Positions 1 through 64,000 of a DNA stretch of 64,000 bases are shown here, piece after piece; within the stretch, counting starts at the first letter, position 1, and the number at the start of each line of letters is the position of its first letter. The notes beneath the pieces were generated by a model that was given only the letters and a program-made list of their open reading frames with translations, had not been told where the DNA came from and did no database searches. Location: contig MFAS01000001.1 of the NCBI GenBank assembly GCA_001774685.1, positions 91,489 through 155,488 on the forward strand, given 5' to 3'. The stretch comes from Candidatus Collierbacteria bacterium RIFOXYD2_FULL_45_13. GTDB taxonomy: Bacteria > Patescibacteriota > Microgenomatia > UBA1400 > MFAQ01. The position numbers and the translations under genes were made by a program.

Positions 1-2124
1 CTCTTGATAAGGCATCTGCGAATAAGCCGCATCGAAAGCCGGCAAGAAAGACATTCCCCCAATCAAGTTTCTGTGTTCCCAGACCCATTTGATTAGGTCA
101 ATTACCTCATCCGGGTGATAGGTTATGGTTACACTCGGGTTGTGTTCGGTCCAATTTATTTTATTTTTCAACCAATACTCACACTGCGCCGTTGCGGAAA
201 AGCTTTTTCTGGTTACCGCCCCGTCTGGAGACTTAACCGGAAAATGGATTACCCATGTATTTGCTGACTCCAAAGTTTGTCCGTTTTCCGGATCCATCGG
301 CACTCCTCCAGACTTTAGTACTTTAAATATCGAAGAATGAGTACTCACTCTTATGTTCCTCACGTAATACGGAGACCACCTTGCATGGATTCCTGATGAA
401 CAATTAAAGAGTTGCGAGGAGTTTCCTGATGGTTTGACACAAGTCACGGCTGCAGCTTGGTTGATCCCCAGTTTTTCTGCAACCTCCCTGTTAGTTTCTA
501 TGGCCACCTGTCGCAATCTATTTTGAACCGCGGAGTCTTGAGCTACCGGGCTGTCCATCTGACCGTTAATATCCACTCCCAAGAGCCTTTCCTCCTCACA
601 ATTATTCTTCCAAGCAGGTCTGAGCCCTGAAAAATTGGTCGCCATTGCCTGTATCGTCCCAATTATCGAGGCCACTTCAACTTTGTCTTTCAATGTCTCA
701 TAGGTGTCTTCTCTTCTGGCAATGGCAATCGAAAGATTACAAAACTCATAAGGCCTAAGGATTATTTCTCCACAAGGATTTGTACCAAATTCCGCCGGCG
801 CCCTCCTGGCAGGCCTCATATCAAGAGCTGATTGACGGTTAAAAATACCGGGTTCCCCTCGGCCGGATTTAACTATCTCCAACATTTGTTTGGTTACCTC
901 CAGCTGGGTCAAGCCGGACAACGGCCAAACGGCACTGTTGTTGGCGTTCCATCGCTGACTATTATCTCGTTCAAAGTCCCCGGATTTTGAGTCCCACATT
1001 TCCTTGTCATCAAAGTCAAAGAGAGATATCATCGCAGTTCGCCTCATTCCTCCGGAAACAGCCGCATTCCCCACCTCACACATAATATCGTGCGCATCAA
1101 TGGCTCTAAGGAAACTCCCCTGTCTTGTAAAAATCCTCTCTCTTACAAACTCCATCATTTTCCGCAAAGGTTCTGGGCCTGAAGACCTCCCTCCCTTGGT
1201 TCGCAGTATTGCGCCTGCTGGACGAAGTGCCGAATAATCAAACTTTATGTCCCCTCCATCAAACCAAGTATGCAGACCGGTTCTCAAGGCGTCTGCCCAC
1301 CCCTCGGTCGAATCTTCAATCAACATCTGTTTTGTTTCCAACCCATCCTGTCGCTTAACCCGGGGCAGGTTTTCTACGTATCGATTCTCTACCGAAAATC
1401 CAACCCCACAACCATTCATTGAAATTATTAGCGCCTCGACGAAAGAATCTATGCTATCCACCGGTTGGTAAGAACAATTGTAGATACTGATATTGTTTCT
1501 TCTCGCCGCCGGTCCGGCCATAGCCAGGAGCCTCATTGATGGAGTGGCTTTCATTTCCAGTATTGAATTCCTGATTCTCTTGTAAACTCCAGACTCCAGT
1601 TTTCCCCCGGATAACTCACGTAAGAAATCCACCGACCGATCAACTGTTTCCTTCCACGTCTCCCTCCTACCTAAATCGTAATTAAATCTTGAATATTTAT
1701 CAAAAAACTGGAACTTCTGAATCTGATTTTCAAAATAAACATCGCTTTCGGAAAACGCCTTGGCCACTTCTTTCGGAATCGGCCGCGAATCCCTCAACTT
1801 GGCATGTTCAACTCTATAAATAATATAGTTCTTGGCGGCCTCAAACTCGCCTGCCGCTTGCAACACCAGTTCGACTGTATCCTGAACCTGCTCCACTGTT
1901 GGTTTTGTGTATTTTGCTCCGATAATATTCACTACCCGCTGTGCTAGTTCACCCACTGGAGTCAATGGGTTCTTACCAAGATCCTCAAAGCATGAAGAAA
2001 TCGCCTTCTCAATTTTCTGTATTTCAAAAGGGACCACCCGTCCATCTCTCTTCACAATAGTCTTGGGAAACTCTATCTTGATCCTGTCGATCTTCTTTGT
2101 GGTATTTATTTTGCTTTTTCTCAT
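1..2124 (-). CDS. nrdJ: Ribonucleotide reductase, class II (adenosylcobalamin-dependent), N-terminal ATP-cone. Partial: the C-terminus runs off the window start
   Basis: My own minus-strand translation from ATG 2124: MRKSKINTTKKIDRIKIEFPKTIVKRDGRVVPFEIQKIEKAI (ATP-cone), then the RNR active-site motif TNPCGEI around 765-790. Only short plus-strand ORFs lie in 1..2130. It is absent from the ORF track because no stop codon falls inside the window. Sits directly downstream of nrdR. Confidence 0.72.
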   Translation of the reverse strand, partial: MRKSKINTTKKIDRIKIEFPKTIVKRDGRVVPFEIQKIEKAISSCFEDLGKNPLTPVGELAQRVVNIIGAKYTKPTVEQVQDTVELVLQAAGEFEAAKNYIIYRVEHAKLRDSRPIPKEVAKAFSESDVYFENQIQKFQFFDKYSRFNYDLGRRETWKETVDRSVDFLRELSGGKLESGVYKRIRNSILEMKATPSMRLLAMAGPAARRNNISIYNCSYQPVDSIDSFVEALIISMNGCGVGFSVENRYVENLPRVKRQDGLETKQMLIEDSTEGWADALRTGLHTWFDGGDIKFDYSALRPAGAILRTKGGRSSGPEPLRKMMEFVRERIFTRQGSFLRAIDAHDIMCEVGNAAVSGGMRRTAMISLFDFDDKEMWDSKSGDFERDNSQRWNANNSAVWPLSGLTQLEVTKQMLEIVKSGRGEPGIFNRQSALDMRPARRAPAEFGTNPCGEIILRPYEFCNLSIAIARREDTYETLKDKVEVASIIGTIQAMATNFSGLRPAWKNNCEEERLLGVDINGQMDSPVAQDSAVQNRLRQVAIETNREVAEKLGINQAAAVTCVKPSGNSSQLFNCSSGIHARWSPYYVRNIRVSTHSSIFKVLKSGGVPMDPENGQTLESANTWVIHFPVKSPDGAVTRKSFSATAQCEYWLKNKINWTEHNPSVTITYHPDEVIDLIKWVWEHRNLIGGMSFLPAFDAAYSQMPYQE

Positions 2125-2130
2125 TGGTTT

Positions 2131-2595
2131 TTAAACATGATTGGTAATTTTCGATGGAGCCGAAATAAACTGTTTGTATTCCTCAGCATTATTGAAATCC
2201 ATATACACACTGGCAAACCTCAAGTAAGCCAGTTCATCCAGCCGTTTTAGCCTATTCAAAACCATTTTTCCGATATCGCTGGACTTTATCTCCACCGCTT
2301 TTCTGTTCAACAGTCTGCACTCCACCTCATCAACCAAGTTTTCGATTTCTTCATCCGTAACCCTTCTTTTGTAACACGCCTTCCCTACACCCTTTAATAG
2401 TTTGTCGCGATCATACTGCTCAATCTTTCCACTTTTTTTAATCACCTTTAAGTCAATATTGACCACCTTCTCATGAGTCGTAAATCTCTTGTTGCATTTT
2501 TTACACTGCCTTCTCCTTCGCACCGCCTCTGATCCAGGGATTCCCCTGCTCTCCAGGACATTTGTATCATCGTTGTTGCAATATGGACATTTCAT
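2131..2595 (-). CDS. nrdR: Transcriptional repressor NrdR (zinc ribbon + ATP-cone)
   Basis: MKCPYCNNDDTNVLESR... zinc ribbon, then an ATP-cone. The track start at 2607 (MCVFMKCPYC) is probably 4 codons too long, because NrdR canonically starts MKCP-C. Four-nt gap to the nrdJ start. Confidence 0.85.
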   Translation of the reverse strand: MKCPYCNNDDTNVLESRGIPGSEAVRRRRQCKKCNKRFTTHEKVVNIDLKVIKKSGKIEQYDRDKLLKGVGKACYKRRVTDEEIENLVDEVECRLLNRKAVEIKSSDIGKMVLNRLKRLDELAYLRFASVYMDFNNAEEYKQFISAPSKITNHV

Positions 2596-2777
2596 AAATA
2601 CACACATTTAGTGTTGTCTTAAATCATCATCCACTACCCCTAGTATGTCAACTCGTTCGCAAGATATCAGACTATTACACCAAGGCCGATTTCCGCAAAA
2701 TCTACTTCAAATAGACTCTCTCGTGATACAATTCCTCTATATTCTAGGTTTCGCACTCTAAACCGAAGGAGGCTCCT

Positions 2778-3398
2778 ATGCCCACAGATCCCGACATCGA
2801 AGAATGGCGACGAAAATATGTCGCCGAGAGAGACATCCTTGACCGAGCCATCCGATCCAAACAAGCAGCTGCACTTGAAAGTGCTCAGGCCGCCCTCAGT
2901 CACTATCTCCAACATACGGATCTGGATATGATTATCAGGACGGTTATTTACGATCTGCATCAGAAGTTTTCGGCCACCAAATTTTCTAAGAAGCAAATCC
3001 CTCTTGATGGAGAAATCGTCGAAGGTTTCACCCCCGTTTTCATTCTTGATCATCAAGGATTACCCGGGAGTCGAAAGCGTTTTGAGATTCCAGGGATGAG
3101 ATATCGCTTTTATATGGAACACAGAGAGTTAGTTATCACCGTCACTTTCTGTAAGAATGAGGCAGGTGCCATCTTTCCATACGTCCACCTCACCCACCGG
3201 GACGATAGAACACACCTCATAAACTGGGAAGCCAACCAGAATAACCCCGACAATCAACAACTCAATTTCTGGCTGATTGACCAGATCACCGGACTGATTT
3301 CCGGACAATATCCCCTGAATACGGCCAAAAACTGTGGAGTACCATTAGGCCAACATGCCTCGGTAACCCGGAGTTTTTATCCGGACGAAGACAGTTAG
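2778..3398 (+). CDS. Hypothetical protein (206 aa)
   Basis: Strong SD GGAGG 6-12 nt upstream of the ATG and followed by a rho-independent terminator. Preferred over the overlapping minus-strand ORF 2667..3056. Confidence 0.6.
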   Translation: MPTDPDIEEWRRKYVAERDILDRAIRSKQAAALESAQAALSHYLQHTDLDMIIRTVIYDLHQKFSATKFSKKQIPLDGEIVEGFTPVFILDHQGLPGSRKRFEIPGMRYRFYMEHRELVITVTFCKNEAGAIFPYVHLTHRDDRTHLINWEANQNNPDNQQLNFWLIDQITGLISGQYPLNTAKNCGVPLGQHASVTRSFYPDEDS

Positions 3399-3412
3399 AC
3401 GCCCTGCAAACT

Positions 3413-3436
3413 CTCCCTCACGGGGGAGTTTTTTTG
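3413..3436 (+). terminator. Rho-independent terminator (CTCCC-tcac-GGGAG + T7)
   Basis: GC stem-loop followed by TTTTTTT immediately after the 2778..3398 stop. Confidence 0.6.
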
Positions 3437-3444
3437 GGAAATAT

Positions 3445-4050
3445 CTATCCCAGTACGGCCAAGTTCATACCTACCCTAGCCAAAATTGATCCCGTCACAT
3501 TTCCTGTCTCTACCCTTATCCATGCATTAATTACTCCACTGGCACCGGTAAATAATATCACTCCCAGCATCTCTTGCATCCCTAGTCGATATACAAATAA
3601 TAAGATAGGAACTTTAATTATCGCGACCATCAACCCGATTATCAGCAAATTGACGGCTTTACCTTCCTGAATTTTTTCTAAATATCCGGCTGCAAAACCA
3701 CTAAAAACCAATTCCTCGGTCACCGCCGTTGCCAACACCATGCCTATCAAATTAATATCAAACTTTATTCCAGACAAGTCCAACCGCCTGATCAAAACAA
3801 AGTAGACGATTCCCATCATAACTCCCAGCAAAGAGGAGAACCCTGGTCCGCTTCCAAACATTTTAATCTTATTTGTACCCATTGATAATTGCCACCAAAA
3901 AAGTGGAACTAACCAGATTACCGGTTTAAACCAAAGCTCCTCTATCACCTCAGGGAGCCGCACGAAATATCGGAAAACACCCCAACAGATTAATAAGTAA
4001 ATATAGTAATACCAAAGCCGCTTCACAACTAAATAGTACCACACGGGCAT
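3445..4050 (-). CDS. CPBP-family (CAAX protease-like) polytopic membrane protein, motifs partly degenerate
   Basis: Multi-TM protein with an EELVFSGF (EExxxR-like) motif. The His motifs are not clearly conserved. Confidence 0.4.
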   Translation of the reverse strand: MPVWYYLVVKRLWYYYIYLLICWGVFRYFVRLPEVIEELWFKPVIWLVPLFWWQLSMGTNKIKMFGSGPGFSSLLGVMMGIVYFVLIRRLDLSGIKFDINLIGMVLATAVTEELVFSGFAAGYLEKIQEGKAVNLLIIGLMVAIIKVPILLFVYRLGMQEMLGVILFTGASGVINAWIRVETGNVTGSILARVGMNLAVLG

Positions 4051-4082
4051 GCCTCGCTAAAGGCGGGTATAATGGAACCATC

Positions 4083-6461
4083 ATGCCTGTAAGTCGAAAA
4101 GAAATTCTACGATCGATAGAAAAAAGTTACCATAAGATTATTGGATATCGCCACTTATCCATTCTACAAATATTTTTAATTATTTCCGGTCTTTTTTTAA
4201 TCACTCTTTTTTTCCTTCTGAAAGATGTTCCCAGTCCGGCCAAGCTGGTCAAGACCCCAGCCCCAGCAAGTACCAAAATTTTAGACCGAAACGGAAAGCT
4301 GCTTTATGAGGTTTACTCCGAGTACCGTCGAACACCAATTGCCTCAAAAGATATTCCCGAGTCTGTCAAAAAGGCTACCATTGCTATCGAAGATAAAAAC
4401 TTTTATCATCACCACGGCATTGACGTTACCGGAATTGTTCGGGCAGCTTTTAACGCCGTTACAAAAGGAAAGCGGCTTGCGGGAGGTTCTACCATTACAC
4501 AGCAACTTGTCAAAAACTCCTTACTCTCCGATACCCAGCGCACTCTAACCAGAAAAATCAGAGAGGCCATCCTGTCCCTCGCCACCGAATTCTATTACAC
4601 CAAAGATCAAATCCTCGAACTATACCTGAACTATACTCCATATGGGGGAACCACTTACGGAATTGAATCAGCCGCCCAAACATACTTTGGAAAATCCGCG
4701 AAAGATCTCAATTTGGCCCAATCCGCCCTACTGGCGGGACTACCCCAATCTCCCACTCGTTATTCTCCATTTGGTGCCAACCCGGAGTTAGCTATCAACC
4801 GTCAAGCAGAGGTCCTTCGCCGCATGCAAGAAGATGGATATATCACCAAGGAGCAAGCAGCCGCCGCCAAAAACGAAAAACTGGTTTTTGCCAAAAAAAA
4901 TATTTCTATTAACGCGCCGCATTTCTCACTTATGGTCAGAGACAGCCTCGTCCAAAAATACGGCGAGGACAAAGTCAATCTCGGCGGATTGAGAGTGACC
5001 ACCACTCTTGATTTAGACTTGCAAAATTATGTTCAAGCTTCTTTATCCGCCGAAATGGGTAAAATCGCCAAGTTAAAGATTAGTAATGGAGCAGCTATAG
5101 TCACTCATCCAAACACCGGTGAGATATTGGCCTTAGTCGGATCAAAAGATTATTATGACGATTCTATCGACGGTCAAGTAAACGTTGTCACCTCCTTGCG
5201 CCAACCAGGATCGTCAATTAAACCACTTAACTATGCCACCGGGCTATTAAATGGTTGGCCCGCCAGCACAACCTACCTGGATATTCCCACCTGTTTTAAT
5301 GTCATCGGTCAAAAACAATATTGTCCCAAGAACTATGACAATACTTTTAGAGGACCTGTTTCCATGAGACAGTCCCTGGCTAACTCTCTAAACATTCCGG
5401 CTGTAAAAATGTTGGCCTTAAACGGCGTAGACTCTTTTATCGCCACCGCCTCCGCCATGGGCATCTCCTCTTGGACAGATCAAAGCCGTTTCGGACTCTC
5501 ACTCACCCTTGGGGGCGGGGAGGTGACCATGTTTGACATGGCCAAAGCCTTCAGCACCTTTGCCAATCAAGGCGTCACCGTTCCTTTAGTTTCGGTTCTC
5601 AAGGTGGAAACGTTTGACGGGCAAACTCTGGAGGAATTCCAACCAGAAAAAACAGCCAACCTGGTTTCCGTCATGCCTCTCAAATGGCCGGATTTCTGGC
5701 AATCCCAAAAACTCCCTTCTCAGAACACCACGTCATCGGATCCAAAAGTAACCTTGCCCATTGAGGTTACTTTCATTATTTCAGATATATTAGCTGACAA
5801 CGGAGCAAGATCGGCCGCTTTTGGGTCCAGCAGCAAACTAGTTATTCCGGGGCACACAGTCTCTGTTAAGACGGGCACCACCAACGACTTAAAGGACAAC
5901 TGGACAATTGGTTATACCCATGACTACTTAGCCGCCACATGGGTAGGTAACAATGACAATTCCTCCATGAGCTACGTGGCTTCTGGTGTTACAGGAGCTT
6001 CACCTATCTGGAACACCATCATGAAAAAGGTTTTACAGAACGTCAAAGACAAGCCACTCTCCAAACCAGAGGGGATTATAAACTACCAGGTGTGTAATCT
6101 CACCGGATTCCTAGCCCAACAAGAAAACCAGTGCGAATCCCATTCCGAATATTTTATCAACGGCGTCTTACCTCTCGGACAAAGTAATTACCCCACCAAA
6201 AAACAAGTCTGGGTCAGACGCTCTGATAAATACCCGATATTACCTGGTGATGAAACTATTGATCGAGACTTAGAAGAACACACCGTAGTTTCGGACCCAT
6301 TTACTCAGGATTTTTGTTTGGATTGTACCTACCCGGTAGACGATAAAGGACATATCCAGTGGCCACCAACTGTCATTGATTACTCAAAGTTCCAGTATCG
6401 AACCATTACTCCGTACAATTACATGCCGGCTCTATCACCAACAAATGCTCCGCAAAATTAG
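4083..6461 (+). CDS. Class A penicillin-binding protein (PBP1A family; glycosyltransferase GT51 + transpeptidase)
   Basis: N-terminal TM. GT51 motifs EDKNFYHHHGID, GGSTITQQLVKN, RKIREA. Transpeptidase motifs SSIKP (SxxK), SLN (SxN) and KTGTT. Confidence 0.9.
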   Translation: MPVSRKEILRSIEKSYHKIIGYRHLSILQIFLIISGLFLITLFFLLKDVPSPAKLVKTPAPASTKILDRNGKLLYEVYSEYRRTPIASKDIPESVKKATIAIEDKNFYHHHGIDVTGIVRAAFNAVTKGKRLAGGSTITQQLVKNSLLSDTQRTLTRKIREAILSLATEFYYTKDQILELYLNYTPYGGTTYGIESAAQTYFGKSAKDLNLAQSALLAGLPQSPTRYSPFGANPELAINRQAEVLRRMQEDGYITKEQAAAAKNEKLVFAKKNISINAPHFSLMVRDSLVQKYGEDKVNLGGLRVTTTLDLDLQNYVQASLSAEMGKIAKLKISNGAAIVTHPNTGEILALVGSKDYYDDSIDGQVNVVTSLRQPGSSIKPLNYATGLLNGWPASTTYLDIPTCFNVIGQKQYCPKNYDNTFRGPVSMRQSLANSLNIPAVKMLALNGVDSFIATASAMGISSWTDQSRFGLSLTLGGGEVTMFDMAKAFSTFANQGVTVPLVSVLKVETFDGQTLEEFQPEKTANLVSVMPLKWPDFWQSQKLPSQNTTSSDPKVTLPIEVTFIISDILADNGARSAAFGSSSKLVIPGHTVSVKTGTTNDLKDNWTIGYTHDYLAATWVGNNDNSSMSYVASGVTGASPIWNTIMKKVLQNVKDKPLSKPEGIINYQVCNLTGFLAQQENQCESHSEYFINGVLPLGQSNYPTKKQVWVRRSDKYPILPGDETIDRDLEEHTVVSDPFTQDFCLDCTYPVDDKGHIQWPPTVIDYSKFQYRTITPYNYMPALSPTNAPQN

Positions 6462-7662
6462 CTGGTTCTTTCTTATCCTTGGACTGCTTCTTGGTAGCGT
6501 CACCACTTATGCCGTGTGGCGAAACACCCTGCCCCTTGTTAGCCCGATTGCCCTAATCGAAGTTATTACCGGCAATGCTCCTTCATCAAAGTCCAAAAAG
6601 ATTGTTTATGGCTTTTTTCCATATTGGAACCTAAAATACGTGAACGAGCTCAATATTAGCCAGCTTACTCATTTTGCCTATTTTGCCGTCGACCTTAACC
6701 CAGATGGAACCATAAACAAAATAAACTCCAAAAAGGAACAAGAGCCTGGCTGGAACAAGCTAAACTCCAGCTCTTACAACAAACTTCATTATCAAACCAA
6801 ACTGCTGGGGCAAAAAAGTGCCCTCACGGTGACTGCCATGGATCAGGAACTAATCGACTCCCTCACAAACAACCAGCTTACATCCAAAACCGCAGTCAAG
6901 TCTATTATCGAGGTTTATCAGGAAAAAAAATTCGATGACATCAATGTCGATTTTGAATATATCGGAACACCTCTCCAGTCCACCAGAGACGGATTCTCTT
7001 TCTTTGTCCGGCACCTCAAGGAATCTTGTCTCACCGTCAATGCAAAATGTCAGGTCGATGTCGACATCTTTGCCGACTCGGCCGAAAAGTATCGTTTGTG
7101 GGATCTCGCGTCACTGAACCAAACTGTCGACCATTTCATTGTCATGGCCTATGACTACTATCGCAAGAATTCAACTCAGTCTGGCCCGGTAGCCCCGATA
7201 ACCGGGAAATGTAATTCAACCACCGCCCACGGCTATCCTTGTTTAGAGCAAGATATAGTTACCCATCTCTCCCAGATCACCAAGATATTACCTTCAGAGA
7301 AAATACTTCTCGGTATTCCTTTTTACGGCTATGAGTGGCAAACCGCAGGAACGGAATATCTCTCCAACACCTATGCAAAAACCGGATCAATGGCGAGTTA
7401 TCAAAGGATCCAGTCGCTATTTTCCGACCCCACAGTCTCCTCTTTGTCCGCGCAATGGTCAAGCGTTTCACTTAGTCCGTATATAACCTACACAAAAAAC
7501 GACAAAACTTTCCAGATTCAGTTTGAAAACGCTCAATCACTTGAACAGAAGATCAAATTGATAAAATCGGCCAATCTTGGAGGCATCGCTATTTGGGCAC
7601 TCGGTTATGAAACGCCTTTCAACGATCTGTGGCAGCCGATAAAAGATCTCTCCGCTCCCTAG
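6445..7662 (+). CDS. Glycoside hydrolase family 18 domain protein (chitinase/peptidoglycan hydrolase-like), N-terminal membrane anchor
   Basis: GH18 catalytic motif FDDINVDFEY (DxxDxDxE). Start moved to the internal ATG 6445 (MLRKISWFFLILGLLLG anchor) to avoid an 86-nt overlap with the PBP. Confidence 0.7.
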   Translation: MLRKISWFFLILGLLLGSVTTYAVWRNTLPLVSPIALIEVITGNAPSSKSKKIVYGFFPYWNLKYVNELNISQLTHFAYFAVDLNPDGTINKINSKKEQEPGWNKLNSSSYNKLHYQTKLLGQKSALTVTAMDQELIDSLTNNQLTSKTAVKSIIEVYQEKKFDDINVDFEYIGTPLQSTRDGFSFFVRHLKESCLTVNAKCQVDVDIFADSAEKYRLWDLASLNQTVDHFIVMAYDYYRKNSTQSGPVAPITGKCNSTTAHGYPCLEQDIVTHLSQITKILPSEKILLGIPFYGYEWQTAGTEYLSNTYAKTGSMASYQRIQSLFSDPTVSSLSAQWSSVSLSPYITYTKNDKTFQIQFENAQSLEQKIKLIKSANLGGIAIWALGYETPFNDLWQPIKDLSAP

Positions 7663-7734
7663 TCTTTTTGATTTCCCGGATCTATAATTAAAATAGTTCG
7701 CGTTGCACCCTTTCCCAAAAAAAACTGTTGATCC

Positions 7735-10020
7735 ATGGTCAAAAAGAAAGCAGCTCCAAAAAACAACTTTCTCACCTTCTTTGGTCGTCCTGTCTTCAAT
7801 TTTCTCCTTACTTCACTTTCTATCATTGGCCTTGCTCTCATTCTACTCGATCAACTAATCTCCAAAACGGTTATTGCTCTGAAATCTGTTTGGAAAGGCC
7901 TTTGTCTCAAGGACGCATTATTTTCCAAATTTCACCTTGATTTTTTGCACCGACCCAGAATCAACATTCGTAAAAGTCTGTTTCTTGTGTCATTACTTTG
8001 TCTATCTTTTCTCGTTTATTTCGACATATTCCGAACTCTTCCAAACCCCAAAACCCTCTCACAGTTCCCCTCAAAATTAACGACCCAGATACTCGATAGA
8101 AATGGTATCGTGCTGTATAAAATTTACAAAGATGAAAACAGAACCCTCATCAGTCTAAGTACTCTTCCCAAACATGTCACAGAGGCTTTTCTTTCAGCCG
8201 AAGATAAAGACTTTTACACCCACAAGGGGTTCTCCCTTCCGGGACTTCTTCGTGCCTTATATAGAAACACCTTCGATGATAGGCTGGAGGGTGGATCAAC
8301 TATTACTCAACAGTTAATAAAAAACACCATCCTTACTCCGGAAAAAACCCTTGTCCGGAAGATCAAAGAAATCATTTTGGCCGTCAAAGCCGAACGTCTT
8401 TTTTCAAAAGACAAAATCTTCGAAATGTACCTCAACCAAGTCGGCTTTGGGGGGCCGGCATATGGGATCCAAGAGGCAGCCCGCCAGTACTTCGATACTG
8501 ATGCTAAAGATCTCGATCTTGCTCAGGCAGCATATCTAGCCGGACTTACCAGAGCACCCAGCAAATACTCTCCCTATGGGGATCAACCAAGTTTGGCACT
8601 CTCCAGACAGCAATGGGTTCTCAGGCAAATGGCCAAAGACGGCTTTATATCCACCGCGGAACTCTCTGAAGCACTAAACAAAAAACTGGATTTTCAATCT
8701 GCCAAAATTGAAATCAAGGCACCCCATTTTGTCATGCTGGTGAAGAGTCTTCTTGTTGACCAGCTTGGCGAAAACGAGGTAACCCAAGGGGGTCTAAAGG
8801 TTTACACTACACTCGATTCAAAACTCCAAACTCAAGTACAAAACATCGTAACCTCAGAAATTGAAAAGCTAAAATCTCTAAATGTTGGGAACGGCTCGGC
8901 TTTGGTAACCAATCCCAAAACCGGTGAAGTACTGGCCATGGTCGGCTCTATTGATTACTTTAATCTTAAGCAGAATGGTCAGGTCAATCTCACTATGGCC
9001 TTAAGACAACCGGGAAGTTCCATTAAGCCACTAAATTATGCATTGTTTTTTGAGAATGGTAACGGACCAGGAACCATAGTAGATGATAAACCAATCACGG
9101 TCCACCTTTCCGGTCAGGATTCATGGACGCCCAAGAACTATGATGGAAAATTCCACGGCACGATTACCTTAAGACAAGCGCTAGCCAGTTCATACAATAT
9201 TCCCTCAGTCCTTCTCCTTGCACAAAATGGGCCTGCTAACTTTGCCCGTTTTGCCCAAAGTCTCGGAATTACCTCCTGGAACGACGCCTCACGTTATGGC
9301 CTGTCCATGGCTCTCGGAAGTTTGGAGGTACGAATGGTAGATATGGCCACCGCTTATTCTGCGTTTGCGAACCAAGGCATCAGAACTCCATTGAACACTA
9401 TCATAAAAGTCGAAAGGTCAAATGGAAAGATCCTTCGTCTTTCCGGCTGCCCATCATACAACAAAAGTGTGGCAGAAAGTCCGACGGCAAATGCTGAAGA
9501 TCATAGCTGTAACCCCAAAAAGTCCATCTCTTCCGTTACAGCCTATTTGATTTCTGATATATTAAGTGACGATATTGCCAGGAGCCCCGCGTTTGGTACG
9601 AATTCAGTTCTTAATATCAAATCAGCCAAAGTCGCCGTCAAAACTGGTACCAGTAATAATTTGAAGGATAATTGGGCCATTGGCTACTCTCAAAATTTTC
9701 TTGTCGCCACCTGGGTCGGCAACAACGATAGTACTCCCATGTCCCAAATTGCATCCGGTATCACCGGAGCCTCTCCTATCTGGGCCAAAATTTTTTATCA
9801 GATACTAGCCACCAACCAGGAACCCAGGAATCTTATCCAGCCGGAAGACCTCATCAAGGTTCCAATATGCCTTCTTACCGGCACTCTCACTTGTACTGGT
9901 TGCCCAACCAGAATCGATTACTTCATCAAGGGTACAGAGCCAAAGCTTGCCTGCGATCCGGCTGACATCGATCGTCGTCTTCACCCATCACCATCACTCA
10001 TCAATGCTCCCCGGATTTGA
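7735..10020 (+). CDS. Class A penicillin-binding protein (second PBP1A-family paralog)
   Basis: EDKDFYTHKGFS, GGSTITQQLIKN, SSIKP, KTGTSNN. N-terminal TM. Confidence 0.9.
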   Translation: MVKKKAAPKNNFLTFFGRPVFNFLLTSLSIIGLALILLDQLISKTVIALKSVWKGLCLKDALFSKFHLDFLHRPRINIRKSLFLVSLLCLSFLVYFDIFRTLPNPKTLSQFPSKLTTQILDRNGIVLYKIYKDENRTLISLSTLPKHVTEAFLSAEDKDFYTHKGFSLPGLLRALYRNTFDDRLEGGSTITQQLIKNTILTPEKTLVRKIKEIILAVKAERLFSKDKIFEMYLNQVGFGGPAYGIQEAARQYFDTDAKDLDLAQAAYLAGLTRAPSKYSPYGDQPSLALSRQQWVLRQMAKDGFISTAELSEALNKKLDFQSAKIEIKAPHFVMLVKSLLVDQLGENEVTQGGLKVYTTLDSKLQTQVQNIVTSEIEKLKSLNVGNGSALVTNPKTGEVLAMVGSIDYFNLKQNGQVNLTMALRQPGSSIKPLNYALFFENGNGPGTIVDDKPITVHLSGQDSWTPKNYDGKFHGTITLRQALASSYNIPSVLLLAQNGPANFARFAQSLGITSWNDASRYGLSMALGSLEVRMVDMATAYSAFANQGIRTPLNTIIKVERSNGKILRLSGCPSYNKSVAESPTANAEDHSCNPKKSISSVTAYLISDILSDDIARSPAFGTNSVLNIKSAKVAVKTGTSNNLKDNWAIGYSQNFLVATWVGNNDSTPMSQIASGITGASPIWAKIFYQILATNQEPRNLIQPEDLIKVPICLLTGTLTCTGCPTRIDYFIKGTEPKLACDPADIDRRLHPSPSLINAPRI

Positions 10021-10049
10021 CGACAAGTAGATACCTTATCTTGAGTTCT

Positions 10050-10334
10050 CTACAATTTATACTCTACGTAATTCTTCCATTCCGGTTTAGGCATTTCAAT
10101 TTTTGGAACTCCGGATTTGAACTCAGGCAGTCCAAATCTAAAATCTTTCATTCTTGGCCACATCCAAAAAAAGAACGTCATTCCCAAGACAAACAATAAC
10201 GTCCAAAACACTATCTTTCTATCCGCAGACCTCTCTTCCTTGGTTTTTTTTCGTTTTGCGCGTTTGCCAGGATGATCTCCCGTGTTGTCATCCTCATCAG
10301 AGGGAACCTCCAGTAGTCTTTCTTCGTCATTCAT
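10050..10334 (-). CDS. Small membrane protein with acidic/basic N-terminal tail, hypothetical
   Basis: Single TM. Colinear with and 1 nt downstream of the dehydrogenase gene. Confidence 0.45.
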   Translation of the reverse strand: MNDEERLLEVPSDEDDNTGDHPGKRAKRKKTKEERSADRKIVFWTLLFVLGMTFFFWMWPRMKDFRFGLPEFKSGVPKIEMPKPEWKNYVEYKL

Positions 10335-10335
10335 A

Positions 10336-11340
10336 TTAATCAGTTTTTTGCTGCCAAACGTCCGGGTTCACAAGACAGGATGGCTGTCTTTTTTCAATCG
10401 CATCGGTTATATTCTCCACAACAATTTTTGCCATTGCCATACGCGCTTCGATTGTTGCCGAAGCGGTATGCGGCGTCAGAATGGTGTTGGGAAGGGCTCG
10501 TAACTCCTCAGGAACGTGCGCTTCATCCTCAAAAACATCCAAGCCGGCTCCGGCAATCCATTTTTCCCTGAGCGCCTTAATTAATACCTTTTGATCTACA
10601 ATTGGTCCCCTGGACGTATTGATCAACAACGCGGTCGGCTTCATTAGTTTTAGCTCCCGCTCGCCCACCATGTGTTGAGTTTCCTTGGTCAAAGGAATAG
10701 ACAAACTTACAACATCAGACTTTTCCAAAAGCTGATCCAAAGAATGGTAGGTTACATCGTACTCTTCTTCGAACTCCTCGTCCCTATGGCGATTAAAGTA
10801 TATTATTTTCATCCCTAAAGCACTACACATTCTGGCTGTCCAACGTCCAATCCTCCCTAGACCCACAACACCCATAACTTTATCTTTAATTCCGGTTCCC
10901 AGCAACAGATCCGGTTCCCAACCTTTATACTTCCCGGACCTTATTAACCTGTCTCCTTCTACGATTCTTCTAAACAACGATATCGTCAGAGCAAGGATCT
11001 CTTCGGCCACTGACTCCGTCAAAACTCCGGGTGTATTTGTTACACAAACTCCTCTTTTGGTTGCCGATGGTACGTCAATATTGTCAAACCCTACTGCATA
11101 ATTACTTATCACTCTTAGCTGATCTCCTGCTGCCTCCATCACCTCTTCGTCTATCTTTTCGGTTAACAGGGAAATTATTCCGGTACTTCCCCTAACTCCT
11201 TTTAACAAATCCTCTCGGCCTATATCCCTCCCCGGCCAGACAACTACTTCATACCTATCTTTTAACCTTTCAACAAACTTTCCAAGAAAAACATGAGTCA
11301 CAAATATTTTGGGCTTTTCCATACCTTCATTTAACCACAA
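10336..11340 (-). CDS. D-isomer-specific 2-hydroxyacid dehydrogenase (glyoxylate/hydroxypyruvate reductase-like)
   Basis: NAD-binding GLGRIGRWTARM (GxGxxG). Family-typical RGP, SRGP and HTAS-like segments. Confidence 0.8.
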   Translation of the reverse strand: MWLNEGMEKPKIFVTHVFLGKFVERLKDRYEVVVWPGRDIGREDLLKGVRGSTGIISLLTEKIDEEVMEAAGDQLRVISNYAVGFDNIDVPSATKRGVCVTNTPGVLTESVAEEILALTISLFRRIVEGDRLIRSGKYKGWEPDLLLGTGIKDKVMGVVGLGRIGRWTARMCSALGMKIIYFNRHRDEEFEEEYDVTYHSLDQLLEKSDVVSLSIPLTKETQHMVGERELKLMKPTALLINTSRGPIVDQKVLIKALREKWIAGAGLDVFEDEAHVPEELRALPNTILTPHTASATIEARMAMAKIVVENITDAIEKRQPSCLVNPDVWQQKTD

Positions 11341-11382
11341 TCCAGGTTGTCACTGCTTAGACAGGTAGGACAATTATGGGTT

Positions 11383-12366
11383 TCATATTATTTCCTCCAC
11401 CATTTTCAACTTCTTCGCCATCCATTTCTCCATCTCATTCTTATAAAGCAATCCATCTTTCGCTCCAAGCTTCATTACCTGGCTTCCACCACTGGCCAGT
11501 CCCATCTTCAAATACTCTTCAGGATTACTGTTCTGAAGTATACCCGCCACCACACCACACACAAAGGCATCACCGGCGCCTGTATCGTCTACCGAGTCGA
11601 CCGCAAAAGCATCCATCTTTAGCCAAGTGTGATTGGTTATTACGCTTGCCCCGCGCTTTCCGTCTGTTACCGCCACTACTCTGCACCCAAAATCAGCCAT
11701 TTTTCGCATTATTTCTTTTTCATTATCATAACTAACCCCGGTTAAAATGCTCGCCTCCATACGATTGACGTTAAAAAAGTCAAGTTTGGGGATTAACTTC
11801 ATCAATCTCTCTTTCTGATCTAACTCTTTTCTGCCTGGGTTAAATCCTACTTTCACTGCATTGTTAAAAGCAAACAATATTATGTCTTCAAGAAATTGCA
11901 TTTCTCCCCCCAATGATGATATTTGTATCCAATCGGCTTTTTTAATTTCCTCCCAGTCGATTTCCCTTGAACTTATCAAACCACTTTCTCCACGATAGGT
12001 GACTATCGATCTACCACCATCGGCAGATACCAACACCACAGATAGACCAGTTTTCCCTTCTCCCTTTTGTACCATTGATAAATCAAGCCCCTCTTTCTTT
12101 AGTTGATTTATCATTACCTCCCCCAAATCATCCTTTCCGATTCTTGAGATCATTTTTACCGCTTCACCCAACCGATGAAGTCCCACTGCTACGTTGGTAC
12201 CCCCACCGCCACTCGCCACCATACTCTCTTCGGCCTCAAGCTTTCCACCCACCACCTCGCACATTGCCAAACCTCCCGGCACTTCATGTCCCTTTACTGT
12301 TTTCAGTGCTTTCGACTTAAGTAATACGTCCACCACCGCCGCCCCCACCACAATCACTTTATTCAT
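11383..12366 (-). CDS. PfkB-family carbohydrate kinase (ribokinase-like)
   Basis: C-terminal DTGAGDAF anion-hole motif. N-terminal GG dipeptide region. Confidence 0.8.
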   Translation of the reverse strand: MNKVIVVGAAVVDVLLKSKALKTVKGHEVPGGLAMCEVVGGKLEAEESMVASGGGGTNVAVGLHRLGEAVKMISRIGKDDLGEVMINQLKKEGLDLSMVQKGEGKTGLSVVLVSADGGRSIVTYRGESGLISSREIDWEEIKKADWIQISSLGGEMQFLEDIILFAFNNAVKVGFNPGRKELDQKERLMKLIPKLDFFNVNRMEASILTGVSYDNEKEIMRKMADFGCRVVAVTDGKRGASVITNHTWLKMDAFAVDSVDDTGAGDAFVCGVVAGILQNSNPEEYLKMGLASGGSQVMKLGAKDGLLYKNEMEKWMAKKLKMVEEII

Positions 12367-12564
12367 AAATTAATTCTAACTTATTCACATACCATCATCA
12401 CAGTCCATGTTCCTTTGGGAAATTATCCGGAGTCGCGAAAGCATGGCTCCCGCTAAGAGCGGGATTTGGCGACGAGGCCAAAACAACCGCGATCTGCAGG
12501 GTGAGCGGATTGTGGTTTCCATAAAGGAATGTGGACGAAGATGATATGGGTATAATATAGAGGC

Positions 12565-13005
12565 ATGAAACCTTGGCACTTACTACGCCCAAAAACCGGT
12601 AAAGAAATCCCATTCTTAATACTTGTTACTTTCCTTGCTACTTTTGCCGCCTCCCGTCTCTTTACCGCATTGTTTCCAAATACACTTATCGTTGTCAGGG
12701 GCACACATGTTCATCATTTTGCCTACGGATTTATTCTCCTTGCTCTTATTGGCTTTTTCTCCATTGTCCAGCCAAGATCGGACAGAACTCGTCTCAAACT
12801 CGCCCCACTTTATGGTTTTGCTCTTGGAGTCGCTTTCGACGAATTCGCCATGTGGATCCAGCTCGACGATATCTACAAAGACCGCTCCACCTACGATGCT
12901 ATCCTCATCATCACTCTTATTCTTCTAAACATCGTCTATTTTGAAGACTTCTGGAAAAAGTGGGGTTATCGTCTCGACCGCCTCTTCAAACGCCTCTTCA
13001 GCTGA
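12565..13005 (+). CDS. Hypothetical integral membrane protein
   Basis: Four or more hydrophobic helices. TATAAT box 8 nt upstream of the ATG. Confidence 0.55.
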   Translation: MKPWHLLRPKTGKEIPFLILVTFLATFAASRLFTALFPNTLIVVRGTHVHHFAYGFILLALIGFFSIVQPRSDRTRLKLAPLYGFALGVAFDEFAMWIQLDDIYKDRSTYDAILIITLILLNIVYFEDFWKKWGYRLDRLFKRLFS

Positions 13006-13675
13006 TACCGTACTCCCCTTTGCGCAAGATTGATTGTGCTTTCTCCCAATCAATCTTAAAAACCAAATCTTTATCTTCGTTATCAACTTCGTACAAAATT
13101 TCACCAACTAGCACGAAACCAGCCTCTTCCATCACCTTAATTGATGCGAGATTTTCTCGATCAACAAAAGAAAAAATTTGCCGCGTTGGTCGACTCTCGT
13201 CTCCATTCCCAATCATATTGTTCACTTGAAAGCACACCTGCAACAGACCGCTTGCCACCTGCCTTCCCTTTGCTTCAGGATTTCGTGCATAACTCACCTC
13301 TAATACCAAGTTGTCTGGAGCTAAAAATCCTTCTTTTTCCATTCTTATCCTTAATTCTTCTGGCATTTCATATGTGTTCACAAAACCCTGAACCTCTCCA
13401 ACCTCATCGCTCGTAACATATTCACGAGATCCAACTATCGCAAACAAACAATCATCCCCTTCATTTTTCCCTTTTTGGCCTGCCCATTCTCTTACATCAT
13501 CAATATCCATATTTTCAACTCCCTCAACCCATTTTCTAACTTTCTCATCTTGGACTATTTTTAACAGTCGTCTTATATCTTCCTCATTATCATGATTAAA
13601 AAACCTAATTGAAGTTTTTTGTCCGCGGATACGAAACCGTTCTGTGTCATTGTTTTCTTCAGTAAAATTATCCAT
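12998..13675 (-). CDS. GNAT-family N-acetyltransferase (probable)
   Basis: Motif-A-like KGRQVASGLL and a C-terminal GFVLVGE beta-strand region. Confidence 0.45.
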   Translation of the reverse strand: MDNFTEENNDTERFRIRGQKTSIRFFNHDNEEDIRRLLKIVQDEKVRKWVEGVENMDIDDVREWAGQKGKNEGDDCLFAIVGSREYVTSDEVGEVQGFVNTYEMPEELRIRMEKEGFLAPDNLVLEVSYARNPEAKGRQVASGLLQVCFQVNNMIGNGDESRPTRQIFSFVDRENLASIKVMEEAGFVLVGEILYEVDNEDKDLVFKIDWEKAQSILRKGEYGIS

Positions 13676-13680
13676 CGCGG

Positions 13681-14475
13681 TTACTTAAACACTATCTCCG
13701 ATAACTTTTTGGAAATATCGTTTGGGTATTTATCTTGCCAGACATTTCTACCAATCGCAATTCCTTTAGCTCCAGCTTTCATTGCTCCTTCAATTTCCAG
13801 GTCAAGATTCTCCCAATCTACTTTCTTTCCCCCCTGTGCCAGCACTCCCGTTTTTCCTGCCGCTCGTACTACCCATTCAAAACTTTCGACATCTCCGGTG
13901 TAAGGCACTTTTACAAAGTCCGCATTTAGCTCCATTCCAATTCTGGCACCATAAGCCACCACATCCCGGTCAGCTTCCCTTCCGGCCACCTTTCTACCCC
14001 TTGGATACATCCAGGCGATCACTATCATCCCCCTGGCATGGGCCTCATCTTCTATCTTGGAAAACTCGACTAACATCTGCTCCTCGTGTTCGCTCCCCAC
14101 ATATATAGTGTATCCAACACCAACAGCCCCCAGCTCGGCCGCCTTTTCTACGGTACAGAGCTGAAGTGACAGCGGTTCTTCACCCTGAAACGAAGTTTTC
14201 CCATTAAGTTTTACGATCAAAGGCGGCACATTGACCTGTCCTGAGCTTGCCGAAGGATAGTATTTTGCCGCCACACCTTCCTGAAATACAATCCCCGTAA
14301 AATATCCGTTCTTGGCAATCTCCATGATGTAGGCTGGGTCTACAGTTTTCTCATTAAAATCGACCGGACCATGTTCGAAACCTTGATCATAGGCCAAAAG
14401 CATTACTTTTCCGTTTCTTTCAATCCTTGTAGTATCTACCATATTCCCATTATTCCATAAAAGCCTTCTCACCAC
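13681..14475 (-). CDS. fbaB: Class I fructose-bisphosphate aldolase, DhnA/FbaB (archaeal) type
   Basis: LAYDQGFEHGP matches the FbaB LDQGFEHGP signature. Schiff-base Lys region FVKVPYTGD. Confidence 0.8.
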   Translation of the reverse strand: MVRRLLWNNGNMVDTTRIERNGKVMLLAYDQGFEHGPVDFNEKTVDPAYIMEIAKNGYFTGIVFQEGVAAKYYPSASSGQVNVPPLIVKLNGKTSFQGEEPLSLQLCTVEKAAELGAVGVGYTIYVGSEHEEQMLVEFSKIEDEAHARGMIVIAWMYPRGRKVAGREADRDVVAYGARIGMELNADFVKVPYTGDVESFEWVVRAAGKTGVLAQGGKKVDWENLDLEIEGAMKAGAKGIAIGRNVWQDKYPNDISKKLSEIVFK

Positions 14476-15088
14476 TCAAGTCGTCTTTAATTTCTTGACG
14501 TGGGGGCATCTCCAAATCAAACTCCTGGAGATATTGCATTACCTGTTCCGGCGTGGTTGCTATTTTGTAGACTCTTAAGGCGCCAGGCCGATCACCAATT
14601 CTCATATTCTTTACCAGCGCTTCGACAATAGGATACCAAAACCCACCGTATAAGATTAACGGTTTGTGATGACCAAAATAAAGGTAAGCGAGACCCCAAG
14701 CCATCCCAAACTCTGATAAAGTTCCCGTTCCTCCGTTGAAAACCACATAGGCGTCCCCCAGTTCCAGCAATTTCATTGTCCTGTCCACGTAGTTATTCAT
14801 AATTATCTCCTTATCCGCCTTATTCTGTGGATCTTTACCCTCAAAGTTCTCTATGAACTTGGGGTAGAAAGTCGCCACCGAAGCCACACCACCACCTTCA
14901 TGAGCCCCCTCTGTGGCCGCCCGCATTACACCCGGACCACCTCCGTTTACTACTTCCAAACCACCTTCAGCGATCATCCTCGTTACTTCTACCGTTTCTC
15001 TGTACAAAGGATCTCCTGGTGGGCAGTCGGCAAAACCAAAAATTGTCACAGCCCTTAAATTTTTGAACGTCATACACCCACTATACAA
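14450..15088 (-). CDS. LOG-family protein (cytokinin riboside 5'-monophosphate phosphoribohydrolase-like, TIGR00730)
   Basis: VTIFGFAD..., GGGPGVM, FNGGTGTLSEF (GGxGTxxE). Confidence 0.75.
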   Translation of the reverse strand: MYSGCMTFKNLRAVTIFGFADCPPGDPLYRETVEVTRMIAEGGLEVVNGGGPGVMRAATEGAHEGGGVASVATFYPKFIENFEGKDPQNKADKEIIMNNYVDRTMKLLELGDAYVVFNGGTGTLSEFGMAWGLAYLYFGHHKPLILYGGFWYPIVEALVKNMRIGDRPGALRVYKIATTPEQVMQYLQEFDLEMPPRQEIKDDLSGEKAFME

Positions 15089-15096
15089 GAAAATTC

Positions 15097-15780
15097 CTAA
15101 ACCGCACCCAGATTTTCAAGCCTCCTGAGTTCCTCTTCTATATTCTCGGCATTAAAAAGATCGGATCCCACCGCAAACTCCATGCCCAGAAAACTTTTAT
15201 TGAACTCATCTTCCGCAATTTCCTGAGACCACTCGGCCGCCAAGCATCTTTTGATATTTTCCACGGTCAGACCACCGTCAACCACGATATTAATAAACTC
15301 ACTCATCTCTCTGACTTTCTTTATTTTAGCTAGAACCCGTTCGTCAAATTTTTGTACCCCCTGCGTCCCCGCCTTCACACTCATTAGTAGTACTCCATCA
15401 AGATTGTTAATCATCTCCTCCAGACCATCAAGTGGGGTATCAATATCAAAAGCCAGTCCGGCCTTCATCCCCGCCGCCTCTGTATCGGCCACAAACCTGG
15501 CTCTATCTTCCATTTTCTCTACATGACCATATAGTGACGTCATCCCCGCCGCCGCACATCTATCAACCCACTCCTCGGGTTTGTCCACCATCAATTGTCC
15601 TTCAAAGTCCACAATAGTATCAATGTTTAATAGTATTTCCGGAGTGACTGTTTCCGTCGGAGCAAACTTACCATCAATAATATCCATTTGTACTCTTTTT
15701 GTTATTCCCCAGACCCTTTTAAGCTTTTCTTCAAACGCCGTAATGTCTTTTTCCAGTATAGCTGGCACAATTGTCACCAT
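15097..15780 (-). CDS. rpe: Ribulose-phosphate 3-epimerase
   Basis: VPAIL, MDIIDGKFAP (DxMDGxFVPN-like), VDGGL. Confidence 0.75.
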   Translation of the reverse strand: MVTIVPAILEKDITAFEEKLKRVWGITKRVQMDIIDGKFAPTETVTPEILLNIDTIVDFEGQLMVDKPEEWVDRCAAAGMTSLYGHVEKMEDRARFVADTEAAGMKAGLAFDIDTPLDGLEEMINNLDGVLLMSVKAGTQGVQKFDERVLAKIKKVREMSEFINIVVDGGLTVENIKRCLAAEWSQEIAEDEFNKSFLGMEFAVGSDLFNAENIEEELRRLENLGAV

Positions 15781-16217
15781 TATATTAAGTTATCTAATTT
15801 CATAATTCTCCTTCTATATTTATCTTCACGAGACGCTTCTTCGGTTAGAAAGGTTTTTATCATCCTCCTTGCTGAAGGCTCATCAACATAATCGGAGGGT
15901 ACGGACAATGCATTTATATCATCATCTGTCCGCCCTTTCTTTACAGCCTCCTCCCCAAAGGCGAGCCCGCACCTTACCCCCGCAAATCGGTTAGCCGCAA
16001 TCACCATACCAAATCCATTCCGGCAGAACAATATCACTCTGTCACCCGAAGAGGTTACCGCTTTCACCGCCTGCTGTGCGAAATACACATAGTCATCCTC
16101 AGCCACCGAATTATCGGCCCCAACATCCTCCACCGTATATCCCTCAGTGGCTAGCCATTTCTTAATTAACTCTTTCATCTCAAACCCCCCATGATCCGCA
16201 CCCAATATTACTTTCAT
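15780..16217 (-). CDS. rpiB: Ribose-5-phosphate isomerase B (RpiB/LacAB family)
   Basis: MKVILGADHGGFEMK..., CRNGFGM, SVPSDY. Overlaps the rpe start by 1 nt. Confidence 0.85.
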   Translation of the reverse strand: MKVILGADHGGFEMKELIKKWLATEGYTVEDVGADNSVAEDDYVYFAQQAVKAVTSSGDRVILFCRNGFGMVIAANRFAGVRCGLAFGEEAVKKGRTDDDINALSVPSDYVDEPSARRMIKTFLTEEASREDKYRRRIMKLDNLI

Positions 16218-16344
16218 ACTTTAATATACCAAACGAAATGATTAATATTTTAGTTCCGAAGTACCTGCCCGTTTAGGAAAAGATTGCGCAAGGCGAAAAA
16301 GCCCGGTTTTTTATGTATTCATAAAAATTTTTCGCTGCAAGTCA

Positions 16345-16381
16345 GGACGGATTTCGCACCGGCGAAATAGCGTCCGTTTTT
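16345..16381 (+). terminator. Orphan plus-oriented intrinsic-terminator-like hairpin
   Basis: GGACGGATTTCGC-accg-GCGAAATaGCGTCC followed by TTTTT. Sits in a 200-bp intergenic region whose flanking genes are both on the minus strand. Confidence 0.4.
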
Positions 16382-16417
16382 CCGTACGGATAGGTACGAT
16401 AGGAACCTAGAAAAATA

Positions 16418-16723
16418 TTAATCAAGACCCAACTCCGCCCTTAACTCTTCCGACATGGCGTCCTTACTCCAAGGCGGATCCCAAACCAGGTCGATAGTTA
16501 CATTCTTAACTTCAGGGACATCCTTCATCGCCTCCCTCACCATCTTGTCTATCACAGGAGCCAGTGGGCATCCCGGGCTAGTCAAAGTCATCTCCACTTC
16601 TGCTTCACCGTCCTCATATCGTATATCGTAAATTAACCCCAATTCCACAATACTTACGCCCAATTCCGGATCAATCACTTTTTTCAAAGCTTCCCGTATT
16701 TTGTCTTCAATCATTTCCATCAC
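16418..16723 (-). CDS. DUF59/MIP18-family Fe-S cluster assembly protein (SufT-like)
   Basis: VIDPELGVSIVELGLIY, TSPGCPLAPVI. Confidence 0.8.
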   Translation of the reverse strand: MMEMIEDKIREALKKVIDPELGVSIVELGLIYDIRYEDGEAEVEMTLTSPGCPLAPVIDKMVREAMKDVPEVKNVTIDLVWDPPWSKDAMSEELRAELGLD

Positions 16724-16911
16724 CTTATTTTAAACTGTGCTTCGATCAAAACAAAGACCCCCCAAATCGCCAGTGTCAGACCCACCAACATCCACTGTGT
16801 ACTAGCCAACCACAAATCTGAACCCAAAGCACCAAAAAATGCCATCCCTACTGACACCACAGAAGCATAGATAAGCACCTTTCCCACCATCAATTTATCC
16901 TTATTCCGCAA
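16720..16911 (-). CDS. Small two-TM membrane protein, hypothetical
   Basis: 4-nt overlap with the downstream DUF59 gene (translational coupling). Confidence 0.4.
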   Translation of the reverse strand: MRNKDKLMVGKVLIYASVVSVGMAFFGALGSDLWLASTQWMLVGLTLAIWGVFVLIEAQFKIR

Positions 16912-16986
16912 TTCTATACACCTCCTCTCATAATATATATTACAAAATATTTCTGTTATTCTCAGTATAACAAATGTAACTGCTTT

Positions 16987-18585
16987 CTATTTTCTCTTCT
17001 TTTTAAACAAATCAATATATTTATCTAGATTATCTTTTGTCATTGTTTTTAAGCTATCTCCTATCCAAACCGACCCTCGGAATTTTTTTATGAAGTCAAA
17101 CTGCTCACCAACCTGGGTACCAGTTAATCCGGACCCCCGTCTTCCCACAAAACAATCTGCATCATTAATCCACACTTTCCCGTTCAAAAACAATCTGGCA
17201 CTACTATTTCTCATACTCTCCCTGAACATGTAGTTGTTAATCATTTTTCCTACTACCGGAAATTTTGAAACATAGGGATTTATTGTATCGATACCGACCC
17301 TCGCCGAATCTACGATCCCCACCAGCGGCGAAAGTTGCGTAATTGCCGACATTAGGTGAGTCTTTTTCCCCGCTGCGTTTCTAATAGTCTCATAGCCCAT
17401 TCTTAGAGCTTGTGCTCTCGTCACAGGAAGAAAATAATTGCCGGAAAAACAGACTGGATAAGTAAAGTCTATTTTTAGCATCTCAAATCCCCAATCTAAC
17501 ATTTGTTTCACCACTTTTTTGATATAACTCCGGACTTCTGGGTGGGTCGGATCCAGGACTTTTAGCAAAAGTTGTGGTAAAAAATCCAAGGGAGAACTTT
17601 GCCGGCCGGATAGTTCTCTTCCGGAATCATCACGCAAAAACCATTCCGGATGCTCCAGGTACACTCTGCTTTTAGAACTCGCCACATAAGGCGCAAACCA
17701 TAACCCCGCTTTAAGCCCGGCCTTCCGCACTTCTTTTACTACCGACTTCATCCCTAAAGGAAAACTCTCATTAATTTCCAACCAATCTCCCCAAACACAG
17801 TATCCGGCATCAATCTCCACATATTTTATGTTGGATTTTTTGGGAAATATAGAAAGTGCCTTTAACTGGTCAAGGAGATAATCTTCGCTCACAACATTGC
17901 CCTGATAATAATATGCGCAGCAAAGCCCCACCGGAGGGTTCTTTATACTTTTGGTTTTAGAATGCTTTTTTATCAAATCGGAATATATTTCCAGTGATTG
18001 CCTGGTCCTTTGTTCCCAAACAAAGGCAATCATTTCCGAAAGTATTTTCTCCCCCGGCTTTAAGGTCAGCCCATCGAGCTGGCAGGTTACCCGAACCCTT
18101 ACCCCTTGCCTGTTCTGATTAAGGTAAATCTGCGAAAATTGATCGCGGGATGTTACGGCTCCGATCACAATTCTCCCTTTGGGAAATATCAATTGTGTAA
18201 ACCACTCATTTACCATCGATCCTACCGGATAACCATAACTTTCTAAGAACGAGTTTGGGTTTTGATCCCTCCTGAGAAAAAATTTCTTTGGCCTTGTTTT
18301 AACAATTTTATTTCTGTATCCTGAGAAACTCGATTGGCCCCACCCATTTTCCAACACCATTTCAGTCCTTACGGGCAACAAAAACTCGGCAACCACAATC
18401 GAGTTCACTCTGATTTCTTTCTTCGCTTGATTGCTTATCTCCACCCGAAGAACCAATACCTCCGGTTTTTCTTCGACAATCTTCCTTACCAAGCCGATTC
18501 CCTCTTCGTTGTCAGGCGCTACAAACTTATTTTCTTCATTAACTTTGACATAACATCCAAAAGAAGAGTTAGAAATATTTCTCAT
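16987..18585 (-). CDS. Glycoside hydrolase, alpha-galactosidase-like (GH36/GH27 clan)
   Basis: KYVEIDAGY..WGDW, GLKAGLWFAPY, FEMLKIDF (KxD nucleophile region). Confidence 0.5.
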   Translation of the reverse strand: MRNISNSSFGCYVKVNEENKFVAPDNEEGIGLVRKIVEEKPEVLVLRVEISNQAKKEIRVNSIVVAEFLLPVRTEMVLENGWGQSSFSGYRNKIVKTRPKKFFLRRDQNPNSFLESYGYPVGSMVNEWFTQLIFPKGRIVIGAVTSRDQFSQIYLNQNRQGVRVRVTCQLDGLTLKPGEKILSEMIAFVWEQRTRQSLEIYSDLIKKHSKTKSIKNPPVGLCCAYYYQGNVVSEDYLLDQLKALSIFPKKSNIKYVEIDAGYCVWGDWLEINESFPLGMKSVVKEVRKAGLKAGLWFAPYVASSKSRVYLEHPEWFLRDDSGRELSGRQSSPLDFLPQLLLKVLDPTHPEVRSYIKKVVKQMLDWGFEMLKIDFTYPVCFSGNYFLPVTRAQALRMGYETIRNAAGKKTHLMSAITQLSPLVGIVDSARVGIDTINPYVSKFPVVGKMINNYMFRESMRNSSARLFLNGKVWINDADCFVGRRGSGLTGTQVGEQFDFIKKFRGSVWIGDSLKTMTKDNLDKYIDLFKKKRK

Positions 18586-19276
18586 AAAAAATGTGTTCCT
18601 CCCGCACCCCTTTTTCTTTCAGGTTCTTTTCCATCTCCGTGATCATATTCGGCGCACCGCATAGATATACCAAAGTCTTTGTCCAATCCTGCTCAAGCCG
18701 ATTAACGACGGTATCGACATGTCCGGCAAACCCAGGCCAACCCTCCGTCGGCTTTGAGATGACAATGTCGTGTTTAAAATTGTCAAAATCTCGGTTTATA
18801 TTATCCAGCTCTTTCAGCCAGTATAGTTCTTCGGGGTGACGCATTCCCCAAACCAGTCTCACCTCATTGGTAAAATGTTTCCGGTACAAAAGATCCTCTA
18901 TCATCGGTTTGAAAGGGGCTATCCCTGTTCCGGTAGCCAAAAAAAGTATGTGTCTTGCTTCGAACAACAATAGTGGATCGATCGTAAACCTGCCCAAGAA
19001 AGCCAAAACCTCGACACTGTCTCCTACCTTTAACCCAAGTATATATTTTGATCCCACGCCCATCGGTGTCACATCTACCAACAAGTCAATCACATTTTCG
19101 TCTGGCAAACTAGCTATTGAATAAGACCTTCTTGTTCCATCCGCAGCCACCTTCAGACTGGCATACTGGCCGGGTATATACTCCACCTTTTTATCAAAAC
19201 CAATCCTCACAAGATAGTTATTTCCCGCCAAGTTTTCCATATACTCCACTCTTCCCAATAATTTTTCAGGCAACAT
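18569..19276 (-). CDS. FNR-like FAD/NAD(P)-binding oxidoreductase (ferredoxin-NADP reductase family)
   Basis: RSYSIAS (RxYS FAD motif), LATGTGIAPF (NAD(P) motif). Confidence 0.7.
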   Translation of the reverse strand: MLPEKLLGRVEYMENLAGNNYLVRIGFDKKVEYIPGQYASLKVAADGTRRSYSIASLPDENVIDLLVDVTPMGVGSKYILGLKVGDSVEVLAFLGRFTIDPLLLFEARHILFLATGTGIAPFKPMIEDLLYRKHFTNEVRLVWGMRHPEELYWLKELDNINRDFDNFKHDIVISKPTEGWPGFAGHVDTVVNRLEQDWTKTLVYLCGAPNMITEMEKNLKEKGVREEHIFYEKYF

Positions 19277-19288
19277 AAGGCTATTTTA

Positions 19289-20044
19289 CTATCTACTAAC
19301 GATTAAATAACCGACAATTATCAAGGCAGTCCCCAACAGTAATCTCATCCACTTGGTATTCTTATGCTCCCACTCCTTCATGTCCACCACCTGTTTCCCT
19401 TCTGCCATAGCCGACAATATCAATATTAGTGGCATCACGAAGATCAAATTGTAATACAGGAACCATCCCAGTATTTGCACCATCGGCAAACCCGATCTGG
19501 CGAGTACAGCCGTGGTTCCAATATAAAGAGGCAACATGCAAGGTGTGGAAAAAACCGTTGTCAGAAACCCGATCAAGGCAGCCATTCCGACCCCCGTCTT
19601 TACCATTAGTTTGTTTATCTTTTCAAAACCCAACCTAGGCATTCGTAAATGAATGGGTAAATCCTGCCAAAAGACATCCTTCAGCTGAATTAGTCCCGCC
19701 AAAGCCAATGCTCCTCCGATCACATACTTGAAGACTCCGGCAAGCCATGATCTTTGGAAATAAAAGGCCGCGCTATAAAAGACGAGTCCCAAGAGCAGAT
19801 AAGTTACAAACGTACTCAGTATATAGGTAAAACCAATTTTATAGATCCATTTCTTATCTTTACTTCTCCCCCCAAACACCAACAGGTATCCCAAGAAGGT
19901 GATCATCATCCCTATGCCACAAGGGTTGATCCCGTTCGTCAAAGCAGTTATGGTGAGTATCGGCAGACTGATTTGCATTTTATTTAGTTTCGAGGAGTTG
20001 TTTAACCTTATCAACCACAAATGGTGCTCCCACCTGTTCTCCAT
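19289..20044 (-). CDS. ccdA: Cytochrome c biogenesis / thiol-disulfide transporter CcdA (DsbD family)
   Basis: Polytopic. Membrane-embedded Cys residues in GINPCGIGMM and FSTPCMLPLY. Confidence 0.75.
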   Translation of the reverse strand: MENRWEHHLWLIRLNNSSKLNKMQISLPILTITALTNGINPCGIGMMITFLGYLLVFGGRSKDKKWIYKIGFTYILSTFVTYLLLGLVFYSAAFYFQRSWLAGVFKYVIGGALALAGLIQLKDVFWQDLPIHLRMPRLGFEKINKLMVKTGVGMAALIGFLTTVFSTPCMLPLYIGTTAVLARSGLPMVQILGWFLYYNLIFVMPLILILSAMAEGKQVVDMKEWEHKNTKWMRLLLGTALIIVGYLIVSR

Positions 20045-20624
20045 TTACAAAAAAGGTCGGTGTGCCGGAAAGTTGTAGTGAGGCGGCCAAATCGGCGTCA
20101 ACTTGCACATTCTGAGCCACTTCATTAGAAGTCAATTTCTCTATAAATATATTTTCGTCCAACCCCAAACTCCTCGCATAATCCGCAAAACTATTTTCGG
20201 GTTTATTTACCACCGACCATTCCTCCTGTTTCTCATACAAAACCGCCACCATATCAAATCCCTTACCCATAATTCTTGCCGCTTCGGCCGCCTTAGCGGA
20301 AATCAAAGCATAACGATGTAATGAGGCTGGTAAAGGGAAAAGTCTTGTTACAACCTTCACCCCTGGCATATTAAACAGTTCTTTCGTTTGTATATCCGCC
20401 GCCTTACAAGAAGGACACTGCATATCCGAAAAGTTGACTACCGTTACCTTCGTTTCGCCGTTTTCTTTTACAAATCTTGCCCCATCAAGTAGTACTTTTT
20501 CATCTACCTTAAGTGAGTTTCCCGGTCCGGCCATTTTAGACAAACCCCAAATGACAATTATCAGTAGCACTGCACAGCCAAGTGTCACTTTTAGTATCAG
20601 TTTCCAGTCATTCATGGGTTTCAA
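19980..20624 (-). CDS. DsbA-family thiol:disulfide oxidoreductase (thioredoxin fold), membrane-anchored
   Basis: N-terminal TM. CxxC motif MQCPSCKAAD. Confidence 0.75.
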   Translation of the reverse strand: MKPMNDWKLILKVTLGCAVLLIIVIWGLSKMAGPGNSLKVDEKVLLDGARFVKENGETKVTVVNFSDMQCPSCKAADIQTKELFNMPGVKVVTRLFPLPASLHRYALISAKAAEAARIMGKGFDMVAVLYEKQEEWSVVNKPENSFADYARSLGLDENIFIEKLTSNEVAQNVQVDADLAASLQLSGTPTFFVNGEQVGAPFVVDKVKQLLETK

Positions 20625-21015
20625 ATATCTTTAGTAATCCTCGAAAGGCGAGTGTAGCACACTTCATTCTCCCGGCATTTACTTCTCCTCCAAGCATTTC
20701 AACTATTCCGTTTTCTCCAAAATCCTCAAGTTCTTTTTTACTCATTCCTACAATTTTTTCCGACAGCATACTGGCCGCCGCTGTCGAAATGGCACACCCC
20801 ACCCCTCTCCATTTCATCTCTTTTATCACTTCATCTTCATTGCGAACGGAGCGTGGCAATCCAGGTTCCTTCCTTGTCCCAATTTTCACCTGAATTTGTA
20901 TCATATCTCCACACGACGCATTCGACTCATCCATATTAATATCCGCATCATCCAATGAACCAAAGTTCCTTGGATTTTTATAGTGATCAATAATAATATC
21001 TTTGTAATCAGACAT
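20608..21015 (-). CDS. sufU: SUF system Fe-S cluster scaffold SufU (NifU/IscU-like)
   Basis: SCGDMIQIQ, GVGCAIS, RMKCATLA (three conserved Cys). Confidence 0.85.
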   Translation of the reverse strand: MSDYKDIIIDHYKNPRNFGSLDDADINMDESNASCGDMIQIQVKIGTRKEPGLPRSVRNEDEVIKEMKWRGVGCAISTAAASMLSEKIVGMSKKELEDFGENGIVEMLGGEVNAGRMKCATLAFRGLLKIFETHE

Positions 21016-21021
21016 AGTTCT

Positions 21022-22332
21022 TTAGGCAAATACCTTTGGTATTTCTCTTATTTTACTCACTAGATAATCAATTTCCTTCTTGGTGTTGTACACATAGAAT
21101 GTCGCTCTGACCATTGCCGGTACCCCAAAGCTCATTACCAGTGGAGCCGCGCAATGCTGGCCGGATCGCACAGCAATCCCAAAACTATCGAGTACTTGTG
21201 CCGCATCATGAGGATGAACCCCAATCACATTGAAAGCCAGTGCTCCACCTCTTTCTTCAATATCTCTAGGGCCATAGAGCTTTACCAAACCCTCTTCTTC
21301 CAGCTTAGACATTCTCTCGAGTGCATATTTAATTAGTTCTTTTTCGTGTTCGCGCACATTGTCCATTCCCAGATTTTCCAGATAATCTACCGCCGCTCCC
21401 AACCCAATTATCCCGGCAATGTCCGGCGTTCCCGCCTCAAACCTGCTGGGAATATCTGCCCACGTCGCTCCGGTTATTTTTACCTCCCCTATCATGTCTC
21501 CCCCGTATAAAAAGGGTCTCATTTTTGAAAGAATTTCTTTCCTTCCCCACAATACCCCTGTCCCGGTTGGCCCCAGCATTTTATGTCCGGAAAAAGCGAT
21601 AAAATCCGCTCCCAACGTCTTCACATCTACCTTCATATGAGGCACCATCTGTGAGGCATCCACCACCACCGTTGCATTTTGGGCCTTTCTTTTTATCGCT
21701 GTCAGCATTCCGGCAAGGTCAGGGATCGTTCCCAGCACATTAGAGACTCCGGTAACGGAAAAAAGTTTCACTTTCCCATCCGCTATCAGACTCTCCAAAC
21801 TTCCCAGTCTCACTCTCAATCCATTCTCAATAAAAACCTCACTTTGAGTTTTAGAGTTTTTGATTTTTTGATTTTTGACTATCAGCTTTCCCTCTCCATC
21901 GACATCAATAATTCTCAGCTCCGCTCCCGTCTCTCGGCAAAGTTCCTGCCAAGGTACCAGGTTTGAGTGATGTTCCAGTTTACTGATAAGTACTGCATCT
22001 TCTTTTTTTATATTATCCCTGCCCCACGAATACATGATCAGATTCAAACTCTCGCTGGCATTTCTGGTAAAAATGATTTCTTCGGGTCTGGCTCCAATAA
22101 AATTTGCCACTTTCTCCCTCGCTTCGTCTACCAACCCAGTTGATTCCACCGACAGTTCGTAAACCCCTCTATGAATATTCGCATTTGTATTCCGATAAAA
22201 GTCGTCCATCGCCTTGATAACGCTCTCCGGCTTTTGGCTCGTCGCCCCGCTATCTAGAAACACCAAGTCATGTCCATGAATTTTTCTCTTTAATATCGGG
22301 AAATCATTTCTGACTTTTTCTACATCAAACAT
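21022..22332 (-). CDS. sufS: Cysteine desulfurase SufS (class V aminotransferase)
   Basis: SGHKMLGPTGTGVLWG (PLP-Lys), RSGQHCAAP (catalytic Cys). Confidence 0.9.
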   Translation of the reverse strand: MFDVEKVRNDFPILKRKIHGHDLVFLDSGATSQKPESVIKAMDDFYRNTNANIHRGVYELSVESTGLVDEAREKVANFIGARPEEIIFTRNASESLNLIMYSWGRDNIKKEDAVLISKLEHHSNLVPWQELCRETGAELRIIDVDGEGKLIVKNQKIKNSKTQSEVFIENGLRVRLGSLESLIADGKVKLFSVTGVSNVLGTIPDLAGMLTAIKRKAQNATVVVDASQMVPHMKVDVKTLGADFIAFSGHKMLGPTGTGVLWGRKEILSKMRPFLYGGDMIGEVKITGATWADIPSRFEAGTPDIAGIIGLGAAVDYLENLGMDNVREHEKELIKYALERMSKLEEEGLVKLYGPRDIEERGGALAFNVIGVHPHDAAQVLDSFGIAVRSGQHCAAPLVMSFGVPAMVRATFYVYNTKKEIDYLVSKIREIPKVFA

Positions 22333-22349
22333 AGGTATATTGTAATGCG

Positions 22350-22970
22350 TTACTGTGTCACCGTGTCACTTTTGTTAATAGCATTGTCCTCCTTCACCTC
22401 TCCCTCGTGATACTGTGTCACCGTGTCACTTTTGTTAATAATGTTTTTATCTTCCATTTTCACACCATCTCCCCCGTGATACGGTGACACGGTGGCGCTT
22501 TTGTTTACTATGTCTTTTAAGTAGTTTTCAGAATCTTGTTTTTCTTGGAATTTTGGATCGGCCACCCTCTGTCCACCATAACTTTTTGTTTTATATCCTG
22601 CAATAAATTTCGCAATCAGCCTGGATTCATAATCAGCCAAATCCTGAACTTTCTTAAAGTCTCCTTCAGATATTAATTCCTGATCGTAAGCTACGTATAG
22701 TTGGGCTCGCACCTCACCGGCCGAACCTCTGGCAATATACAAAAAATACAAGAATTCGTCTTTTGTTCCTCTTTCAAACCCCTCAGAAATATTGCTAAGC
22801 ACTGAAACCGCGGCTCTTCGTATCTGGTCTTGTAAACTTCTATCCTTCCATTCGCTAGAAACTCTATATACCTCTTTCGTTAACTCTCTTGCTTTCTGCC
22901 AGATAAACAAATCTTCGAACTTTGATATTTTTCTGTTTTCGTTTATCATTTTATTTGTTGTATTTTTCAC
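22350..22970 (-). CDS. Four-helix-bundle protein (TIGR02436, 23S rRNA intervening-sequence protein family) with a repetitive C-terminal tail ending KSDTVTQ
   Basis: N-terminal ~120 aa: FIWQKARELTKEVYRVS...SNISEGFERGTKDEFLYFLYIARGSAGEVRAQL. C-terminal NKS[AD]TV..YH.G repeats encoded by a ~60-bp DNA repeat that contains GTGTCACCGTGTCAC. Confidence 0.65.
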   Translation of the reverse strand: MKNTTNKMINENRKISKFEDLFIWQKARELTKEVYRVSSEWKDRSLQDQIRRAAVSVLSNISEGFERGTKDEFLYFLYIARGSAGEVRAQLYVAYDQELISEGDFKKVQDLADYESRLIAKFIAGYKTKSYGGQRVADPKFQEKQDSENYLKDIVNKSATVSPYHGGDGVKMEDKNIINKSDTVTQYHEGEVKEDNAINKSDTVTQ

Positions 22971-22990
22971 TCACGCACATTCATCCCCAT

Positions 22991-23052
22991 GTCACGGTGT
23001 CACTGTGTCACTGTGTCACTGTGTCACTGTGTCACTGTGTCACTGTGTCACT
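22991..23052. repeat. Tandem 8-bp microsatellite (GTGTCACT) x ~7.5
   Basis: tgtcacggtgtcactgtgtcactgtgtcact... seen directly. Overlaps the last 7 codons of the SGNH gene and fills the gap to the next gene. Confidence 0.9.
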
Positions 23053-23757
23053 TAAAAAATATTTTCTCAAACCTGCAAGCTTCATTGTTCCAAATTCACC
23101 ATAGTCTAAAAGGTCAACTCCAAACACCTCCATGGCCAACTTCTCCGCGATTATCTGATTCCCAATCAAATTACAGTGCAAGAAATCAATGTCCCCAGGC
23201 TTCATTGTCCATTCTTTATTTTCCCAAAGATGTTTATAATCAAAAATCTTGCTTAGATCATATTTTTCATATTCCTCAAAAACATCCACGAATTTAACCT
23301 CCAACTCATCTGCAACTTTCTTGTAGATATCTCTTATTTGTTCTAACTTTGGGTTCAGGTCATTTTTTATCGTTTTGTACGTCGACCACAAAACCACGTT
23401 TGACCCAATAGACTTTATTTTCAAAACTAACTCCCTAAGCATTCCTTCCACATCCCCCACCAGCTCAAGATGATTAAAACCCAAAGAAATAACGACAGTA
23501 TCTGGGTTAAATCTTCCTACAAGAAACTCAAAATTTTCCATAAAAAAGGGAATTGTTCCTCCATCCATACCTGAGTTGATCATTTTTGTTTTCCAGCCGT
23601 TTTCTGTCGTTTGCCTCAAACTAAAGTCCAACCAATCAAACCAGTTTGGGTGACACCATTCTTGGCTTGTTGTGCTATCACCCACACAAACAATTGTTTT
23701 GAAGCCTGTGTTATTTTTTGGATTTGCTTGTAATTCCATTATCTTATTATCTTTCAT
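23032..23757 (-). CDS. SGNH/GDSL-family hydrolase; C-terminus ...FLSDTVTQ
   Basis: VCVGDSTT (GDS block I), DFLHCN (DxxH block V). Its ATG overlaps the upstream TGA (ATGA). Confidence 0.7.
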   Translation of the reverse strand: MKDNKIMELQANPKNNTGFKTIVCVGDSTTSQEWCHPNWFDWLDFSLRQTTENGWKTKMINSGMDGGTIPFFMENFEFLVGRFNPDTVVISLGFNHLELVGDVEGMLRELVLKIKSIGSNVVLWSTYKTIKNDLNPKLEQIRDIYKKVADELEVKFVDVFEEYEKYDLSKIFDYKHLWENKEWTMKPGDIDFLHCNLIGNQIIAEKLAMEVFGVDLLDYGEFGTMKLAGLRKYFLSDTVTQ

Positions 23758-24245
23758 TCTTGTGTCACCGTGTCACTTTTTTCTAATTCGAGTTTCCTTT
23801 TCAGTTCCTCCACATGTTCTTTACTCCAATGGTCTATGTCCTGAAGCAAAAACTTTCTGGCCGTCAAACCATATCCCTTCCATATTGGTTTATCCCACAA
23901 ATTTTCCGGCAGTGTATTGTAGATTTCCGTCAGTCTATTCCCCGCCCTCACTAATTCACCATATACTTCCTCCCAGGTATTATTTTTTCTTGCCTCTATC
24001 CCTTTTCTGTTAAACTCCTCCGTACTGGGTTCCCAATAAGGTTCAACTCCCTTTTTTAATTTTTCCAAACAATCAATATCGTGGACCATCCAGTTCGACA
24101 AATGAGCTGTCACGTCTTTCAGTGACCACTTGTCGAAAATGATTTTCGTTCTGCTTTCCTCAGGAAAATCTCCAACCAACCGGGTAATTTCTTCTTTAAC
24201 TTTCTCAAATTCCCCCAATAGTTTTTTTATTTCCGGCTCTGCCAT
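23754..24245 (-). CDS. ClbS/DfsB (DUF1706)-like four-helix-bundle protein; C-terminus ...KSDTVTQE
   Basis: DKWSLKDVTAHLSNWMVHD resembles the DUF1706 WS.KD..AHL..W signature. Confidence 0.5.
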   Translation of the reverse strand: MAEPEIKKLLGEFEKVKEEITRLVGDFPEESRTKIIFDKWSLKDVTAHLSNWMVHDIDCLEKLKKGVEPYWEPSTEEFNRKGIEARKNNTWEEVYGELVRAGNRLTEIYNTLPENLWDKPIWKGYGLTARKFLLQDIDHWSKEHVEELKRKLELEKSDTVTQE

Positions 24246-24261
24246 ATTCGTATTTTATCTT

Positions 24262-24741
24262 TTATTCTTCGGTTACCTCTTTCAGGAACCCTTCAACTAT
24301 TATTTTCTTGGCGTCCGGTTCGTCTATGCCTCGGCTTGATAGATAAAAGAGCTGATCCTCATCTATTTTACCGACAGTCGCAGCGTGGGATGCCCTCACG
24401 TCATTATTTTCTATTTCCAGTTTTGGTTCGGCCACCGCACTGCTTTGCTTATCCAACAACAACAATCTCATCTCTAAGAAGCTGTCCGTCTTTCTGGCGT
24501 CCTTTCCAATCTTCACCATCCCGTCTACGGTGACACGTGCGCCATTAGCCGCCACCCCTTTAATCACTACTCTCCCAAATGTATTTGGCACTCTATGGTC
24601 TGCCACCACTCTGACTTTATAGTCTCCCGGTTCCGTGGCAGATATAACCCCCAGAACTTCTTTTTCTTCAAACGAAGTCAAAAAGGGGACTACCAAATCA
24701 ATCTCTCCGGGTTTGTCCAATTTAAATCTCTGTGTGATCAT
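24262..24741 (-). CDS. sufD: Fe-S cluster assembly protein SufD, short form (SufBD C-terminal domain only)
   Basis: RASHAATVGKIDEDQLFYLSSRGIDE (the conserved SufBD C-terminal motif). Confidence 0.7.
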   Translation of the reverse strand: MITQRFKLDKPGEIDLVVPFLTSFEEKEVLGVISATEPGDYKVRVVADHRVPNTFGRVVIKGVAANGARVTVDGMVKIGKDARKTDSFLEMRLLLLDKQSSAVAEPKLEIENNDVRASHAATVGKIDEDQLFYLSSRGIDEPDAKKIIVEGFLKEVTEE

Positions 24742-24803
24742 ATTTTATTTATTTTTTGTTTTTGTCTTGAGTTCTAGAGTTCTTGATTTCTTGAGTTTTT
24801 TCT

Positions 24804-26216
24804 TTACCCCACCGATCCCTCCATTTCTAGTCCTACAAGTCTATTCATCTCCACTGCATACTCCAAGGGAATTTCTTTCACCACCGGCTCCATAAATCCA
24901 TTAACGATCATTGTGCTTGCTTCTTCTGCACCGATCCCCCTACTCATTAGATATAGCAACTGTTCTTCTCCAATCCGGCTGACAGTCGCCTCGTGCTCCA
25001 ACACCACGTCATTTTCCTGAATTTTATTCACCGGATAGGTGTCGGAACGGCTTTTTTCGTCAAGTATTAGCGCGTCACAAACCACCTTAGATCGTGCTCC
25101 CCAAGCGCCAGGCACCATATGTACCATCCCTCTATACGTAGCCCGCCCGCCATTTTTGCTGATCGATTTGCTTATAATTTGCGACGTTGTCTCGGGTGCC
25201 AGATGAATCATCTTCGCACCGGTGTCCTGATGCTGTCCTTCACCGGCCCAGGCAATCGAGAGCACTTCACCATGGGCTTTTCTTCCGGCCAAGATACAAG
25301 AAGGATACTTCATGGTCAGGTGTGAACCAAGGTTCCCATCCACCCAACGCATCTCAGCATTCTCCATCACTCTCGCTCTTTTAGTCACTAGGTTATAAAC
25401 ATTCTTAAACCAGTTCTGTACTGTAGAGTACTGGACCTTCGCGTTTTTCTTCACATATATCTCAACTACTGCGGCATGAAGTGAAGCAGACGAAAATGAC
25501 GGGGCAGAACAACCTTCAATATAGTGCATCTTACTGCCTTCCTCGGCGATGATCAGAGTTCTCTCAAACTGTCCGGCTCTTTCGGTATTGATTCTGAAAT
25601 ATGCCTGCAAGGGGAGCCCTACATCTACATTTTTAGGCACATATACAAAGGATCCTCCGCTCCACACCGCCGTATTTAATGCCGCCAGTTTGTTGTCACC
25701 CATGGGAATTACTTTTCCAAAGTGTTCTTTCACAATCTCCGGATACTCCCTAAGACCTTCGTCCATCGAGAGGAAGATCACTCCTTTTTCGGACAAGGCT
25801 TTCTTGAGGGACCCATAAACGACTTCAGAATCATACTGGCTTTTCACCCCCGCCAACAGTTCCCGCTCGGCTTCCGGCACGCCAATTTTCTCAAACGTAT
25901 TCTTAATAGCCTCCGGTACGTCCGCCCAAGTCTTCGCCTCCTGATTCTTTGGTTTTATATAGTAGCGGATATCATCAAAATCAATAGGGGAGAGATCGCC
26001 ACCCCATGTCGGCATTTTCATCTCCAGATATTTCTTATACGCTTTCAGCCGGATCTCCAGCATCCATTCAGGTTCATTTTTCAAAGAGGAAATCTTCCGC
26101 ACCAGACCCTCGGTCAACCCCTTTTCCGCCGTAAATGAATACTCTACATCATCGGTATGCCCTAACGGATAAAGTTTATCCTCCGGAAGTGTCTGGTTAT
26201 CGGTCTTTTTACTCAT
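24804..26216 (-). CDS. sufB: Fe-S cluster assembly protein SufB
   Basis: 470 aa. ...[22 protein letters not shown]..., SufB-typical. 8-nt overlap with sufC. Confidence 0.9.
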
Positions 26217-26943
26217 ATGACTTATAGCCTTGTGCTTCTAACTTATCCACAATTTCCTTTCCTCCCCTGTCCACCACCTCTCCGTTTTTCATTACCACCA
26301 CTCTATCCGGTACTAAATATTTAAGCAGTCGCTGATAATGGGTAATTACCAGAACACTCATTCCGGCTTTCACCATTTCAACCACGTTTTTGGCGATGAG
26401 TGCCAGGGCGTCGATATCCAGACCTGAGTCCACTTCATCCAAGATCAAGAGTTTCGGTTTCAATATTCTCATCTGCAGTATTTCCAACTTCTTTTTTTCT
26501 CCACCACTAAAGCCTTCATTAATACTTCTGGTCAGCAAATGCTCATCTATATGTAGTCTCTCCCCTTCTTCCGCAATTTGTTTTTTTAGATCGAGCGCAC
26601 TCACGGTCAGCCCCCTGCCTCGGAGTGAAGCCCAGAGCATCTCTCTTACGGTTACGCCGGAAATCGCCACCGGGTACTGGAACGACATCATTATCCCTAG
26701 CCTTGCCCGAGCGTCAGGTTTCAGCTCAAGCAGGCATATTCCTTCAAAACTTAGTTCCTCCGCCTCAGCCTCGTATTTGGTGTTCCCAATTAAGGTATTG
26801 GCTAAGCTGGATTTCCCCGATCCGTTGGGGCCCATCAGAGCTACCACCTCACCCTTTTTAACCTCTAGGTCGACCCCTTTTAGAATCTCTTTGCCTTCTA
26901 TTTTCACCTTCAAATTCCTTATTTTAAGCATCTTGTTCGTCAA
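26209..26943 (-). CDS. sufC: Fe-S cluster assembly ATPase SufC (ABC ATPase)
   Basis: Walker [10 protein letters not shown], signature FSGGEKK, Walker B LLILDE. Confidence 0.9.
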
Positions 26944-26952
26944 CGTTAATTA

Positions 26953-27339
26953 TTATCTTATTAAATCCTCCAGCGTATATTCCGCCAGCATATCCTCAAT
27001 CCGGAATGTAAGCCTGTCCATAAAACTTTGCTGGCCGCAGCTTCCATCTACAGGGCAGCTCTCACAAGCTACCGGGGCCACCTCACCCTCTATAGCCTCT
27101 AGAGCTTCTTTTACCAGTATCTCTTTTGGTTCGTAATTCAGGCTAAACCCTCCCCCCCTTCCCTCTTTCGAGTTTAAGATCCCCGCTTCGACCAGGGAAA
27201 CGGCAATTTTGGCCATAAAAGCCCTAGGCAAGCCTAACTCACTCAAATATTTAAGTGAAACCCGGCCTCCCCGGCCACGCTTGGCCAGCACAGACAAGAG
27301 CGCCATTCCGTAATCAGCCTTTTTTGTGAGTGTAAACAT
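26953..27339 (-). CDS. Rrf2-family transcriptional regulator (IscR/SufR-like) with a Cys cluster
   Basis: HTH SLKYLSELGLPRAFMAKIAVSL. Cys ligands CESCPVDGSC. Directly upstream of sufCBD. Confidence 0.8.
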   Translation of the reverse strand: MFTLTKKADYGMALLSVLAKRGRGGRVSLKYLSELGLPRAFMAKIAVSLVEAGILNSKEGRGGGFSLNYEPKEILVKEALEAIEGEVAPVACESCPVDGSCGQQSFMDRLTFRIEDMLAEYTLEDLIR

Positions 27340-27386
27340 ATACTTGGACTATTATACTCCAAGTATCTTTAACTCGTCAAGTTGTC

Positions 27387-28019
27387 TCATAACTGTATTT
27401 TCTCGACCAGCTTACACTTTCCCGGATCCAACGTCCTGCTGGAATTCAAGTAGATATCAATATCTTTTGCCTCAAATTCCCCAAATTGATAATTACGCAT
27501 ATTCCACAATGTCTCAAAGAACTTTTCTCCTGGAATCTCCTTAAACCGGATGAAGTTCAGCCAGGCTAATCGCTCGTAAATGGAGAGATATTTTGTATAG
27601 TCATCCCCTTTAATCCTCAGATCCCCCCTGATTTCGTTCCTCAATTTTCCTAAATTGAACTCCGGTTCCGCCACTATTGATACTCCCAACTCATTACATG
27701 CCAGATACCCTATCTTAAAAACAAGTCTCTTACCGGAAGCTTTGTTTTTTACCACCTCAGCTATTTCTCTTGGATCCGTTGCCTTATCTATTCTTCCTAA
27801 AATAGTCATGTGCAATCTCTCAAACGGATATACATATAAACTGTTCTCTGATTCTTCAAACTCATGTACCAGTTTTTTATACTCTCTTTTCCAATCCGGC
27901 AGATTGAGCACAATATTGATGGTGTAATTCTCATCCAAATAATCATCCAAAAGATTAATGGAATCTCGGTTCAATGCTCTGATTTGATCATCGATCTGTT
28001 CTTTTTCTTCAACCAGCAT
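27387..28019 (-). CDS. Hypothetical protein (possible 2H-phosphoesterase-like, a single HxT motif)
   Basis: LHMTILG only. No second HxT motif seen. Confidence 0.35.
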   Translation of the reverse strand: MLVEEKEQIDDQIRALNRDSINLLDDYLDENYTINIVLNLPDWKREYKKLVHEFEESENSLYVYPFERLHMTILGRIDKATDPREIAEVVKNKASGKRLVFKIGYLACNELGVSIVAEPEFNLGKLRNEIRGDLRIKGDDYTKYLSIYERLAWLNFIRFKEIPGEKFFETLWNMRNYQFGEFEAKDIDIYLNSSRTLDPGKCKLVEKIQL

Positions 28020-28039
28020 AGTTCAAATATATACTACCC

Positions 28040-28711
28040 CTAAAACAACCCCATCTGAGTTTCCATCGGCACCACGGCCTCGACTTCAACGGGATAAGAA
28101 AAATCTACAATTATTTCTCTTGGTTCATTCCATCGATCTTTGAACTTTAGCTTTTTATTTTTCAAACCAAAGTCATAGACACCTTTGGTCACCTCCACGT
28201 CCATCTCGCAATATTTTTTCAAATTTGCGAGGCTTTCAGGATCTCCTTTTGTCCACCACATCACCGCTTCGGCCCCTCCGGCAATTTTTCCTTGGCCAAG
28301 GGTTTCTTTTGCCACACTGTCCAGCTTTACCCTGTGTCCGAAAGATCTTCTAATTTCATCAAGCACATCGAAATGTTTCAGTTTAGTAAAATCTCCTTTT
28401 TTGTAAATCCCATTCATGGCCGGATTGTCAAACCCAAAAGAGTTGTATCCTATGATCCTGTCAGCCTCTTCAAACCAGTCCCACATCTCATCAAAAAACA
28501 AGCCACCTCCATCCAACTTAGGCGCCGCGTCAGGCGTCCAAAAACTTTTCATTTCCCCAGAAATTTCCCTTAAATTATTATCTAGTTCCCTCCTATACGC
28601 AGATACCACCGAGATCCCCAAATCTTCTGGGTTCTTCAGATCTGTGTCATTAAAGAAACTTTTCGTCTCGATATCGTAGATCACTTCCACTAGATTACCC
28701 TTTGGTTTCAT
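28040..28711 (-). CDS. DEDDy-type 3'-5' exonuclease (DnaQ-like superfamily)
   Basis: Exo I YDIET, Exo II IGYNSFGFD, Exo III YCEMD. Confidence 0.6.
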   Translation of the reverse strand: MKPKGNLVEVIYDIETKSFFNDTDLKNPEDLGISVVSAYRRELDNNLREISGEMKSFWTPDAAPKLDGGGLFFDEMWDWFEEADRIIGYNSFGFDNPAMNGIYKKGDFTKLKHFDVLDEIRRSFGHRVKLDSVAKETLGQGKIAGGAEAVMWWTKGDPESLANLKKYCEMDVEVTKGVYDFGLKNKKLKFKDRWNEPREIIVDFSYPVEVEAVVPMETQMGLF

Positions 28712-28758
28712 AGGTAAGATATTTAACCACTAAAAACACAAATATGAAATGTAAAATA

Positions 28759-29268
28759 CTAAATCTTTTTCTTCCCCTCCCAAAATAACATTTGATTCTT
28801 TAAAAACTTACCAAAAAAGAAAATGACTAACCCTGCTCCAATTATCGGCAAGTAATACTCCCAAACTCCAGCAGCCGGCAACTCTGTAGGTGTAGAGGTC
28901 GGCGTGGCTGTCGGAGTTGCAGCCGGAGTGGCATTAAAATTCAAATTAAATGTAATCGATTGGAGACCGGAAGAAATGACAATCGTGCTGATGCCCGGGT
29001 CCAACACTCCAGGCGTGAAACTCCAGTTTCCACTTGGACTGGCTGCCAAAGTCGCGTCTGTTGAGGTCTTAATCTTTATGTTTACTATAGAGGATGGTGA
29101 GGCTGTTCCTTCCATCACCGGAATTGCTCCGGTGTAGCTGATATTGGCATAATCAACTCCGACGGTAGACAGTACCCCAACCCTCGTCAAACTCAGATCT
29201 TGAGCAAACACCACGCCAATCGAAAAAAATAATACTATTCCCCAAAAAGCATAAAGTATTTTTTTCAT
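28759..29268 (-). CDS. Secreted or cell-surface protein with a Thr/Pro-rich linker and a C-terminal sorting-signal-like anchor
   Basis: Signal peptide MKKILYAFWGIVLFFSIGVVFA. ...ATPTATPTSTPTELPAAG + hydrophobic segment + KFLKNQ (LPxTG-like LPAAG). Confidence 0.5.
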   Translation of the reverse strand: MKKILYAFWGIVLFFSIGVVFAQDLSLTRVGVLSTVGVDYANISYTGAIPVMEGTASPSSIVNIKIKTSTDATLAASPSGNWSFTPGVLDPGISTIVISSGLQSITFNLNFNATPAATPTATPTSTPTELPAAGVWEYYLPIIGAGLVIFFFGKFLKNQMLFWEGKKKI

Positions 29269-30614
29269 TGGACGCTTAAATCTATTTCTTGATTTACCAC
29301 AGGTAATACTACTTTAACACCTTGCAATTCCATGTGAATTTTTTCACTAAGCACCAGTCGTGGAAGTTCTTCTCCATGAACCAATGCGGCCTCTTCTAAA
29401 CCCTCAATCTTTTTCAGCCACGAAATTACTTGTCCTTGATCGGCATGAGCACTCATTGTTTTTATCTCCAATATCTCGGCTTTAATGTTTATCCAGTTTC
29501 CCCAGATATTCACGCTACTCTTTCCATCCAAAATCTCTCTGCCCAGAGTTCCCTCCGCTTGATAACCAACAATCACCAGCTGAGTGTTGGGGTCTCCCAA
29601 GTAGTTAATTGCGTGATGGATAATTCTCCCTCCACTCATCATTCCGCTACCGGCCACTATCACCTTTACTCCCTCATAATTTTTTACCTGCTTACTCTTT
29701 TCAATCGTATCGCATACTACCAACCCTGGAAAATCAAAGGGGTCGTCGGTTTTCACTTGATCTTTAAGCCTCTTACTGAATAGAACTGGAAAATCTTTAA
29801 AAATCATTGTCGCTTTGATAGCCATCGGGCTATCCAGAAAAACCGGCGTCTTGTTGTCCATCTTTCCTTCTTTTTTGAGTTGGTCGAATATATACAAAAG
29901 CTCTTGTGCTCTTTCAATCGAAAACGAAGGAATTAATACTGTTCCACGACTCATCTCGGCTTTTTTAATTATTTTTACCAGATCTCCAACTTCTTCTCTT
30001 GGTCCATGCGTTTCGTCACCATAGGTCGATTCCACCACCGCCACATGTGCTTTATGAACAAAATGGGTTGGTGAAAGCAGGGGTTCCGGTGTATTGCCCA
30101 GATCGCCACTAAAAACCACCCGCTTATTTGTCTTGCGTTCCTCCGCTATTACACTCGCCGATCCCAATATATGGCCGGCATCTACAAAGGTAATGCTGAA
30201 GTCTCCAACATCAAATGGCTTGTCATATTCTACGAGCGATACTTGCTTAAGTATTACTTCCACGTCCTCGTCTGTATACAGTACCGACTTCGCCTCGGCT
30301 TCTTTTGCAATCTTAGCGGCGTCGTGAAGTACTAGTTCGGCCAGTGCTTTGGTAGCCTCCGTCATAAATATCGGACCATTGAAGCCATAGTGCACCAATA
30401 GAGGCAATCTCCCACAATGATCAAGGTGGGCATGGGTCAGCAAGACTGCCGACAATTTATTAAAGTCAATATTTGGCTTAACATTGTTCAAGCCCACCTC
30501 CTCCGGCTTACCCTGGAACATCCCAAAATCCACCATTATCCCAGTATTGTCTCCTGTCAGGAAAAAATTAGATCCTGTGACCGTCTTGGCAGCCCCCAAA
30601 AATTTCAACTTCAT
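29265..30614 (-). CDS. MBL-fold beta-CASP ribonuclease (RNase J / CPSF-like)
   Basis: MKLKFLGAAKTVTGS, HAHLDHCG, beta-CASP region. Confidence 0.7.
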   Translation of the reverse strand: MKLKFLGAAKTVTGSNFFLTGDNTGIMVDFGMFQGKPEEVGLNNVKPNIDFNKLSAVLLTHAHLDHCGRLPLLVHYGFNGPIFMTEATKALAELVLHDAAKIAKEAEAKSVLYTDEDVEVILKQVSLVEYDKPFDVGDFSITFVDAGHILGSASVIAEERKTNKRVVFSGDLGNTPEPLLSPTHFVHKAHVAVVESTYGDETHGPREEVGDLVKIIKKAEMSRGTVLIPSFSIERAQELLYIFDQLKKEGKMDNKTPVFLDSPMAIKATMIFKDFPVLFSKRLKDQVKTDDPFDFPGLVVCDTIEKSKQVKNYEGVKVIVAGSGMMSGGRIIHHAINYLGDPNTQLVIVGYQAEGTLGREILDGKSSVNIWGNWINIKAEILEIKTMSAHADQGQVISWLKKIEGLEEAALVHGEELPRLVLSEKIHMELQGVKVVLPVVNQEIDLSVQ

Positions 30615-30658
30615 ATTTTCAGTTTAACAGAACCTCATTTTGCTTGTAGAATGAGTAC

Positions 30659-31414
30659 ATGGACTGCCCGCACTGTCACCATCCACTATCCGCCATCGAA
30701 ATAGAAACTTCTGACGGTCACGGCCACTCCATTGAGGAATGCCTTAATTGTGGTGGACATTTTATTGAATCTTATCTAGCCAACTTTCTTACTCTTGAAA
30801 CCACGCGTAACGTCGACTCTATCATCCCTAAAAGTCGGGCAATCCCCGACACAAACCCCGTCTGTCCAAAATGCGGTCAGCCCATGTCGGGCATCAAGGA
30901 TGATTCCGTTCCTCAAACTGTCACTGTTTTTTCTTGCCCAAACAATCATGGGGATTTTTTCCCCAAGAATCAGCTCTATCTTTTCAAACAAGCTCAGCAA
31001 TCAAAGATATATTTTCACAAACTTTGGGGGATACCTCTAAAATCGGCCTTTGCGGTTCTCATACCCATACTGGTCATCTTTTCCCTTGCCACGCTATTAC
31101 CATCCATCTTGGAACAAGCCACCACTACCCAAGAAACTCGCATCAAAGCCTCTGAGATCCTCACGCCTCCACTTATTACCCCCATCTCCTCTACTCAAGT
31201 CCTCATTTCCTTCTCTACCCAGAAACCAGCCAAAACCTCGGTTCGTTTCACAGAAGGTCTCACCAAAACCTTGATCGTTTCGACGGTGCCTCAAACCAGC
31301 CACCTCCTCAGCATCGAAGATCTCTCTCCAGGCACCTTATTCAAATACATTATCATTATCGACACTGATGGAAAACCGGTCAGCACTTCCGAATACACTT
31401 TCTCCACTCCATAA
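30659..31414 (+). CDS. Zinc-ribbon membrane protein with a C-terminal FN3-like beta domain, hypothetical
   Basis: CPHCHH..C.NCGGH and CPKCGQ ribbons, one TM. Confidence 0.5.
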   Translation: MDCPHCHHPLSAIEIETSDGHGHSIEECLNCGGHFIESYLANFLTLETTRNVDSIIPKSRAIPDTNPVCPKCGQPMSGIKDDSVPQTVTVFSCPNNHGDFFPKNQLYLFKQAQQSKIYFHKLWGIPLKSAFAVLIPILVIFSLATLLPSILEQATTTQETRIKASEILTPPLITPISSTQVLISFSTQKPAKTSVRFTEGLTKTLIVSTVPQTSHLLSIEDLSPGTLFKYIIIIDTDGKPVSTSEYTFSTP

Positions 31415-32168
31415 GAAGCGCATCCAAAAACGAGTCCTTACTCCCTACGAAATAAACCACTTAAGGAAATATGGACTTCCCCAGATAGATTTAAGTACCA
31501 TCGGAGAAAAGCCGGTGGAATACATCACCGGTCACGCCGAGTTCTATGGTCTGGATTTTTTGGTAAATTCCTCCGTTTTGATTCCTCGTCTTGAATCCGA
31601 GATGATCGTCCGGCTAGCCGTTAATTATATTCAAAAGGAAGAGCTTGCTCATCCTTCAATTGCCGATATCGGCACCGGCTCCGGCTGCCTTGGCCTTTCG
31701 GTTGCCGCCAGTCTTGTCAAACAAAATACGCCCTACACCATCTATCTCTCGGACACTTCGGTCCCGGCACTCAACTTGGCCAGAGAAAACGCCGGACGCA
31801 TCTTAAGTTCACCGGTCAACCTTTTTTTTCAAGAGTCCCATCTCATGGACGATTATCCTCGGATAAAGTTCGATATTATCCTGGCGAATCTTCCCTACAT
31901 TCCTTCCAAAAATATCACCAAGCTCCCAAGGTCGGTAAGAGATTTTGAGCCACTATCGGCCCTAAACGGAGGTCCAGATGGCACCACGGTCATCAATCGG
32001 CTGTTATCCCAAATTCCTCAATATATATCCGACAGAGGTATCGCCATCATCGAAATCGATGATACTCACGATCTAAATAGTTTTTCCCTCCCCGAAAAAC
32101 TTCAAGCTTCACTCACAAGGGATCTATTTGATGTCCCTCGCTTTCTGATAGTCAGCCTAAAAGTATAA
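31368..32168 (+). CDS. prmC: Release-factor glutamine N5-methyltransferase PrmC/HemK (the true start may be downstream of 31368)
   Basis: DIGTGSGCLGLS (SAM motif I), ILANLPYIP (NPPY-type). 47-nt overlap with the upstream ORF. Confidence 0.75.
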   Translation: MENRSALPNTLSPLHKKRIQKRVLTPYEINHLRKYGLPQIDLSTIGEKPVEYITGHAEFYGLDFLVNSSVLIPRLESEMIVRLAVNYIQKEELAHPSIADIGTGSGCLGLSVAASLVKQNTPYTIYLSDTSVPALNLARENAGRILSSPVNLFFQESHLMDDYPRIKFDIILANLPYIPSKNITKLPRSVRDFEPLSALNGGPDGTTVINRLLSQIPQYISDRGIAIIEIDDTHDLNSFSLPEKLQASLTRDLFDVPRFLIVSLKV

Positions 32169-32187
32169 TATTTGTTACAATTACTAC

Positions 32188-32844
32188 ATGAACAAGTCCT
32201 TGGTGATTAGTCTCACGGTAATTGTTCTTTCCTTTTTCATGATCCGAGTCACCGACCAGACCAATCATTATGAAGTCCAGTCCGGTTACGATCCTTCGTT
32301 GTCCGGTGCCATTTTTGACAATACACCTGTCAACCCCCCTCCATACATTGCCGACATTCCAATTCCCCCAAAGGTTTTAGGGGACTCCACCGCCGAAAAG
32401 ATTATCTATGTAGACCTAACCAACCAAAGGTTATACGCCTACGAAGGGAATAATTTGGTTTACAACTTTTTAGTTTCTACCGGTAAGTGGGGACGAACTC
32501 CAATCGGAACCTTCCAAATTGCCAATAAATTCCGCTTCATAAAAATGAGTGGTGGATCAGCTGCACTTCACACTTACTACTATCTCCCCAACGTTCCTTA
32601 CACCATGTTTTTTGGAAACAGCCAGATTCCAGCCTCTAGAGGGTTCTCCCTTCACGGCACCTACTGGCATAACAATTTTGGACACCCCATGTCCCACGGC
32701 TGTGTGAACATGAAGATTTCAGAGGCCGGCATAATATACAACTGGGCAGATCCCAAACTCCCAGAAGGTAAGAATTCCGGGGTCGCCACCAAAGACAACC
32801 CGGGCACTCAGGTTGTAATCTACGGTACTACACCCAAATCCTGA
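32188..32844 (+). CDS. L,D-transpeptidase (YkuD domain)
   Basis: HGTYWHNNFGHPMSHGCVNM (His/Cys catalytic motif). N-terminal TM. Confidence 0.8.
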   Translation: MNKSLVISLTVIVLSFFMIRVTDQTNHYEVQSGYDPSLSGAIFDNTPVNPPPYIADIPIPPKVLGDSTAEKIIYVDLTNQRLYAYEGNNLVYNFLVSTGKWGRTPIGTFQIANKFRFIKMSGGSAALHTYYYLPNVPYTMFFGNSQIPASRGFSLHGTYWHNNFGHPMSHGCVNMKISEAGIIYNWADPKLPEGKNSGVATKDNPGTQVVIYGTTPKS

Positions 32845-32903
32845 AGGAATAAGGTTATCTGGCTTGCTAATATAAAAATATAGTTGTTATAATACAAGCC
32901 TAT

Positions 32904-33554
32904 ATGACCAAAGCCAAATTCTCTCAGATTAAGAAGTTTTTCTCTCATTTCCCAACCAAGAAATTTGCCAAAGGAGCTACCATCTTTAAACCAGGAGATA
33001 AAATTGAGGAGATATATTTTAGCAAATCTGGTTTTGGCCGAGCTTACACTAAAACCAATTTTGGCGAAAACACTCTTAACGTGTTCAAACCAATGTTCTT
33101 AATTTCAGTAATCCACCATTTCACCGCGGCACGCAACGACTTCTACTTTCAAGCACTGACACCCGTCGAGGTTTATGTTATTCCCAAATCAGAGTTTCAA
33201 AAATATCTGGCAGATAACCCAGAAAAGTTTCATCTAATAATGGATTATTTTTTTAGTTCCCTCCTTTTGTTTTTTTCTAATCAAGGAAAAATCATTAACG
33301 GTAGTGCCATTAACAAAGTCGCCTCCGTTCTTCTCCAGTTATCTCATGACTACGGAGACATCAAAGACGCTCAGCTGGTGGTCGGCTTCCCTGCCACCCA
33401 TCGAATCGTTGCCAACCTAGTTGGTCTAACCAGAGAAACTACAAGTGTCCAAATGAGCAGACTCCAAAAGCTAGGCGTCATTTCCACCAAACGCAGTCAT
33501 TTCACTGTCAAGAATCTGGAAAAACTCCGCAGTCTGGCCGAACTGGGCGAATAA
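32904..33554 (+). CDS. Crp/Fnr-family transcriptional regulator
   Basis: cNMP-binding-like N-terminus. HTH VANLVGLTRETTSVQMSRLQKLGVI. Confidence 0.75.
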   Translation: MTKAKFSQIKKFFSHFPTKKFAKGATIFKPGDKIEEIYFSKSGFGRAYTKTNFGENTLNVFKPMFLISVIHHFTAARNDFYFQALTPVEVYVIPKSEFQKYLADNPEKFHLIMDYFFSSLLLFFSNQGKIINGSAINKVASVLLQLSHDYGDIKDAQLVVGFPATHRIVANLVGLTRETTSVQMSRLQKLGVISTKRSHFTVKNLEKLRSLAELGE

Positions 33555-33565
33555 ATCCAATCAAA

Positions 33566-34954
33566 TCACAGTTGCCATATCGTCAGGAGACCGAAAGAGG
33601 TTAAAAAAACTATTGTCGCCACAATCACTCCTTTTCTCCATCCTGATGGTCTAAGTTTCTGATGAAGTGAAGTTGTATTCATCCACAAAATCAGTATTGA
33701 ATAAATTACCATCGTCCAGGCATTAAGGACTGCACTAATTAGAACTAGCTGAAGTGGCTCTTTAAACCCCAACGCCATGACCAAAAGCATCAAACCAATC
33801 TGAAGCCACAACAAAGTATAAAAATACCTGGGTAATTTTTTTGATTCGAATTTTTCAAAGTTTAGAATTGCCCAATTTTCAGCCAATATCTTTCCGGTGG
33901 TCCCCAAAACGGACAACTGTGTCGCAAAAAGCATTAACCCCAAGACAACCAGAAATAGATTACCCATTACTTGATGAGTCAGCTGGCCGATTATTCCGGC
34001 TTCGGCAATTACAAAGTCCACCCCTTTCAGGCTTCCTGTCTTATGATAAATAGTTTCATACGCCAAAAGAGATAGCGACACCATCGTGATCACTCCGGTC
34101 ACCCAAAAGATTAAGCCCTGTTCCCAATTTGTTAGTCTCCACCATTTAGAGAACAACTTTAGGCTGTGGTCATTTACTTCAAAATCTTTTCCCGTTAATC
34201 TTATTTCTTCTTTGTTTCCTGTCAACAGACTTGTAATTCTTCCCGAACCATGACCCATACCATACCCTTTTTCCTTGATATTTTGCGATTGGCCAAGATT
34301 CAGGTTTCCTCCAGCTCCGGAAAATACGATAGCGCCCAAAAACGCTGACGCCTGTAGCCCCACTGGAATGAACCAGTAAGCATCTCCTTTCCCCACCAGT
34401 CCTAATGCCAAATCTGATAGTCCATTCCTTGATGCCAACCACCATGAAATACCCAAAATAAAAGGTACCCCAAAGACAAGGAGTGTCTTTTCCAATTTTT
34501 CCTGTGTACCATACAACACCGGACCCAAGCTCAAAATCGCTCCAATTACGAGCAAAGCTACTACACCAACTGGTTCCGATTTGCCCCAACCCAGACCGGC
34601 AGTTAACAATCTTGATCCGGCCAAAGTTATTCCTGGCCACATCCAGGGTACTACCGTTGACAGGATAAACCACACCGGAATCACCTTCCCCAGTTTTCGC
34701 GTCAAGCCCACAAACACACTTTCCCCAGTAACTAATGTATACCGGCTGATTTCCATGTTAATAAACCACTGCATAGTGATGCCGGCTACAGCCCCCCATA
34801 TTATTCCCAGTCCATAATTGGCCGTTAAATAGGGCCACAAGATTAGTTCCCCAATTCCCAGACCTAAACCCAAGAGAATAAAGCTGGGCCCCGCCATCCT
34901 CCAAAAAGAGGGTGGTTCAACCAAAACCGATCTTATCAGTGGAGTTATTTTCAT
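33566..34954 (-). CDS. Divergent Nramp-like polytopic membrane transporter (probable)
   Basis: About 11-12 TM. GPSFILLGLGLG...LLW...RYTLVTGES follows the MntH N-terminal pattern but lacks the DPGN motif. Confidence 0.35.
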   Translation of the reverse strand: MKITPLIRSVLVEPPSFWRMAGPSFILLGLGLGIGELILWPYLTANYGLGIIWGAVAGITMQWFINMEISRYTLVTGESVFVGLTRKLGKVIPVWFILSTVVPWMWPGITLAGSRLLTAGLGWGKSEPVGVVALLVIGAILSLGPVLYGTQEKLEKTLLVFGVPFILGISWWLASRNGLSDLALGLVGKGDAYWFIPVGLQASAFLGAIVFSGAGGNLNLGQSQNIKEKGYGMGHGSGRITSLLTGNKEEIRLTGKDFEVNDHSLKLFSKWWRLTNWEQGLIFWVTGVITMVSLSLLAYETIYHKTGSLKGVDFVIAEAGIIGQLTHQVMGNLFLVVLGLMLFATQLSVLGTTGKILAENWAILNFEKFESKKLPRYFYTLLWLQIGLMLLVMALGFKEPLQLVLISAVLNAWTMVIYSILILWMNTTSLHQKLRPSGWRKGVIVATIVFLTSFGLLTIWQL

Positions 34955-34961
34955 TTATTTA

Positions 34962-35765
34962 ATGTTACACTACGCACCTCGTATAATAGTATTAGTGACA
35001 TTTTTCCAGGCCATTATTCTTGCCATTGTTGAAGGGCTCACCGAGTTCTTGCCCATTTCCAGCACTGGGCATCTCATTCTTATTCAAAGATATCTTTCTA
35101 TCACAAGTTCAGAGTTCTCCAAAACATTTGATATTGTCATTCAATTATCTGCAATCCTAGCCGTAGTGTGGATTTATCGAAAAACTCTTTTTTCACAGTT
35201 TGGGATATGGAAGCAAAGTATGGTTGCATTCATCCCTACAGGTATTATCGGTTTTCTCTTTTACAAATTAATTCGCAATGTATTATTAGAAGAACCAATC
35301 ATCATCGTTTACTCTCTGTTTATCGGTGGTGTAATTCTTCTGGTAGTAGACAAACTAACAAAGATCAATCGGGGACAGGGGCGGATATTGAATCTACCGC
35401 CCAACAAACTTATATTCATTGGGATTTTGCAATCAATTTCCGTAATACCCGGTGTTTCCCGTTCAGCCACCGCCATCATTGGCGGTCTCAGCACAGGACT
35501 TTCTAGATCACAAGCCGTTGAGTTTTCTTTCTTTCTTGCCATTCCCACCATGTTTGCGGCCGCCGGATTTGATCTTCTAAAGTCCGGAATGTCCTTTTCC
35601 GCTCAAGAGTATTCGGTGTTGCTGGTTGGGTGTTTTTTTTCATTCATTTCGGCTCTGATCGCTGTCAGATTCTTTATTGATTATGTCCAAAAAAATAACT
35701 TCACCTCTTTTGCCATTTACCGTATCGTTCTGGCTTTAGTCGTGTTACTCACCATGAAAGCTTAA
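34962..35765 (+). CDS. uppP: Undecaprenyl-diphosphatase UppP (BacA)
   Basis: AIILAIVEGLTEFLPISSTGHLIL, PGVSRSATAI. Confidence 0.9.
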   Translation: MLHYAPRIIVLVTFFQAIILAIVEGLTEFLPISSTGHLILIQRYLSITSSEFSKTFDIVIQLSAILAVVWIYRKTLFSQFGIWKQSMVAFIPTGIIGFLFYKLIRNVLLEEPIIIVYSLFIGGVILLVVDKLTKINRGQGRILNLPPNKLIFIGILQSISVIPGVSRSATAIIGGLSTGLSRSQAVEFSFFLAIPTMFAAAGFDLLKSGMSFSAQEYSVLLVGCFFSFISALIAVRFFIDYVQKNNFTSFAIYRIVLALVVLLTMKA

Positions 35766-35791
35766 ACCCCTTCTTTTTTTTATCAAAAAAA

Positions 35792-35811
35792 TAGGGCCCT
35801 GACCGGCCCTA
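35792..35811. terminator. Bidirectional intrinsic terminator between convergent genes
   Basis: TAGGGCC-ctgacc-GGCCCTA stem, flanked by an A7 run upstream and a U-rich stretch downstream. Confidence 0.55.
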
Positions 35812-35826
35812 TCTTCTTGCAGCTCA

Positions 35827-36048
35827 TTATCTTTTCAACAGCCTCTTCTTGGTGGCGACAACTTTTTTTTTGGCTTTAGCCACTTCCGCCTTTCCCTTTT
35901 TTATAGCTACACCAACCGTCTTTTGCACCTTTTCTCGATTCTCTTTCTTGGACATAAACACCGCTGCAGCGCCGGCAGCAACACCTATCACCGCGGCTCC
36001 GACAGCACCCAACATACCGATTTTATTTTTTTTGGCAGGCCTTCTCAT
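35827..36048 (-). CDS. Small Lys-rich single-TM protein, hypothetical
   Basis: AVGAAVIGVAAGAAAVF hydrophobic core flanked by K-rich tails. Preferred over the plus-strand ORF 35849..36154. Confidence 0.4.
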   Translation of the reverse strand: MRRPAKKNKIGMLGAVGAAVIGVAAGAAAVFMSKKENREKVQKTVGVAIKKGKAEVAKAKKKVVATKKRLLKR

Positions 36049-36157
36049 TTTTTTTCAGATTATTAATAGTTTCATTCTACACAATCTCAAGTCAGCTCGC
36101 AAATGTCAAACCAAAAATCCCCATTCCAATAATTATTTTAATATAATGGAATAACAA

Positions 36158-36721
36158 ATGAATAATAAAGTATTCAAAGCTATCCGTAACGTTACTCTTA
36201 TTATCTTTACCCTTGGTCTTCCAATCGCTTTGCTTGTATATTTTCGGAGAGACTTTAAGACCTTGGAACAAATGATTCCAACCACCGGATTAGCCGGTCC
36301 GCTTTTCTCCATCATATTAATGGGCATTCTGTCTGCGACGCCGATACCGACAGACCCCATTGTCATCCTAAATGGAGCCATTTTTGGACCTATTGTCGGA
36401 GTGTTGGTTTCCTGGATGGGCAACAACCTCGCTGCAGCCATCGAATATTTCATCGGCAAAGGCATTGGCCACATTGCTGATTTTGACAAACAAAAAAAGA
36501 CCATGCCTTTTGGTCTCAACAAATTTCCGGCCGACTCCATTGCCTTCCTCTTCTTGGGCCGCTTTGTTCCCCAAGTAGGTGGAAAGGTTGTCTCCATTAC
36601 CGCAGGTGTCTACCACGTTCCCTACTGGCGCTACCTTTGGACAGCTGTCCTCAGTAATCTCTTTGGTTCTGTCGTTCTCGCTCTGGGAGGATACTCCATC
36701 CTCCATAATTTTCTCAAGTAA
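36158..36721 (+). CDS. TVP38/TMEM64 (DedA-related) family membrane protein
   Basis: Conserved core GxxxPxDPIVILNGAIFGP... Confidence 0.65.
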   Translation: MNNKVFKAIRNVTLIIFTLGLPIALLVYFRRDFKTLEQMIPTTGLAGPLFSIILMGILSATPIPTDPIVILNGAIFGPIVGVLVSWMGNNLAAAIEYFIGKGIGHIADFDKQKKTMPFGLNKFPADSIAFLFLGRFVPQVGGKVVSITAGVYHVPYWRYLWTAVLSNLFGSVVLALGGYSILHNFLK

Positions 36722-36725
36722 CTAA

Positions 36726-37346
36726 TTATAAGTACTTCGTAAACCATAACGTTGTCAAATCAGACACCTTCTCCATAGCACCATCCTCTTCAAACAGATG
36801 CGTTGCCCCTGCAACGATTTCCATCTTTTTTATACATCCCAGTTTTTGGTAAGCCAGTCGGTTATAGCCTATCACCTGCTTGTCTTCTCCACCAACAATC
36901 AAAAGCGTTGGAGACTCGATTAAATCCAAAATATCAACAGCTAAGTCCGGTCTCCCCCCTTGCGACACCACTGCCTTGATTTTTGTGCCCCAGTATGCCG
37001 CCGCCGAAAGAGCCGTCGCGGATCCTGTACTGGTTCCAAAGTAACCGAAAAGGCACCCCTTTAGTCTTTCTTCCTCCGTGCACCATTTGGTTACTGCGAT
37101 CAGTCTTTCTGTGAGCAACTCTATATTAAATCTATTTTCTTCACTCTCATCCTCTTTTTCTGATAACAAATCAAAAAGTAAGGTACCCATTCCAAGTTTC
37201 TGTAGCTCTTTGGCTACATAATTATTTCTCAGCGAGTATCTTCCACCCCCACTACCATGAGTAAAGATCACGAAGCTCTTATTTTGAATCGGTAGGTTCA
37301 GCACTCCCTTGAGGTCAATGTTCTGGACTGGGATTTCAATTTCCAT
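36726..37346 (-). CDS. Alpha/beta hydrolase (dienelactone hydrolase-like)
   Basis: FTHGSGGG oxyanion region, GTSTGSA nucleophile elbow. Confidence 0.6.
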   Translation of the reverse strand: MEIEIPVQNIDLKGVLNLPIQNKSFVIFTHGSGGGRYSLRNNYVAKELQKLGMGTLLFDLLSEKEDESEENRFNIELLTERLIAVTKWCTEEERLKGCLFGYFGTSTGSATALSAAAYWGTKIKAVVSQGGRPDLAVDILDLIESPTLLIVGGEDKQVIGYNRLAYQKLGCIKKMEIVAGATHLFEEDGAMEKVSDLTTLWFTKYL

Positions 37347-37440
37347 CTACTTAAAATATAACAAATCATACATCCCAAACTCAATAGCTTGAAAGTTTGA
37401 CCCAACTGATACTTGACAAGGAGAATTTAGGTGGTAACAT

Positions 37441-37457
37441 AAGTGTACTGAGTACAC
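37441..37457. promoter_or_regulatory. Perfect 17-bp palindrome AGTGTACT-G-AGTACACT (candidate operator) downstream of a TTGACA -35 box
   Basis: Seen directly. TTGACA at 37412-37417. The palindrome lies where +1/an operator would sit, about 65 nt upstream of the PP2C start. Confidence 0.4.
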
Positions 37458-37523
37458 TAAGTAGCCTATATTGTTTAGGGCTTGGAGCTCTGTTCATTGA
37501 CAACTTAACTAGAAGGAGCACTC

Positions 37524-38261
37524 ATGCAGCCTCAGTTTACCCTCAAAACGGGAAAGGTAATTGGACGTAGCCATATTCTTGCCGGGAAAAATTGCCAAGA
37601 TTCGCTTAAGACAGCTATCACGGTAGTGGGTGTCCACCAATACCTTGTTGGTTGGATCAGTGATGGTTGCTCCGAAGGAGCACACAGCGAAATTGGTTCA
37701 AATCTAGCAACCGAATTTCTTCTGAACCGCACCCTAGATTATCTTGCCGATGATATTCCCCTAGAAATCATTCACCTCTTTCTTTTTGAAGACCTGCTCT
37801 CTTTTCTAAAATCAAACTTATTGAGCCAATCCCTAAAAACTCCTCAGAAACAGGCTCTTTACATCAAAGATTTTCTTCTCTTTACCCTTGTGGGATTTAT
37901 CATTGGCCCAAAAAACAGCACTGTAATGGCCTATGGAGACGGCTTGGTAATCATCAACGATGAAGTTTACAAAAGAGATTATCATGACGAATCCCCTTAT
38001 CCGGGATATCTGCTGATCGATCAGAAGTATCTTGACCCAAATCGGCGACCCATCGGCCAGGAATTCGATATTTACATGGTAAAAACCGCGAATATCAAGA
38101 AACTGGCGATCGGTAGCGATGCCTGGCTTCAAGAGTTTGACTTAGTTTCTCATGTCTGGGGACATAAACACCCCAACCAAGTTCAAAGAAACATGAACAT
38201 CTGGTCAGACGAAAAAAAATTGGCAGACGATGCCTCAATCATCGTTGTCGAAGCAGGCTAG
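37524..38261 (+). CDS. PP2C_2-type (PF13672-like) Ser/Thr protein phosphatase
   Basis: N-terminal GKVIGRSHILAGKNCQDS (G.SH...G..CQD signature of the vWA/kinase-associated PP2C clade). MAYGDG metal-binding Asp region. SD AAGGAG 8 nt upstream. Confidence 0.65.
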   Translation: MQPQFTLKTGKVIGRSHILAGKNCQDSLKTAITVVGVHQYLVGWISDGCSEGAHSEIGSNLATEFLLNRTLDYLADDIPLEIIHLFLFEDLLSFLKSNLLSQSLKTPQKQALYIKDFLLFTLVGFIIGPKNSTVMAYGDGLVIINDEVYKRDYHDESPYPGYLLIDQKYLDPNRRPIGQEFDIYMVKTANIKKLAIGSDAWLQEFDLVSHVWGHKHPNQVQRNMNIWSDEKKLADDASIIVVEAG

Positions 38262-38276
38262 TAGAAAGGAGGTATC

Positions 38277-40142
38277 ATGTCCATCACTGTTTTCACTCAA
38301 ACTGGTGCGCGAGTCGACCTTGATCCAAACGATGCGGTCGGTTCAGGAGGTGAAGGAACCGTGTTTCCTGATCCTACTAACCCCAATGATTTGATCAAGA
38401 TCTATGAGCATCCAGACAAAGGTCACGAAAAAAAACTAAAGGCGTTTATTGCCAAAGGTTTTTCCCTTCCCAAGTTTGTTGCTGCGCCAAAATCCCTAAA
38501 CTTTAATCGCTCTGGCGATGTCATCGGATACACCATGCCCTTCATCAAGCGGGCCAAGGCCTTTCGCGATTTAAGCAACAAGAACTTCCGCATCCGTCAG
38601 AAGATCAACAACAAGAAAGTCGTTGCTCTTCACTTAAACGACGCCAAAGTTCTCGATGCCATACATCAGCAAAAAATTGTCATCGGAGATAGAAACGATC
38701 AAAACGTTCTCTTCTCCGGAACCAATAGCTACTACATCGATTTCGACTCGGTTCAGTTCGATAACTGGCCCTGCCCGGTAGCGACCGAAAACTACCTAGA
38801 TCCGGCCCTCTACGGTCTGGATCTAACCCTCAAACCAGTGTTTCTTCCTCTTCACGACTGGTACTCCTATGCAACCATGCTGTTTAGAAGTTTGTTGCTT
38901 GTTCATCCTTACGGGGGAACTCATCCCAGAATAAGTGATTTACCAGACCGAGCATTGAAGAGAATCACCGTTTTTGATAAAGGAGTCATCTATCCGGCCG
39001 TTGGACTTCCACCTGACTTGGTTAGCGATGATCTGATGCACGTGTTTAGCAAGTACTTCAAAGATGGTTGGCGTGGTATGTTCCCACAAACGGAACTAGC
39101 CAAATTCCAGTCGGTTCTCATCGAATGCCCTTCATGCAACACCGCCTTCCCGTCAAATAAGCGGGCGTGCCCTGTTTGTAAAGAACAAAATCAGATCGTC
39201 ACTTCGGTTTCGATACCTGGTTCGCTTACTGTCAAACAATTAACAGGGATTAAAGGTCAGATACTTTACCAGCGCCTAGAGGGTGAGAATCTCATCCTGA
39301 TCACTTTGGAAAACAATCAGGCGGTTATGCACATTGTCAGCCAAAGCAATCTCTGGACCATCTCTCTCTTCCCTTACCAAACCGGGATGAGGTTCGAAGC
39401 CAGCACCAAACTACTGGCAGTCAATATTTCGGGTAGTGAACAAATCGACCTTTTCGAAATCAACTACAACGAAATTACCCAAATCGAAAGCTGTGTATCC
39501 GATACATATGCGATTACCCAAAACGCGGTATTTAGAGTCAATGGTACCCATCTCTTCCGTCTTGTCGGATCTCAACTGGTTGACACGGAAGTACTCAAGG
39601 GGACACTCCTAAACCGACCTGTTCGTCAAACCATCGAGCACCAATCATGGTTCAGTGTCAGTCCGGACACTTTTCCCGCCGTTGTCGGCTTCTACCGCGT
39701 AATGCGTCAGCAATTTTTCTGGATGCACCGCGAGGGGTTCTCGGCCGATCTTCCTCTCCCCGGCCTGGAACTGGGTGAAAGTCTTCTGGACATCACCGTC
39801 AAGTTTTCTACCAGTTCTTTTCTGATAGTCAGAAAGACCAAACTCAAAGGAGGCGAATACGTTCATTTTGACGCATTTGATAAAAAGGGCGTCAATCTGT
39901 ATTCGTCAAAAGTAGAAGTGGGGAAATTGCCTTCCGACAGAATTCACGGTCAGGCTTATGCTGGGGGAAAATTAATTTTTCCAACCGACACCGGAGCCAT
40001 TCGCTATGATCCGGCTAACGGCTCTCAAACTCAGTTTCAGGCAACCAGTAAAGTAGTAAACTCCGGCCAATCGTTATTCACCTATGCTGCCGGACTTCTG
40101 GTCGTTGACCCACGACACATTAGTTACATCACTCTCAACTAA
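38277..40142 (+). CDS. Eukaryotic-like Ser/Thr protein kinase domain + zinc ribbon + ~330-aa C-terminal beta-rich domain
   Basis: Gly-loop VGSGGEGTVF, Lys in LIKIY, catalytic loop IGDRNDQNV (D..xxN spacing as in HRDLKPEN), DFD for DFG in YIDFDS, ribbon CPSCN...CPVCK. SD AAAGGAGG. Confidence 0.7.
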   Translation: MSITVFTQTGARVDLDPNDAVGSGGEGTVFPDPTNPNDLIKIYEHPDKGHEKKLKAFIAKGFSLPKFVAAPKSLNFNRSGDVIGYTMPFIKRAKAFRDLSNKNFRIRQKINNKKVVALHLNDAKVLDAIHQQKIVIGDRNDQNVLFSGTNSYYIDFDSVQFDNWPCPVATENYLDPALYGLDLTLKPVFLPLHDWYSYATMLFRSLLLVHPYGGTHPRISDLPDRALKRITVFDKGVIYPAVGLPPDLVSDDLMHVFSKYFKDGWRGMFPQTELAKFQSVLIECPSCNTAFPSNKRACPVCKEQNQIVTSVSIPGSLTVKQLTGIKGQILYQRLEGENLILITLENNQAVMHIVSQSNLWTISLFPYQTGMRFEASTKLLAVNISGSEQIDLFEINYNEITQIESCVSDTYAITQNAVFRVNGTHLFRLVGSQLVDTEVLKGTLLNRPVRQTIEHQSWFSVSPDTFPAVVGFYRVMRQQFFWMHREGFSADLPLPGLELGESLLDITVKFSTSSFLIVRKTKLKGGEYVHFDAFDKKGVNLYSSKVEVGKLPSDRIHGQAYAGGKLIFPTDTGAIRYDPANGSQTQFQATSKVVNSGQSLFTYAAGLLVVDPRHISYITLN

Positions 40143-40157
40143 ACAAGGAGAATCCTC

Positions 40158-41087
40158 ATGACCCCTACCCTTTACTCACCTTCCGATGTTGCCAAGCTTT
40201 ACACACCTCGCAGTCAATTCGTCACCGACGGTATGAAGAATCGCACCAAACTCACCGCCTTCGAAGATAAGCGCAAGGTTGCGCTGTTGACCGTCGACGG
40301 ACAATGGGACTTTGTCAGTACAACTGGTGAACTTCCGGTTCCCGGAGCCACCGAAGATATGCAACGTCTCATAAACTTCATTTACCGTAACGTCGACCAG
40401 ATCACCAGCAACTACATGTCCATGGATGACCACCCGCCTTTTGCTATCTTTTTCCCCACCTGGTGGCGAAATCGGAACGGGGAAGCCCCGGGCAACAAAG
40501 ATTATGTTGCTATCAGCTACGCCGACATCAAAAGTGGAGCCTGGAAACCGATCATTGACCCTCTCTGGTCCACAGATTACGTCAAGAAGCTCGAAACTCA
40601 AGCCAAGAAACCGCTGATGATTTGGCCTTTCCATTGTCTCCAGGGTACACCAGGACAATCTTTGGTCGCTGCACTATCAGAAGCCATCATGTACCACTCT
40701 GCCGCACGAGGTAGTCAACCGACCAGAATCTCCAAAGGTACCAATCCTCGCACCGAACACTATGGCATCTTCAAAGCCGAAATCGAAGACCCGAAAGACG
40801 TCAGCACCCAGCTCAACACAGCTGTACTCGACGCTATTGCCAAGCACGATCTCATCTACGTCGCTGGGGAAGCCAAGAGTCATTGTGTACTCGAAACGAT
40901 GTCTCAACTTGTCGGATATTTCGGCAGGACTCAGCCTGAAACCATCAAAAAGATCCGCTTCCTCATGGACTGTACCAGCTCCGTAAAACATCCAAGCATC
41001 GATTTCGAAGCTATTGCCAATACCGAGCTCGACAAGATGGTCCAAAAAGGCGTCGTTCTCGTAAACAGCACCGACCCCATCCGCTAG
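40158..41087 (+). CDS. Isochorismatase-family cysteine hydrolase (nicotinamidase-like fold)
   Basis: VALLTVDGQWDF (catalytic Asp), LIYVAGEAKSHCVLETM (catalytic Cys). SD AAGGAG. Confidence 0.65.
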   Translation: MTPTLYSPSDVAKLYTPRSQFVTDGMKNRTKLTAFEDKRKVALLTVDGQWDFVSTTGELPVPGATEDMQRLINFIYRNVDQITSNYMSMDDHPPFAIFFPTWWRNRNGEAPGNKDYVAISYADIKSGAWKPIIDPLWSTDYVKKLETQAKKPLMIWPFHCLQGTPGQSLVAALSEAIMYHSAARGSQPTRISKGTNPRTEHYGIFKAEIEDPKDVSTQLNTAVLDAIAKHDLIYVAGEAKSHCVLETMSQLVGYFGRTQPETIKKIRFLMDCTSSVKHPSIDFEAIANTELDKMVQKGVVLVNSTDPIR

Positions 41088-41110
41088 ATCGTAAACAAAA
41101 AGGAGATCTT

Positions 41111-41827
41111 ATGACTTCAAAAAGCGTCATTACTGTAGCCAACCTCAACAATACGAGCGCCCTCGCTCAAGTTCAGCACGCAGGTGCCAGCGACCTGAAC
41201 GGCGATCAAGTCACCTTGATTCTGCGCATCCTCGATCGCACTGGATCCCTTCTCCGCTACAAGTCGGAAATGATCCAAGCCGCTCAGCTCAATGTTGATG
41301 CCCTGCGCGAATCCAAAGCTGGCGACGAGATGCTCATGTCCACCTGGACCTTCAACGCTACAGACGGCTTCACTGTAGTCGATGGCTTCGTCAAGCTCGA
41401 AGACGTTACCCCGCTTGACGACCAAAACTACGACATGCAGCCTGAAGACATGACCAACCTGTATGACACTGTCTTCACCGCTCTTACCGACCCTCTTGCC
41501 GGCATCATCGCCTACGCGGACAGCCTGCGGAAAAGTGGTATCCGCGTCAAAGTCACTGTCTTGGTCCTCACCGACGGCGAAGACAACCGCAGTCGGATTG
41601 ATCCCAGCAAAATCAAGGCTCTAACGAGCGCCAATGAAGGTTGTTACTTCTGTCTCATGGCCTTCGGCACCGGCTTTGCTCAGGAAGCGGCCCGCGACAT
41701 GGGCTTCCCCAACGTCCGCGAATACAACGCCACCAAAGGCGAACTTCGCAAGATGATGGGTGAGTTCTCCAAGTCCCAGGTTCGCGCCTCACAAAGCACC
41801 GTCGCTCCCAACGCTTTCTTTAATTAG
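41111..41827 (+). CDS. von Willebrand factor A (vWA) domain protein with a MIDAS-like motif
   Basis: LILRILDRTGSL (DxTxS MIDAS variant), VLVLTDGEDN. SD AAAGGAG. Confidence 0.65.
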   Translation: MTSKSVITVANLNNTSALAQVQHAGASDLNGDQVTLILRILDRTGSLLRYKSEMIQAAQLNVDALRESKAGDEMLMSTWTFNATDGFTVVDGFVKLEDVTPLDDQNYDMQPEDMTNLYDTVFTALTDPLAGIIAYADSLRKSGIRVKVTVLVLTDGEDNRSRIDPSKIKALTSANEGCYFCLMAFGTGFAQEAARDMGFPNVREYNATKGELRKMMGEFSKSQVRASQSTVAPNAFFN

Positions 41828-41839
41828 TCGGTTTTCTTC

Positions 41840-41866
41840 GCCCTCCCCATCCGGGAGGGCTTTTTT
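41840..41866 (+). terminator. Strong rho-independent terminator
   Basis: GCCCTCCC-catcc-GGGAGGGC + TTTTTT immediately after the vWA stop. Confidence 0.8.
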
Positions 41867-41910
41867 ATCACCCAATTTGACAGAACCAATATCCATAATT
41901 AAGATTAGTT

Positions 41911-42483
41911 ATGAATAAACTCGGTTATCTTCTTAAACTAGCCGCCAGTGCATCTCTTTTCCTAATCATCGTCAGTCCCTCATTTGCCGCCAAGCCAGAC
42001 AACGCTGGAAACGGCTACACTAAATCTGGCAAACCAGTCGCCGTTGTTTCCACAGTTCGAGCCAAAGCCTGTCAAGCCAAGGAATCGGCCGTCAAAACAC
42101 GGATGACGCAGATGACGAAACTCGTCACCACCATGGAAACTACCTTCGACAAAATCGCCGAAAGAGTCCGGGGGTACTATACCGACAAAGTGCTTCCTTC
42201 CGGCAAGTCTCTCCCTAACTACAGTGCCCTGACAAGCAACATTACCTCCAATAAAGCTCTGGTCCAAACAGCCCTTGACAAAGCTCAAGCTGACACCTTA
42301 GCTTTCAGCTGTGACTCCGAAAATCCTAGAACTCTATTGCTCCAGTTCAATACCAACATGAAACTGGTCAAAGGTGCTCTCAAAACATACAGGACGGCCA
42401 TTAATAAGCTTATTGTCGCGATCAGGACCATCCCCGCCATTTCTCCAACCCCTTCTCCCACCAATAATGTCACCATTGATTAA
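41911..42483 (+). CDS. Secreted hypothetical protein (signal peptide)
   Basis: MNKLGYLLKLAASASLFLIIVSPSFAA signal peptide. Confidence 0.55.
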   Translation: MNKLGYLLKLAASASLFLIIVSPSFAAKPDNAGNGYTKSGKPVAVVSTVRAKACQAKESAVKTRMTQMTKLVTTMETTFDKIAERVRGYYTDKVLPSGKSLPNYSALTSNITSNKALVQTALDKAQADTLAFSCDSENPRTLLLQFNTNMKLVKGALKTYRTAINKLIVAIRTIPAISPTPSPTNNVTID

Positions 42484-42732
42484 ATGACCAACACCAAACA
42501 ACCCATGACCTACGCCACCAAAATAATCATTCTCGCGACTCTCGCTATCATCGTTGGATATTTAATATCCTCTGAAAAATCGAGACCGGCCGTTTTTCAA
42601 ACCAACCCACAGACTGAGAACATTCAAGACGAGAGTGGGCTTAACCAAGCACAGGATGAACTGGATACAATTAATGTCGATAGCCTAGACAGTGGAATCA
42701 ATCAACTGAACTCGGAAGCCTACACTTTCTAG
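42484..42732 (+). CDS. Small single-TM protein, hypothetical
   Basis: Abuts the previous stop codon. TM IIILATLAIIVGYLI. Confidence 0.45.
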   Translation: MTNTKQPMTYATKIIILATLAIIVGYLISSEKSRPAVFQTNPQTENIQDESGLNQAQDELDTINVDSLDSGINQLNSEAYTF

Positions 42733-43118
42733 CCCTCGTTCCGTTTCTTTCTCAAATTACCAATCTCTTCGTTGAAGAGCACTGTCCACTTGTGCCCGCT
42801 CTGCCTCATGCTATCCAGTTGCCTTTGTTTCCTCAAACCCGTCGCGTTTATTACTCTTTTCTTTTGAACTCCCCGGCCTTTTTGAATATATCTTTTTTTC
42901 AATTCATCTCTCTTCTCCATAGTCACCTCGACCAATTTACCTCCCGTGTTGGCTTTTGGATTAACTACGTAAAAGTCTATCTTCGAGTCTCCAATCGGTA
43001 TCTGATAGTAAACCTCACAACCCACTTCCAGACAGGCTAAAGCAAAATCCTTTTCGCCTTGGTTCCTTAGCTTTTCTGCTAAACCCCAAGTCAGCCTTTC
43101 CCCCATTTCTAATCTCAT
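42729..43118 (-). CDS. Hypothetical protein (possible PD-(D/E)xK-like core, speculative)
   Basis: IGDSKIDFYVV...LVEVTMEK pattern only. Confidence 0.35.
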   Translation of the reverse strand: MRLEMGERLTWGLAEKLRNQGEKDFALACLEVGCEVYYQIPIGDSKIDFYVVNPKANTGGKLVEVTMEKRDELKKRYIQKGRGVQKKRVINATGLRKQRQLDSMRQSGHKWTVLFNEEIGNLRKKRNEG

Positions 43119-43140
43119 AATTCCAGGATTATACTCTTCG

Positions 43141-43732
43141 TTATAATTCTCTCACCTGCATGAACTTTCTTGAACCGACTACGAACCAATAGGCTGAGCT
43201 TCCGGAGCCATCCGGTCTGGTCGTATACGTTACCAGTAGGTCACCGCCTGCCCATCCCGACACATGATCAATCACATCCATGTTTTTGGACAATTTCCAA
43301 TACTCACCCACTTCCAAATACTTCTTTCCATCACTAAACAGACTTCCATCCGTCTTGAAAACGTAATAGTCTTTCCCGTTCAGATCGTTCTTTTGTATAA
43401 TAAAGATGTTTGTTGTCTGCAGACCAACTATTAAACGGTATTGCAAACGCTTGACCCGAATCTGCCACAACGTCAAAAAGCAACAGGCTGCTATTTTGCT
43501 GACTGTCCAAGATTTTGAAGGCATAACTGACCCTCTCTCCTGTGACATTTCTTTCACCTACGAGTTTAAGGCTTCCATCACTATTTGTTGCTTCTTCCAA
43601 CCGAGTGGGAGAAGTTTCTGTTGCTTCGACAGCCACCGAAAGATTTGGCTTCTGACTTCTTTTGACCGAAGATATATAGAAAACCATCAACGCCACTACC
43701 AGCGCTAACCCCACCATCTTCTTTAATACCAT
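43141..43732 (-). pseudogene. Frameshifted secreted-protein gene (two overlapping frames 43334..43732 and 43141..43557)
   Basis: The N-terminal part (signal peptide MVLKKMVGLALVVALMV...) is in one frame and a protein-like C-terminal part (...DYYVFKTDGSLFSDGKKYLEVGEYWK...) is in the -1 frame. The switch is near 43400-43425 in an A/T-rich run. Confidence 0.4.
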
Positions 43733-43863
43733 GTATAAAGATTAGCACAATGTGTGCTTTTTGTAACTTCTCGTACATAATAAGCGCACAATTTTGACAA
43801 ACAAAGTGCAATTCTACCAAAGTTCAAGCCAGTCTTGTTTCCGTCGGCCATAAGGACAAAACC

Positions 43864-43903
43864 ATGCCTAAAAAATTTTGCTCGTGGGACGATTTCGAAC
43901 TAT
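43864..43903 (+). repeat. Direct repeat copy 1 (AAATGCCTA...GCTCGTGGGACGATTTCGAACTATT)
   Basis: Matches copy 2 at 44391..44446, with 1 indel in the 21-bp core TGGGACGATT(T)TCGAACTATT. Overlaps the nucleotidyltransferase stop codon. Confidence 0.8.
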
Positions 43904-44376
43904 TTTAGATCTCTAAGTTTCTGAACAATATTCAAATCACTATTACCTCGTTTTTCGATCCTGTACCCATCAGTAGAACTGAAAGTATATGCTTTTATAA
44001 AACATTCAGGCTTAAGGGTATTAACATCGATTCCGTCAACAATAATTTTGACAACATCACTTTTTGGATCGCAAATATTATCTTCGATCAAAACACTCTT
44101 TTCTGCAAAAGCCACTTTAATCCCTTCTGGATTTACAAATTCATGTTCTTTTTCATCGGAGATCTCAAAACCATTACTTGACATCAATTCTTTCAAAAAA
44201 GACCATTTTTCTCCTGTAAACTCATCATCAACCAACAAATCAATATCGTCAAAATCTCTAAACTTCCCTAAGTAGACAGATACTCCCAATGAACCGTATA
44301 GAATAGAGTCGACATTGTTTACTCTGAGGAAACCATCAACTTTCTTGTAATCACCAAGTTTTACAGACATAGGCAA
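43900..44376 (-). CDS. Minimal nucleotidyltransferase-fold protein (Pol-beta-like NTase; ANT/MNT-like)
   Basis: YGSLGVSVYLGKFRDFDDIDLLV (G[SG]...D.D NTase motif). Confidence 0.6.
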   Translation of the reverse strand: MPMSVKLGDYKKVDGFLRVNNVDSILYGSLGVSVYLGKFRDFDDIDLLVDDEFTGEKWSFLKELMSSNGFEISDEKEHEFVNPEGIKVAFAEKSVLIEDNICDPKSDVVKIIVDGIDVNTLKPECFIKAYTFSSTDGYRIEKRGNSDLNIVQKLRDLK

Positions 44377-44390
44377 ATTTTACCAGAGTT

Positions 44391-44446
44391 CGAAAAAATG
44401 CCTATTTCAAATCAAAGCTCGCCAGATGGGACGATTTTCGAACTAT
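44391..44446 (+). repeat. Direct repeat copy 2 (AAAAAATGCCTATTT...GCTCGCCAGATGGGACGATTTTCGAACTATT)
   Basis: See copy 1. Lies 15-70 nt upstream of the nucleotidyltransferase start. Confidence 0.8.
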
Positions 44447-44477
44447 TATCTCTCAGGCGATCTAGTTACAAACAATC

Positions 44478-44759
44478 TCAACGCTTTTTCTCAGACTTCT
44501 TACTCTTTAAATAGAGCCACAATGGAGCAATAACTAGCCCGAACAAACTAAGTAAGGATAACAACCCATTATCTTCTAACGCAAAGAAATACTGTATGAC
44601 CTTTAGAAAGAAGAATGCTACTTGTATCAACACAAAACCAAACACGACAAATTTGGCAGACAAACCCCAGCTTATCTTTCCTTCCGCATAATACTGATAT
44701 AAAACCACGGGCAAAGTGGCTCCAACAATCAATAGTATTAACCAAATCATGTTATTCAT
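44478..44759 (-). CDS. Small three-TM membrane protein, hypothetical
   Basis: Hydrophobic helices. Colinear run of minus-strand genes. Confidence 0.45.
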   Translation of the reverse strand: MNNMIWLILLIVGATLPVVLYQYYAEGKISWGLSAKFVVFGFVLIQVAFFFLKVIQYFFALEDNGLLSLLSLFGLVIAPLWLYLKSKKSEKKR

Positions 44760-44774
44760 AGACTTATTTAATTA

Positions 44775-45254
44775 TTAGTTGTCTACCACTAATGTCCCTG
44801 ACCACTTATCATGCCACCCTATTGGACGATGTTTTCCATCTTCACCCTTGCTTGAAAAAAATGAGAATGGTTCAAATGGTATGAATCTAACCAAAGAACG
44901 AATAAATATTTTTCTAAATTCAGGAGAGTTCCCTTCAGCATCTACAGCTCTCGTATTTGTTAAGAGCTTACCTGGGGTTTTACCAGTCAAAGATTCAAAT
45001 AGTAGATAGTATAAGAAGAAAGCTAGATATCCCAACACCTGCTCTGAGCCGTCAACGAAATCTGCTAAGCCAAGTATTGCTAGTACAAAACCAATACAAA
45101 AGGCAAAAACCATTGCTCCCCCCATATCGATTAAATAATTAAGTAAGCGTTTGTTACTTGTTGCCGGCACAAACTCTTTTGGAGTCTCAAATCCGCAATA
45201 ACGACAATAAGAGGCATTGTTAGAAATTGATCTCCCACAGCTTTTGCAGTTCAT
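44775..45254 (-). CDS. Zinc-ribbon + RDD-family membrane protein
   Basis: N-terminal CKSCG...CRYCG ribbon. RDD-like GKTPGKLLTNTRAVD loop. Confidence 0.55.
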   Translation of the reverse strand: MNCKSCGRSISNNASYCRYCGFETPKEFVPATSNKRLLNYLIDMGGAMVFAFCIGFVLAILGLADFVDGSEQVLGYLAFFLYYLLFESLTGKTPGKLLTNTRAVDAEGNSPEFRKIFIRSLVRFIPFEPFSFFSSKGEDGKHRPIGWHDKWSGTLVVDN

Positions 45255-45281
45255 GTTTTATTTATTATTAATTTATTTAAC

Positions 45282-46016
45282 TTACCTAGTAAGCTCGAAT
45301 GAACTTATAAAATTATCAAAAGATTTCTCAAAGTTTGCATATTCACTTGAGACAATCAAAACCAAGTAAAACTTAACCTTGGGTAGATCATCTCTGACAA
45401 ATCCCATTCCCTTGACATAATAATCTTTCTCAAAAAAACCATTAAACTCTATAGCATCATAACCCTTAAATGAAGTGAGAATAGAATCGTTTATGCTATA
45501 ACCTGACTCTCCTACCATTCCATTGATTGAACCTTCTAAACCTGTCTTGTTGTCAAAATTTTCTGGAGCAATATCATAGTCCCAAGACTGAACCATATAA
45601 ACATTCTGATCATCTGGAGTCGAATAATAATATTGAGTACCACTATAAGTTACTCCATTAATAGAATCTGTTGGAATTCGTTGTGTGGTTGGATATTCTG
45701 GGAAACTGATTTTAAATCCGTGTTCTGCAGAGACAAATTTATCTGACTGATTTGACAAGTTTTGAGTTGTGGGTGTGTCTGCTCCCTCTTCTGGAACATT
45801 TCCTAATACATATAGACCGAATATGATTAAGAAAAGAACTAGTAATCCTAATAAAATATTTTTTAACAATGAAGGTTTTTTGTTTGGTACATACACCACA
45901 TCGCTTATCGAACGACCAATTCGACCTTTACTGGTCTTAGACTGTAATTTTTGACCACATTTTTCACAATATCTACTTCCGAAAGGGTTATTGCGACCAC
46001 AATATTTACACTTCAT
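45282..46016 (-). CDS. Zinc-ribbon single-TM protein with an extracytoplasmic domain, hypothetical
   Basis: CKYCG...CEKCG ribbon, TM LLGLLVLFLIIFGLYVL. Confidence 0.5.
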   Translation of the reverse strand: MKCKYCGRNNPFGSRYCEKCGQKLQSKTSKGRIGRSISDVVYVPNKKPSLLKNILLGLLVLFLIIFGLYVLGNVPEEGADTPTTQNLSNQSDKFVSAEHGFKISFPEYPTTQRIPTDSINGVTYSGTQYYYSTPDDQNVYMVQSWDYDIAPENFDNKTGLEGSINGMVGESGYSINDSILTSFKGYDAIEFNGFFEKDYYVKGMGFVRDDLPKVKFYLVLIVSSEYANFEKSFDNFISSFELTR

Positions 46017-46022
46017 AACTTT

Positions 46023-46799
46023 TTATTTATTAATAAAATTCTTGTTCCAAAAATAGGTCATCGCCTTGATTCTATTAGTAGTCAATGGATGATTTGATAA
46101 GAGCTCTCCCAGCTTCAATCCAAATCCTCCAGCTACATTAAGTTGCTGGATATACCCATCAACATTTAGTTTTTTGTATAGCTCAGCTCCAATTGAAAGT
46201 TTTATCAACGATGAAACAGCAGAATCGATATTTCTCGTAAGCACTAGTCCGCATCTGTCAGAAGTATATTCCGTTTGTCTTTCATAAAACCCCATTACAA
46301 GATTTGAAAAAGGATTATTCATTCCTAGAGGACTCGTTAAGGAAGTTATTTTTGTGTGTCCGGCTTTAAAATGACCTAACTCATGAGCAACGACAAATCT
46401 CAGTTCTTTTGTTGACAACTGTTCTACCAGAGCAGATGTCAGAACAACAGTACAAGTGGAAATACCTAATGTCCACGCATTAAGACTTGGATCCTGTTTG
46501 ATATAAATATTTGCTTTCCTAACGCCCAGCATTTTTGAATACTCAAGCAGAATCTCGAATATCTCAGGAAATTGATTACTATGCACTCTTACAGAATCTC
46601 CAAGATAGTAGAATTGTTGTAATTGAATAAACACTATTCCAATCACTATCATAAAAAGAACAAAGTATACACTTATCAGCGATAATGCCCAGCCCAAGAG
46701 AATTAACAGTGAGAAACTAATAAATAAAGAGATAAATTCCCCACTATTTCGAAACATCCAACTTTCAACATTCTTATCTACATTTTCATATTGATTCAC
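46023..46799 (-). CDS. M48-family zinc metalloprotease (HtpX-like)
   Basis: HExxH in VVAHELGHFKAGH. Two N-terminal TMs. Confidence 0.75.
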   Translation of the reverse strand: MNQYENVDKNVESWMFRNSGEFISLFISFSLLILLGWALSLISVYFVLFMIVIGIVFIQLQQFYYLGDSVRVHSNQFPEIFEILLEYSKMLGVRKANIYIKQDPSLNAWTLGISTCTVVLTSALVEQLSTKELRFVVAHELGHFKAGHTKITSLTSPLGMNNPFSNLVMGFYERQTEYTSDRCGLVLTRNIDSAVSSLIKLSIGAELYKKLNVDGYIQQLNVAGGFGLKLGELLSNHPLTTNRIKAMTYFWNKNFINK

Positions 46800-46938
46800 C
46801 TTAGCTCAATTATAAACCAAATAAATTACCAACAATCCATCAATGAATTTACTGATATAAAGGTCTCGAACTAGTCGTCTGACAAGTGATGTCATCGAGG
46901 AAGGCCCCTGTCAACACGATTAGACTATACTAAATTAC

Positions 46939-47220
46939 ATGAAGGGTATTATCAGCTTTGCTGTACTCATATTTGTTATATTTTGGATTTGGAATCACGT
47001 TATTTCACCCCCTAAATTCACTGGATTCTACTATCCGAATGCCGGTGAACTAAGTGTCTACAAACAAAGTCCCGAATTAGATTCCTTAGAAGAATGTCGA
47101 GAATGGGTTGAGGATATTAGTGGAGGACGAACAGATCAAAATTTTGATTATGAATGTGGAAAAAACTGTAGGCTGAGTGAGGCTGGTGGTATTTATATTT
47201 GTAATGAAACCTTAGAATAA
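46939..47220 (+). CDS. Small secreted Cys-containing protein, hypothetical
   Basis: N-terminal TM/signal peptide, 4 Cys. Confidence 0.4.
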   Translation: MKGIISFAVLIFVIFWIWNHVISPPKFTGFYYPNAGELSVYKQSPELDSLEECREWVEDISGGRTDQNFDYECGKNCRLSEAGGIYICNETLE

Positions 47221-47362
47221 TTCCTAAACTTCTTAACTCAACCCACATTGCTCACAAAAGGACGATCTTCGAAGTCAAAGCCAAAAGATTGGCGAGTAAA
47301 TTGCCAAAAACAGTTTAAAATACACAAAATACTATTTTGTGGTTAAATACTACTCATAAACT

Positions 47363-47596
47363 ATGATTTCAGTTACTTTCGGCGGTAAAGCAAAAAGATT
47401 AATGTATGAGGCGTTGAATAAGTCGGTTGATGGAGAGGGTTATCTCGTAGAAACTCTTAATCCGAAGCAAAGAGTCTTAACTAAAGATGGTGAGTTTATA
47501 AAACCAAATGAGGTTGGAATTGTTAGACCTGGCTCTCAAATATTTATTAAAAAAGATATTGTCTCATTAATTAAATTCGCTTCGGACTTAATTTAA
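47363..47596 (+). CDS. Hypothetical protein (77 aa)
   Basis: Stop codon abuts the start of the next gene (47597). Confidence 0.4.
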   Translation: MISVTFGGKAKRLMYEALNKSVDGEGYLVETLNPKQRVLTKDGEFIKPNEVGIVRPGSQIFIKKDIVSLIKFASDLI

Positions 47597-48481
47597 ATGG
47601 GTTTTTTAAAAGAACTTGGAGAGTTTTTGATAAAGATTTCAGAGGGCAAGCTTCAGTTCAAGGCAGATGTTCACTTCTTAGAAAATGTTAAAGATATTAA
47701 AGTAGGTGAATCCAACACGACTTATGTTGACAACAGAACTCTAATTATTGGTGACGATGCGTTGTCTAACCCTGAAGCGGTAAAAAAACTTACGCAAATA
47801 TTCCAATCTGCGATAGATCCAAAAAATAAACAAGCGTATTTTTCGGTAAATAATGGGCAGGAAAGGTTGTTGGAAGTGAAAGAGGCCGATATTTGTTCTT
47901 CAAACATAGACTTCTTTAGGGGTAAAATCTCCGACACAGATTTTATTATTCTACAAACGGCATCTGTAGTTAAAAACATGTATATCAAGGGAAACCAGCC
48001 CGAAGCAAATAGAATAAAACATGAGACTGTAGAAAGGTATGGCAAAAGAGCAAACAATATCATTAACTTATACGCTGAAAGTTACTTCGATACCACACTA
48101 AAGCCACTATATGAGATACTTTACGAAACGGGAGATGCTGACTCTGTAGATATCTTCGACAAAATGTATAGAATAATTGTTTCTGAGGAAGTTTTTACTT
48201 TATTTGTCTCAACGACACAGACAGAAGAACAGGTTTACGATAAGCTTAAGGAAAAAATAGAGGTCAACAGGTCTTACGGTGCTTACAAGATAAATATTCA
48301 TGGAATAAACAAGTCAAATGTTGACAAGATTAATAATGTTGTGGTTAAACTTATTGAAGAAAAAGTGGTTGATGGAATGCCAAATATCATTCAAAAAGGA
48401 CATGCCATCATGGCGCAAATTAAACTTAGTAAAAGAGAAGGAGATGTTGATCCATCAGATGATGTAGTTTCTATAATTTGA
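47597..48481 (+). CDS. Hypothetical protein (294 aa)
   Basis: Long ORF. No recognisable motifs. Confidence 0.5.
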   Translation: MGFLKELGEFLIKISEGKLQFKADVHFLENVKDIKVGESNTTYVDNRTLIIGDDALSNPEAVKKLTQIFQSAIDPKNKQAYFSVNNGQERLLEVKEADICSSNIDFFRGKISDTDFIILQTASVVKNMYIKGNQPEANRIKHETVERYGKRANNIINLYAESYFDTTLKPLYEILYETGDADSVDIFDKMYRIIVSEEVFTLFVSTTQTEEQVYDKLKEKIEVNRSYGAYKINIHGINKSNVDKINNVVVKLIEEKVVDGMPNIIQKGHAIMAQIKLSKREGDVDPSDDVVSII

Positions 48482-48538
48482 TTAGAATTTAGACACAAGC
48501 TGTGACATTTGCCATACCAGACTATTCCTTACATACAT

Positions 48539-49189
48539 TTAATTACAAAACCATGATCTCTCACATCTGGTAGTGCAGGTGCCAGTAAAGCTATTGCAGT
48601 TCTCCTTACAGCACATTGGTGCCTCCATGGGCTTAACTGTTGGGATTTGAATTGGCTGTTGGATTCGAACATTTGTAACGGGAGCTGGTTTGTTGCTTTG
48701 TGCGTACTCCTGCTGTTTCAGCTTGCACTCATCTTTATCCAAAGTTATGTTTACATTACCCACCCCGCAACATGTCGAATTAACACAAGCGCTTTGTTTC
48801 ATTCTCTTCGTACCCCCACCACATTTTTCATGCAAAGGGCAATCTATCAGAGGGTCTGATTGATCTATCTTGGTATTGGTTTTGCTAAGGTCAGCACTTG
48901 GGATTGAGTACAAGACAAAAAAGAACAAAACAAAGACACCGCCAGACACTCCTAGCATTTTCCAGTCTTTATTTCTAAGGACAGAGACAAAAAACAGTAA
49001 AAATCCAATTACCCCAACGAGTATGCCTAATAAGAGTAGGAGCATGTTGAAACCACTTCCGTTTAAAAAGTTTCCACTTACCGAAAGAATTGAGATATAA
49101 AAGATAGCAATTCCTGACAACCAAAGATAAAAATATTGTCTACTGTGGTTGACAGCGTGACTATTCCTTGTCGACTTACCTTTTTTCAT
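48539..49189 (-). CDS. Membrane protein with a Cys-rich C-terminal domain, hypothetical
   Basis: Two or more TMs, more than 12 Cys in the C-terminal 90 aa. Confidence 0.45.
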   Translation of the reverse strand: MKKGKSTRNSHAVNHSRQYFYLWLSGIAIFYISILSVSGNFLNGSGFNMLLLLLGILVGVIGFLLFFVSVLRNKDWKMLGVSGGVFVLFFFVLYSIPSADLSKTNTKIDQSDPLIDCPLHEKCGGGTKRMKQSACVNSTCCGVGNVNITLDKDECKLKQQEYAQSNKPAPVTNVRIQQPIQIPTVKPMEAPMCCKENCNSFTGTCTTRCERSWFCN

Positions 49190-49196
49190 CTTACAT

Positions 49197-49400
49197 TCAG
49201 TTTACACCTGTCATTTTAATGAGATCAGTCATTTTATACCTTCTATCACCTCTTATACCAAACCTGATGGCCTTCAAAATCCCTTTCTTATCCCAAAGCC
49301 TCAAGGTATTTGGGTGAACTCTCAATATTTTGCATGCCTCAGATAGGGTCACAATTTCATTTAATTTCTTTTTCATAGCCATAATTTTTACCAAGTACAA
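49197..49400 (-). CDS. Excisionase/MerR-like helix-turn-helix DNA-binding protein (HTH_17-like)
   Basis: IVTLSEACKILRVHPNTLRLWDKKGILKAIRFGIRGDRRY. Confidence 0.6.
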   Translation of the reverse strand: MYLVKIMAMKKKLNEIVTLSEACKILRVHPNTLRLWDKKGILKAIRFGIRGDRRYKMTDLIKMTGVN

Positions 49401-50107
49401 TACTTTCCAGTCAACTCGTTAAACCTGCCTCTTTGAGACGAGATGGTCTGCATTCGATAATAATCGATTGGGTCTGAAGTTTTAATTCCATACTGTAAAA
49501 GCCTTTCGGATCTGTTTTGATCATTATCTCTTCTCCAATCTTGACATTCTTTTATCTCAGCATCTGCTCCTCTACGATGACATTTCGAATCCATCTCTAG
49601 AAATGCAACTTCCTCTTCATATTTCTTAAGATCTGAATACACCTTTGTTAACTGTTCACCTGTACATATGGCGGGAACAATTTCCCCCTTTATTTCTCGT
49701 GGAACAGCTATTTGCTGGGTTGGACTAGTAATAGAAAACTTTGGAACAGGAAATTTTTGGAACTTAGAAAGAAAATACTTATCATATTCACGAATCATAT
49801 CTGGCGAGTTCATAATTCTATCAATACTCGCCTTTTCAGTTAATCCAAAAAAATTTCTCAGGACATCTTCAGTAATTGAAGTCGTTGGGTGAAGAATTTT
49901 TGTCGGTGTCACTGATGGTTTTCTGGTTGGATAGTTTGTCGGTTTATTTACAACTGGTGAATCAGGCGCAACCAATGTTACGGTTGGCATTACAATCTCT
50001 GTCGATTCCGTAGCTACTGGTGTGTATTTCTCTATTTGTTTGGGTTGATGACTAAATAAGCTTGAAATAGACACAAACATTGCAACAAAAAAGTTTCTCA
50101 TAACCAT
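49388..50107 (-). CDS. Secreted hypothetical protein
   Basis: Signal peptide MVMRNFFVAMFVSISSLFS. 13-nt overlap with the HTH gene. Confidence 0.5.
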   Translation of the reverse strand: MVMRNFFVAMFVSISSLFSHQPKQIEKYTPVATESTEIVMPTVTLVAPDSPVVNKPTNYPTRKPSVTPTKILHPTTSITEDVLRNFFGLTEKASIDRIMNSPDMIREYDKYFLSKFQKFPVPKFSITSPTQQIAVPREIKGEIVPAICTGEQLTKVYSDLKKYEEEVAFLEMDSKCHRRGADAEIKECQDWRRDNDQNRSERLLQYGIKTSDPIDYYRMQTISSQRGRFNELTGKYCTW

Positions 50108-50152
50108 ATCTTACTTGATATTACCTCACAATAAAATACAATATACCTCATC

Positions 50153-50956
50153 ATGAATATAAAGATTATTGAACCAACTTTTATGGCAAGAGAGATCAGA
50201 AAAGTTACTTCATACGAAAAGATTTTTTTAAACATACTTGAAGATGATGCTTACTTTGAGACTAAAGTATTATCTGCAAGAAAAATGCTTGGTATACCTG
50301 AAAACGGATTTGATATTCAGATAAATGTTCTATCCAAAGATTTCCTTAGTGATGTCCTAATGTCTGAAAGAGGGAAGCCACTTATGGAACTGTTAAAACA
50401 CACTGGTCTAAGTCGGCAAAAACACGAGAGACTACTTAGAAAACTGACCCAAGAAATTTGCAACGAGTATCAAATGCACCTTGGTCGATGGGAATTCCCA
50501 ATATCGCTACTAATCATATACAACAAGTTAATTATGTATACAGGAACAAATTTACCTAAAGTTAATCTTGTAAGTGGTTCTGAGGTGTCAGGAAAAACTC
50601 CTTATAGATATCAAATACCTGACAGTTTTGTCTATTTGGAAATAGAAGATATTCTCACAAAAACAGAGTTAATAAGAAGCGTAAAAAAACTTTGGCCCAA
50701 AATAAACAAAATGTTAAAAAAATACAGAAGTCCAATCACATCTGTTCCAAGAATAAAGATTCAAGATCCTACGCTTGAAATCTATAGATTTATATTCCAA
50801 CAAAGACAAAATGAAGACGCTACTTTTACTCAAATTGCTGACAAAATATCCGACAAGTACAACAAACAGTTTTCCGATAACCAAGCCAACATTTATTTCA
50901 CAAGATATCTTGAAACCATAAATAGCCTCAGAAAATCTACCACATCTCAGACATAA
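50153..50956 (+). CDS. Hypothetical protein (267 aa)
   Basis: Long ORF in an AT-rich block. Confidence 0.5.
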   Translation: MNIKIIEPTFMAREIRKVTSYEKIFLNILEDDAYFETKVLSARKMLGIPENGFDIQINVLSKDFLSDVLMSERGKPLMELLKHTGLSRQKHERLLRKLTQEICNEYQMHLGRWEFPISLLIIYNKLIMYTGTNLPKVNLVSGSEVSGKTPYRYQIPDSFVYLEIEDILTKTELIRSVKKLWPKINKMLKKYRSPITSVPRIKIQDPTLEIYRFIFQQRQNEDATFTQIADKISDKYNKQFSDNQANIYFTRYLETINSLRKSTTSQT

Positions 50957-51411
50957 CAACTGTTATGTTTATCTTTTGATGTATTAAGTTCATCCATAAA
51001 AAGTTAGATTTGCTTGTTATTAAAACAGGCAAATATGAATATAAACAATTTCTTTGTTTCAGCAGATCTTCCCTTAGTCACCACCATCTCCCTTTATTAC
51101 CCAATAGACGCCCTCGACAGATCTAGCCCTCCAAGAGTTCAATTTCTTTTTAAGAGGGATGGCGATCTCGATAAGCTGGTTGAGGCTTTCTGGAAAGACG
51201 AACTCAGAGTCAGTCCTCAAATCTTTTTCAACCAACTGAAAATTATTAAGTCTAGGATTCACAACAACTAGTATGTTGAGTCCAGCGTTGATCTCCGAAC
51301 TCCAACAGATTCTTATCTCCGACTTTGGAATCAATGCTGATTTAAAAGAAACTACCAATATCGGCAATTCTCTGGCTAAGTATTTCGAAATATTAATAAA
51401 CATAAACAAAA

Positions 51412-51612
51412 ATGAAAAACCTCAAGTCCCAACCAAAAAACGCAATTATTAAACTCCACAGAGTGCTGGAACAGGCTATCAAAGCCAAGTGCTACGACTG
51501 CCAGTGTGGGCAAAAGAAACTAGACTGCGAAATCATAGCCTGTCCACTTTACTTACTAAGACCATGGGCAAACAAGAAGTATAGGAAAAATAAACAAATT
51601 TCCCAAGGCTAA
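51412..51612 (+). CDS. Small Cys-rich (zinc-binding-like) protein, hypothetical
   Basis: CYDCQCG...C..IACP. Confidence 0.4.
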   Translation: MKNLKSQPKNAIIKLHRVLEQAIKAKCYDCQCGQKKLDCEIIACPLYLLRPWANKKYRKNKQISQG

Positions 51613-51643
51613 ATAATAAATAATTTGATTCCTAGTAATAAAT

Positions 51644-51997
51644 ATGAATATAGACATACAAGACATCAAAGTAAAAATCAAAATCCTCAAAGGAGCCGGG
51701 AAAACACTTGCTCAAGCCTCCATAACACTGTTTGACTGCTGGACGGAACATGGATGGCGAATAATGACCTCTGAACACCTCGATCCCATCCTTCAAGAAT
51801 ATATATGGATTCAATCCCCTTGTTTTAAAGCTGGCTTCTCTTGGAAAGAAATGGTCTTTATCGAACCCAAAGAACAATATGAAAAAGTTTACGAAAAAAT
51901 CTACGACGCATATAGAATCGCCAAATACAAGGAACCACAGGAAGATGAAGCAGAAAAAATATTCACCGACTCAAAAACGAATGAACCACCTTTCTAG
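51644..51997 (+). CDS. Hypothetical protein (117 aa)
   Basis: ORF with an acidic C-terminus. Confidence 0.45.
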   Translation: MNIDIQDIKVKIKILKGAGKTLAQASITLFDCWTEHGWRIMTSEHLDPILQEYIWIQSPCFKAGFSWKEMVFIEPKEQYEKVYEKIYDAYRIAKYKEPQEDEAEKIFTDSKTNEPPF

Positions 51998-52002
51998 ACA
52001 CA

Positions 52003-52085
52003 TAGTAACTAATAGAGTTACTTATATAGTTACTCTATATAGTAACTATATTGTTTCTCTAAATAGAGTATCTATAAAAGTTACT
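52003..52085. promoter_or_regulatory. Iteron-like cluster: 5 copies of AGTAAC/GTTACT in alternating orientation (candidate operator, origin or recombination site)
   Basis: catAGTAACtaatagaGTTACTtatataGTTACTctatatAGTAACtat ... aaaaGTTACTgt seen directly. Lies 45-125 nt upstream of the 52130 gene. Confidence 0.55.
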
Positions 52086-52129
52086 GTACCCGAAAGTATT
52101 AGAATCTCTAATTATTTCGGATAAACAAA

Positions 52130-52744
52130 ATGGGTAGATATTCGTATTCAAGCAAGTCAGAAGCCGACTCACTAAAAAGCGTCAGTGTCTATTGGCTAAA
52201 TAAATATAAATATCTAGAACCTGGCTATACAAAATCGGGTGGAATTGTATGGACTAGGTCAAATGGATCGAAAAACGACATCAGAATTTGTGTTTCCATC
52301 CCCGATCTTTATGTTCAATTCAAATATATTCAAACAGATCGTGAAACCGGAGAGAAAAAAGACTTTGACTACAAGATTCCACTCATCACGTCAGTATGCC
52401 ACTTTGGTGGAATAAGATATTGGTTCAAATGCAGTATGTATAAAAGCGGAAAGTTCTGTGGTCGGAGAGTAGCTACTGTTTACAAAGATGGAGACTACTT
52501 TGCTTGTAGGCATTGTTACGATCTCACATATTCGAGCAAAAAAGAAAATTATAAGGGTTTCTTTGGAATGTTGACAAAATTAATCTATGAAGAAAAAAGA
52601 ATGGAAGCAATTAGAGACTCTCTCAAGAGAAAGACCTACGCTGGCAGACCAACCAAAAAAGTTCGAAGGTTCCTCCGACTCGCTAGTCATCATCCGGAAA
52701 AGGTTCATGAGCTAATCGACCAAAATATATATCGAGCTCGTTGA
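52130..52744 (+). CDS. Zinc-finger protein, hypothetical (Cys4: CHFGG..C / C..CRHC)
   Basis: Basic C-terminus. Preceded by the iteron cluster and followed by the serine recombinase. Confidence 0.5.
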   Translation: MGRYSYSSKSEADSLKSVSVYWLNKYKYLEPGYTKSGGIVWTRSNGSKNDIRICVSIPDLYVQFKYIQTDRETGEKKDFDYKIPLITSVCHFGGIRYWFKCSMYKSGKFCGRRVATVYKDGDYFACRHCYDLTYSSKKENYKGFFGMLTKLIYEEKRMEAIRDSLKRKTYAGRPTKKVRRFLRLASHHPEKVHELIDQNIYRAR

Positions 52745-52793
52745 TTTAACAATACTTGATAATAGATACCAAATAAACTAAACTAAAATAAAT

Positions 52794-54017
52794 ATGAAAA
52801 GTGTTGTTCTGTGTAGAGTTTCCAGCAAAGAGCAAGAAGAAACCGGATATTCTTTGGGGGCACAGGAAAAGTTCCTGAACTCTTATAGAGAGAAACAAGG
52901 ATACCAACTCACAAAGCTCTTCTCTATCTCCGAATCAGCCAGTGGTAAAAAACAAAGAGAGCTTTTTGATCAAATGATTTCATTCGTCAAGAAGAACGAA
53001 ATAAAGGTCATAATCTGCGAGAAAGTCGATCGTCTCACCAGGAATTTTAAAGACATGGTCATGATCGATGAGTGGTTGGAAGAAGATGAAAGCAGGCAAG
53101 TCCACCTAGTCAAAGACTCTCTAATAATTCATAAAAACTCTCGATCTCAAGAAAAACTCAATTGGGGTATTCGAATCCTGTTCGCCAAAAATTATGTCGA
53201 CAACCTATCGGAAGAAGTCAAAAAAGGGCAAAAAGAAAAGATTTCTCAAGGCTGGCTACCAACAAAACCACCGTATGGATATAAAACCATTGGAGAGAGC
53301 GGACACAAAGAACACATCATTGATGACCGAATTGCTCCGCACATAAAAAGAATGTTTGACCTGTACTCTACCGGGATCTATTCCATCAAACGAATAGTCG
53401 AGGTTATATATCAAGAGGGACTAAGATCACATAAAGGAAATAAACTCACAAAGAGTCGAGTTGGTGAACTCCTATCCGATCCGTTTTATATCGGGAAAAA
53501 TGTATGGAATGGTTCTGAATATATCGGAAAACAAGAACATCTGATTTCAGAAGAAACATTTGCGAAGGTACAACAAGTTTTAAAAGGAAAAACAAACCCA
53601 AAATACAGCAAGCACGATTTCCTTTTCAAGGGTCTGATTAAATGTCAGGAGTGTCATGGTACTATCACATGGGAAACTCAAAAAGGAATCATCTATGGCC
53701 ACTGTAATCACTATCGAAACTGTTCTCAAAAAACCTGGTCAAAAGAAAAGGATACAGAAGAAACGGTTCTTAAGGGTCTGGAAAGTTTGAAACTGTATAG
53801 TCCTAAGCTCACAGAATGGATAAGAAAAGCGTTAAAAGAAAGTCACCAGTCAGAGATTGAATACCACGAATCAACGCAAACAGAACTAAAACAAAAATAC
53901 GACCAAGTACAGAATAGATTAGACCGACTCTTCGATGAAAAGATTGATGGAAATATCGAGGATGCGTTCTATAAAAGAAGTTCACTCAGTATTCCGAGGA
54001 AAAAGAAGCCATCCTAA
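52794..54017 (+). CDS. Large serine recombinase / integrase (resolvase catalytic domain + recombinase domain + zinc ribbon)
   Basis: Catalytic-Ser region VLCRVSSKEQEETGYSLGAQ, VDRLTRN, ribbon CQECHG..C..C, coiled-coil tail. Confidence 0.85.
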   Translation: MKSVVLCRVSSKEQEETGYSLGAQEKFLNSYREKQGYQLTKLFSISESASGKKQRELFDQMISFVKKNEIKVIICEKVDRLTRNFKDMVMIDEWLEEDESRQVHLVKDSLIIHKNSRSQEKLNWGIRILFAKNYVDNLSEEVKKGQKEKISQGWLPTKPPYGYKTIGESGHKEHIIDDRIAPHIKRMFDLYSTGIYSIKRIVEVIYQEGLRSHKGNKLTKSRVGELLSDPFYIGKNVWNGSEYIGKQEHLISEETFAKVQQVLKGKTNPKYSKHDFLFKGLIKCQECHGTITWETQKGIIYGHCNHYRNCSQKTWSKEKDTEETVLKGLESLKLYSPKLTEWIRKALKESHQSEIEYHESTQTELKQKYDQVQNRLDRLFDEKIDGNIEDAFYKRSSLSIPRKKKPS

Positions 54018-54352
54018 GTAGCATTAGACGACATTCAGAGTCCTCCACGAACTATCTTCAGAAATGTCTAGCTGTCTATGATATTTCACAAAATGCCACC
54101 GGGTCATACTCAAACGGAACTGTAGAACAAAAACACGAGTTAATAAATCTAGTCTTTAAGTCCCTGACTCTAAATAATGGGGTGCTTGGATACTCCTACA
54201 ATGATCATTTTGACCTGCTACACAAAGCTGTTCAAGCCACCAATAGTTCGAAAGTCGAAAAAACAGTCTCAGAAGACTCTATTATTTTCGAACTAGGTAA
54301 AAAGACGGATAAATCGAACATTAAAGGCCGGATATTACCCACCCGACCTGTT

Positions 54353-54650
54353 TGGCTCCCCCGCGTGGACTCGAACCACGGACATCCTCCTTACAAGTGC
54401 CCTCAACTTTCGAAGAGGCTTGGACTATCTCATCACCGCTGAGCGGTGTCAGGCGTATAGTCTCTGAACCTTCCGATCAACAAACACAGGGGTTTACCCT
54501 GAGCCTGCCGAAGGGCTTGGCTGCGGATTACCATGGCCTTTCGGTCAACAGGCTTCCCGACAGTTAACCCGATTTTCCACCCAAAATTGCTTTCAGGCGC
54601 TGCAAGTTATGTATTACAGGGAGGCGCTCTACCAACTGAGCTACAGGGGA
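54353..54650 (-). tRNA. tRNA-Asn(GUU) interrupted by a group I intron. Exon 1 is 54616..54650, exon 2 is 54353..54393 with CCA encoded
   Basis: Spliced sequence UCCCCUGUAGCUCAGUUGGUAGAGCGCCUCCCUGU|UAAGGAGGAUGUCCGUGGUUCGAGUCCACGCGGGGGAGCCA. Nearly identical in architecture to E. coli tRNA-Asn (anticodon loop CUGUUAA, variable loop AUGUC, T-loop UUCGAGU, discriminator G). 5' exon ends in U and the intron ends in G. Confidence 0.7.
54394..54615 (-). other. Group I intron (222 nt) inserted between anticodon positions 35 and 36
   Basis: Core elements on the RNA strand: Q AAUCCGCAGC (54520-54529), R GUUCAGAGACUA (54458-54469), S GAGAUAGUCC (54422-54431). A candidate internal guide GCAG pairs with the exon end CUGU. 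The ORF-track ORFs 54182..54442 and 54352..54567 overlap it and are spurious. Confidence 0.65.
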
Positions 54651-54680
54651 ATATAAACGAACCTAGTTATTTTACCAACC

Positions 54681-54992
54681 TCACGCCTTTCCCGCAAGGC
54701 TAATATAGCCAGAATGGACCTCTCTGTGGCAATTTGCACACAACAAAACACATTTTAGGACTTCTTCTTTTGTTTTCTCCCACGATCTAGTCAAGCCTCT
54801 ATCTGACAAACCAAACTCTTTGGTCGACCCCTCTATGTGATGGAAATCGAGCGCTTTTATCGCTCTACAATACCCACAAACCACACATTTTCCACCCAAT
54901 AAGTCCACAGCCATTTGTCTTAATTTCTTTCTACGTTTTTTGACAGATCTAATATTACTTTCCCTTACATCAGCATATTTTCTGGTCTCCAT
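54681..54992 (-). CDS. Free-standing HNH endonuclease
   Basis: CVVCGY...DFHHIEG...CANCH (HNH beta-beta-alpha-metal motif). 31 nt upstream of the intron-containing tRNA. Confidence 0.75.
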   Translation of the reverse strand: METRKYADVRESNIRSVKKRRKKLRQMAVDLLGGKCVVCGYCRAIKALDFHHIEGSTKEFGLSDRGLTRSWEKTKEEVLKCVLLCANCHREVHSGYISLAGKA

Positions 54993-55062
54993 CCATATTC
55001 AATTTACCATAAAAAAACCGAAGCTTCAGAGCCAAATTTGGAAACTTAACTATATCCGAATA

Positions 55063-55389
55063 TCAAACCAACTTCCCTAAAACGACGTTCAACAAAGCGA
55101 GCACTACTGCCGCTATAAGTGCCGCTCCGAACCCGTCCACCTTAAACCCGGTTACAAAATTACTCATCAACATTATTAAAAAGGCGTTTATGACAAAGGT
55201 AAATAGCCCCAAGGTCAGGATGTTTACGGGCAAGGTTAACAGAATCAAGATTGGTCTCAAAACAATAGACAGTACCCCCCACACAATAGCCACCACCGCC
55301 AGAGCTTGAAAGTTGGCAATACGCACCCCAGGAACAATATAAGCAGTCACATAAAAAGCCAATGCGTTGACGATTAAGTTAATTAACAT
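55063..55389 (-). CDS. Phage-holin-4_2 family (PF04020-like) four-TM membrane protein
   Basis: MLINLIVNALAFYVTAYIVPGV...VDGFGAALIAAVVLALLN. Confidence 0.55.
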   Translation of the reverse strand: MLINLIVNALAFYVTAYIVPGVRIANFQALAVVAIVWGVLSIVLRPILILLTLPVNILTLGLFTFVINAFLIMLMSNFVTGFKVDGFGAALIAAVVLALLNVVLGKLV

Positions 55390-55454
55390 ACATCATCATA
55401 TTCACATTTCTTACCTCTTGTCAAATTAGTTACTTCAGTCATAATGGTCTCGGT

Positions 55455-56063
55455 ATGACCGAAAATCTAAAGGGTATTTCAGGGTCCATGTTCGCGGGAA
55501 AGACAGAGCTACTTCTCAAAGAAATATCCAGAACCGAAATGGCTGGATACAAAGTCCACGTTTTCAAACCATCAATTGATACTCGTTGGGGTCTTTACGA
55601 AATCCATTCTCATTCCGGCGGGAGTCATGCGGCTACACCCATAAACCATCCTTATGAAATAATTGAACAACTTGAAACCGATGCTGATTTAGTCGCCATC
55701 GATGAAATTCAGTTTTTCGAACCGGAAATTATTGATGTCGTAAGGTTTCTACTGGATCAGGATATCCGCGTCATATTCGCCGGACTCGCTCTAGATTTTC
55801 GAGGAGAATCATTTGGGTCCATGCCGGACCTTCTTGCACTTTGTGACGAAATAGAAAGACCCTCAGCTATCTGCCAATACCCAATACCGGAAAAGAAAAC
55901 TGGTAAATGCGGTGCAGGAGCCACGCGCACACAGCGCATCGTAAACGGCCAACCGGCTAATTATAATGACCCTATTGTTTTGATCGGAGCCTCACAAGAA
56001 TATGAGGCTCGTTGTCCAAATCACCACGAAGTTCCCGGGAAACCTAAACCAAAAATTAAATAG
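55455..56063 (+). CDS. tdk: Thymidine kinase
   Basis: P-loop GSMFAGKTELL, Zn ribbon C..C ... C..H at the C-terminus. Confidence 0.85.
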   Translation: MTENLKGISGSMFAGKTELLLKEISRTEMAGYKVHVFKPSIDTRWGLYEIHSHSGGSHAATPINHPYEIIEQLETDADLVAIDEIQFFEPEIIDVVRFLLDQDIRVIFAGLALDFRGESFGSMPDLLALCDEIERPSAICQYPIPEKKTGKCGAGATRTQRIVNGQPANYNDPIVLIGASQEYEARCPNHHEVPGKPKPKIK

Positions 56064-57167
56064 TTACTCCAAATAATCCTGTAATTTCCGTCTTCGAGAA
56101 GGATGGCGAAGTTTCCTTAGTGCCTTACTCTCTATCTGTCTAATTCTTTCTCGGGTCACTCCAAAAACTTTTCCCACTTCTTCCAGGGTCAGCGGTTTAC
56201 TTCCATCCAACCCAAATCTCATGCGGAGCACTTTACTTTCTCGTTCGGTTAACGAACCCAAAGCTTCTTCAAGATTTTCATGCATTAGTTGTCTGGAAGT
56301 AGCTTCGTATGGGGTCGCCTGTCTTTCATCTGGGATAAAGTCTCCGAGAAGCGAGTCTTCGTCGTCACCGATTGGGGTTTCGAGCGAGGTCGTCTTTTGG
56401 GCAATTTTCAAAATCTCTCTGACTTTCTCGGGAGTGGTCTCCAGCTCTTCAGCCACTTCTTCGTCGGTAGGTTCACGACCCAGATCCTGCATTAATTTTC
56501 TTTGTGTCCGGATTAGTTTGTTTATTGTCTCCACCATGTGTACCGGAATGCGGATGGTTCTGGCTTGGTCTGCTATCGCCCTGGTAATGGCCTGACGGAT
56601 CCACCAGGTTGCATAAGTTGAGAACTTGAATCCCTTGGTCCAGTCATACTTTTCTACCGCCCTGATCAAGCCTTTGTTTCCTTCTTGTATTAGGTCCAAA
56701 AAGCTCATGCCTCTCCCCATATACTTCTTGGCAATTGAAACCACTAACCTCAAATTGGACTTTGTTAGCATGTCTTTAGCCCTCTTATCTCCTCTTTCCA
56801 CTTTCTGAGCCAGAGCAATCTCTTCATCACGTTTCAGAAGTGGGATTCTTCCGATTTCCTTGAGGTACATGCGCACAGGATCGTTGACTTCTGTCTCTTC
56901 TAGCTTCGACAGAGATTCCAGCTCCTTCTCTAGGTCACTTGAGGCGGCGGCAATCTCCGCATCTTGTCCGGCCAAAACACTCTCAAACACGTCAATATCT
57001 GCCTTAAAAAGCAGCTCATAAAGATAATCAAGATCGTTTACTTGGGTCTCCGGTTGGGGAAAATACTCCAATATGTCATCCTGGGTCACAAACCCCTGCT
57101 CCTTCCCCAAGGCCAAAATGTCTCGAATTTTCAACTGAATGGATGAATCGCTCTTTTTATCGGCCAT
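56064..57167 (-). CDS. rpoD: RNA polymerase sigma-70 factor RpoD
   Basis: Region 2 [31 protein letters not shown], region 4 [29 protein letters not shown]. Confidence 0.9.
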
Positions 57168-57204
57168 AATATTCTCTCCTATTTTAACACAGTGGATCTC
57201 AAAA

Positions 57205-58971
57205 TTACCCCAAAAGGACCATTATCTTGTTCTCTTCCCTATCCAAAGTGCTCAGCTCCCCCGAAAGGGCTTCTTCCGTTTGTTCATCTCCTGCTTCCTT
57301 GGCCTTTTTCATCTCCACAATTAACCTCTTACGACTTTCACGAATGGTTTCCCTTATGAGCTGCACCGCTAGTTCCAAGACATCCTTTTCCTCAGTTTCG
57401 CCCTCTCCTTCGGCCATATAGGCATCCTCGATAAAGCTCTTAAGCTCTGAAGGTGCTAGCTCAGCTATTTTAGCCGGACCCACCTCTTCACTCGCCAGTA
57501 CCCAAAGCAAAGCTTTTCCGGCCGCCCCAGACAATTTTGTGTTCTTCAACCATTGCTCAACTTTCTTCTTTGCCGCCGGACAAATGAGCAGTCCACCTAC
57601 CAATCTTCGAGCCAATTTGTCCATTTTATTTTCCATTAAGGACACCTCCTCGGTGGCCTTACTTGGGTATTTTTCAGCCCAGTTTTTCCCGGACTTAATC
57701 CTCTCCATTTCCGCCTTGACCACCGAAGCTTCTACCCCCAGCTTTTCTGCCAGCTTCTTCGTCCAAACCTCCCTCATCACGGAATTTTCAATTTTTACAA
57801 AAAATGGCATCACCTCTTCTGTTATCTTTTTGATACCTGACATTGTTTTGATATCGTTTTTTTCTAAAGATCTTGTCATTACAAACTCATAAACATCTAC
57901 AGCCCCTTCCACCATCTCTCTCCATTTGTTCGGGTAATTCCTCGCAATTTCATCAGGATCTTTACCGCCATCTATCTGTACTACTTTAATCTCCAACCCC
58001 CTTTTCTCCGCCAGCTCTGCCGATCTTTTTATAGCCGCGATTCCCGCCTCATCAGCGTCCAAGGAAAGATAAATTGTAGAAGTTAGCCTTGCTAATAACT
58101 CTATCTGTTCATCGGTTAGTGCCGTACCCCCTACAGCCACCGTTTCGGTAACCCCCGCCCCAAAGGAACTAATCATATCCATTTGACCTTCAACCAATAC
58201 TGCTCTTTTTATCTCTCTAATGGCTTGTCGTGCTTGATAAAAACCATAAAGAATCCGGCCTTTATGATAAATCTCGGTTTCCGGTGAGTTCAAGTATTTT
58301 GGTTCACCTTCTTTTGCCAGATCGGGTAAGATTCTCCCTGTAAAGCCCACCACCTTACCCCCCGAATCCTGAAGCGGAAACATTACTCGTCCTCTAAATT
58401 TATCGAAAAACCCGCCCCCACTTCTCCTGCTGATTAATCCCGCCTTTTCCAACACTACCTCTGAGTACCCCTTTTTCTTTGTAAGGTATTCCATCAGATT
58501 ATCCCATCCCTGCAGGGAGAAACCCAGATTAAAAGTCTCGATTAATTTATCGTTGATTTTTCTCTCATTCAAATACTTTCTGGCTTCTACTCCGGCTTTG
58601 CTCTCAGTCAGTAGCCAATGATAATATCTAGCCGTCAGCTCCATCACCTCCAGTAGTTTTTGCTTGTCACTTCCAAATTCGGATTTTCTCGTCACCAATT
58701 TTACTCCTACTTTTTCAGCCAATCTCTCCAGCGCCTCTCGAAAATCAACTCCCTCTATCTCCATCAAAAACTTAATCACGTCTCCACCGGCACCGCAACC
58801 AAAGCATTTATAGAGACCCATCTCCTCGTTGACCATGAAAGATGGAGTCTTTTCGCTATGAAAAGGACAGAGGCCTTTATGATGCCTCCCCATCTTTTTT
58901 AATGCCACATACTGCCCAATGAGTCCTACAATATCCGTCTTTCTCTTAACTTCTTCAACTTGATCTTCCAT
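57205..58971 (-). CDS. dnaG: DNA primase DnaG
   Basis: Zn ribbon [11 protein letters not shown]...[28 protein letters not shown]. Confidence 0.9.
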
Positions 58972-59026
58972 CTTTGGGTTTTATTAGTATCAATCCACTT
59001 TAGATTGTACCAAAAACCCTTTTCAT

Positions 59027-59404
59027 TTAGGCAGGCATATATTTCTTAACAATCGTCGGGATGTCTTTTATGTCGATGTTAGCCTTGACAATATAATCCT
59101 TGGCTCCCAAACGCATCCCCTCGTCAATACTGGTCTCCTGTTCGAAGTTTGTCAGGATCACGACCGAAATGTTCTTAGTGTCTGGATTCCCTCTAATTAT
59201 TTTCAAAACCTCAAACCCGCTCTTTATGGGTAGCAACAAGTCCAGGAGGATTAGGTCTGGTTTTTCCTTTAGGATCATTTTTTCGGCCTCCTCTCCGTCG
59301 GTGGCTACTGAGATATCGTACCCTTCATCTTCCAGAGAAAGAGTCAGGGCGTTTACTAACACCGCATCATCCTCGACGATCATCACTTTCTTTTTGTTAT
59401 CCAT
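59027..59404 (-). CDS. Stand-alone response-regulator receiver (CheY-like) domain protein
   Basis: KKVMIVEDD (phospho-acceptor region), ...LILLDLLLP..., conserved K in KANIDIKD. Start set at the internal ATG 59404 (MDNKKKVMIVEDD), which gives an 8-nt overlap with the histidine kinase stop. Confidence 0.75.
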   Translation of the reverse strand: MDNKKKVMIVEDDAVLVNALTLSLEDEGYDISVATDGEEAEKMILKEKPDLILLDLLLPIKSGFEVLKIIRGNPDTKNISVVILTNFEQETSIDEGMRLGAKDYIVKANIDIKDIPTIVKKYMPA

Positions 59405-61964
59405 TCTTATTTTGTTTAATTGGTAATTTAACAAAAAACGTTGTTCCTGTGCCCTCTTTCGACTCAAACCAGATATTTCCACCATGGCTAGTGATAATGT
59501 TCTTGCTCATATACAGACCCAGGCCGGTTCCCGGAACTTTCTTGGCTACGTTGTCCGCTCTAAAGAATCTTTCAAACACCCTGGGTTTCTGAGACTCTGG
59601 AATACCTAAACCCTCGTCCTTAATCATCACTTGGTATCCGTCATTCATCTTTTCAGCCCATACCGTCACTCGGGACCCATCCGGTGAGTATCGGGCAGCA
59701 TTGCTCAATATATTGCCAAACACTTGTATCATTTGGGTTGCATCCACCTCCACCACAAACCCTTCCGGAATCAAGTCAATTCCTTCAAGACGAATGTTGT
59801 GGTCAACATACATTCGCGCCTGAATTTGGCTAGCTCCCTTGATAATTTCTTTCAACGAACGGTTTTCCAGCTGTTTTTCGACAAAACCACTCTCGTTCAT
59901 TTTCCCCACCGCCAAAAGGTCGTCAACCAAATCAATCAGCTTTTGATTACTCTCCTCAATGCTATCGATATATTCCTTTGCCTTCTTGTCAGAAGATTTA
60001 ACGGCGCACTCTCGAAGAAGTCCCACATACCATTTTATTCCTGTCAGCGGCGAACGTAACTGATGGCTGGCAAGCGAAACAAAATCCAACCTCATTTTTT
60101 CTAATTCGCGCTGCTTGGTCACATCACGCAGCACCCACACTGTTCCGACCAATTTATGTTTCTCATCCATTATCGGCGAAGCGACTCCATCAATCGAAAT
60201 CCTAACTCCACCTTTTCTGTTTAATATTAATGTCTCAATCGATCTTGCTTGTTTTTTCTTATTAAATACCGTTTCCAACAGATCTTCAGGTTTTTTACCG
60301 GAAGATTCATAAGACAAGTCCATCACCTCCTCGATGTTTTTTCCGGTCATCTCTTTTCTTCCAAGTCCGAACAGCTTTTCCATTGCATTATTTGCCATGA
60401 CAATGGTCTTTTTTGTGTCTGTTACAAAAACGGCATCCCCGATATCACTTAAAATATTCTCCAGTTTTTGTTTTTGGGTGAGAGTGTCAAAGCTCAACTT
60501 ATCCAATTTTTCCTGATATCTCTTCCTCTCGGTAATATCTTGAATCGTTCCCACCATCCTGATTGGCTTACCTTTGAAGTCAAAGTCCAGCTTGCCAATC
60601 CCATGAACCCACGCCATTTTTCCATTTGTTCTATTTACTATTCTGTATTCCTTATCAAATGCTTTATTCTTATCCAGCACCTCCTTCAGAAAATAGTCCC
60701 GCATCAATCCTCTGTCATCCGGATGGACGATCTCCAGCCATCCCTCGGTGTTCGTCTTGTAGTGGTTGTCAATACCAAATAGCTCATTCAGTACTTCCGA
60801 ACCTTCCCAATCATCATTTTTAATATCCATCACATAATATCCCAGCCTAGCCACCCTCTGAACCTTTCGCAGCAGACGTACCAACGTCTCCAACCTCCCA
60901 AACGACTTAGATGTCCACAAATACAACAATCCGGCGGTAACCGATACAAAAATCCAGCCTTTTATGGTTGAAATCTCCATAAACAGTTTCCTGTCGGCGA
61001 CTAAAAGATCAACTAGCCTGTCGGAAAAAAGTATCCAGACCCCACCCAACAGTAGATACCAAAGAGCCGGTTTTGCGGACTCGGCCGCTCCACCCCATCT
61101 GACATTTAATGTGTAATACTCTCCCCATCTTACCCATAATGCATTTACCACCACCAGTACTATGATCATGAGGAAAATCATTGTCATATTAAACATTCTC
61201 ACTGAATTCAAAACCGATGACTCCCAACCCGGTACCGGAACGGCACCCAATTCCCAATATTCGTTGTCAAACCGAATTGTAGAGATTACCGGATTGTTCT
61301 TAAACATATCTTTGTCTCCCCAAAAAACAATCCCATTTTTGTCCCTCAAAGACAGCCTCAATCCATCGATCCCTTTCTCTAAACCTGATGACCTTATAAT
61401 GTCTGGAACGTCTACCACTACTGAAACCAACCCCCACAGTTGATTATTTCTAAAAATTGCTTTTCTCGCTGCTATGCCCAAACCCCCTTGAAGCAGCGTA
61501 AATGGTTCAGTCACTACAGTTTCTTTTGACTCAATCATTCGGGCAATCTCCGACTTTACGCTTGGTCTCTGATCTGCCAGTAGGTTATAGCCCAAAGCCC
61601 CTTCATTTCCTTTTATCGGATATATTAAAGAAAGAATTCCTCCCCGCGCTATTCCAACATTTCGGACACCTTCATTGTCGTTATAGAGACCTGGGGCAAA
61701 TATCGGAAAATCGTCAATGACGCTCTTCTCATCCCTGCTTGTTACAAATTTTTCCAATCCTCGAACCAAACCCAAACGACGGGTAAGAATCATTTCGACA
61801 CCATTTTTGTATATCCCTAGAGTGGCCTCTACCTTATTCCTACTGTCCGTCACCAACCACTTCTCATACCTTTCTGATACGTAAACTCCACTCAACACAA
61901 ACAACATTATCAATACAGATAACATTGTATTCTTAGCCGAAAACCACTTTCTTACCAAGTTCAT
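59397..61964 (-). CDS. Sensor histidine kinase (periplasmic sensor domain, TM, PAS/PAC repeats, HisKA, HATPase_c)
   Basis: H-box SLASHQLRSPLTGI, N/G boxes NILSNAARYS, GTGLGLYMSKNI, GTGTTFFVKLP. Confidence 0.85.
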   Translation of the reverse strand: MNLVRKWFSAKNTMLSVLIMLFVLSGVYVSERYEKWLVTDSRNKVEATLGIYKNGVEMILTRRLGLVRGLEKFVTSRDEKSVIDDFPIFAPGLYNDNEGVRNVGIARGGILSLIYPIKGNEGALGYNLLADQRPSVKSEIARMIESKETVVTEPFTLLQGGLGIAARKAIFRNNQLWGLVSVVVDVPDIIRSSGLEKGIDGLRLSLRDKNGIVFWGDKDMFKNNPVISTIRFDNEYWELGAVPVPGWESSVLNSVRMFNMTMIFLMIIVLVVVNALWVRWGEYYTLNVRWGGAAESAKPALWYLLLGGVWILFSDRLVDLLVADRKLFMEISTIKGWIFVSVTAGLLYLWTSKSFGRLETLVRLLRKVQRVARLGYYVMDIKNDDWEGSEVLNELFGIDNHYKTNTEGWLEIVHPDDRGLMRDYFLKEVLDKNKAFDKEYRIVNRTNGKMAWVHGIGKLDFDFKGKPIRMVGTIQDITERKRYQEKLDKLSFDTLTQKQKLENILSDIGDAVFVTDTKKTIVMANNAMEKLFGLGRKEMTGKNIEEVMDLSYESSGKKPEDLLETVFNKKKQARSIETLILNRKGGVRISIDGVASPIMDEKHKLVGTVWVLRDVTKQRELEKMRLDFVSLASHQLRSPLTGIKWYVGLLRECAVKSSDKKAKEYIDSIEESNQKLIDLVDDLLAVGKMNESGFVEKQLENRSLKEIIKGASQIQARMYVDHNIRLEGIDLIPEGFVVEVDATQMIQVFGNILSNAARYSPDGSRVTVWAEKMNDGYQVMIKDEGLGIPESQKPRVFERFFRADNVAKKVPGTGLGLYMSKNIITSHGGNIWFESKEGTGTTFFVKLPIKQNKNG

Positions 61965-62043
61965 TCATCTTCATCTTATCGATATACCTTTTCGGCGTCA
62001 ATGGTTATGTGAGATAAATTACTTTTACGGGCTTGTTCTTCTT

Positions 62044-62130
62044 TGGCGGAGGCGGTGGGATTCGAACCCACGGGGCCTTGTTAGGCCGCGGGTTAGCAAC
62101 CCGCTCGAATAACCACTATCGGACGCCTCC
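62044..62130 (-). tRNA. tRNA-Ser(GCU), class II (long variable arm), CCA encoded
   Basis: GGAGGCG-UC-CGA-UAGUGGUUAU-UCG-A-GCGGG-UUGCUAA-CCCGC-(16-nt variable arm)-GUGGG-UUCGAAU-CCCAC-CGCCUCC-G-CCA. Confidence 0.85.
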
Positions 62131-62275
62131 AAGTGAGCAACGGGAAAAACATCGTTTTCCTTAGTTGCGAGCGCGGAGATGCCGGATAACTACCGTTATC
62201 GGACGCCTCCAGCAAACCCTATTTTAACAGCTATTCCCGGTTTCCTAGCCTCACGAATGATAAAATAGACTTCTC

Positions 62276-62357
62276 GGAGAGCGGGCAGGACGGTAATGCG
62301 TCAGTCTTGAAAACTGATGAGCGCAAGCTCTAACAGGTTCGACCCCTGTGCTCTCCG
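62276..62357 (+). tRNA. tRNA-Ser(UGA), class II
   Basis: Acceptor GGAGAGC/GCUCUCC. Anticodon arm UCAGU-CUUGAAA-ACUGA. T-arm ACAGG-UUCGACC-CCUGU. Discriminator G. Confidence 0.8.
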
Positions 62358-62362
62358 CTCTT

Positions 62363-62447
62363 GGAGGGGTCACATAGTGGTCTAGTGTAGAGGTTTACTA
62401 AACCTCCGTGTCGCAAGGCACCATGGGTTCGAATCCCATCCCCTCCG
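62363..62447 (+). tRNA. Class II Ser-type tRNA with an apparent ACU anticodon (atypical)
   Basis: Acceptor GGAGGGG/CCCCUCC. Anticodon arm GAGGU-UUACUAA-ACCUC. 16-nt variable arm. T-arm AUGGG-UUCGAAU-CCCAU. A paralog of the GCU tRNA, with A rather than G at position 34. Confidence 0.6.
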
Positions 62448-62465
62448 CCTGTGTTAATATGAAAT

Positions 62466-62966
62466 GTGGCTGAAATAGAGAATAAAGACTTAAGTGAAAA
62501 GATACTGTTGGAGTTTGAGGCGTATGACCGACCACATAAAGTTTGGAGTAAAGAATTTTATAGTTCAGTGATAGTAATTGCCTTTTTGGTATCGATTATT
62601 TTCTATTTTATAGAGGGATTCATGCCTGTACTCGTCATTTGGGCGCTTGTGTTTATGTTGTGGGCGATGGCCAAGACAGAACCTCGATTGATAAAAACCG
62701 AGCTGACTTCTTGGGGTCTGAAATCTCAAGAGAAGACATACCGCTTTGAAGAAATGGCATCTTTTTGGTTTGAAACCAAGTGGGGAACCAGACTCATGAG
62801 AATAAACTTGGCGGTCGTGCCCTGGCATCTGGTAGTCGTTCTCGACCCCAATAAGGAAGATGATCTAAAAAAACATATGCTGGAAAGGGTAATATTCCAA
62901 GAGCCCGCAGTGACTTGGGTGGATAGAGCTTTGAAATGGGTAGGAGAAAAGATGCCCTTAGAATGA
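62466..62966 (+). CDS. Hypothetical membrane protein (166 aa) embedded in the tRNA cluster
   Basis: Two TM helices (VIVIAFLVSIIFYFI, VLVIWALVFMLWAMA). Confidence 0.5.
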   Translation: MAEIENKDLSEKILLEFEAYDRPHKVWSKEFYSSVIVIAFLVSIIFYFIEGFMPVLVIWALVFMLWAMAKTEPRLIKTELTSWGLKSQEKTYRFEEMASFWFETKWGTRLMRINLAVVPWHLVVVLDPNKEDDLKKHMLERVIFQEPAVTWVDRALKWVGEKMPLE

Positions 62967-63011
62967 GGGAAAATGCCCCGTAGATGGTAAAATAAGAGCT
63001 TGTTCGCATAT

Positions 63012-63085
63012 GCGTTCGTAGCTCAGTTGGATAGAGCACCAGATTGCGGATCTGGGGGTCGGAGGTTCGAGTCCTCCCGAGCGCA
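63012..63085 (+). tRNA. tRNA-Arg(GCG) as read (an unusual isoacceptor; most bacteria use ACG)
   Basis: GCGUUCG-UA-GCUC-AGUUGGAUA-GAGC-A-CCAGA-UUGCGGA-UCUGG-GGGUC-GGAGG-UUCGAGU-CCUCC-CGAGCGC-A. Confidence 0.7.
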
Positions 63086-63091
63086 CTTATG

Positions 63092-63176
63092 GGAGGATGG
63101 GCAGGACGGTAATGCGTTGGTTTCGAAAACCAATGAGCGTAAGCTCTAACAGGTTCGACCCCTGTATCCTCCGCCA
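63092..63176 (+). tRNA. tRNA-Ser(CGA), class II, CCA encoded
   Basis: Acceptor GGAGGAU/AUCCUCC. Anticodon arm UUGGU-UUCGAAA-ACCAA. Same backbone as the Ser(UGA) copy. Confidence 0.8.
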
Positions 63177-63178
63177 AC

Positions 63179-63508
63179 ATGAAACAAATAAAGGACAAGC
63201 CAACACTAAGAGATCTCCAAAACTATATAAGAGATGTGGGGGTGGAGAGAGGTTTCGAGGATACGACAATCCCGGAACTGTTTATGTATTTGTCGGAAGA
63301 AGTTGGGGAGCTGGCAAAGGCGGCCAGACAATTAACAAAAATGCATACAGATTCCAATTCGGACAAAATGGAGATTGATCGCGAATTGGCGGACGTATTT
63401 AGTTATGTTGTGGATATTGCCAATCTCCTCGGAGTTGACATGGAAGAGGCATTTAAGGAAAAAGAAGAGATTAATAACAAAAGAGTTTGGAATAAAAAGG
63501 GTGCGTGA
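63179..63508 (+). CDS. MazG-like nucleoside triphosphate pyrophosphohydrolase (all-alpha NTP-PPase)
   Basis: EEVGELAKA (EExxE metal motif), ELADVFSYVVDIANLLGVD. Confidence 0.7.
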   Translation: MKQIKDKPTLRDLQNYIRDVGVERGFEDTTIPELFMYLSEEVGELAKAARQLTKMHTDSNSDKMEIDRELADVFSYVVDIANLLGVDMEEAFKEKEEINNKRVWNKKGA

Positions 63509-63523
63509 GATAATACGAAGTAT

Positions 63524-63600
63524 GTACCCGTAGCTCAACTGGATAGAGTACTTCCCTCCGAAGGAAGTGGTTGTGCGTTCGAATCGCACCGGGTACACCA
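63524..63600 (+). tRNA. tRNA-Arg(CCG), CCA encoded
   Basis: GUACCCG-UA-GCUC-AACUGGAUA-GAGU-A-CUUCC-CUCCGAA-GGAAG-UGGUU-GUGCG-UUCGAAU-CGCAC-CGGGUAC-A-CCA. Confidence 0.85.
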
Positions 63601-63657
63601 GTAAAAAAACTCAAAAACTTGAGAACTCAAAAAGAAAGACTTGAGGTAGAATAGGGC

Positions 63658-64000
63658 ATGATTGAACTGGACAGAGATCCAATCTTTGGTGAAGTTAAGG
63701 AAAAGCTGAACATGTTGGGGATTGAAGGGGTCTTGTTCGATTTGGATGATACCCTCATTTATACGAGCGAAATATTTATCAGGTTTATGAAAATGTATGC
63801 GGTTGAAGTCGCTGGAAAGATAGGAGTTAAGGAGGCCGAACTGATAGACGCATTGCAAGAAATCAATGACGAAGAGTACAAGTCCATGGGGGTGAACCCT
63901 AAAAGGTGGGCGGCGGTGGTAGAAAAACTAGCAAAACACTTTGGTCATGGAGAAAAGGAGATTCTAGACAATCTAGATATTTTGATGAACATATACATGG
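63658..64000 (+). CDS. HAD-superfamily hydrolase. Partial: the C-terminus is beyond the window end
   Basis: MIELDRDPIFGEVKEKLNMLGIEGVLFDLDDTLIYT (HAD motif I DxDxT). Absent from the ORF track because no stop codon falls inside the window. Confidence 0.6.
   Translation, partial: MIELDRDPIFGEVKEKLNMLGIEGVLFDLDDTLIYTSEIFIRFMKMYAVEVAGKIGVKEAELIDALQEINDEEYKSMGVNPKRWAAVVEKLAKHFGHGEKEILDNLDILMNIYM

What the first reader, a model, noticed from the sequence alone, without database searches (positions are those of the whole stretch)
22350..24245. Three accessory genes splitting the suf operon, all ending in the same peptide KSDTVTQ encoded by a shared GTGTCACCGTGTCAC DNA module
The suf Fe-S operon is interrupted between sufD and sufS by three minus-strand genes:
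- a ClbS/DfsB-like four-helix-bundle protein;
- an SGNH/GDSL hydrolase;
- a TIGR02436-type four-helix-bundle protein.

The first two are translationally coupled by an ATGA overlap. All three terminate in the identical peptide SDTVTQ followed by a stop codon. That tail is encoded by the same approximately 18-bp DNA motif, CTGTGTCACCGTGTCACT, at 22353-22370, 23035-23052 and 23761-23778. The third gene also carries two extra roughly 60-bp internal repeats of the motif, which give it a repetitive NKS[AD]TV..YH.G tail.

Unrelated proteins sharing an identical 3' coding end is unusual. Possible explanations:
- a recombination/cassette-capture site (attC-like) at gene 3' ends;
- a conserved C-terminal tag such as a degron or sorting signal;
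- a DNA-level element (regulator-binding site or terminator) that ORFs read into.

TIGR02436 proteins are also known for turning up inside rRNA intervening sequences, which suggests they are carried by mobile elements.
Basis: seen in the sequence. Interest (0 to 1): 0.75.

Follow-up and report, generated by a model that had tools for sequence, protein, structure and literature searches.

The report
Repeat-armed IVS-like cassette in suf operon
Three unrelated genes end in the same six amino acids only because each runs into copies of an 8-base repeat (GTGACACN) that brackets a small four-helix-bundle gene lodged in the iron-sulfur (suf) operon, and relatives of that gene in other bacteria, and reportedly in a ribosomal-RNA intervening sequence, carry similar repeat arms.

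Summary
GTGTCACNGTGTCAC occurs 12 times in the window against 0.08 expected, all within 22350-23780.

The shared tail SDTVTQ is not a protein feature. It is what the repeat (AGTGACAC)n encodes in one reading frame. In relatives the same tail, or VTQ from a second frame, sits on whichever gene lies upstream of an array: SufD, the SGNH hydrolase, the DinB/ClbS-like protein or the four-helix-bundle protein.

The arrays belong to the PF05635/TIGR02436 gene, here called IVP (23S rRNA intervening-sequence protein, Avd-like). In 9 of 9 contexts from candidate-phyla-radiation (CPR) bacteria this gene has GTGWCAC arrays on both sides. At least 8 of these lie in suf operons, at three different positions. 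A relative without IVP has no arrays.

Synonymous sites between these IVP genes are saturated, yet the repeat unit is kept. Copy number varies (7, 4 or 3) among 99.6%-identical assemblies.

Eight of 8 PF05635 genes sampled on plasmids also carry flanking 7-8-nt tandem arrays, usually complementary, so the gene sits in a hairpin loop. A paper reports tandem heptamers before the homologous gene in the Coxiella 23S intervening sequence.

Best reading: an intervening-sequence-like stem-loop cassette outside rRNA. Processing and mobility are inferred.

The parts
22989..23052 (-). Upstream (5') arm of the IVP cassette. It holds 7 perfect units plus 1 variant of AGTGACAC in gene sense. The SGNH ORF reads into its first units (S-D-T-V-T-Q-TGA), and the remaining units are non-coding spacer before IVP.
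   Evidence: Tandem Repeats Finder: period 8, 7.9 copies, 98% matches, score 119. Sequence; repeat family D1. Copy number is 7, 4 or 3 in otherwise 99.6%-identical assemblies.
22350..22970 (-). IVP gene: PF05635/TIGR02436 four-helix-bundle protein (bAvd/S23p family). It is 206 aa from the GTG start, or 199 aa from the ATG at 22949 as called in GenBank. It carries a repeated C-terminal extension.
   Evidence: PF05635 E 2.5e-31. TIGR02436 E 7.5e-29, above cutoff. PDB 2GSC (XCC0516) E 1.5e-10. A homologue 99% identical over 90% of the query is 186 aa, 20 aa shorter, which fits one tail unit fewer.
22351..22509 (-). Downstream (3') arm of the cassette, multiplied. Two identical 30-nt modules at 22351-22380 and 22411-22440 each hold the doublet GTGACACGGTGACAC. 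A third, flipped and degenerate copy lies at 22480-22509. The last doublet supplies the final codons of IVP (KSDTVTQ) and is followed directly by the TAA stop.
   Evidence: Repeat family D2 and inverted pairs I1 and I6.
23758..23787 (-). Solo arm: the doublet GTGACACGGTGACAC at the 3' end of the DinB/ClbS-like gene, 4 nt before the SGNH start codon. It shares the 20-mer AAAAGTGACACGGTGACACA with the two IVP 3' modules.
   Evidence: family D2. Comparable arrays without an adjacent IVP occur at the sufB-sufD junction (L305) and the sufD-DinB junction (L307).
23754..24245 (-). DinB_2/DUF1706(ClbS)-like gene. Its last codons (KSDTVTQE) come from the solo arm. It is an accessory gene, not part of the cassette proper.
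   Evidence: Homologues P0177, P0180 and P0182 end ...SDTVTQ and P0179 ends ...SDTVAQ; the others have no such tail.
23032..23757 (-). SGNH/GDSL hydrolase gene. It is a resident of the sufD-sufS junction in this lineage, also in a genome that has no arrays. Its last codons (TVTQ and the stop) come from the upstream arm.
24262..24741 (-). sufD (context): the upstream boundary of the variable junction.
   Evidence: PF01458 E 4e-40.
21022..22332 (-). sufS (context): the downstream boundary. Its ATG lies 24 nt after the last repeat unit.
   Evidence: PF00266 E 5e-132.

Best explanation
SHOWN. The three shared tails are a by-product. The suf operon of this Candidatus Collierbacteria genome carries a cassette made of a PF05635/TIGR02436 four-helix-bundle gene (IVP) bracketed by tandem arrays of the octamer GTGWCAC-N.

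In gene sense, (AGTGACAC)n reads S-D-T-V-T-Q-stop in one frame and V-T-Q-stop in a second, and it stops at once in the third. Any ORF that abuts an array is therefore ended within six codons.
- The SGNH gene runs into the upstream arm.
- IVP runs into its own downstream arm.
- The DinB/ClbS-like gene runs into a solo arm, probably a copy of the IVP 3' arm, since the two share a 20-mer.

The arrays are constrained cis-elements of the cassette, not neutral slippage products and not a peptide tag. They are also hypervariable and recombinogenic. This shows as copy-number polymorphism, 60-nt tail duplications and changing gene content between sufD and sufS.

INFERRED (the mechanism I commit to). 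The arms are the equivalent of the complementary termini of a 23S rRNA intervening sequence. GTG-N-CAC is self-complementary apart from its centre, so arrays that look direct are also inverted. In the operon transcript the two arms can pair with each other or fold locally. This places the IVP ORF in a loop and creates a double-stranded RNA feature, likely an RNase III substrate. That feature would separate or insulate the IVP message from the suf message, which would let the cassette sit harmlessly inside an essential operon.

Whether the IVP protein recognises the arms, and how the cassette spreads, is open.
For: 1. Motif enrichment confined to this locus: 12 hits against 0.08 expected; tandem array.

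2. The arrays go with IVP. There are GTGWCAC arrays on both sides of the IVP gene in 9 of 9 contexts: the window, L131, L134, L216, L299, L301, L303, L304 and L307. At least 8 of these are suf operons, with IVP at three positions: before sufS, between sufD and a hydrolase, and between sufS and nifU. L135 has sufD-SGNH-sufS with no IVP and no array.

3. The tail follows the array.
- SufD ends NSDTVTQ* in L299 and EESDTVTP* in L307.
- SGNH homologues P0002, P0003, P0005 and P0006 end LLSDTVTQ, while P0007, P0008, P0013, P0014 and P0016 end DYLKK.
- 30 of the 70 closest IVP homologues end V[TS][QRL] and 4 more end VPQ; none of the next 50 do.

4. Constraint. Four-fold synonymous identity among the 9 IVP genes is 0.36, which is saturated, with median amino-acid identity 0.61. 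Every lineage still keeps perfect GTGWCAC units on both flanks.

5. Instability. There are 7, 4 or 3 units among assemblies that are 99.6% identical over 7 kb. Contigs end at the array in L004, L008, L305 and L306.

6. Pairing. The predicted duplex between upstream and downstream arms is -18 to -34 kcal/mol, against -7 to -12 for shuffles. Flipped-centre units or a flipped spacer that give perfect blocks of at least 7 bp occur in L134, L299, L301, L216 and the window.

7. Generality. Eight of 8 PF05635 genes fetched from plasmids of Nostoc, Calothrix, Geminocystis, Stanieria, Picosynechococcus, Riemerella and Azospirillum carry flanking 7-8-nt tandem arrays. In at least 6 of them the arrays are complementary and form continuous stems of roughly 15-35 bp.

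8. Filled and empty sites. In Picosynechococcus, PCC 7003 has cas10-arm-IVP-arm-cmr3 and PCC 7002 has cas10-cmr3. The cassette boundaries coincide with the arms, and the Cas10 C-terminus is rewritten by the left arm.

9. Published parallel. In the Coxiella 23S intervening sequence the homologous S23p ORF is preceded by 2-3 copy-variable GACAGAT heptamers. The 5' RNase III site lies at the first repeat, and the termini form a 28-bp stem (PMC4990558).

10. Co-transcription elsewhere. In Riemerella the IVP gene lies between a sufA-like gene and sufB. All three are listed as co-induced in PMC5609570.
Against: - No RNA data were available, so pairing and cleavage are predictions.
- The CPR arms pair only as 3-bp blocks interrupted by A-A mismatches unless a unit is flipped.
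- In whole-cassette minimum-free-energy folds the upstream arm pairs with the downstream arm in only 4 of 9 contexts. In the other 5 it folds on itself.
- One more distant IVP (L308) has a 12-copy heptamer array only on its 3' side, and that unit is not self-complementary.
- In one plasmid case (L315) no complementary arm lies within 110 nt.
- Solo arrays exist without an adjacent IVP, which also fits a recombination-site or protein-binding role.
- The near-exclusive suf location of this subfamily could mean a domesticated regulatory function rather than a selfish cassette.
- The nine contexts were reached through homologues of the window's own genes, except L216, which came from the motif scan. 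They are therefore not an unbiased sample.
Confidence: 0.6

Rival explanations
1. The arrays are DNA recombination sites. Genes between sufD and sufS are cassettes gained, lost and shuffled by recombination at GTGWCAC arrays, integron-like or by recombination and slippage between direct repeats. That DNA role, not any RNA structure, is why the arrays are kept.
For: - L307 shows the layout array-gene-array-gene-array: sufD-[3 units]-DinB-[9]-IVP-[3]-sufS.
- The gene content of the junction varies: none, SGNH, DinB-like or an alpha/beta hydrolase.
- Solo arrays occur at other junctions.
- Some DinB-like homologues end LRKYLLSDTVTQ, which is the SGNH C-terminus. This suggests deletions that fused the two 3' ends.
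- The 60-nt tail is tandemly duplicated.
- The IVP cassette occupies three different positions in suf operons.
Against: - No integrase or other recombinase lies within 10 kb on either side.
- No attC-like structure is present.
- The SGNH gene and the alpha/beta hydrolase are not individually bounded by arrays (L135, L299).
- In the plasmid examples the arms are inverted, not direct. They cannot delete the gene by direct-repeat recombination.
- No target-site duplication is visible in the PCC 7003 / PCC 7002 pair.
Confidence: 0.15
2. The arrays are iterated binding sites for a protein, most plausibly the pentameric IVP itself. It would act as a ring-shaped binder of repeated RNA or DNA units, in the manner of TRAP. 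It would autoregulate the cassette or tune translation of neighbouring suf cistrons.
For: - The repeat unit differs between IVP clades: GTGWCACN, GGGACAA, GACAGAT, GGTTTAA, AGGGTGT, AGGAGATA and others.
- The GTG and CAC triplets are conserved while the centre and spacer bases vary.
- Arrays of 2-9 units end 1-47 nt before the next start codon.
- This IVP subfamily stays in suf operons.
- The solved homologue is reported to be a toroidal homopentamer (PMC4990558, citing Lin 2006).
Against: - There are no binding data.
- From my own knowledge, not checked here, Avd relatives are reported to bind nucleic acid without sequence specificity.
- Arm complementarity in 6-7 of 8 plasmid cases is not needed for a pure binding-site model.
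- The paper suggests that Coxiella S23p is probably not translated, yet the repeats persist.
Confidence: 0.15
3. The array is an ordinary hypermutable simple-sequence repeat, a contingency locus or neutral slippage product, that happens to sit at these junctions.
For: - Copy number is 7, 4 or 3 in near-identical populations.
- Octamer arrays of the same unit are common in many phyla and are not linked to IVP there. More than 120 loci were found, and PF05635 turned up once among 150 adjacent ORFs.
- A second octamer family, AACTCAAR, occurs elsewhere in this operon.
Against: - The unit sequence and the two-sided placement around IVP are kept across lineages whose synonymous sites are saturated.
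- The array is absent where IVP is absent.
- Changes of 8 nt shift no reading frame here, because the SGNH stop lies within the first three units.
- Eight of 8 unrelated IVP genes have their own arms.
Confidence: 0.06
4. SDTVTQ is a functional C-terminal tag, such as a degron or a sorting or assembly signal, shared by accessory suf proteins.
For: The peptide recurs on four protein families in several genomes.
Against: - Two reading frames of the same DNA are used, giving SDTVTQ and VTQ.
- The tail switches host protein according to gene order.
- Orthologues lack it when no array follows.
- The array continues for 5 units past the stop codon and also occurs in purely non-coding spacers upstream of IVP (L301, L303, L304).
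- Variants such as SDTVTP, DTVTRDTVSRSE, KVTL and KVTR show no peptide-level constraint.
Confidence: 0.03

Closest known systems
23S rRNA intervening sequences that carry an S23p/PF05635 ORF (Coxiella burnetii, Leptospira, Brucella, Xanthomonas)
   Same: - The ORF belongs to the same protein family.
- The ORF is enclosed by sequences that can pair.
- In Coxiella, tandem 7-nt repeats (GACAGAT x2-3 plus one degenerate copy) lie directly upstream of the ORF, vary in number between strains and hold the 5' RNase III site.
- The element sits in an essential, highly conserved transcription unit without destroying it (PMC4990558).
   Different: - Here the host is a protein-coding operon (suf), not helix 9, 25 or 45 of 23S rRNA.
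- The arms are arrays of a quasi-palindromic octamer and so look like direct repeats.
- The arms overlap the coding ends of the upstream gene and of IVP itself.
- RNase III processing is untested.
Avd (accessory variability determinant) of diversity-generating retroelements
   Same: The protein superfamily is the same. The layout also resembles that of diversity-generating retroelements as I recall it (target gene with variable repeat, avd, template repeat): a repeat at the 3' end of the upstream gene, then the avd-like gene, then a second copy of the repeat.
   Different: - The precomputed Pfam hits for genes within 10 kb on either side list no reverse transcriptase.
- No template/variable repeat pair of 60-150 nt is present.
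- The repeats are 8-nt tandem units with no adenine-specific mismatches.
Integron gene cassettes with attC sites
   Same: A conserved DNA element sits at the 3' end of each of several unrelated, co-oriented genes, and gene content at one locus varies.
   Different: - There is no IntI integrase and no attI site.
- There is no attC-type imperfect palindrome.
- The arrays track one particular gene family (IVP) rather than every cassette.
Short tandem hepta- and octanucleotide intergenic repeats: cyanobacterial STRR sequences, long simple-sequence repeats, and the TAACTGA repeats of Beggiatoaceae (PMC4679880)
   Same: They are 7-8-nt units in short tandem arrays, intergenic, often just upstream of start codons, variable in copy number, and of unknown function.
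   Different: Those repeats are described as genome-wide dispersed families and are not tied to a particular flanked gene. Here and in the plasmid examples the arrays come in complementary pairs around a PF05635 gene. That paper does not contain the terms S23, 'four helix' or 'intervening sequence'.
REP/BIME palindromic elements
   Same: They are short, partly palindromic extragenic units at gene ends that can form hairpins in mRNA.
   Different: REPs are dispersed in hundreds of copies per genome and are linked to RAYT transposases. This motif occurs at a single locus in 64 kb and is a tandem array.

Membership tests
PF05635 / TIGR02436 (23S rRNA-IVP, bAvd-like four-helix-bundle proteins) | Match to the family profile above the curated cutoff | tested here: met
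   PF05635: 108.5 bits against a cutoff of 33.8. TIGR02436: 100.1 bits against a cutoff of 24.
PF05635 / TIGR02436 (23S rRNA-IVP, bAvd-like four-helix-bundle proteins) | Homology to a solved member (pentameric four-helix bundle) | tested here: met
   phmmer hit to PDB 2GSC (XCC0516), E 1.5e-10. The oligomeric state of this protein was not tested.
23S rRNA intervening sequence (IVS) | Inserted in a 23S rRNA gene (helix 9, 25 or 45) | tested here: not met
   The cassette lies between the SGNH and sufS genes of a suf operon. Rfam found no rRNA match in 21000-25500, only sub-threshold miRNA-model hits on the array.
23S rRNA intervening sequence (IVS) | Carries an S23p/PF05635 ORF | tested here: met
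23S rRNA intervening sequence (IVS) | Complementary termini form a stem that encloses the ORF | tested here: inconclusive
   The arm-arm duplex is -18.1 kcal/mol in the window against -9.4 +/- 2.5 for shuffles, and -18 to -34 in the 8 relatives. In global folds the two arms pair in only 4 of 9 contexts. The plasmid relatives form clear stems of roughly 15-35 bp.
23S rRNA intervening sequence (IVS) | Excised from the precursor RNA by RNase III | not testable with these tools
23S rRNA intervening sequence (IVS) | Copy-variable short tandem repeats directly upstream of the ORF (described for Coxiella) | tested here: met
   A 7.9-unit octamer array lies upstream of IVP. It has 7, 4 or 3 units in near-identical assemblies. 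Compare PMC4990558.
Diversity-generating retroelement | Adjacent reverse transcriptase gene | tested here: not met
   The precomputed Pfam hits for called genes within 10 kb on either side list no RVT domain. None appears among the 25 families shown for the rest of the window, but only 25 of 61 families were displayed.
Diversity-generating retroelement | Template/variable repeat pair that differs at adenines | tested here: not met
   No direct repeat longer than 31 nt was found within 12000-34000.
Integron cassette array | IntI tyrosine recombinase and attI next to the array | tested here: not met
   The neighbourhood gene list has no integrase. A resolvase-domain ORF exists somewhere in the window outside this neighbourhood; it was not located.
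Integron cassette array | attC: a 57-141-nt imperfect inverted repeat with conserved core sites at each cassette's 3' end | tested here: not met
   The shared element is a 15-64-nt tandem octamer array.
Contingency locus (phase-variable simple-sequence repeat) | Tandem repeat with copy-number polymorphism in a population | tested here: met
   7, 4 or 3 units.
Contingency locus (phase-variable simple-sequence repeat) | A unit change switches a gene on or off through a frame shift or promoter spacing | tested here: inconclusive
   No frame is affected, because the SGNH stop lies inside the first three units. An effect on IVP expression cannot be excluded. The promoter scan gave only weak 9-of-12 matches that use GTGACA as the -35 element.
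C-terminal peptide tag (degron or sorting signal) | Peptide conserved on orthologues independently of the underlying DNA element and reading frame | tested here: not met
   The tail is absent from orthologues without an adjacent array. Two frames are used, and the host protein changes with gene order.
REP/BIME elements | Many dispersed intergenic copies per genome | tested here: not met
   All arrays lie in one 1.5-kb stretch of the 64-kb window. The rest of the 1.09-Mb genome could not be scanned.

The most novel reading that the evidence does not exclude
PF05635 (S23p/Avd-like) genes together with their complementary arms of 7-8-nt tandem repeats form one widespread class of stem-loop cassettes that has not been recognised as a class. 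The classical 23S rRNA intervening sequences would be only the rRNA-resident members.

These cassettes settle exactly in the short junctions of conserved, co-transcribed units:
- suf operons in CPR bacteria and in Flavobacteriia;
- a type III-B cmr operon in Picosynechococcus;
- rRNA.

On arrival they rewrite the last codons of the upstream gene. The IVP protein would recognise its own clade-specific arms and take part in processing or spread.
Probability: 0.3. Interest if true: 0.8.

Novelty: new variant of a known kind. Interest (0 to 1): 0.62.

Why it matters
**An odd signal explained.** Identical C-termini on unrelated proteins here come from a DNA element. Gene callers and readers will meet the same thing wherever ORFs abut such arrays.

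**An old puzzle gets material to work with.** According to PMC4990558, intervening sequences have been known for over 25 years and their function and origin, like the function of S23p, remain unclear.
- Here the same gene-plus-arms architecture is seen outside rRNA, inside protein-coding operons, in at least four phyla.
- The repeat units are clade-specific.
- A filled/empty pair exists in cultured Picosynechococcus strains (PCC 7003 and PCC 7002).
- In Riemerella the cassette gene is listed as co-induced with its suf neighbours in a published transcriptome.

Questions about processing, mobility and the role of the protein therefore become directly testable.

**CPR genomics.** The sufD-sufS junction emerges as a hotspot of gene turnover organised around one cassette. 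The arrays also break short-read assemblies.

Tried and rejected
1. I proposed that GTGACAC arrays flank PF05635 genes in all phyla. The hits are mostly (GGTGACAC)n arrays in Chloroflexi, Planctomycetes, Cyanobacteria, Saprospiraceae and actinomycetes. A local IVP profile and a Pfam scan of 150 adjacent ORFs found PF05635 only once, in L216, which is a suf operon. The idea was rejected: those arrays are a separate phenomenon.

2. A viral-contig scan with the 14-base pattern gave almost only single matches (4 of the 80 listed loci had two). I read these as chance level. It was uninformative.

3. A metagenome scan for AAAGTGACACNGTGACACA gave 42 loci, none with IVP. Many look unrelated or eukaryote-like.

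4. A search for IVP relatives in viral contigs gave only one locus, L310. It too has repeat flanks.

5. Arrays as -35 elements (GTGACA resembles TTGACA). The spacing to the TACAAT-like box before sufS is a consistent 18-19 nt, which is too long. There is no consistent -10 box before IVP. Not supported.

6. Binding site of the operon's Rrf2 regulator or of the nearby Crp-family regulator. No GTGNCAC lies in the promoter region upstream of the Rrf2 gene. The array spacing does not fit TGTGA-N6-TCACA; that consensus is from my own knowledge. Dropped.

7. Diversity-generating retroelement. There is no reverse transcriptase and no template/variable repeat pair.

8. Known RNA family. Only sub-threshold miRNA-model hits on the repeat.

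9. It is corrected in note 4.

10. MAFFT misplaced the left flank of the PCC 7003 / PCC 7002 pair. I read the junction by eye from that output.

Full report

Yes. Between sufD (24262-24741) and sufS (21022-22332), all on the minus strand, lie three genes:
- a DinB_2/DUF1706(ClbS)-like gene at 23754-24245, with only weak Pfam matches;
- an SGNH/GDSL hydrolase gene at 23032-23757;
- a PF05635/TIGR02436 four-helix-bundle gene at 22350-22970, called IVP below.

The first two overlap by ATGA. GTGTCACCGTGTCAC with up to 2 mismatches occurs 12 times against 0.08 expected, and every hit lies in 22355-23776. The proteins end KSDTVTQE*, LSDTVTQ* and KSDTVTQ*.

The middle site is the end of a 7.9-unit tandem array of period 8 at 22990-23052. 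It runs on past the SGNH stop into the spacer before IVP.

The IVP tail holds two identical 30-nt modules at 22351 and 22411. A third, flipped copy at 22480 forms an inverted repeat with them.

**2. Source and relatives**

The window is part of MFAP01000001.1 (GCA_001774675.1), a 1.09-Mb contig of Candidatus Collierbacteria RIFOXYB2_FULL_46_14, a candidate-phyla-radiation (CPR) bacterium. Contexts of homologues give a graded series:

| Locus | Gene order | Arrays |
|---|---|---|
| L135 | sufD-SGNH-sufS | none; SGNH ends ...NYLKSDKELSTI |
| L134, L131 | sufD-SGNH-IVP-sufS | GTGACAC arrays on both sides of IVP |
| L307 | sufD-[3 units]-DinB-[9]-IVP-[3]-sufS | SufD itself ends EESDTVTP* |
| L299 | sufD-[4]-IVP-[3]-alpha/beta hydrolase-sufS | SufD ends NSDTVTQ* |
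| L301, L216 | sufS-[4]-IVP-[arm]-nifU | both sides |
| L303 | sufD-[6]-IVP-[3]-sufS | both sides |
| L304 | IVP at a contig end | arrays on both sides |

So 9 of 9 contexts of this IVP subfamily have the arrays on both flanks. At least 8 are suf operons, and IVP sits at three different operon positions.

**3. Why the tails are identical**

In gene sense the array is (AGTGACAC)n. Frame 1 reads AGT GAC ACA GTG ACA CAG TGA, which is S-D-T-V-T-Q-stop. Frame 2 reads V-T-Q-stop. Frame 3 stops at once. This follows directly from the sequence.

The tail therefore appears on whichever ORF lies upstream of an array:
- SufD, SGNH, the DinB-like protein and IVP all carry it in one genome or another.
- Four SGNH homologues end LLSDTVTQ and five end DYLKK with no tail. 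In L135, with no IVP and no array, SGNH ends ...KSDKELSTI.
- DinB-like homologues split the same way.
- 30 of the 70 closest IVP homologues end V[TS][QRL] and 4 more end VPQ. None of the next 50 do.

In the window, the DinB 3' doublet shares the 20-mer AAAAGTGACACGGTGACACA with the two IVP 3' modules. It is most simply a copy of that arm.

**4. The arrays are constrained and unstable at once**

Among the nine IVP genes the median amino-acid identity is 0.61. Identity at four-fold synonymous sites is 0.36, which means saturation. Perfect GTG[A/T]CAC units still persist on both flanks in every lineage.

In assemblies that are 99.6% identical over 7 kb, the upstream array has 7, 4 or 3 units. A homologue 99% identical over the aligned 90% of the protein is 20 aa shorter, which fits one tail unit fewer. 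Several contigs end at the array.

Arrays also occur without an adjacent IVP inside IVP-bearing operons: at the sufB-sufD junction in L305, the sufD-DinB junction in L307 and the DinB-SGNH junction here.

**5. What the arrays are**

GTG-N-CAC is self-complementary except at its centre, so direct arrays are also inverted arrays.
- Predicted duplexes between upstream and downstream arms are -18 to -34 kcal/mol, against -7 to -12 for shuffles.
- In L134, L299, L216 and the window a unit with a flipped centre gives perfect complementary blocks of 7 to 11 bp. In L301 a flipped spacer base does the same.
- Whole-cassette folds pair the two arms in only 4 of 9 cases. In the others the upstream array folds on itself.

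The decisive comparison came from unrelated PF05635 genes. I fetched eight from plasmid records, chosen for taxonomic spread. All eight have 7-8-nt tandem arrays on their flanks:

| Organism | Upstream unit | Downstream unit |
|---|---|---|
| Nostoc | GGGAAAA | CCCTTTTC |
| Riemerella | GGTTTAA | TAAACCT |
| Calothrix | AGGGTGT | CTACACC |
| Azospirillum | GAGGACG | GTCTTCT |
| Geminocystis | AAAAGGG | CTTTTCC |
| Picosynechococcus | AGGAGATA | ATCTCCTA |
| Stanieria | ...GCAGAAGG | CCTTCTG |
| Nostoc PCC 7120 | no complementary arm within 110 nt | CTTCTGC |

In at least six of them the arms are complementary and form continuous stems of roughly 15-35 bp. A viral-contig relative (L310) and a more distant CPR relative (L308, (AAGGGAC)x12 on the 3' side only) also carry arrays.

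In Coxiella burnetii the 23S rRNA intervening sequence contains the homologous S23p ORF. The ORF is preceded by 2-3 copy-variable GACAGAT heptamers, the 5' RNase III site lies at the first repeat, and the termini form a 28-bp stem (PMC4990558).

The CPR cassette is therefore best described as an intervening-sequence-like stem-loop element that lives in an operon instead of in rRNA.

**6. Boundaries and behaviour**

Comparing L135 (empty) with L134 (filled), 16 nt of the SGNH-sufS junction are replaced by arm-IVP-arm.

An independent filled/empty pair exists in cultured strains. Picosynechococcus PCC 7003 has cas10-arm-IVP-arm-cmr3, and PCC 7002 plasmid pAQ6 has cas10-cmr3 at 90.5% identity. 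The cassette replaces about 27 nt of junction. I saw no target duplication. The Cas10 C-terminus changes from ...AFNLRTRKV to ...AFNLRNRRI because the ORF now reads into the left arm. This is the same by-product seen in the window.

In Riemerella the cassette lies between a sufA-like gene and sufB. All three genes are listed as induced together in a published transcriptome (PMC5609570). Suf operons thus host such cassettes in two distant phyla.

**7. Mechanism: shown and inferred**

Shown:
- the arrays explain the tails;
- the arrays co-occur with IVP and are constrained;
- they vary in copy number;
- the arms can pair;
- relatives show the same arm-gene-arm layout.

Inferred:
- In the suf transcript the arms form double-stranded RNA, either arm to arm or locally.
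- This RNA is processed (RNase III) or otherwise insulates the IVP message.
- That allows the element to persist in an essential operon.
- Direct-repeat recombination and slippage between arms generate the duplications, solo arms and gene turnover at the sufD-sufS junction.

Rivals that the evidence does not exclude are that the arrays serve mainly as DNA recombination sites, or as iterated binding sites for the pentameric IVP. A plain neutral repeat and a peptide tag are disfavoured.

**8. Known or new?**

The protein family, the rRNA intervening sequences and the Coxiella heptamers are known. Hepta- and octanucleotide intergenic repeats are known as a class (PMC4679880).

I found no paper in the searchable library that links PF05635 genes outside rRNA to complementary tandem-array arms, or that places them in CPR suf operons. 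The library is incomplete, so prior description cannot be excluded.

I rate this a new variant of a known kind.

**9. Limits**
- No expression data were available for this organism.
- The rest of the source genome could not be scanned.
- The nine CPR contexts were reached through homologues of the window's own genes, except L216, which came from the motif scan.
- The plasmid sample is eight loci.
- The structure predictions are thermodynamic only.

Noticed in passing
window 24765-24797, 21843-21878 and 63605-63633; also L135 about 9492-9520: A second family of octamer tandem repeats has the unit AACTCAAR in gene sense. It fills the sufB-sufD spacer. It forms an in-frame insertion inside sufS (KNQKIKNSKTQS). 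It recurs 40 kb away in the window. In L135 it lies in the first codons of sufD.
   Followed up: partly
L137-L256 (genome scan): (GGTGACAC)n and related GGNGACNN octamer arrays are very common in Chloroflexi, Planctomycetes, Cyanobacteria, Saprospiraceae, Gemmatimonadetes and actinomycetes. More than 120 loci were found where I estimated about 1 by chance, often several per genome. They often sit next to arrays of the complementary unit. They are not linked to PF05635 genes. Their nature is unexplained.
   Followed up: partly
window 22333-22345; L131 about 7228-7243; L134 about 11190-11205; L135 about 10686-10702; L303 about 2908-2923; L307 about 2323-2338: A -10-like box (TACAAT, TATAAT or TAAAAT) lies exactly 6 nt upstream of the sufS ATG in all six lineages, with or without the cassette. 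This would fit an internal promoter that gives a leaderless sufS message, or a conserved AT-rich initiation region.
   Followed up: no
L317 (Picosynechococcus PCC 7003) and L319 (PCC 7002 pAQ6): A PF05635 cassette with AGGAGATA / ATCTCCTA arms sits between cas10 and cmr3 of a type III-B CRISPR operon in one strain. It is absent from the orthologous junction of the other. This is a tractable filled/empty pair.
   Followed up: yes
L312 (Riemerella anatipestifer record annotated as a plasmid): A PF05635 cassette with GGTTTAA / TAAACCT arms lies between a sufA-like gene and sufB. This is a second phylum with such a cassette in a suf operon. The three genes are listed as co-induced in PMC5609570.
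   Followed up: yes
L308 3953-4040: A more distant CPR IVP (P0125, 52% identical) lies outside any suf operon. It is followed directly by (AAGGGAC)x12.3 and has no matching upstream array.
   Followed up: partly
L004, L008, L305, L306, L170: Short-read contigs end inside or next to the GTGACAC array, so the repeat breaks assemblies. In L170, from another Collierbacteria genome, the array lies 72 nt from the end of the stretch held for that locus, next to a 212-aa ORF that I did not identify.
   Followed up: no
L301 1-2167: The SufB of this CPR relative carries an intein with a LAGLIDADG domain. It is a second kind of selfish element in the same operon that hosts the IVP cassette.
   Followed up: no
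L134 5588-6068: A HicB/HicA toxin-antitoxin pair and a NUDIX gene are inserted just upstream of the Rrf2-suf operon in one relative.
   Followed up: no
window, outside 17000-27400 (not located): One ORF of the window matches the Resolvase N-terminal domain (E 1e-19). It is not within 10 kb of the cassette according to the neighbourhood gene list.
   Followed up: no
P0179, P0180, P0182 compared with P0002, P0005, P0006: Some DinB-like homologues end LRKYLLSDTVTQ, which is identical to the C-terminus of SGNH homologues. This suggests deletions that fused the DinB-like gene to the 3' end of SGNH.
   Followed up: partly

What the first reader, a model, noticed from the sequence alone, without database searches (positions are those of the whole stretch)
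22991..23052. Microsatellite (GTGTCACT)x7.5 between the SGNH gene stop and the four-helix-bundle gene start
An 8-bp unit is repeated head-to-tail about 7.5 times. It overlaps the last codons of one gene and occupies the short region just upstream of the next. A non-triplet repeat at a promoter-proximal or gene-end position is the classic architecture for slipped-strand phase variation. Copy-number changes would alter spacing to the downstream start or the C-terminus of the upstream protein. It is also an expanded version of the GTGTCAC module shared by the three neighbouring genes, so it may mark the recombination-active core of that element.
Basis: seen in the sequence. Interest (0 to 1): 0.55.

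Follow-up and report, generated by a model that had tools for sequence, protein, structure and literature searches.

The report
Octamer repeat flanking a four-helix-bundle gene
The 8-base repeat is real, but it looks like one of two matching repeat arrays that bracket a small inserted "four-helix-bundle" gene, not an on/off expression switch; in 80 environmental contigs about four in five genes of this family had such arrays on each side, a pattern I found in no paper searched.

Summary
Observation confirmed. Window 22989-23052 holds (AGTGACAC)x7 plus a degenerate CGTGACAT on the minus (coding) strand. The genome is Candidatus Collierbacteria RIFOXYB2_FULL_46_14.

The first 21 nt encode the SGNH hydrolase C-terminus, SDTVTQ-stop. 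The PF05635 four-helix-bundle (4HB) gene starts about 40 nt after the array.

The phase-variation reading is not supported. TGA recurs in all three frames every 24 nt, so unit changes cannot alter either ORF. No promoter straddles the tract.

Comparative results point elsewhere:
- Relatives without the 4HB gene have no GTGACAC arrays at these junctions.
- Five related contig types with the gene carry the octamer array upstream, with 3, 5, 7 or 9 units, or a mixed array; four also show it downstream.
- Of 77 diverse 4HB loci with readable flanks, 65 have a 6-10 nt-period array just upstream and 62 just downstream. Control genes show 11/64 each.
- The two flanks usually match, mostly in inverted orientation.

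So the array is the upstream boundary repeat of an element resembling a 23S-rRNA intervening sequence (IVS), sitting in an mRNA operon. Function (an RNA stem for processing, or a recombination boundary) is inferred, not shown. Copy number differs among assemblies of one population (7, 4, 3), but assembler collapse cannot be excluded.

The parts
22989..23052 (-). Upstream boundary array: (AGTGACAC)x7 at 23052-22997 plus a degenerate CGTGACAT at 22996-22989.
   Evidence: TRF score 119. Sequence read. Enrichment over shuffles. Orthologous arrays of 3-9 units in relatives.
23032..23757 (-). SGNH/GDSL hydrolase gene. Its last six codons (SDTVTQ) and its TGA stop are supplied by the array.
   Evidence: ORF list. 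Pfam Lipase_GDSL_2 1.3e-12. Orthologues in relatives without the array end ...YLKK or ...YLKSDKELSTI.
22350..22949 (-). Four-helix-bundle gene (PF05635, 23S_rRNA_IVP), the cargo bracketed by the arrays. An alternative GTG start lies at 22970.
   Evidence: Pfam 2.5e-31. Present only in relatives that also carry the arrays.
22353..22370 (-). Downstream boundary module AGTGACACGGTGACACAG, followed directly by the TAA stop of the 4HB gene.
   Evidence: The equivalent modules in L011, L014, L016 and L225 lie at the 4HB|sufS junction.
22413..22430 (-). Second copy of the module, read through in frame as SDTVTQY. It belongs to a ~60-nt duplication in the 4HB tail.
   Evidence: In L011 the second module is non-coding.
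22474..22499 (-). Degenerate third module AGCGCCACCGTGTCACCGTATCACGG. It contains the inverted heptamer GTGTCAC.
23761..23777 (-). Two-unit module AGTGACACGGTGACACA at the 3' end of the DinB-like gene, just before the SGNH start codon.
   Evidence: In relatives L015, L016 and L225 a module at this junction ends sufD instead.
23754..24245 (-). DinB-like accessory gene ending KSDTVTQE. It is present in only some relatives of this operon.
   Evidence: Weak Pfam DinB_2 hit, 0.0012. Homologues and their C-terminal tails.

Best explanation
The tract is the upstream member of a pair of short tandem-repeat arrays that bracket a small inserted gene. That gene is a PF05635 four-helix-bundle gene, the family first found inside 23S rRNA intervening sequences (IVS). 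Here it sits between the SGNH hydrolase gene and sufS in the suf operon of a Collierbacteria lineage.

Shown:
- The arrays and the 4HB gene occur together or not at all at this site in related genomes.
- Arrays with periods of 6-10 nt lie just upstream and just downstream of about four in five 4HB genes sampled from 80 environmental contigs.
- The two flanks of a gene usually share sequence, most often in inverted orientation.
- The unit number differs between species.

Inferred:
- The arrays grow and shrink by replication slippage.
- In the transcript the two flanks pair and enclose the ORF in a stem. This is the layout of rRNA IVS elements, which RNase III excises. In this lineage the unit GTG-A-CAC is itself a near-palindrome, so arrays in direct orientation can still pair, though with a mismatch every fourth base.
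- The arrays also act as recombination boundaries at which the neighbouring accessory genes (DinB-like, SGNH) are gained or lost.

A side effect is that the array stops translation in every frame. Whichever gene lies upstream therefore gains the tail (S)DTVTQ and a TGA stop. The tract is not a frame or promoter switch.
For: (1) Presence and absence at the site.
- Relatives L138 and L141 have Rrf2-sufC-sufB-sufD-SGNH-sufS with no 4HB gene and no GTGACAC array at either junction.
- The window, L011, L014, L016 and L225 have the 4HB gene with GTGACAC-type arrays or modules on both sides.

(2) Generality, from 80 4HB loci in metagenome contigs.
- A tandem array of period 6-10 lies within 120 nt upstream in 65/77 and downstream in 62/77.
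- Other genes in the same contigs show 11/64 and 11/64. Fisher p = 3e-16 and 2e-14.

(3) The flanks are related.
- At least 3 shared exact 10-mers: inverted only in 28 of 73 loci, direct only in 9, both in 6. Mismatched-locus controls give 7/219 inverted and 3/219 direct.
- The longest exact inverted match is 12 nt or more in 32/73 loci, against 1/73 in controls.
- In L193 the arms form a 34-bp perfect duplex that mirrors a variant unit.

(4) Pairing at this locus. The upstream and downstream flanks give a duplex of -39.9 kcal/mol, z = -5.0 against shuffles. L014 gives -35.2, z = -5.1.

(5) The signal is in the DNA or RNA, not the protein.
- The same octamers are non-coding in L011.
- They are read in another frame at the sufD end of L016 (SVTQ-stop).
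- 30 of the 60 closest 4HB homologues end V[TS][QRL], which is GTGACAC-N-G followed by TGA.

(6) Independent example. L120, a high-GC contig outside this candidate-phyla (CPR) lineage, has a GGTGACAC-type array, then the 4HB ORF, then a GGTGACCC array plus an inverted array. The stop codon comes from the array.

(7) None of the 80 loci lies in an rRNA gene.

(8) Rfam holds no known RNA family at this site.
Against: - No transcript or processing data exist for this locus. RNase III cleavage is argued only by analogy with rRNA IVS elements (PMC4990558).
- The pairing here is made of 3-bp helices interrupted by A.A or A.G mismatches. The array with its immediate flanks does not fold better than shuffles (z = -0.45).
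- 30 of 73 loci show no strong relation between their flanks.
- GTGACAC-type arrays mostly occur without a 4HB gene. Only 2 of 120 genome hits have one within 8 kb, and only one of these is adjacent.
- Short arrays of other sequences occupy the sufB|sufD junction even in a relative that lacks the 4HB gene. Arrays are therefore also a general habit of these genomes.
- At the suf locus the co-occurrence with 4HB may reflect a single ancestral insertion.
- No mobility enzyme has been identified.
Confidence: 0.6

Rival explanations
1. Classical phase-variable contingency locus. Slipped-strand changes in unit number would switch or tune expression of the 4HB gene, or change the SGNH C-terminus.
For: - It is a non-triplet repeat at a gene junction.
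- Unit number differs among species: 3, 5, 7 and 9.
- Unit number differs among assemblies of one otherwise identical population: 7, 4 and 3. L001 and L002 show zero mismatches over 12.7 kb apart from the 24-bp difference in the array.
Against: - The tract lies after the SGNH stop codon and about 40 nt before the 4HB start.
- TGA occurs in all three frames, so the upstream protein is unchanged at any copy number of 3 or more.
- No promoter spans the tract.
- Matching arrays lie on both sides of the gene and around homologues in free-living environmental bacteria.
- The 4- and 3-unit alleles occur only in MEGAHIT assemblies. They equal the minimal loop traversals expected at k = 29 and k = 21.
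- Logan contigs break after 30 nt of repeat, which is k-1 for k = 31.
Confidence: 0.1
2. Functionless slippage-prone microsatellite. Operon junctions in this lineage simply accumulate 7-8 nt arrays, and their adjacency to the 4HB gene is incidental.
For: - The sufB|sufD junction carries unrelated short arrays in the window, L014, L141 and L223. L141 lacks the 4HB gene.
- 17% of control gene ends in 4HB-bearing contigs also have arrays.
- GTGAC-type octamer arrays occur in many phyla, mostly without a 4HB gene nearby.
Against: - Arrays flank 81-84% of 4HB genes against 17% of control genes.
- The two flanks of a gene match each other far more often than flanks from different loci do.
- The same octamer persists at orthologous junctions in species whose proteins are only 71-77% identical.
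- It is absent from the empty site.
Confidence: 0.18
3. Iteron-like binding array. The repeated octamers would be binding sites on DNA or RNA for an oligomeric protein, such as the pentameric 4HB protein itself or the operon's Rrf2 regulator, giving autoregulation.
For: - The units GTG-N-CAC are regularly spaced and near-palindromic.
- Proteins of this family form homopentamers. The relative Avd acts with a reverse transcriptase on structured RNA (PMC4990558 introduction; bioRxiv 10.1101/2023.10.23.563531).
Against: - The unit sequence and even the period (7, 8 or 9) differ widely between lineages, while the 4HB core is conserved: 21 columns are invariant in A1. This argues against sequence-specific recognition by the 4HB protein.
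- No binding data exist.
Confidence: 0.09
4. Protein-level signal. SDTVTQ would be a shared C-terminal tag, for example for sorting or degradation, selected in the three neighbouring proteins.
For: Three adjacent proteins end in (K)SDTVTQ, and orthologues keep the same tail.
Against: - The repeat continues for about 40 nt beyond the stop codon.
- Copies are non-coding in L011.
- Copies are read in another frame in L016 (SVTQ).
- Other variants end VTP, VTR or VSL. The conserved thing is the DNA octamer, not the peptide.
Confidence: 0.03

Closest known systems
23S rRNA intervening sequences (IVS) carrying an S23p/PF05635 ORF (Leptospira, Coxiella)
   Same: - Same protein family in the middle.
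- The element is bordered by sequences that can pair, leaving the ORF in the loop.
- It lies inside a transcribed unit.
- It is patchily present among relatives.
[quoted passage not shown]
   Different: - It sits in a protein-coding operon, not in rRNA. None of the 80 loci contains an rRNA gene.
- The borders are tandem arrays of 7-9 nt units, not the unique inverted repeats described for Coxiella.
- At this locus the arrays are in direct orientation and pair only imperfectly.
- Processing is untested.
Phase-variable simple sequence repeats (contingency loci) of host-adapted bacteria such as Haemophilus and Neisseria
   Same: Head-to-tail short units prone to slippage, and a tract length that varies among genomes.
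   Different: - The tract is outside both ORFs.
- It is not between promoter elements.
- It carries stop codons in every frame.
- It is paired with a second array on the other side of the gene.
- It is found in free-living groundwater bacteria.
Short tandemly repeated repetitive sequences and long simple sequence repeats of 5-11 nt; intergenic TAACTGA heptamer repeats (PMC4679880, which also summarises Mrazek et al. 2007)
   Same: - Intergenic tandem arrays of 7-8 nt units.
- Sporadic spread across phyla, including Cyanobacteria and Bacteroidetes.
- Often very close to start codons.
- Function unknown.
   Different: - Those descriptions do not link the arrays to PF05635 genes. A term search of PMC4679880 found no mention of 'helix bundle', 'S23' or 'intervening'.
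- They do not describe the paired, mostly inverted arrangement around one ORF.
Integron gene cassettes with attC sites
   Same: A row of small accessory genes in one orientation, each followed by a similar repeat at its 3' end. Gene content differs among relatives at repeat boundaries.
   Different: - No integrase gene appears among the called genes of the L001 locus, about 6 kb either side of the SGNH gene.
- The repeats are 16-64 nt octamer arrays, not attC imperfect palindromes.
- The genes lie inside a housekeeping operon.

Membership tests
Phase-variable SSR contingency locus | The repeat tract lies inside an ORF, or between or next to promoter elements of the controlled gene. | tested here: not met
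   Only the first 21 nt are coding, and they already include the stop codon. The tract ends about 40 nt before the next ATG. No promoter-like site spans it.
Phase-variable SSR contingency locus | Gain or loss of one unit changes the reading frame or the promoter spacing. | tested here: not met
   The 8-nt unit contains TGA, so a stop occurs in all three frames within 24 nt. The upstream protein is identical at 3, 4 and 7 units.
Phase-variable SSR contingency locus | Tract length is heterogeneous within a population. | tested here: inconclusive
   Seven units in the window's own NCBI record plus five other contigs. Four units in two MEGAHIT contigs and three in one. The flanks are otherwise identical. 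Collapse at k = 29 or k = 21 would give the same numbers. No reads are available.
Phase-variable SSR contingency locus | Expression of the linked gene switches with tract length. | not testable with these tools
   No expression data.
rRNA intervening sequence (IVS) element | Encodes, or once encoded, a PF05635/S23p protein. | tested here: met
   23S_rRNA_IVP, E = 2.5e-31.
rRNA intervening sequence (IVS) element | Inserted in a helix of the 23S (or 16S) rRNA gene. | tested here: not met
   It lies between the SGNH gene and sufS in the suf operon. Rfam finds no rRNA here or in the 80 related loci.
rRNA intervening sequence (IVS) element | Bordered by complementary sequences that form a stable stem. 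| tested here: inconclusive
   At this locus the flank duplex is -39.9 kcal/mol, z = -5.0, but it is built of 3-bp helices with mismatches. In related loci the feature is clearly met in many cases: exact inverted matches of 12 nt or more in 32/73, and 34 bp in L193.
rRNA intervening sequence (IVS) element | Excised from the precursor transcript by RNase III. | not testable with these tools
Short tandem intergenic repeats (STRR / 5-11 nt long simple sequence repeats) | Head-to-tail direct copies of a 5-11 nt unit, longer than chance gives, mostly outside coding sequence. | tested here: met
   Period 8, 7.9 copies, 98% matches. Enrichment over shuffles. About two thirds of the tract is non-coding.
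Integron cassette array | A tyrosine-recombinase integrase and attI site next to the cassettes; attC sites with conserved core sites. | tested here: not met
   The called genes and Pfam labels of the L001 locus, about 6 kb either side of the SGNH gene, show no integrase. The repeats are octamer arrays, not attC-like imperfect palindromes. No dedicated integrase search of the whole window was made.
Transposon / miniature inverted-repeat element | Terminal inverted repeats plus a target-site duplication, with a transposase in the element or elsewhere. | tested here: inconclusive
   Many 4HB loci have inverted terminal arrays. At this locus the ends are direct repeats. No transposase or clear target-site duplication was identified. 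The filled site can be compared with the empty site, but the junctions are not sharp.

The most novel reading that the evidence does not exclude
PF05635 four-helix-bundle genes together with their flanking 7-9 nt tandem arrays would form a widespread family of IVS-like selfish elements. They would insert into transcribed DNA, in mRNA operons as well as in rRNA genes. The host would tolerate them because the arrays form a stem that is processed or that insulates the insert, and because some arrays stop translation in every frame. The much more numerous 'solo' arrays and array hairpins seen in Chloroflexi, Cyanobacteria, Planctomycetes and Bacteroidetes would then be ORF-less derivatives of these elements. 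The 4HB protein would take part in RNA handling or in spread of the element.
Probability: 0.3. Interest if true: 0.8.

Novelty: new variant of a known kind. Interest (0 to 1): 0.6.

Why it matters
The PF05635 (S23p / "23S rRNA intervening sequence protein" / Avd-like) family is very large and its function is unknown. How rRNA intervening sequences arise and spread is also an old open question.

This survey gives both questions a concrete sequence signature:
- In 80 environmental contigs, about four in five genes of the family had short tandem arrays on each side.
- The two arrays of a gene are usually copies of each other, mostly inverted.
- None of the 80 loci is in an rRNA gene.

That leads to direct experiments. 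Do the arrays pair and get cut? Does the protein bind them? Are the arrays the ends of a mobile unit?

The result also links the long-known but unexplained 7-8 nt intergenic repeats of Cyanobacteria and other phyla to a specific gene family. For genome annotation, it explains recurrent odd C-terminal tails such as SDTVTQ and ...VTQ as read-through into a repeat. It also explains why contigs break at these sites.

Tried and rejected
- Stable local RNA hairpin or terminator. The array with its flanks folds at -25.5 kcal/mol, z = -0.45 against shuffles. No terminator-like site lies nearby. Rejected.
- Promoter inside or across the array. Nothing above background.
- Known RNA family. Rfam gives only sub-threshold miRNA-hairpin look-alikes, 21-28 bits against gathering scores of 58-100.
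- Phage origin. blastn of the 781-nt element against phage genomes found no match.
- "Every GTGACAC array marks a 4HB gene." Rejected. Only 2 of 120 genome hits have a 4HB ORF, by phmmer or by an HMM built from alignment A1.
- 6-mer sharing as a test of flank relatedness. Discarded because mismatched-locus controls were as high as the real values. Replaced by 10-mers and by the longest exact match.
- duplexfold on whole 140-nt flanks. It gave large energies for shuffles as well and mixed z-scores, so it is used only as secondary support.
- Diversity-generating retroelement reading, because the Avd accessory protein of those elements is a PF05635 family member (my own recollection, not checked here). 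No reverse-transcriptase gene appears among the called genes of the L001 locus. No template/variable repeat pair was looked for. Not pursued.
- Literature. Five full-text searches found no paper that links PF05635 genes to flanking tandem arrays. The library is incomplete, so this is absence of evidence only.

Full report
**1. The observation**

Tandem Repeats Finder reports an array at 22990-23052 with period 8, 7.9 copies, 98% matches and score 119. It is the best-scoring array in the window.

The genes in this region are on the minus strand. On that strand the tract reads (AGTGACAC)x7 from 23052 to 22997, followed by a degenerate CGTGACAT at 22996-22989.

A two-unit pattern with up to two mismatches occurs 13 times in 64 kb, all between 22347 and 23776. 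Shuffles give 0.10 expected. The repeat is therefore real and far beyond chance.

- AGTGACACGGTGACACA ends the DinB-like gene (23777-23761).
- AGTGACACGGTGACACAG occurs twice in the tail of the next gene (22430-22413 and 22370-22353).
- A degenerate copy lies at 22499-22474.

**2. Gene context**

The locus is a suf operon. Read along the minus strand, the genes are:
- Rrf2 regulator, 26953-27339
- sufC
- sufB
- a short sufD, 24262-24741
- a DinB-like gene, 23754-24245
- an SGNH/GDSL hydrolase, 23032-23757
- a PF05635 "23S rRNA intervening sequence protein" four-helix-bundle (4HB) gene, 22350-22949
- sufS, 21022-22332
- sufU

The window is contig MFAP01000001.1 of GCA_001774675.1. A source record names the organism Candidatus Collierbacteria bacterium RIFOXYB2_FULL_46_14.

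**3. Why it is not a frame or promoter switch**

AGT GAC ACA GTG ACA CAG TGA encodes S-D-T-V-T-Q-stop. The 8-nt unit contains TGA, and 8 is not a multiple of 3. A stop therefore appears in each of the three frames within any 24 nt of array.

- The SGNH protein ends SDTVTQ at any copy number of three or more. Its sequence is indeed identical in contigs with 7, 4 and 3 units.
- The 4HB ATG lies about 40 nt beyond the array.
- The consensus scan finds no promoter-like site across the tract. The only strong candidate (11 of 12 positions) lies upstream of the Rrf2 gene at the head of the operon.
- The array with its immediate flanks does not fold better than shuffled sequence: -25.5 kcal/mol, z = -0.45.
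- Rfam has nothing real at this site.

**4. Length variation**

Within what appears to be one population:
- Seven units occur in the window and in the NCBI record it comes from (L001), and in five other contigs (L003, L005, L006, L007, L009).
- Four units occur in two MEGAHIT contigs, L002 and L227.
- Three units occur in one MEGAHIT contig, L010.
- L002 matches L001 over 12.7 kb with zero mismatches, apart from the 24-bp difference in the array.

I cannot exclude an assembly artefact:
- Three units (24 nt) and four units (32 nt) are exactly the shortest loop traversals expected at MEGAHIT's k = 21 and k = 29. This is my inference about the assembler.
- Two Logan contigs end after 30 nt of repeat, which is k-1 for k = 31.

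Between species the variation is not in doubt. Orthologous junctions carry:
- 9 units in L225
- 5 units in L011
- 3 units in L016 and L017
- a mixed direct and inverted arrangement in L014

**5. The arrays travel with the 4HB gene**

SGNH orthologues at 71-77% identity fall into two groups.

- Orthologues ending ...LLSDTVTQ or a variant come from operons with sufD-SGNH-4HB-sufS. Where the contig reaches that far, these carry GTGACAC arrays at the SGNH|4HB and 4HB|sufS junctions, and sometimes also at sufD|SGNH (L011, L014, L016; L015 is cut off inside the first array).
- Orthologues ending ...YLKK or ...YLKSDKELSTI come from operons with sufD-SGNH-sufS. These have no 4HB gene and no GTGACAC array at either junction (L138, L141).

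The DinB-like gene is also variable:
- In L225 the order is sufD-[2.6 units]-DinB-[9 units]-4HB-[modules]-sufS, with no SGNH gene.
- In another contig the called genes run sufC-sufB-sufD-DinB-4HB.
- The DNA just before the array, GAGAAAATATTTA..AAGTGACAC, is similar whether the upstream gene is SGNH or DinB-like.

The breakpoints of gene gain and loss in this operon therefore coincide with the arrays.

**6. The signal is in the nucleic acid, not the peptide**

- In L011 the second downstream module is non-coding.
- At the sufD end of L016 the same octamers are read in another frame (SVTQ-stop).
- In L225 the sufD tail is ...SDTVTP-stop.
- Of the 60 closest 4HB homologues, 30 end in V[TS][QRL]. 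This is what GTGACAC or GTGTCAC, then N, G and TGA would encode.

**7. Generalisation**

I built an alignment of 46 diverse 4HB proteins and used it to fetch 80 loci from metagenome contigs, at 38-67% identity to the query.

Array frequency:
- Running Tandem Repeats Finder on these loci shows an array of period 6-10 within 120 nt upstream of the start in 65 of 77 usable loci.
- An array lies within 120 nt downstream of the stop in 62 of 77.
- The background density of 0.54 arrays per kb predicts 0.087 arrays per window.
- Other genes in the same contigs, at least 400 nt away, have arrays in 11/64 and 11/64 cases. Fisher p = 3e-16 and 2e-14.

Unit sequences and periods differ by lineage. Examples are GGACTTT, AACTTTG, AACCTTGA, TTTAAACC, AACGGTTTA and GTGACACT.

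Within a locus the two flanks are usually copies of each other:
- At least three shared exact 10-mers occur in inverted orientation only in 28 of 73 loci, in direct orientation only in 9, and in both in 6.
- Mismatched-locus controls give 7/219 inverted and 3/219 direct.
- The longest exact inverted match is 12 nt or more in 32/73 loci, against 1/73 in controls, and 20 nt or more in 6.
- In L193 the arms form a perfect 34-bp duplex that even mirrors a variant unit.

None of the 80 loci contains an rRNA gene.

An independent example from a high-GC genome, L120, has a GGTGACAC-type array, then the 4HB ORF, then a GGTGACCC array followed by its inverted copy. The stop codon again comes from the array.

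**8. What it most likely is**

The layout is an ORF of this family enclosed by sequences that can pair, lying inside a transcribed unit and patchily present among relatives. That is the layout of 23S rRNA intervening sequences. [quoted passage not shown] PF05635 ORFs also occur in rRNA insertions of candidate-phyla (CPR) bacteria (bioRxiv 10.1101/2024.02.27.582315).

My reading is that the finding is the upstream boundary array of such an IVS-like element sitting in an mRNA operon.

In this lineage the unit GTG-A-CAC is a near-palindrome. Arrays in direct orientation on the two sides can therefore still pair. The duplex is -39.9 kcal/mol, z = -5.0, but it consists of 3-bp helices separated by mismatches.

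What remains inference:
- that the flanks pair in vivo
- that RNase III or another enzyme cuts them
- that the arrays mediate insertion or recombination

**9. Caveats**

- GTGAC-type octamer arrays are far more common than 4HB genes. These often form a forward array followed by an inverted array, that is, a long hairpin. Only two of them have a 4HB ORF within 8 kb.
- Short arrays of other sequences occupy the sufB|sufD junction in several relatives, including L141, which lacks the 4HB gene.
- So 4HB genes nearly always have arrays, but arrays do not need 4HB genes. Either 4HB genes insert into or next to arrays, or solo arrays are ORF-less remnants. I cannot tell which.
- At the suf locus the co-occurrence may trace back to a single insertion.

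**10. Comparison with known things and novelty**

- The tract meets the definition of a short intergenic tandem repeat (the STRR / 5-11 nt simple-sequence-repeat class; background in PMC4679880).
- It fails the anatomical criteria of a contingency locus.
- It shares the protein and the flanking-complement layout with rRNA IVS elements, but fails the defining rRNA location.
- It is not an integron cassette array.
- Five full-text searches found no description of PF05635 genes flanked by tandem arrays, and PMC4679880 does not mention the family. The library is incomplete, so prior description cannot be excluded.

I rate it a new variant of a known kind. The microsatellite itself is of modest interest. 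The general gene-and-array association it led to deserves follow-up.

Noticed in passing
window 24765-24797 (minus strand, sufB|sufD junction): A second octamer array lies one junction further upstream in the same operon: ACTCAAGA / AATCAAGA / ACTCTAGA / ACTCAAGA. Relatives carry different short arrays at this junction: a TAGATCG type in L014 and L141, and a GTGACAC type with an inverted middle unit in L223. L138 and L225 have almost no spacer there.
   Followed up: partly
window 21843-21878 (inside sufS, minus strand): An A-rich octamer array, (AAAATCAA/AAACTCAA) x4.6, lies in frame inside sufS and encodes roughly KNQKIKNSKTQS. The Pfam Aminotran_5 match to this protein is split into two stretches, which suggests a repeat-derived insertion in a housekeeping enzyme.
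   Followed up: no
window 22350-22560 (3' third of the 4HB gene): The 4HB protein (199 aa) is 35-45 aa longer than its closest full-length homologues of about 155-165 aa. Its ORF reads through two octamer modules where TGA has become TAT, which gives SDTVTQY. The tail is built from about 60-nt duplications, each holding a module. L225 has two modules and L011 has one coding plus one non-coding.
   Followed up: partly
L018-L137 (genome-contig hits), e.g. L098, L050, L028, L105, L134, L036: (GGTGACAN)n octamer arrays occur in Chloroflexi/Anaerolineae (many per genome), Cyanobacteria, Planctomycetes, Bacteroidetes and Actinobacteria. A forward array is often followed by its inverted copy, giving a long perfect hairpin. 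They often sit next to unrelated heptamer arrays. Most have no 4HB gene nearby.
   Followed up: partly
window 23754-24245 and loci L223, L225: The slot between sufD and the 4HB gene holds SGNH, a DinB-like gene, or both, depending on the species. The DinB-like proteins of several relatives end RKYL(L)SDTVTQ, the same tail as the SGNH proteins. This suggests recombination at, or just before, the array.
   Followed up: partly
window 52000-52090 (+ strand, intergenic): An intergenic cluster of alternating AGTAACT / AGTTACT motifs (TAGTAACTA, TAGAGTTACT, TATAGTTACT, TATAGTAACTA) lies upstream of the ORF at 52130-52744. TRF gives periods of 12 and 26. It looks like an operator or iteron set.
   Followed up: no
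L004, L008, L013, L015, L223, L224 (Logan contigs): Contigs from k = 31 assemblies end about 30 nt into the octamer array. The repeat is a systematic contig breaker, so short-read assemblies will under-report its length and its neighbours.
   Followed up: yes
window 24262-24741 and orthologues in L011, L014, L138, L141: The sufD-like gene is only 152-167 aa and covers just the C-terminal half of the SUFBD core domain (profile positions 108-232). This short form is conserved across all the relatives examined.
   Followed up: no

What the first reader, a model, noticed from the sequence alone, without database searches (positions are those of the whole stretch)
37347..41870. Compositionally distinct four-gene operon: PP2C_2 phosphatase, eukaryotic-like Ser/Thr kinase, isochorismatase-family hydrolase and vWA/MIDAS protein
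What the sequence shows:
- Four colinear plus-strand ORFs with near-consensus Shine-Dalgarno sites and 15-, 15- and 23-nt intergenic gaps.
- A strong intrinsic terminator closes the unit at 41840-41866.
- By eye the block is about 50-55% GC, against roughly 40-45% for flanking genes and about 30-35% for the neighbouring AT-rich island.
- It sits between an opposite-strand alpha/beta hydrolase gene and a secreted-protein gene.

What is known about the families:
- PF13672-type PP2C phosphatases (G.SH...G..CQD N-terminus) are documented to co-occur with Ser/Thr kinases and vWA proteins in so-called ternary signalling/conflict systems.
- The kinase here keeps the Gly-loop, catalytic Lys, HRD-like D..N spacing and a DFD motif, so it is probably catalytically active.
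- It carries an extra zinc ribbon and an uncharacterised ~330-aa C-terminal domain.

What seems new:
- A fourth gene for an isochorismatase/nicotinamidase-fold cysteine hydrolase (Asp/Lys/Cys triad region conserved) is embedded between the kinase and the vWA component. This could be an effector or a metabolite-modifying component.

Interpretation:
- Taken together this looks like a horizontally acquired phospho-signalling or defence module with a non-canonical composition.
Basis: partly seen in the sequence, partly recalled or inferred. Interest (0 to 1): 0.8.

Follow-up and report, generated by a model that had tools for sequence, protein, structure and literature searches.

The report
NAD-salvage nicotinamidase operon with kinase switch
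The four genes are real and always travel together: a nicotinamide-recycling enzyme is packaged with a kinase, a phosphatase and a vWA protein behind an operator typical of the NAD regulator NrtR, and the same set also occurs in phages, so it looks like an undescribed NAD-recovery control module and not a random defence island.

Summary
The operon exists as described: four + strand genes at 37524-41827 with gaps of 15, 15 and 23 nt, AAGGAG ribosome-binding sites, a promoter and a strong terminator.

All four domain calls hold, but only PP2C_2 passes Pfam directly.
- The "isochorismatase" is specifically a long-form nicotinamidase, with its catalytic triad and metal site invariant.
- The fourth protein is a vWA/MIDAS protein.

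The composition claim is half right. Gene GC rises 43, 47, 51, 55% against a backbone of 43.5%.

New findings:
- The four genes co-occur in Patescibacteria, Chloroflexota and a Myxococcota genome in the order A-B-C-D. On 55 phage contigs they occur in the cyclically permuted order C-D-A-B.
- A 21-bp palindrome, TAGTGT-N7-ACACTA, has the published NrtR core GT-N7-AC. It lies just upstream of the cassette or of solo copies of the hydrolase: 54 sites against 0-1 in shuffles. The window has one, abutting the -10 hexamer.
- nrtR, pncB, nadD and nadE genes flank the cassette in several genomes.

Best reading: an ADP-ribose-inducible nicotinamide-salvage operon, controlled or assisted by a kinase/phosphatase/vWA triad of the E. 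coli YegI/PphC/YegL (TerY-P) type. The window shows no defence-island context. I found no description of this four-gene unit in the literature I could search.

The parts
37413..37440 (+). Sigma-70-like promoter, TTGACA-16 nt-TAACAT, with TG before the -10 hexamer
   Evidence: 10 of 12 consensus matches. This is a consensus match only. In other loci the TTGACA hexamer lies inside the operator.
37441..37459 (.). Operator-like palindrome AAGTGTACTGAGTACACTA. It is an NrtR-type box (family consensus TAGTGT-N7-ACACTA, core GT-N7-AC) and directly abuts the -10 hexamer.
   Evidence: It is unique in the window. The same motif lies within 260 bp upstream of the cassette or of the solo hydrolase in most related loci: 54 sites in 0.97 Mb against 0-1 in Markov shuffles. 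The core matches the published NrtR consensus (PMC2330246).
37524..38261 (+). Gene A: PP2C_2-family Ser/Thr phosphatase (245 aa), related to E. coli PphC
   Evidence: Pfam PF13672, E = 9.9e-12, above the cutoff. Versus PphC, E = 8e-9. The metal-binding residues D26, D47-G48, D139, D199 and D235-D236 are 97-99% conserved in 67 sequences.
38277..39116 (+). Gene B, residues 1-280: eukaryotic-like protein kinase domain, related to E. coli YegI
   Evidence: AlphaFold2 model, pLDDT 91.9. Foldseek hits to EGFR, ASK1, BRAF and the LRRK2 kinase. 26% identity to YegI, E = 2e-16. K41, D138, N143 and D155 are invariant. Orthologues hit PF00069 weakly.
39117..39191 (+). Gene B, residues 281-305: zinc ribbon (CxxC...CxxC)
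   Evidence: C284, C287, C298 and C301 are invariant in 56 sequences. Weak DZR and HypA hits.
39225..40142 (+). Gene B, residues 317-621 plus the stop codon: all-beta C-terminal domain, a beta-propeller
   Evidence: The model shows about 28 strands at pLDDT around 90 or higher. Foldseek hits to LRRK2 (kinase plus WD40), DDB1 BPB and the clathrin N-terminal propeller. The domain is conserved full-length in the best 150 representatives.
40158..41087 (+). Gene C: long-form nicotinamidase (PncA/Pnc1-like cysteine hydrolase, 309 aa)
   Evidence: AlphaFold2 model, pLDDT 94.5. The top 23 Foldseek PDB hits are all nicotinamidases or pyrazinamidases, best E = 2.5e-13. NCBIfam PncA E = 6e-5, far below its cutoff; PDB sequence match to Pnc1 E = 0.004. 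The triad D47/K193/C243 and the metal site D90/H92/H159 are invariant in 46 sequences.
41111..41827 (+). Gene D: stand-alone vWA protein with a MIDAS site (238 aa)
   Evidence: 31% identity, E = 3e-37, to the Chlorohelix orthologue, which hits PF00092 at 2e-8, above the cutoff. D42, S46, T115 and D155 are 98-100% conserved in 64 sequences, as is a C-terminal tail with S220, S222, S227 and F236. Matches phrog_7371, E = 3e-12.
41840..41870 (+). Intrinsic terminator
   Evidence: Stem GCCCTCCC/GGGAGGGC with a 5-nt loop, followed by TTTTTT.

Best explanation
The locus is one transcription unit (promoter, operator, four genes, terminator). It couples a nicotinamidase to a Ser/Thr phospho-switch.

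**Shown**
- Gene C has the fold, catalytic triad and metal site of nicotinamidases, the enzymes that turn nicotinamide (the leaving group of every NAD-consuming reaction) into nicotinate for the Preiss-Handler pathway.
- All four are inherited as a set in at least three bacterial phyla and in phages.
- A conserved 21-bp palindrome of the NrtR type precedes the unit.

**Inferred**
- An NrtR-family repressor, encoded elsewhere in this genome and adjacent to the cassette in others, sits on the operator that abuts the -10 hexamer.
- It is released when ADP-ribose accumulates, that is, when NAD is being cleaved.
- The operon then supplies nicotinamidase to recycle nicotinamide.
- The kinase senses a signal or partner through its beta-propeller and phosphorylates the vWA protein (its conserved serine-rich C-terminal tail is the best candidate) and/or the nicotinamidase. 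The PP2C phosphatase resets this.
- The vWA protein acts as the Mg-dependent peptide-binding adaptor that gates or localises the enzyme.

Phages carry the same set without the operator. They plausibly use it to rebuild NAD from the nicotinamide released by host NADase immunity.
For: **Identities.**

**Unit character**
- 20 complete and 6 truncated or partial cassettes among 80 species-level genome loci of the hydrolase, always in the order A-B-C-D.
- Further A-B-C-D copies in a Kuenenbacteria locus and another genome.
- 55 C-D-A-B and 8 A-B-C-D copies among 81 IMG/VR loci. A cyclic permutation that keeps all four genes argues for function and against accident.
- Flanking genes differ between lineages.

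**NAD link**
- Operator statistics and positions. The operator shares the 21-bp symmetry and GT-N7-AC core of NrtR sites, and ADP-ribose releases NrtR from DNA (PMC2330246; PMC6800001).
- An nrtR gene (NUDIX plus NrtR winged helix) lies directly upstream in L020, L030, L031, L041 and L057, about 3 kb upstream in L090, and upstream in L095 and L153.
- L020 reads pncB-nrtR-A-B-C-D on one strand.
- In L088 the cassette lies between pncA-nadD-nadE and pncB plus an NAD kinase gene, and the same operator also precedes pncA-nadD-nadE.
- Solo copies of the hydrolase carry the same operator. One sits directly before an NAPRTase gene (L080) and five sit after a QRPTase-like gene.
- Variants insert an ADP-ribosylglycohydrolase between A and B.

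**Closest characterised relative.** YegI is a biochemically active Ser/Thr kinase and is encoded next to the PP2C-like phosphatase PphC (bioRxiv 10.1101/819920; gene order).
Against: - No nrtR gene is present in the 64-kb window, so operator occupancy here is inferred.
- The assignment of the operator to NrtR rests on its form and on gene adjacency, not on binding data.
- One close relative (L004) has the cassette but no recognisable operator.
- Nothing shows which protein the kinase phosphorylates, or that phosphorylation affects the hydrolase.
- 54 of 80 genomic loci have the hydrolase without the triad within 7 kb, so the enzyme works without the triad in many organisms.
- Substrate specificity is inferred from the fold and active-site residues only. 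The protein carries a family-specific stretch (residues about 95-150, with the invariant W102-W103) and N-terminal extension that classical PncA sequences lack.
- The elevated GC3 of genes C and D is unexplained.
Confidence: 0.55

Rival explanations
1. It is a stand-alone anti-phage defence system of the TerY-P kind. The vWA/PP2C/kinase triad senses infection. The nicotinamidase is the output: for example, it removes nicotinamide so that phage NadV-type NAD reconstitution is starved, while the host's own Preiss-Handler route is fed.
For: - TerY-P-like modules have been reported to act as stand-alone antiphage systems, and TerY-P triads accompany restriction systems (PMC11090510).
- The kinase has weak hits to the defence kinases PD-T4-6, Stk2, mad6 and MkoA.
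- The cassette sits at different chromosomal sites in related genomes and is patchily distributed.
- Phages salvage nicotinamide through NadV (PMC9503650).
Against: - No toxic effector is present.
- The PADLOC TerY model does not match any cassette protein.
- The flanks in the window and most loci are housekeeping genes, not defence genes.
- The operator and neighbouring genes tie the cassette to NAD biosynthesis.
- The same four genes are carried by many phages, which fits badly with a purely host-protective role.
Confidence: 0.17
2. It is primarily a phage or mobile-element counter-defence module, a third route of NAD reconstitution. The bacterial copies are domesticated or prophage-derived.
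For: - 63 of 81 IMG/VR loci carry the complete set, beside RecT, SbcC-like, PAPS reductase and Ro-like genes and tRNA arrays.
- A Myoviridae protein shares the kinase's full architecture, E = 4.6e-22.
- Genes C and D have foreign-looking GC3 in the window.
Against: - The hydrolase tree tracks bacterial taxonomy.
- The bacterial cassettes, unlike the phage ones, carry the host NrtR operator and lie in NAD gene clusters.
- Window flanks are syntenic in close relatives and show no phage genes.
Confidence: 0.12
3. The hydrolase does not act on free nicotinamide, and the kinase does not act on protein. Together they would process a different NAD- or ADP-ribose-derived small molecule, or a modified protein side chain.
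For: - The family carries a distinct stretch (residues about 95-150) and N-terminal extension, and falls below the Pfam Isochorismatase threshold.
- The kinase lacks a conserved alpha-C glutamate and resembles atypical kinases such as Bud32, Kdo kinase and YrbL at weak level.
- In some variants an ADP-ribosylglycohydrolase joins the set.
Against: - The nicotinamidase-specific metal site and triad are invariant, and the best structural matches are exclusively nicotinamidases.
- Solo copies pair with nicotinate phosphoribosyltransferase genes.
- The kinase's nearest characterised homologue, YegI, is a protein Ser/Thr kinase and is encoded next to the PP2C-like phosphatase PphC.
Confidence: 0.1
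4. It is a chance juxtaposition: a housekeeping pncA gene happens to lie inside an unrelated signalling triad.
For: The hydrolase occurs alone in 54 of 80 genomic loci.
Against: - The four genes stay together across phyla, in two gene orders and in phages, with 15-23 nt gaps and a single promoter and terminator here.
- Every full-length kinase context I inspected has a nicotinamidase or an ADP-ribosylglycohydrolase beside the kinase.
Confidence: 0.03

Closest known systems
E. coli YegL-PphC(YegK)-YegI module (vWA protein, PP2C-like phosphatase, eukaryotic-like Ser/Thr kinase)
   Same: - The kinase N-terminal 310 residues are homologous to YegI (26% identity, E = 2e-16).
- The phosphatase is homologous to PphC (E = 8e-9).
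- A stand-alone vWA gene sits in the same operon.
- The phage order C-D-A-B equals the YegL-PphC-YegI order (vWA, PP2C, kinase) with a nicotinamidase gene in front.
   Different: - No nicotinamidase gene lies beside the E. coli operon in the region inspected.
- YegI is reported to be a two-pass membrane protein (10.1101/819920). The window kinase instead has a zinc ribbon and a soluble beta-propeller.
- The window kinase keeps the motif VI Asn that YegI lacks.
- The vWA protein shows no significant pairwise similarity to YegL.
- No NrtR operator is known to me for yegLKI.
TerY-P triad (TerY-like vWA, PP2C, and a Ser/Thr kinase fused to a C-terminal zinc ribbon) and the TerY-P-like antiphage modules
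   Same: The same three protein types, including the zinc ribbon directly after the kinase domain (PMC11090510).
   Different: - There is a fourth, enzymatic gene.
- A beta-propeller follows the zinc ribbon, where the defence versions have nothing or an OB fold.
- The PADLOC TerY model does not match.
- There is no link to tellurite-resistance, McrBC or CoCoNuT genes. The link is to NAD genes instead.
NrtR regulons of NAD salvage (nrtR-pncA-pncB and similar; Rodionov et al. 2008, PMC2330246)
   Same: - A 21-bp palindromic operator with a GT-N7-AC core at the promoter.
- A nicotinamidase as the regulated gene.
- nrtR and pncB are adjacent in some genomes.
   Different: - The published regulons listed in that paper contain no kinase, PP2C or vWA genes.
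- The nicotinamidase here is a roughly 310-aa long form, not the 180-215-aa classical PncA.
ARG-centric, Nudix/WYL-regulated systems predicted to reverse viral ADP-ribosylation (Iyer et al. 2022, PMC9503650, section 3.8)
   Same: - A Nudix-HTH repressor predicted to sense ADP-ribose.
- A vWA 'chaperone' and a phosphatase in the operon.
- The ARH-containing variants of the present cassette (L089, L146, L170) overlap this theme.
   Different: - Those systems centre on an ADP-ribosylglycohydrolase with rhodanese-type, calcineurin-like, HD or HAD phosphatases.
- No kinase, PP2C or nicotinamidase is described in them.
Actinobacterial kinase (zinc ribbon plus beta-strand-rich domain) - PP2C - vWA neighbourhoods linked to GAP1-N2 GTPases (Kaur et al. 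2020, PMC7159879)
   Same: [quoted passage not shown]
   Different: - That theme is tied to a GAP1-N2 GTPase and restricted to actinobacteria.
- No nicotinamidase is mentioned.
- No GTPase lies near the cassette here.

Membership tests
PP2C_2 (PF13672) phosphatases | Match to the Pfam model above the gathering score | tested here: met
   45.3 bits against a cutoff of 24, E = 9.9e-12.
PP2C_2 (PF13672) phosphatases | Metal-coordinating aspartates present | tested here: met
   D26, D47, D139, D199, D235 and D236 are 97-99% conserved in 67 cassette phosphatases.
Eukaryotic-like Ser/Thr protein kinases (YegI branch) | Bilobal kinase fold | tested here: met
   AlphaFold2 model, pLDDT 91.9. Foldseek matches to many solved protein kinases.
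Eukaryotic-like Ser/Thr protein kinases (YegI branch) | Catalytic residues: Gly-loop, VAIK Lys, catalytic Asp and Asn, DFG Asp | tested here: met
   G22-G25, K41, D138, N143 and D155 are invariant or nearly so in 56 sequences. No conserved alpha-C Glu, as in YegI.
Eukaryotic-like Ser/Thr protein kinases (YegI branch) | Match to Pfam Pkinase above threshold | tested here: not met
   No PF00069 hit for the window protein. Orthologues score 25-32 bits around the 31.7-bit cutoff.
Eukaryotic-like Ser/Thr protein kinases (YegI branch) | Sequence homology to YegI | tested here: met
   BLASTP E = 2e-16 over residues 1-308.
Eukaryotic-like Ser/Thr protein kinases (YegI branch) | YegI-type two-pass membrane anchor | tested here: not met
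   The C-terminal half is an all-beta propeller with no helical segment. YegI topology is from 10.1101/819920.
Nicotinamidase (PncA/Pnc1) within the isochorismatase-like cysteine hydrolases | Asp-Lys-Cys catalytic triad | tested here: met
   D47, K193 and C243 are invariant in 46 sequences. They align with the Pnc1 and P. horikoshii PncA motifs.
Nicotinamidase (PncA/Pnc1) within the isochorismatase-like cysteine hydrolases | Asp/His/His metal-binding site that distinguishes nicotinamidases | tested here: met
   D90, H92 and H159 (the WPxH motif) are invariant. Equating these with the metal ligands rests on my own knowledge of Pnc1/PncA structures.
Nicotinamidase (PncA/Pnc1) within the isochorismatase-like cysteine hydrolases | Fold | tested here: met
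   The top 23 Foldseek PDB hits are all nicotinamidases or pyrazinamidases, TM-score to target 0.73-0.81 for the classical-length enzymes (0.50 for the 327-residue Drosophila enzyme).
Nicotinamidase (PncA/Pnc1) within the isochorismatase-like cysteine hydrolases | Match to Pfam Isochorismatase or NCBIfam PncA above threshold | tested here: not met
   No Pfam hit. NCBIfam PRK11609 scores 22.9 bits against a cutoff of 174. A few homologues reach 26.7 bits against the Pfam cutoff of 27.
Nicotinamidase (PncA/Pnc1) within the isochorismatase-like cysteine hydrolases | Hydrolysis of nicotinamide to nicotinate | not testable with these tools
   Needs an enzyme assay.
vWA / MIDAS proteins | vWA domain | tested here: met
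   Transitive: E = 3e-37 to the Chlorohelix orthologue, which hits PF00092 at 35.1 bits against a cutoff of 23.8. There is no direct Pfam hit.
vWA / MIDAS proteins | MIDAS residues DxSxS...T...D | tested here: met
   D42-R-T44-G-S46, T115 and D155. D42, S46, T115 and D155 are 98-100% conserved. The middle Ser is Thr in the window.
TerY-P triad / PADLOC TerY-P defence system | vWA, PP2C and a kinase with a C-terminal zinc ribbon in one operon | tested here: met
   Definition from PMC11090510.
TerY-P triad / PADLOC TerY-P defence system | Three-gene composition | tested here: not met
   A fourth gene, the nicotinamidase, is conserved in the unit.
TerY-P triad / PADLOC TerY-P defence system | Proteins match the PADLOC TerY-P models | tested here: not met
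   No TerY hits for the window, Chlorohelix or phage copies, only weak generic kinase-model hits (PD-T4-6 for the window and Chlorohelix kinases; PD-T4-6, Stk2, mad6 and MkoA for the phage kinase). E. coli YegL itself scores only E = 0.0097.
TerY-P triad / PADLOC TerY-P defence system | Protects against phage | not testable with these tools
   Needs infection assays.
NrtR regulon | 21-bp palindromic site with a GT-N7-AC core in the promoter region | tested here: met
   Site at 37441-37459, directly after the -10 hexamer. Family-wide enrichment. Definition from PMC2330246.
NrtR regulon | nrtR gene in the same genome | tested here: inconclusive
   None in the 64-kb window at E <= 1e-4. nrtR is adjacent to or near the cassette in L020, L030, L031, L041 (a Microgenomates genome), L057, L090, L095 and L153.
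NrtR regulon | NrtR binds the site and ADP-ribose releases it | not testable with these tools
   Needs a gel-shift assay.

The most novel reading that the evidence does not exclude
The nicotinamidase plus vWA/PP2C/kinase set is a previously unrecognised, widespread four-component system. It places nicotinamide recycling under a Ser/Thr phosphorylation switch.
- In bacteria, ADP-ribose induces it through NrtR whenever NAD is being cleaved, for example by NADase immunity, toxins or ADP-ribosylation.
- Phages have captured it as a third kind of NAD-reconstitution or counter-defence pathway, alongside the NadV-based ones.

This would also give the first physiological role to the YegI/PphC/YegL (TerY-P) type of triad.
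Probability: 0.3. Interest if true: 0.8.

Novelty: new variant of a known kind. Interest (0 to 1): 0.62.

Why it matters
**A missing output for a known triad.** The vWA/PP2C/kinase triad (TerY-P, E. coli YegLKI) is widespread. It is linked to stress and phage defence, but the sources read here name no physiological output for it. Here it is locked to an enzyme with a clear reaction and to a regulator with a known ligand. That makes a concrete hypothesis testable: phospho-control of nicotinamide salvage in response to NAD cleavage.

**NAD in phage-host conflict.** NAD depletion and reconstitution are central to phage-bacterium conflict. A nicotinamidase-based module carried by many gut phages would add a new route to that picture.

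**Reduced-genome bacteria.** The cassette lies in a Patescibacteria (Ca. Collierbacteria) genome. If such reduced genomes depend on precursor salvage for NAD, which I did not test, a regulated salvage operon would bear on how the organism keeps its NAD pool.

**Annotation.** Three of the four proteins escape Pfam. The roughly 310-aa nicotinamidase family, found in at least 589 species genomes, is mostly labelled hypothetical.

Tried and rejected
- **Family scans.** Pfam, NCBIfam, PADLOC and PHROGs scans of the four proteins gave significant hits only for PP2C_2, phrog_37888 (kinase) and phrog_7371 (vWA).
- **PDB sequence search with the vWA protein.** It gave only a spurious match to a peroxidase-related protein. 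Rejected.
- **Metagenome scan.** I therefore could not measure how often the kinase occurs without the hydrolase. I sampled distant kinases by look-up instead.
- **AFDB fold library.** It was unavailable.
- **Plasmid search.** It found only distant YegI-like kinases, with no cassette on plasmids.
- **INPHARED phage search.** It found a single 6.5-kb human-gut phage fragment and three distant jumbo-phage matches.
- **Solo-hydrolase neighbourhoods.** I clustered them looking for one conserved partner. There is none. FtsH, a DsbA-like gene, a QRPTase-like gene and a nucleoside phosphorylase each appear in only 5-7 loci.
- **Recently acquired genomic island.** Considered and rejected, because both flanks are syntenic in L008, L010 and L011.
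- **Palindrome as a chance match.** Considered and rejected.
- **NrtR supplementary site tables.** Rodionov 2008's tables are not held, so I could not compare the motif with the published Chloroflexi logo.
- **Literature.** Searches for nicotinamidase or isochorismatase together with PP2C, vWA or TerY found no description of this unit. The library lacks most subscription papers, including Anantharaman et al. 2012.

Full report
**1. What is in the sequence**

Four + strand ORFs occupy 37524-38261 (A, 245 aa), 38277-40142 (B, 621 aa), 40158-41087 (C, 309 aa) and 41111-41827 (D, 238 aa). The gaps are 15, 15 and 23 nt. Each ORF is preceded by AAGGAG or AAGGAGG.

A TTGACA-16-TAACAT promoter-like site lies at 37413-37440. 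A strong hairpin plus T-run lies at 41840-41870. The finding's start coordinate, 37347, is only the end of the upstream minus-strand gene.

Gene GC climbs along the operon: 43.4, 46.8, 50.9 and 55.0%, with GC3 of 45, 51, 59 and 68%. Other genes outside the AT-rich block average 43.5 +/- 2.6% (1-kb profile). So "50-55% GC" holds only for genes C and D. Gene A is indistinguishable from the backbone.

Homologue names place the window in Candidatus Collierbacteria (Patescibacteria).

**2. What the proteins are**

*Protein A.* It matches Pfam PP2C_2 above threshold and keeps all the metal-binding aspartates.

*Protein B.* It has no significant Pfam hit. A 56-sequence alignment has an invariant Gly-loop, K41, D138, N143, D155 and four zinc-ribbon cysteines. 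The AlphaFold2 model (pLDDT 91.9) shows a kinase fold at residues 1-280, a zinc ribbon, a short disordered linker and an all-beta domain at residues 317-620. Foldseek matches solved protein kinases and beta-propellers, and it matches LRRK2 across both parts.

*Protein C.* It has no Pfam hit either. It aligns weakly with yeast Pnc1 and archaeal PncA at exactly the catalytic motifs. In 46 homologues the Asp-Lys-Cys triad (D47, K193, C243) and the Asp-His-His site (D90, H92, H159) are invariant. Its model (pLDDT 94.5) finds only nicotinamidases or pyrazinamidases among the top 23 PDB matches. It is therefore a long-form nicotinamidase. "Isochorismatase family" is correct but too broad.

*Protein D.* It has no direct Pfam hit. 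It is 31% identical (E = 3e-37) to a Chlorohelix orthologue that passes PF00092. Its MIDAS residues D42, S46, T115 and D155 are 98-100% conserved. The window has Thr at the middle Ser position.

**3. The four genes are one evolutionary unit**

The hydrolase family is large: at least 948 clusters and at least 589 species genomes. I took 80 species-level loci and searched them with profiles of all four proteins.
- 20 loci have the complete A-B-C-D cassette.
- 6 more have incomplete sets; most are cut by contig ends.
- 54 have the hydrolase alone.

Cassette-bearing genomes include all the Patescibacteria sampled, the Chloroflexia, a Polyangiaceae genome, and the cultured Ktedonospora formicarum. 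The hydrolase tree follows taxonomy, and cassette presence is patchy on it.

Distant kinase homologues were checked individually. Two again sit in A-B-C-D cassettes (L088 in Kuenenbacteria, and L090). One sits in a variant, PP2C - ADP-ribosylglycohydrolase - kinase.

A profile search of 1.84 billion representatives finds 2117 relatives of the kinase at E <= 1e-30. The best 150 are nearly all full-length, kinase plus propeller.

Most telling, 81 IMG/VR loci of the hydrolase include 55 with the cyclically permuted order C-D-A-B and 8 with A-B-C-D. These viral contigs show phage features:
- tRNA arrays;
- a Ro-like phrog_850 gene;
- RecT, SbcC-like, PAPS-reductase and NinI-like genes.

A Myoviridae protein shares the kinase's whole architecture. 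A set that survives both a change of gene order and a change of replicon type is a functional unit.

**4. The NAD connection**

Aligning the upstream regions by eye revealed a palindrome, TAGTGT-N7-ACACTA. With at most one mismatch it occurs 54 times in 0.97 Mb of the cellular loci, against 0-1 in Markov shuffles. All but a few of those sites lie within 260 bp upstream of the first cassette gene or of the solo hydrolase gene. Two of the remaining sites, in L088, precede other operons: one precedes pncA-nadD-nadE and the other precedes the gene just upstream of the cassette.

The window has one copy, AAGTGTACTGAGTACACTA, at 37441-37459. It is unique in the 64 kb and directly abuts the -10 hexamer. 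In other loci the -35 TTGACA lies inside the palindrome. Both are typical repressor geometries.

The motif has the 21-bp symmetry and GT-N7-AC core reported for NrtR operators. NrtR is released from DNA by ADP-ribose (PMC2330246; PMC6800001).

The neighbouring genes agree with this.
- An NrtR homologue (NUDIX plus NrtR winged helix) lies directly upstream of the cassette in L020, L030, L031, L041 and L057, about 3 kb upstream in L090, and upstream in L095 and L153.
- L020 reads pncB-nrtR-A-B-C-D.
- In L088 the cassette lies between pncA-nadD-nadE and pncB plus an NAD kinase gene.
- nadE follows the cassette in L030 and L031.
- Solo hydrolases sit directly before an NAPRTase gene (L080) or after a QRPTase-like gene in five loci.

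The window itself contains no nrtR. Its flanks are ordinary genes: a Crp-like regulator, BacA, a VTT/DedA protein and an alpha/beta hydrolase.

**5. Mechanism proposed**

Shown: the gene identities, the unit character and the operator.

Inferred, step by step:
- An NrtR-type repressor holds the operon off.
- ADP-ribose, produced when NAD is cleaved, releases the repressor.
- The nicotinamidase converts the released nicotinamide to nicotinate for PncB, NadD and NadE.
- The kinase, through its propeller, together with the PP2C phosphatase forms a reversible switch. It acts on the vWA protein and/or the enzyme. The vWA protein's near-invariant S220, S222, S227 and F236 tail is a candidate target.

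The ARH-containing variants suggest the kinase/phosphatase pair is generally tied to clearing the two products of NAD-consuming reactions, nicotinamide and ADP-ribose adducts.

The phage copies lack the operator. A plausible use is rebuilding NAD after host NADase immunity, by analogy with the phage NadV/NadM/NadR systems (PMC9503650).

I put about 0.9 on the protein identities, about 0.8 on membership of an NrtR-type NAD regulon, and about 0.45 on the phospho-control step. Overall confidence is 0.55.

**6. Comparison with known systems**

The nearest characterised relative is the E. coli yegL-pphC-yegI operon, which encodes a vWA protein, a PP2C phosphatase and a kinase. YegI is a demonstrated Ser/Thr kinase (10.1101/819920). 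This is the TerY-P type of triad, whose kinase carries a C-terminal zinc ribbon (PMC11090510). [quoted passage not shown]

The window differs in four ways:
- the conserved nicotinamidase gene;
- the propeller;
- the NrtR-type control;
- the lack of matches to the PADLOC TerY model.

Iyer et al. 2022 describe Nudix/WYL-regulated ADP-ribosylglycohydrolase systems with phosphatases and vWA chaperones. They mention no kinase, PP2C or nicotinamidase. The NrtR regulons listed by Rodionov et al. contain pncA and pncB but no signalling triad.

I found no paper describing the four-gene unit. The searchable library omits many subscription papers.

**7.

The families are right, and the insight that the hydrolase belongs to the unit is right. 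"Horizontally acquired defence module" is not what the context shows. The closest relatives (L008, L010, L011) are syntenic on both sides, while L004, L012 and L014 carry the cassette elsewhere. The regulatory and neighbourhood evidence points to NAD homeostasis. The high GC3 of genes C and D remains unexplained. It may reflect old transfer from higher-GC Chloroflexota-like donors, or selection.

**8. Novelty and score**

This is a new variant of a known kind: a TerY-P/YegLKI-type triad locked to a nicotinamidase and to NrtR control, also carried by phages. Interest is 0.62. The unit is widespread, apparently undescribed, gives a testable output for an orphan signalling triad, and touches the NAD axis of phage-host conflict. 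Its parts are individually familiar, and the mechanism beyond the enzyme and the operator is inferred.

Noticed in passing
window 54401-54705 (-): Rfam finds a complete group I intron (RF00028, 72.8 bits, E = 1.5e-16). Neither Rfam nor ARAGORN detects an rRNA or tRNA gene around it. It lies at the edge of the AT-rich block.
   Followed up: no
window 43900-54000: An AT-rich block with 32-38% GC and GC3 of 25-33% in most of its genes, against a backbone of about 43.5%. It encodes small zinc-ribbon/RDD and unannotated proteins. This block, not the four-gene operon, is the window's clearest compositional island.
   Followed up: partly
window 62000-64000: GC skew is strongly negative over 1-62 kb and flips to positive at about 62 kb. 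The flip lies beside a cluster of six tRNA genes, four of them tRNA-Ser. One, at 62363-62449, has the unusual anticodon ACT. The cumulative-skew minimum suggests a replication origin or a strand switch.
   Followed up: no
L104 1362-3304 and 11147-11364; L104 4397-5848: In gut-phage contigs the C-D-A-B cassette lies between tRNA arrays. It sits directly after a Ro-like phrog_850 protein with DUF2828, DUF7788 and VWA_2 domains, so there is a second vWA gene next to the unit.
   Followed up: partly
L089 4098-7920; L146 5998-11301; L170: A variant cassette has an ADP-ribosylglycohydrolase gene between the PP2C and kinase genes. L089 keeps the operator but lacks the hydrolase and vWA genes.
   Followed up: partly
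L013 3355-4221: A second, diverged copy of the nicotinamidase (E = 5e-74) lies directly upstream of the A-B-C-D cassette in one genome that groups with the Collierbacteria in the hydrolase tree (its record is labelled 'uncultured Pseudomonadales').
   Followed up: no
window 41768-41818 (protein D residues 220-236): The vWA protein's C-terminal tail has near-invariant S220, S222, S227 and F236 across 64 cellular and phage sequences. These are candidate phosphorylation or docking sites.
   Followed up: no
L004 7100-7363: A close Collierbacteria relative (84% identical hydrolase) carries the cassette at a different chromosomal site, between SIMPL and HAD genes. It has no recognisable TAGTGT-N7-ACACTA operator.
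   Followed up: partly
L008, L009, L011, L013, L020, L057 (record titles): Several public MAGs carrying Collierbacteria-like or Chloroflexota-like cassettes are labelled 'uncultured Pseudomonadales' or 'Gammaproteobacteria'. These are probably taxonomic mislabels in the TPA assemblies.
   Followed up: no
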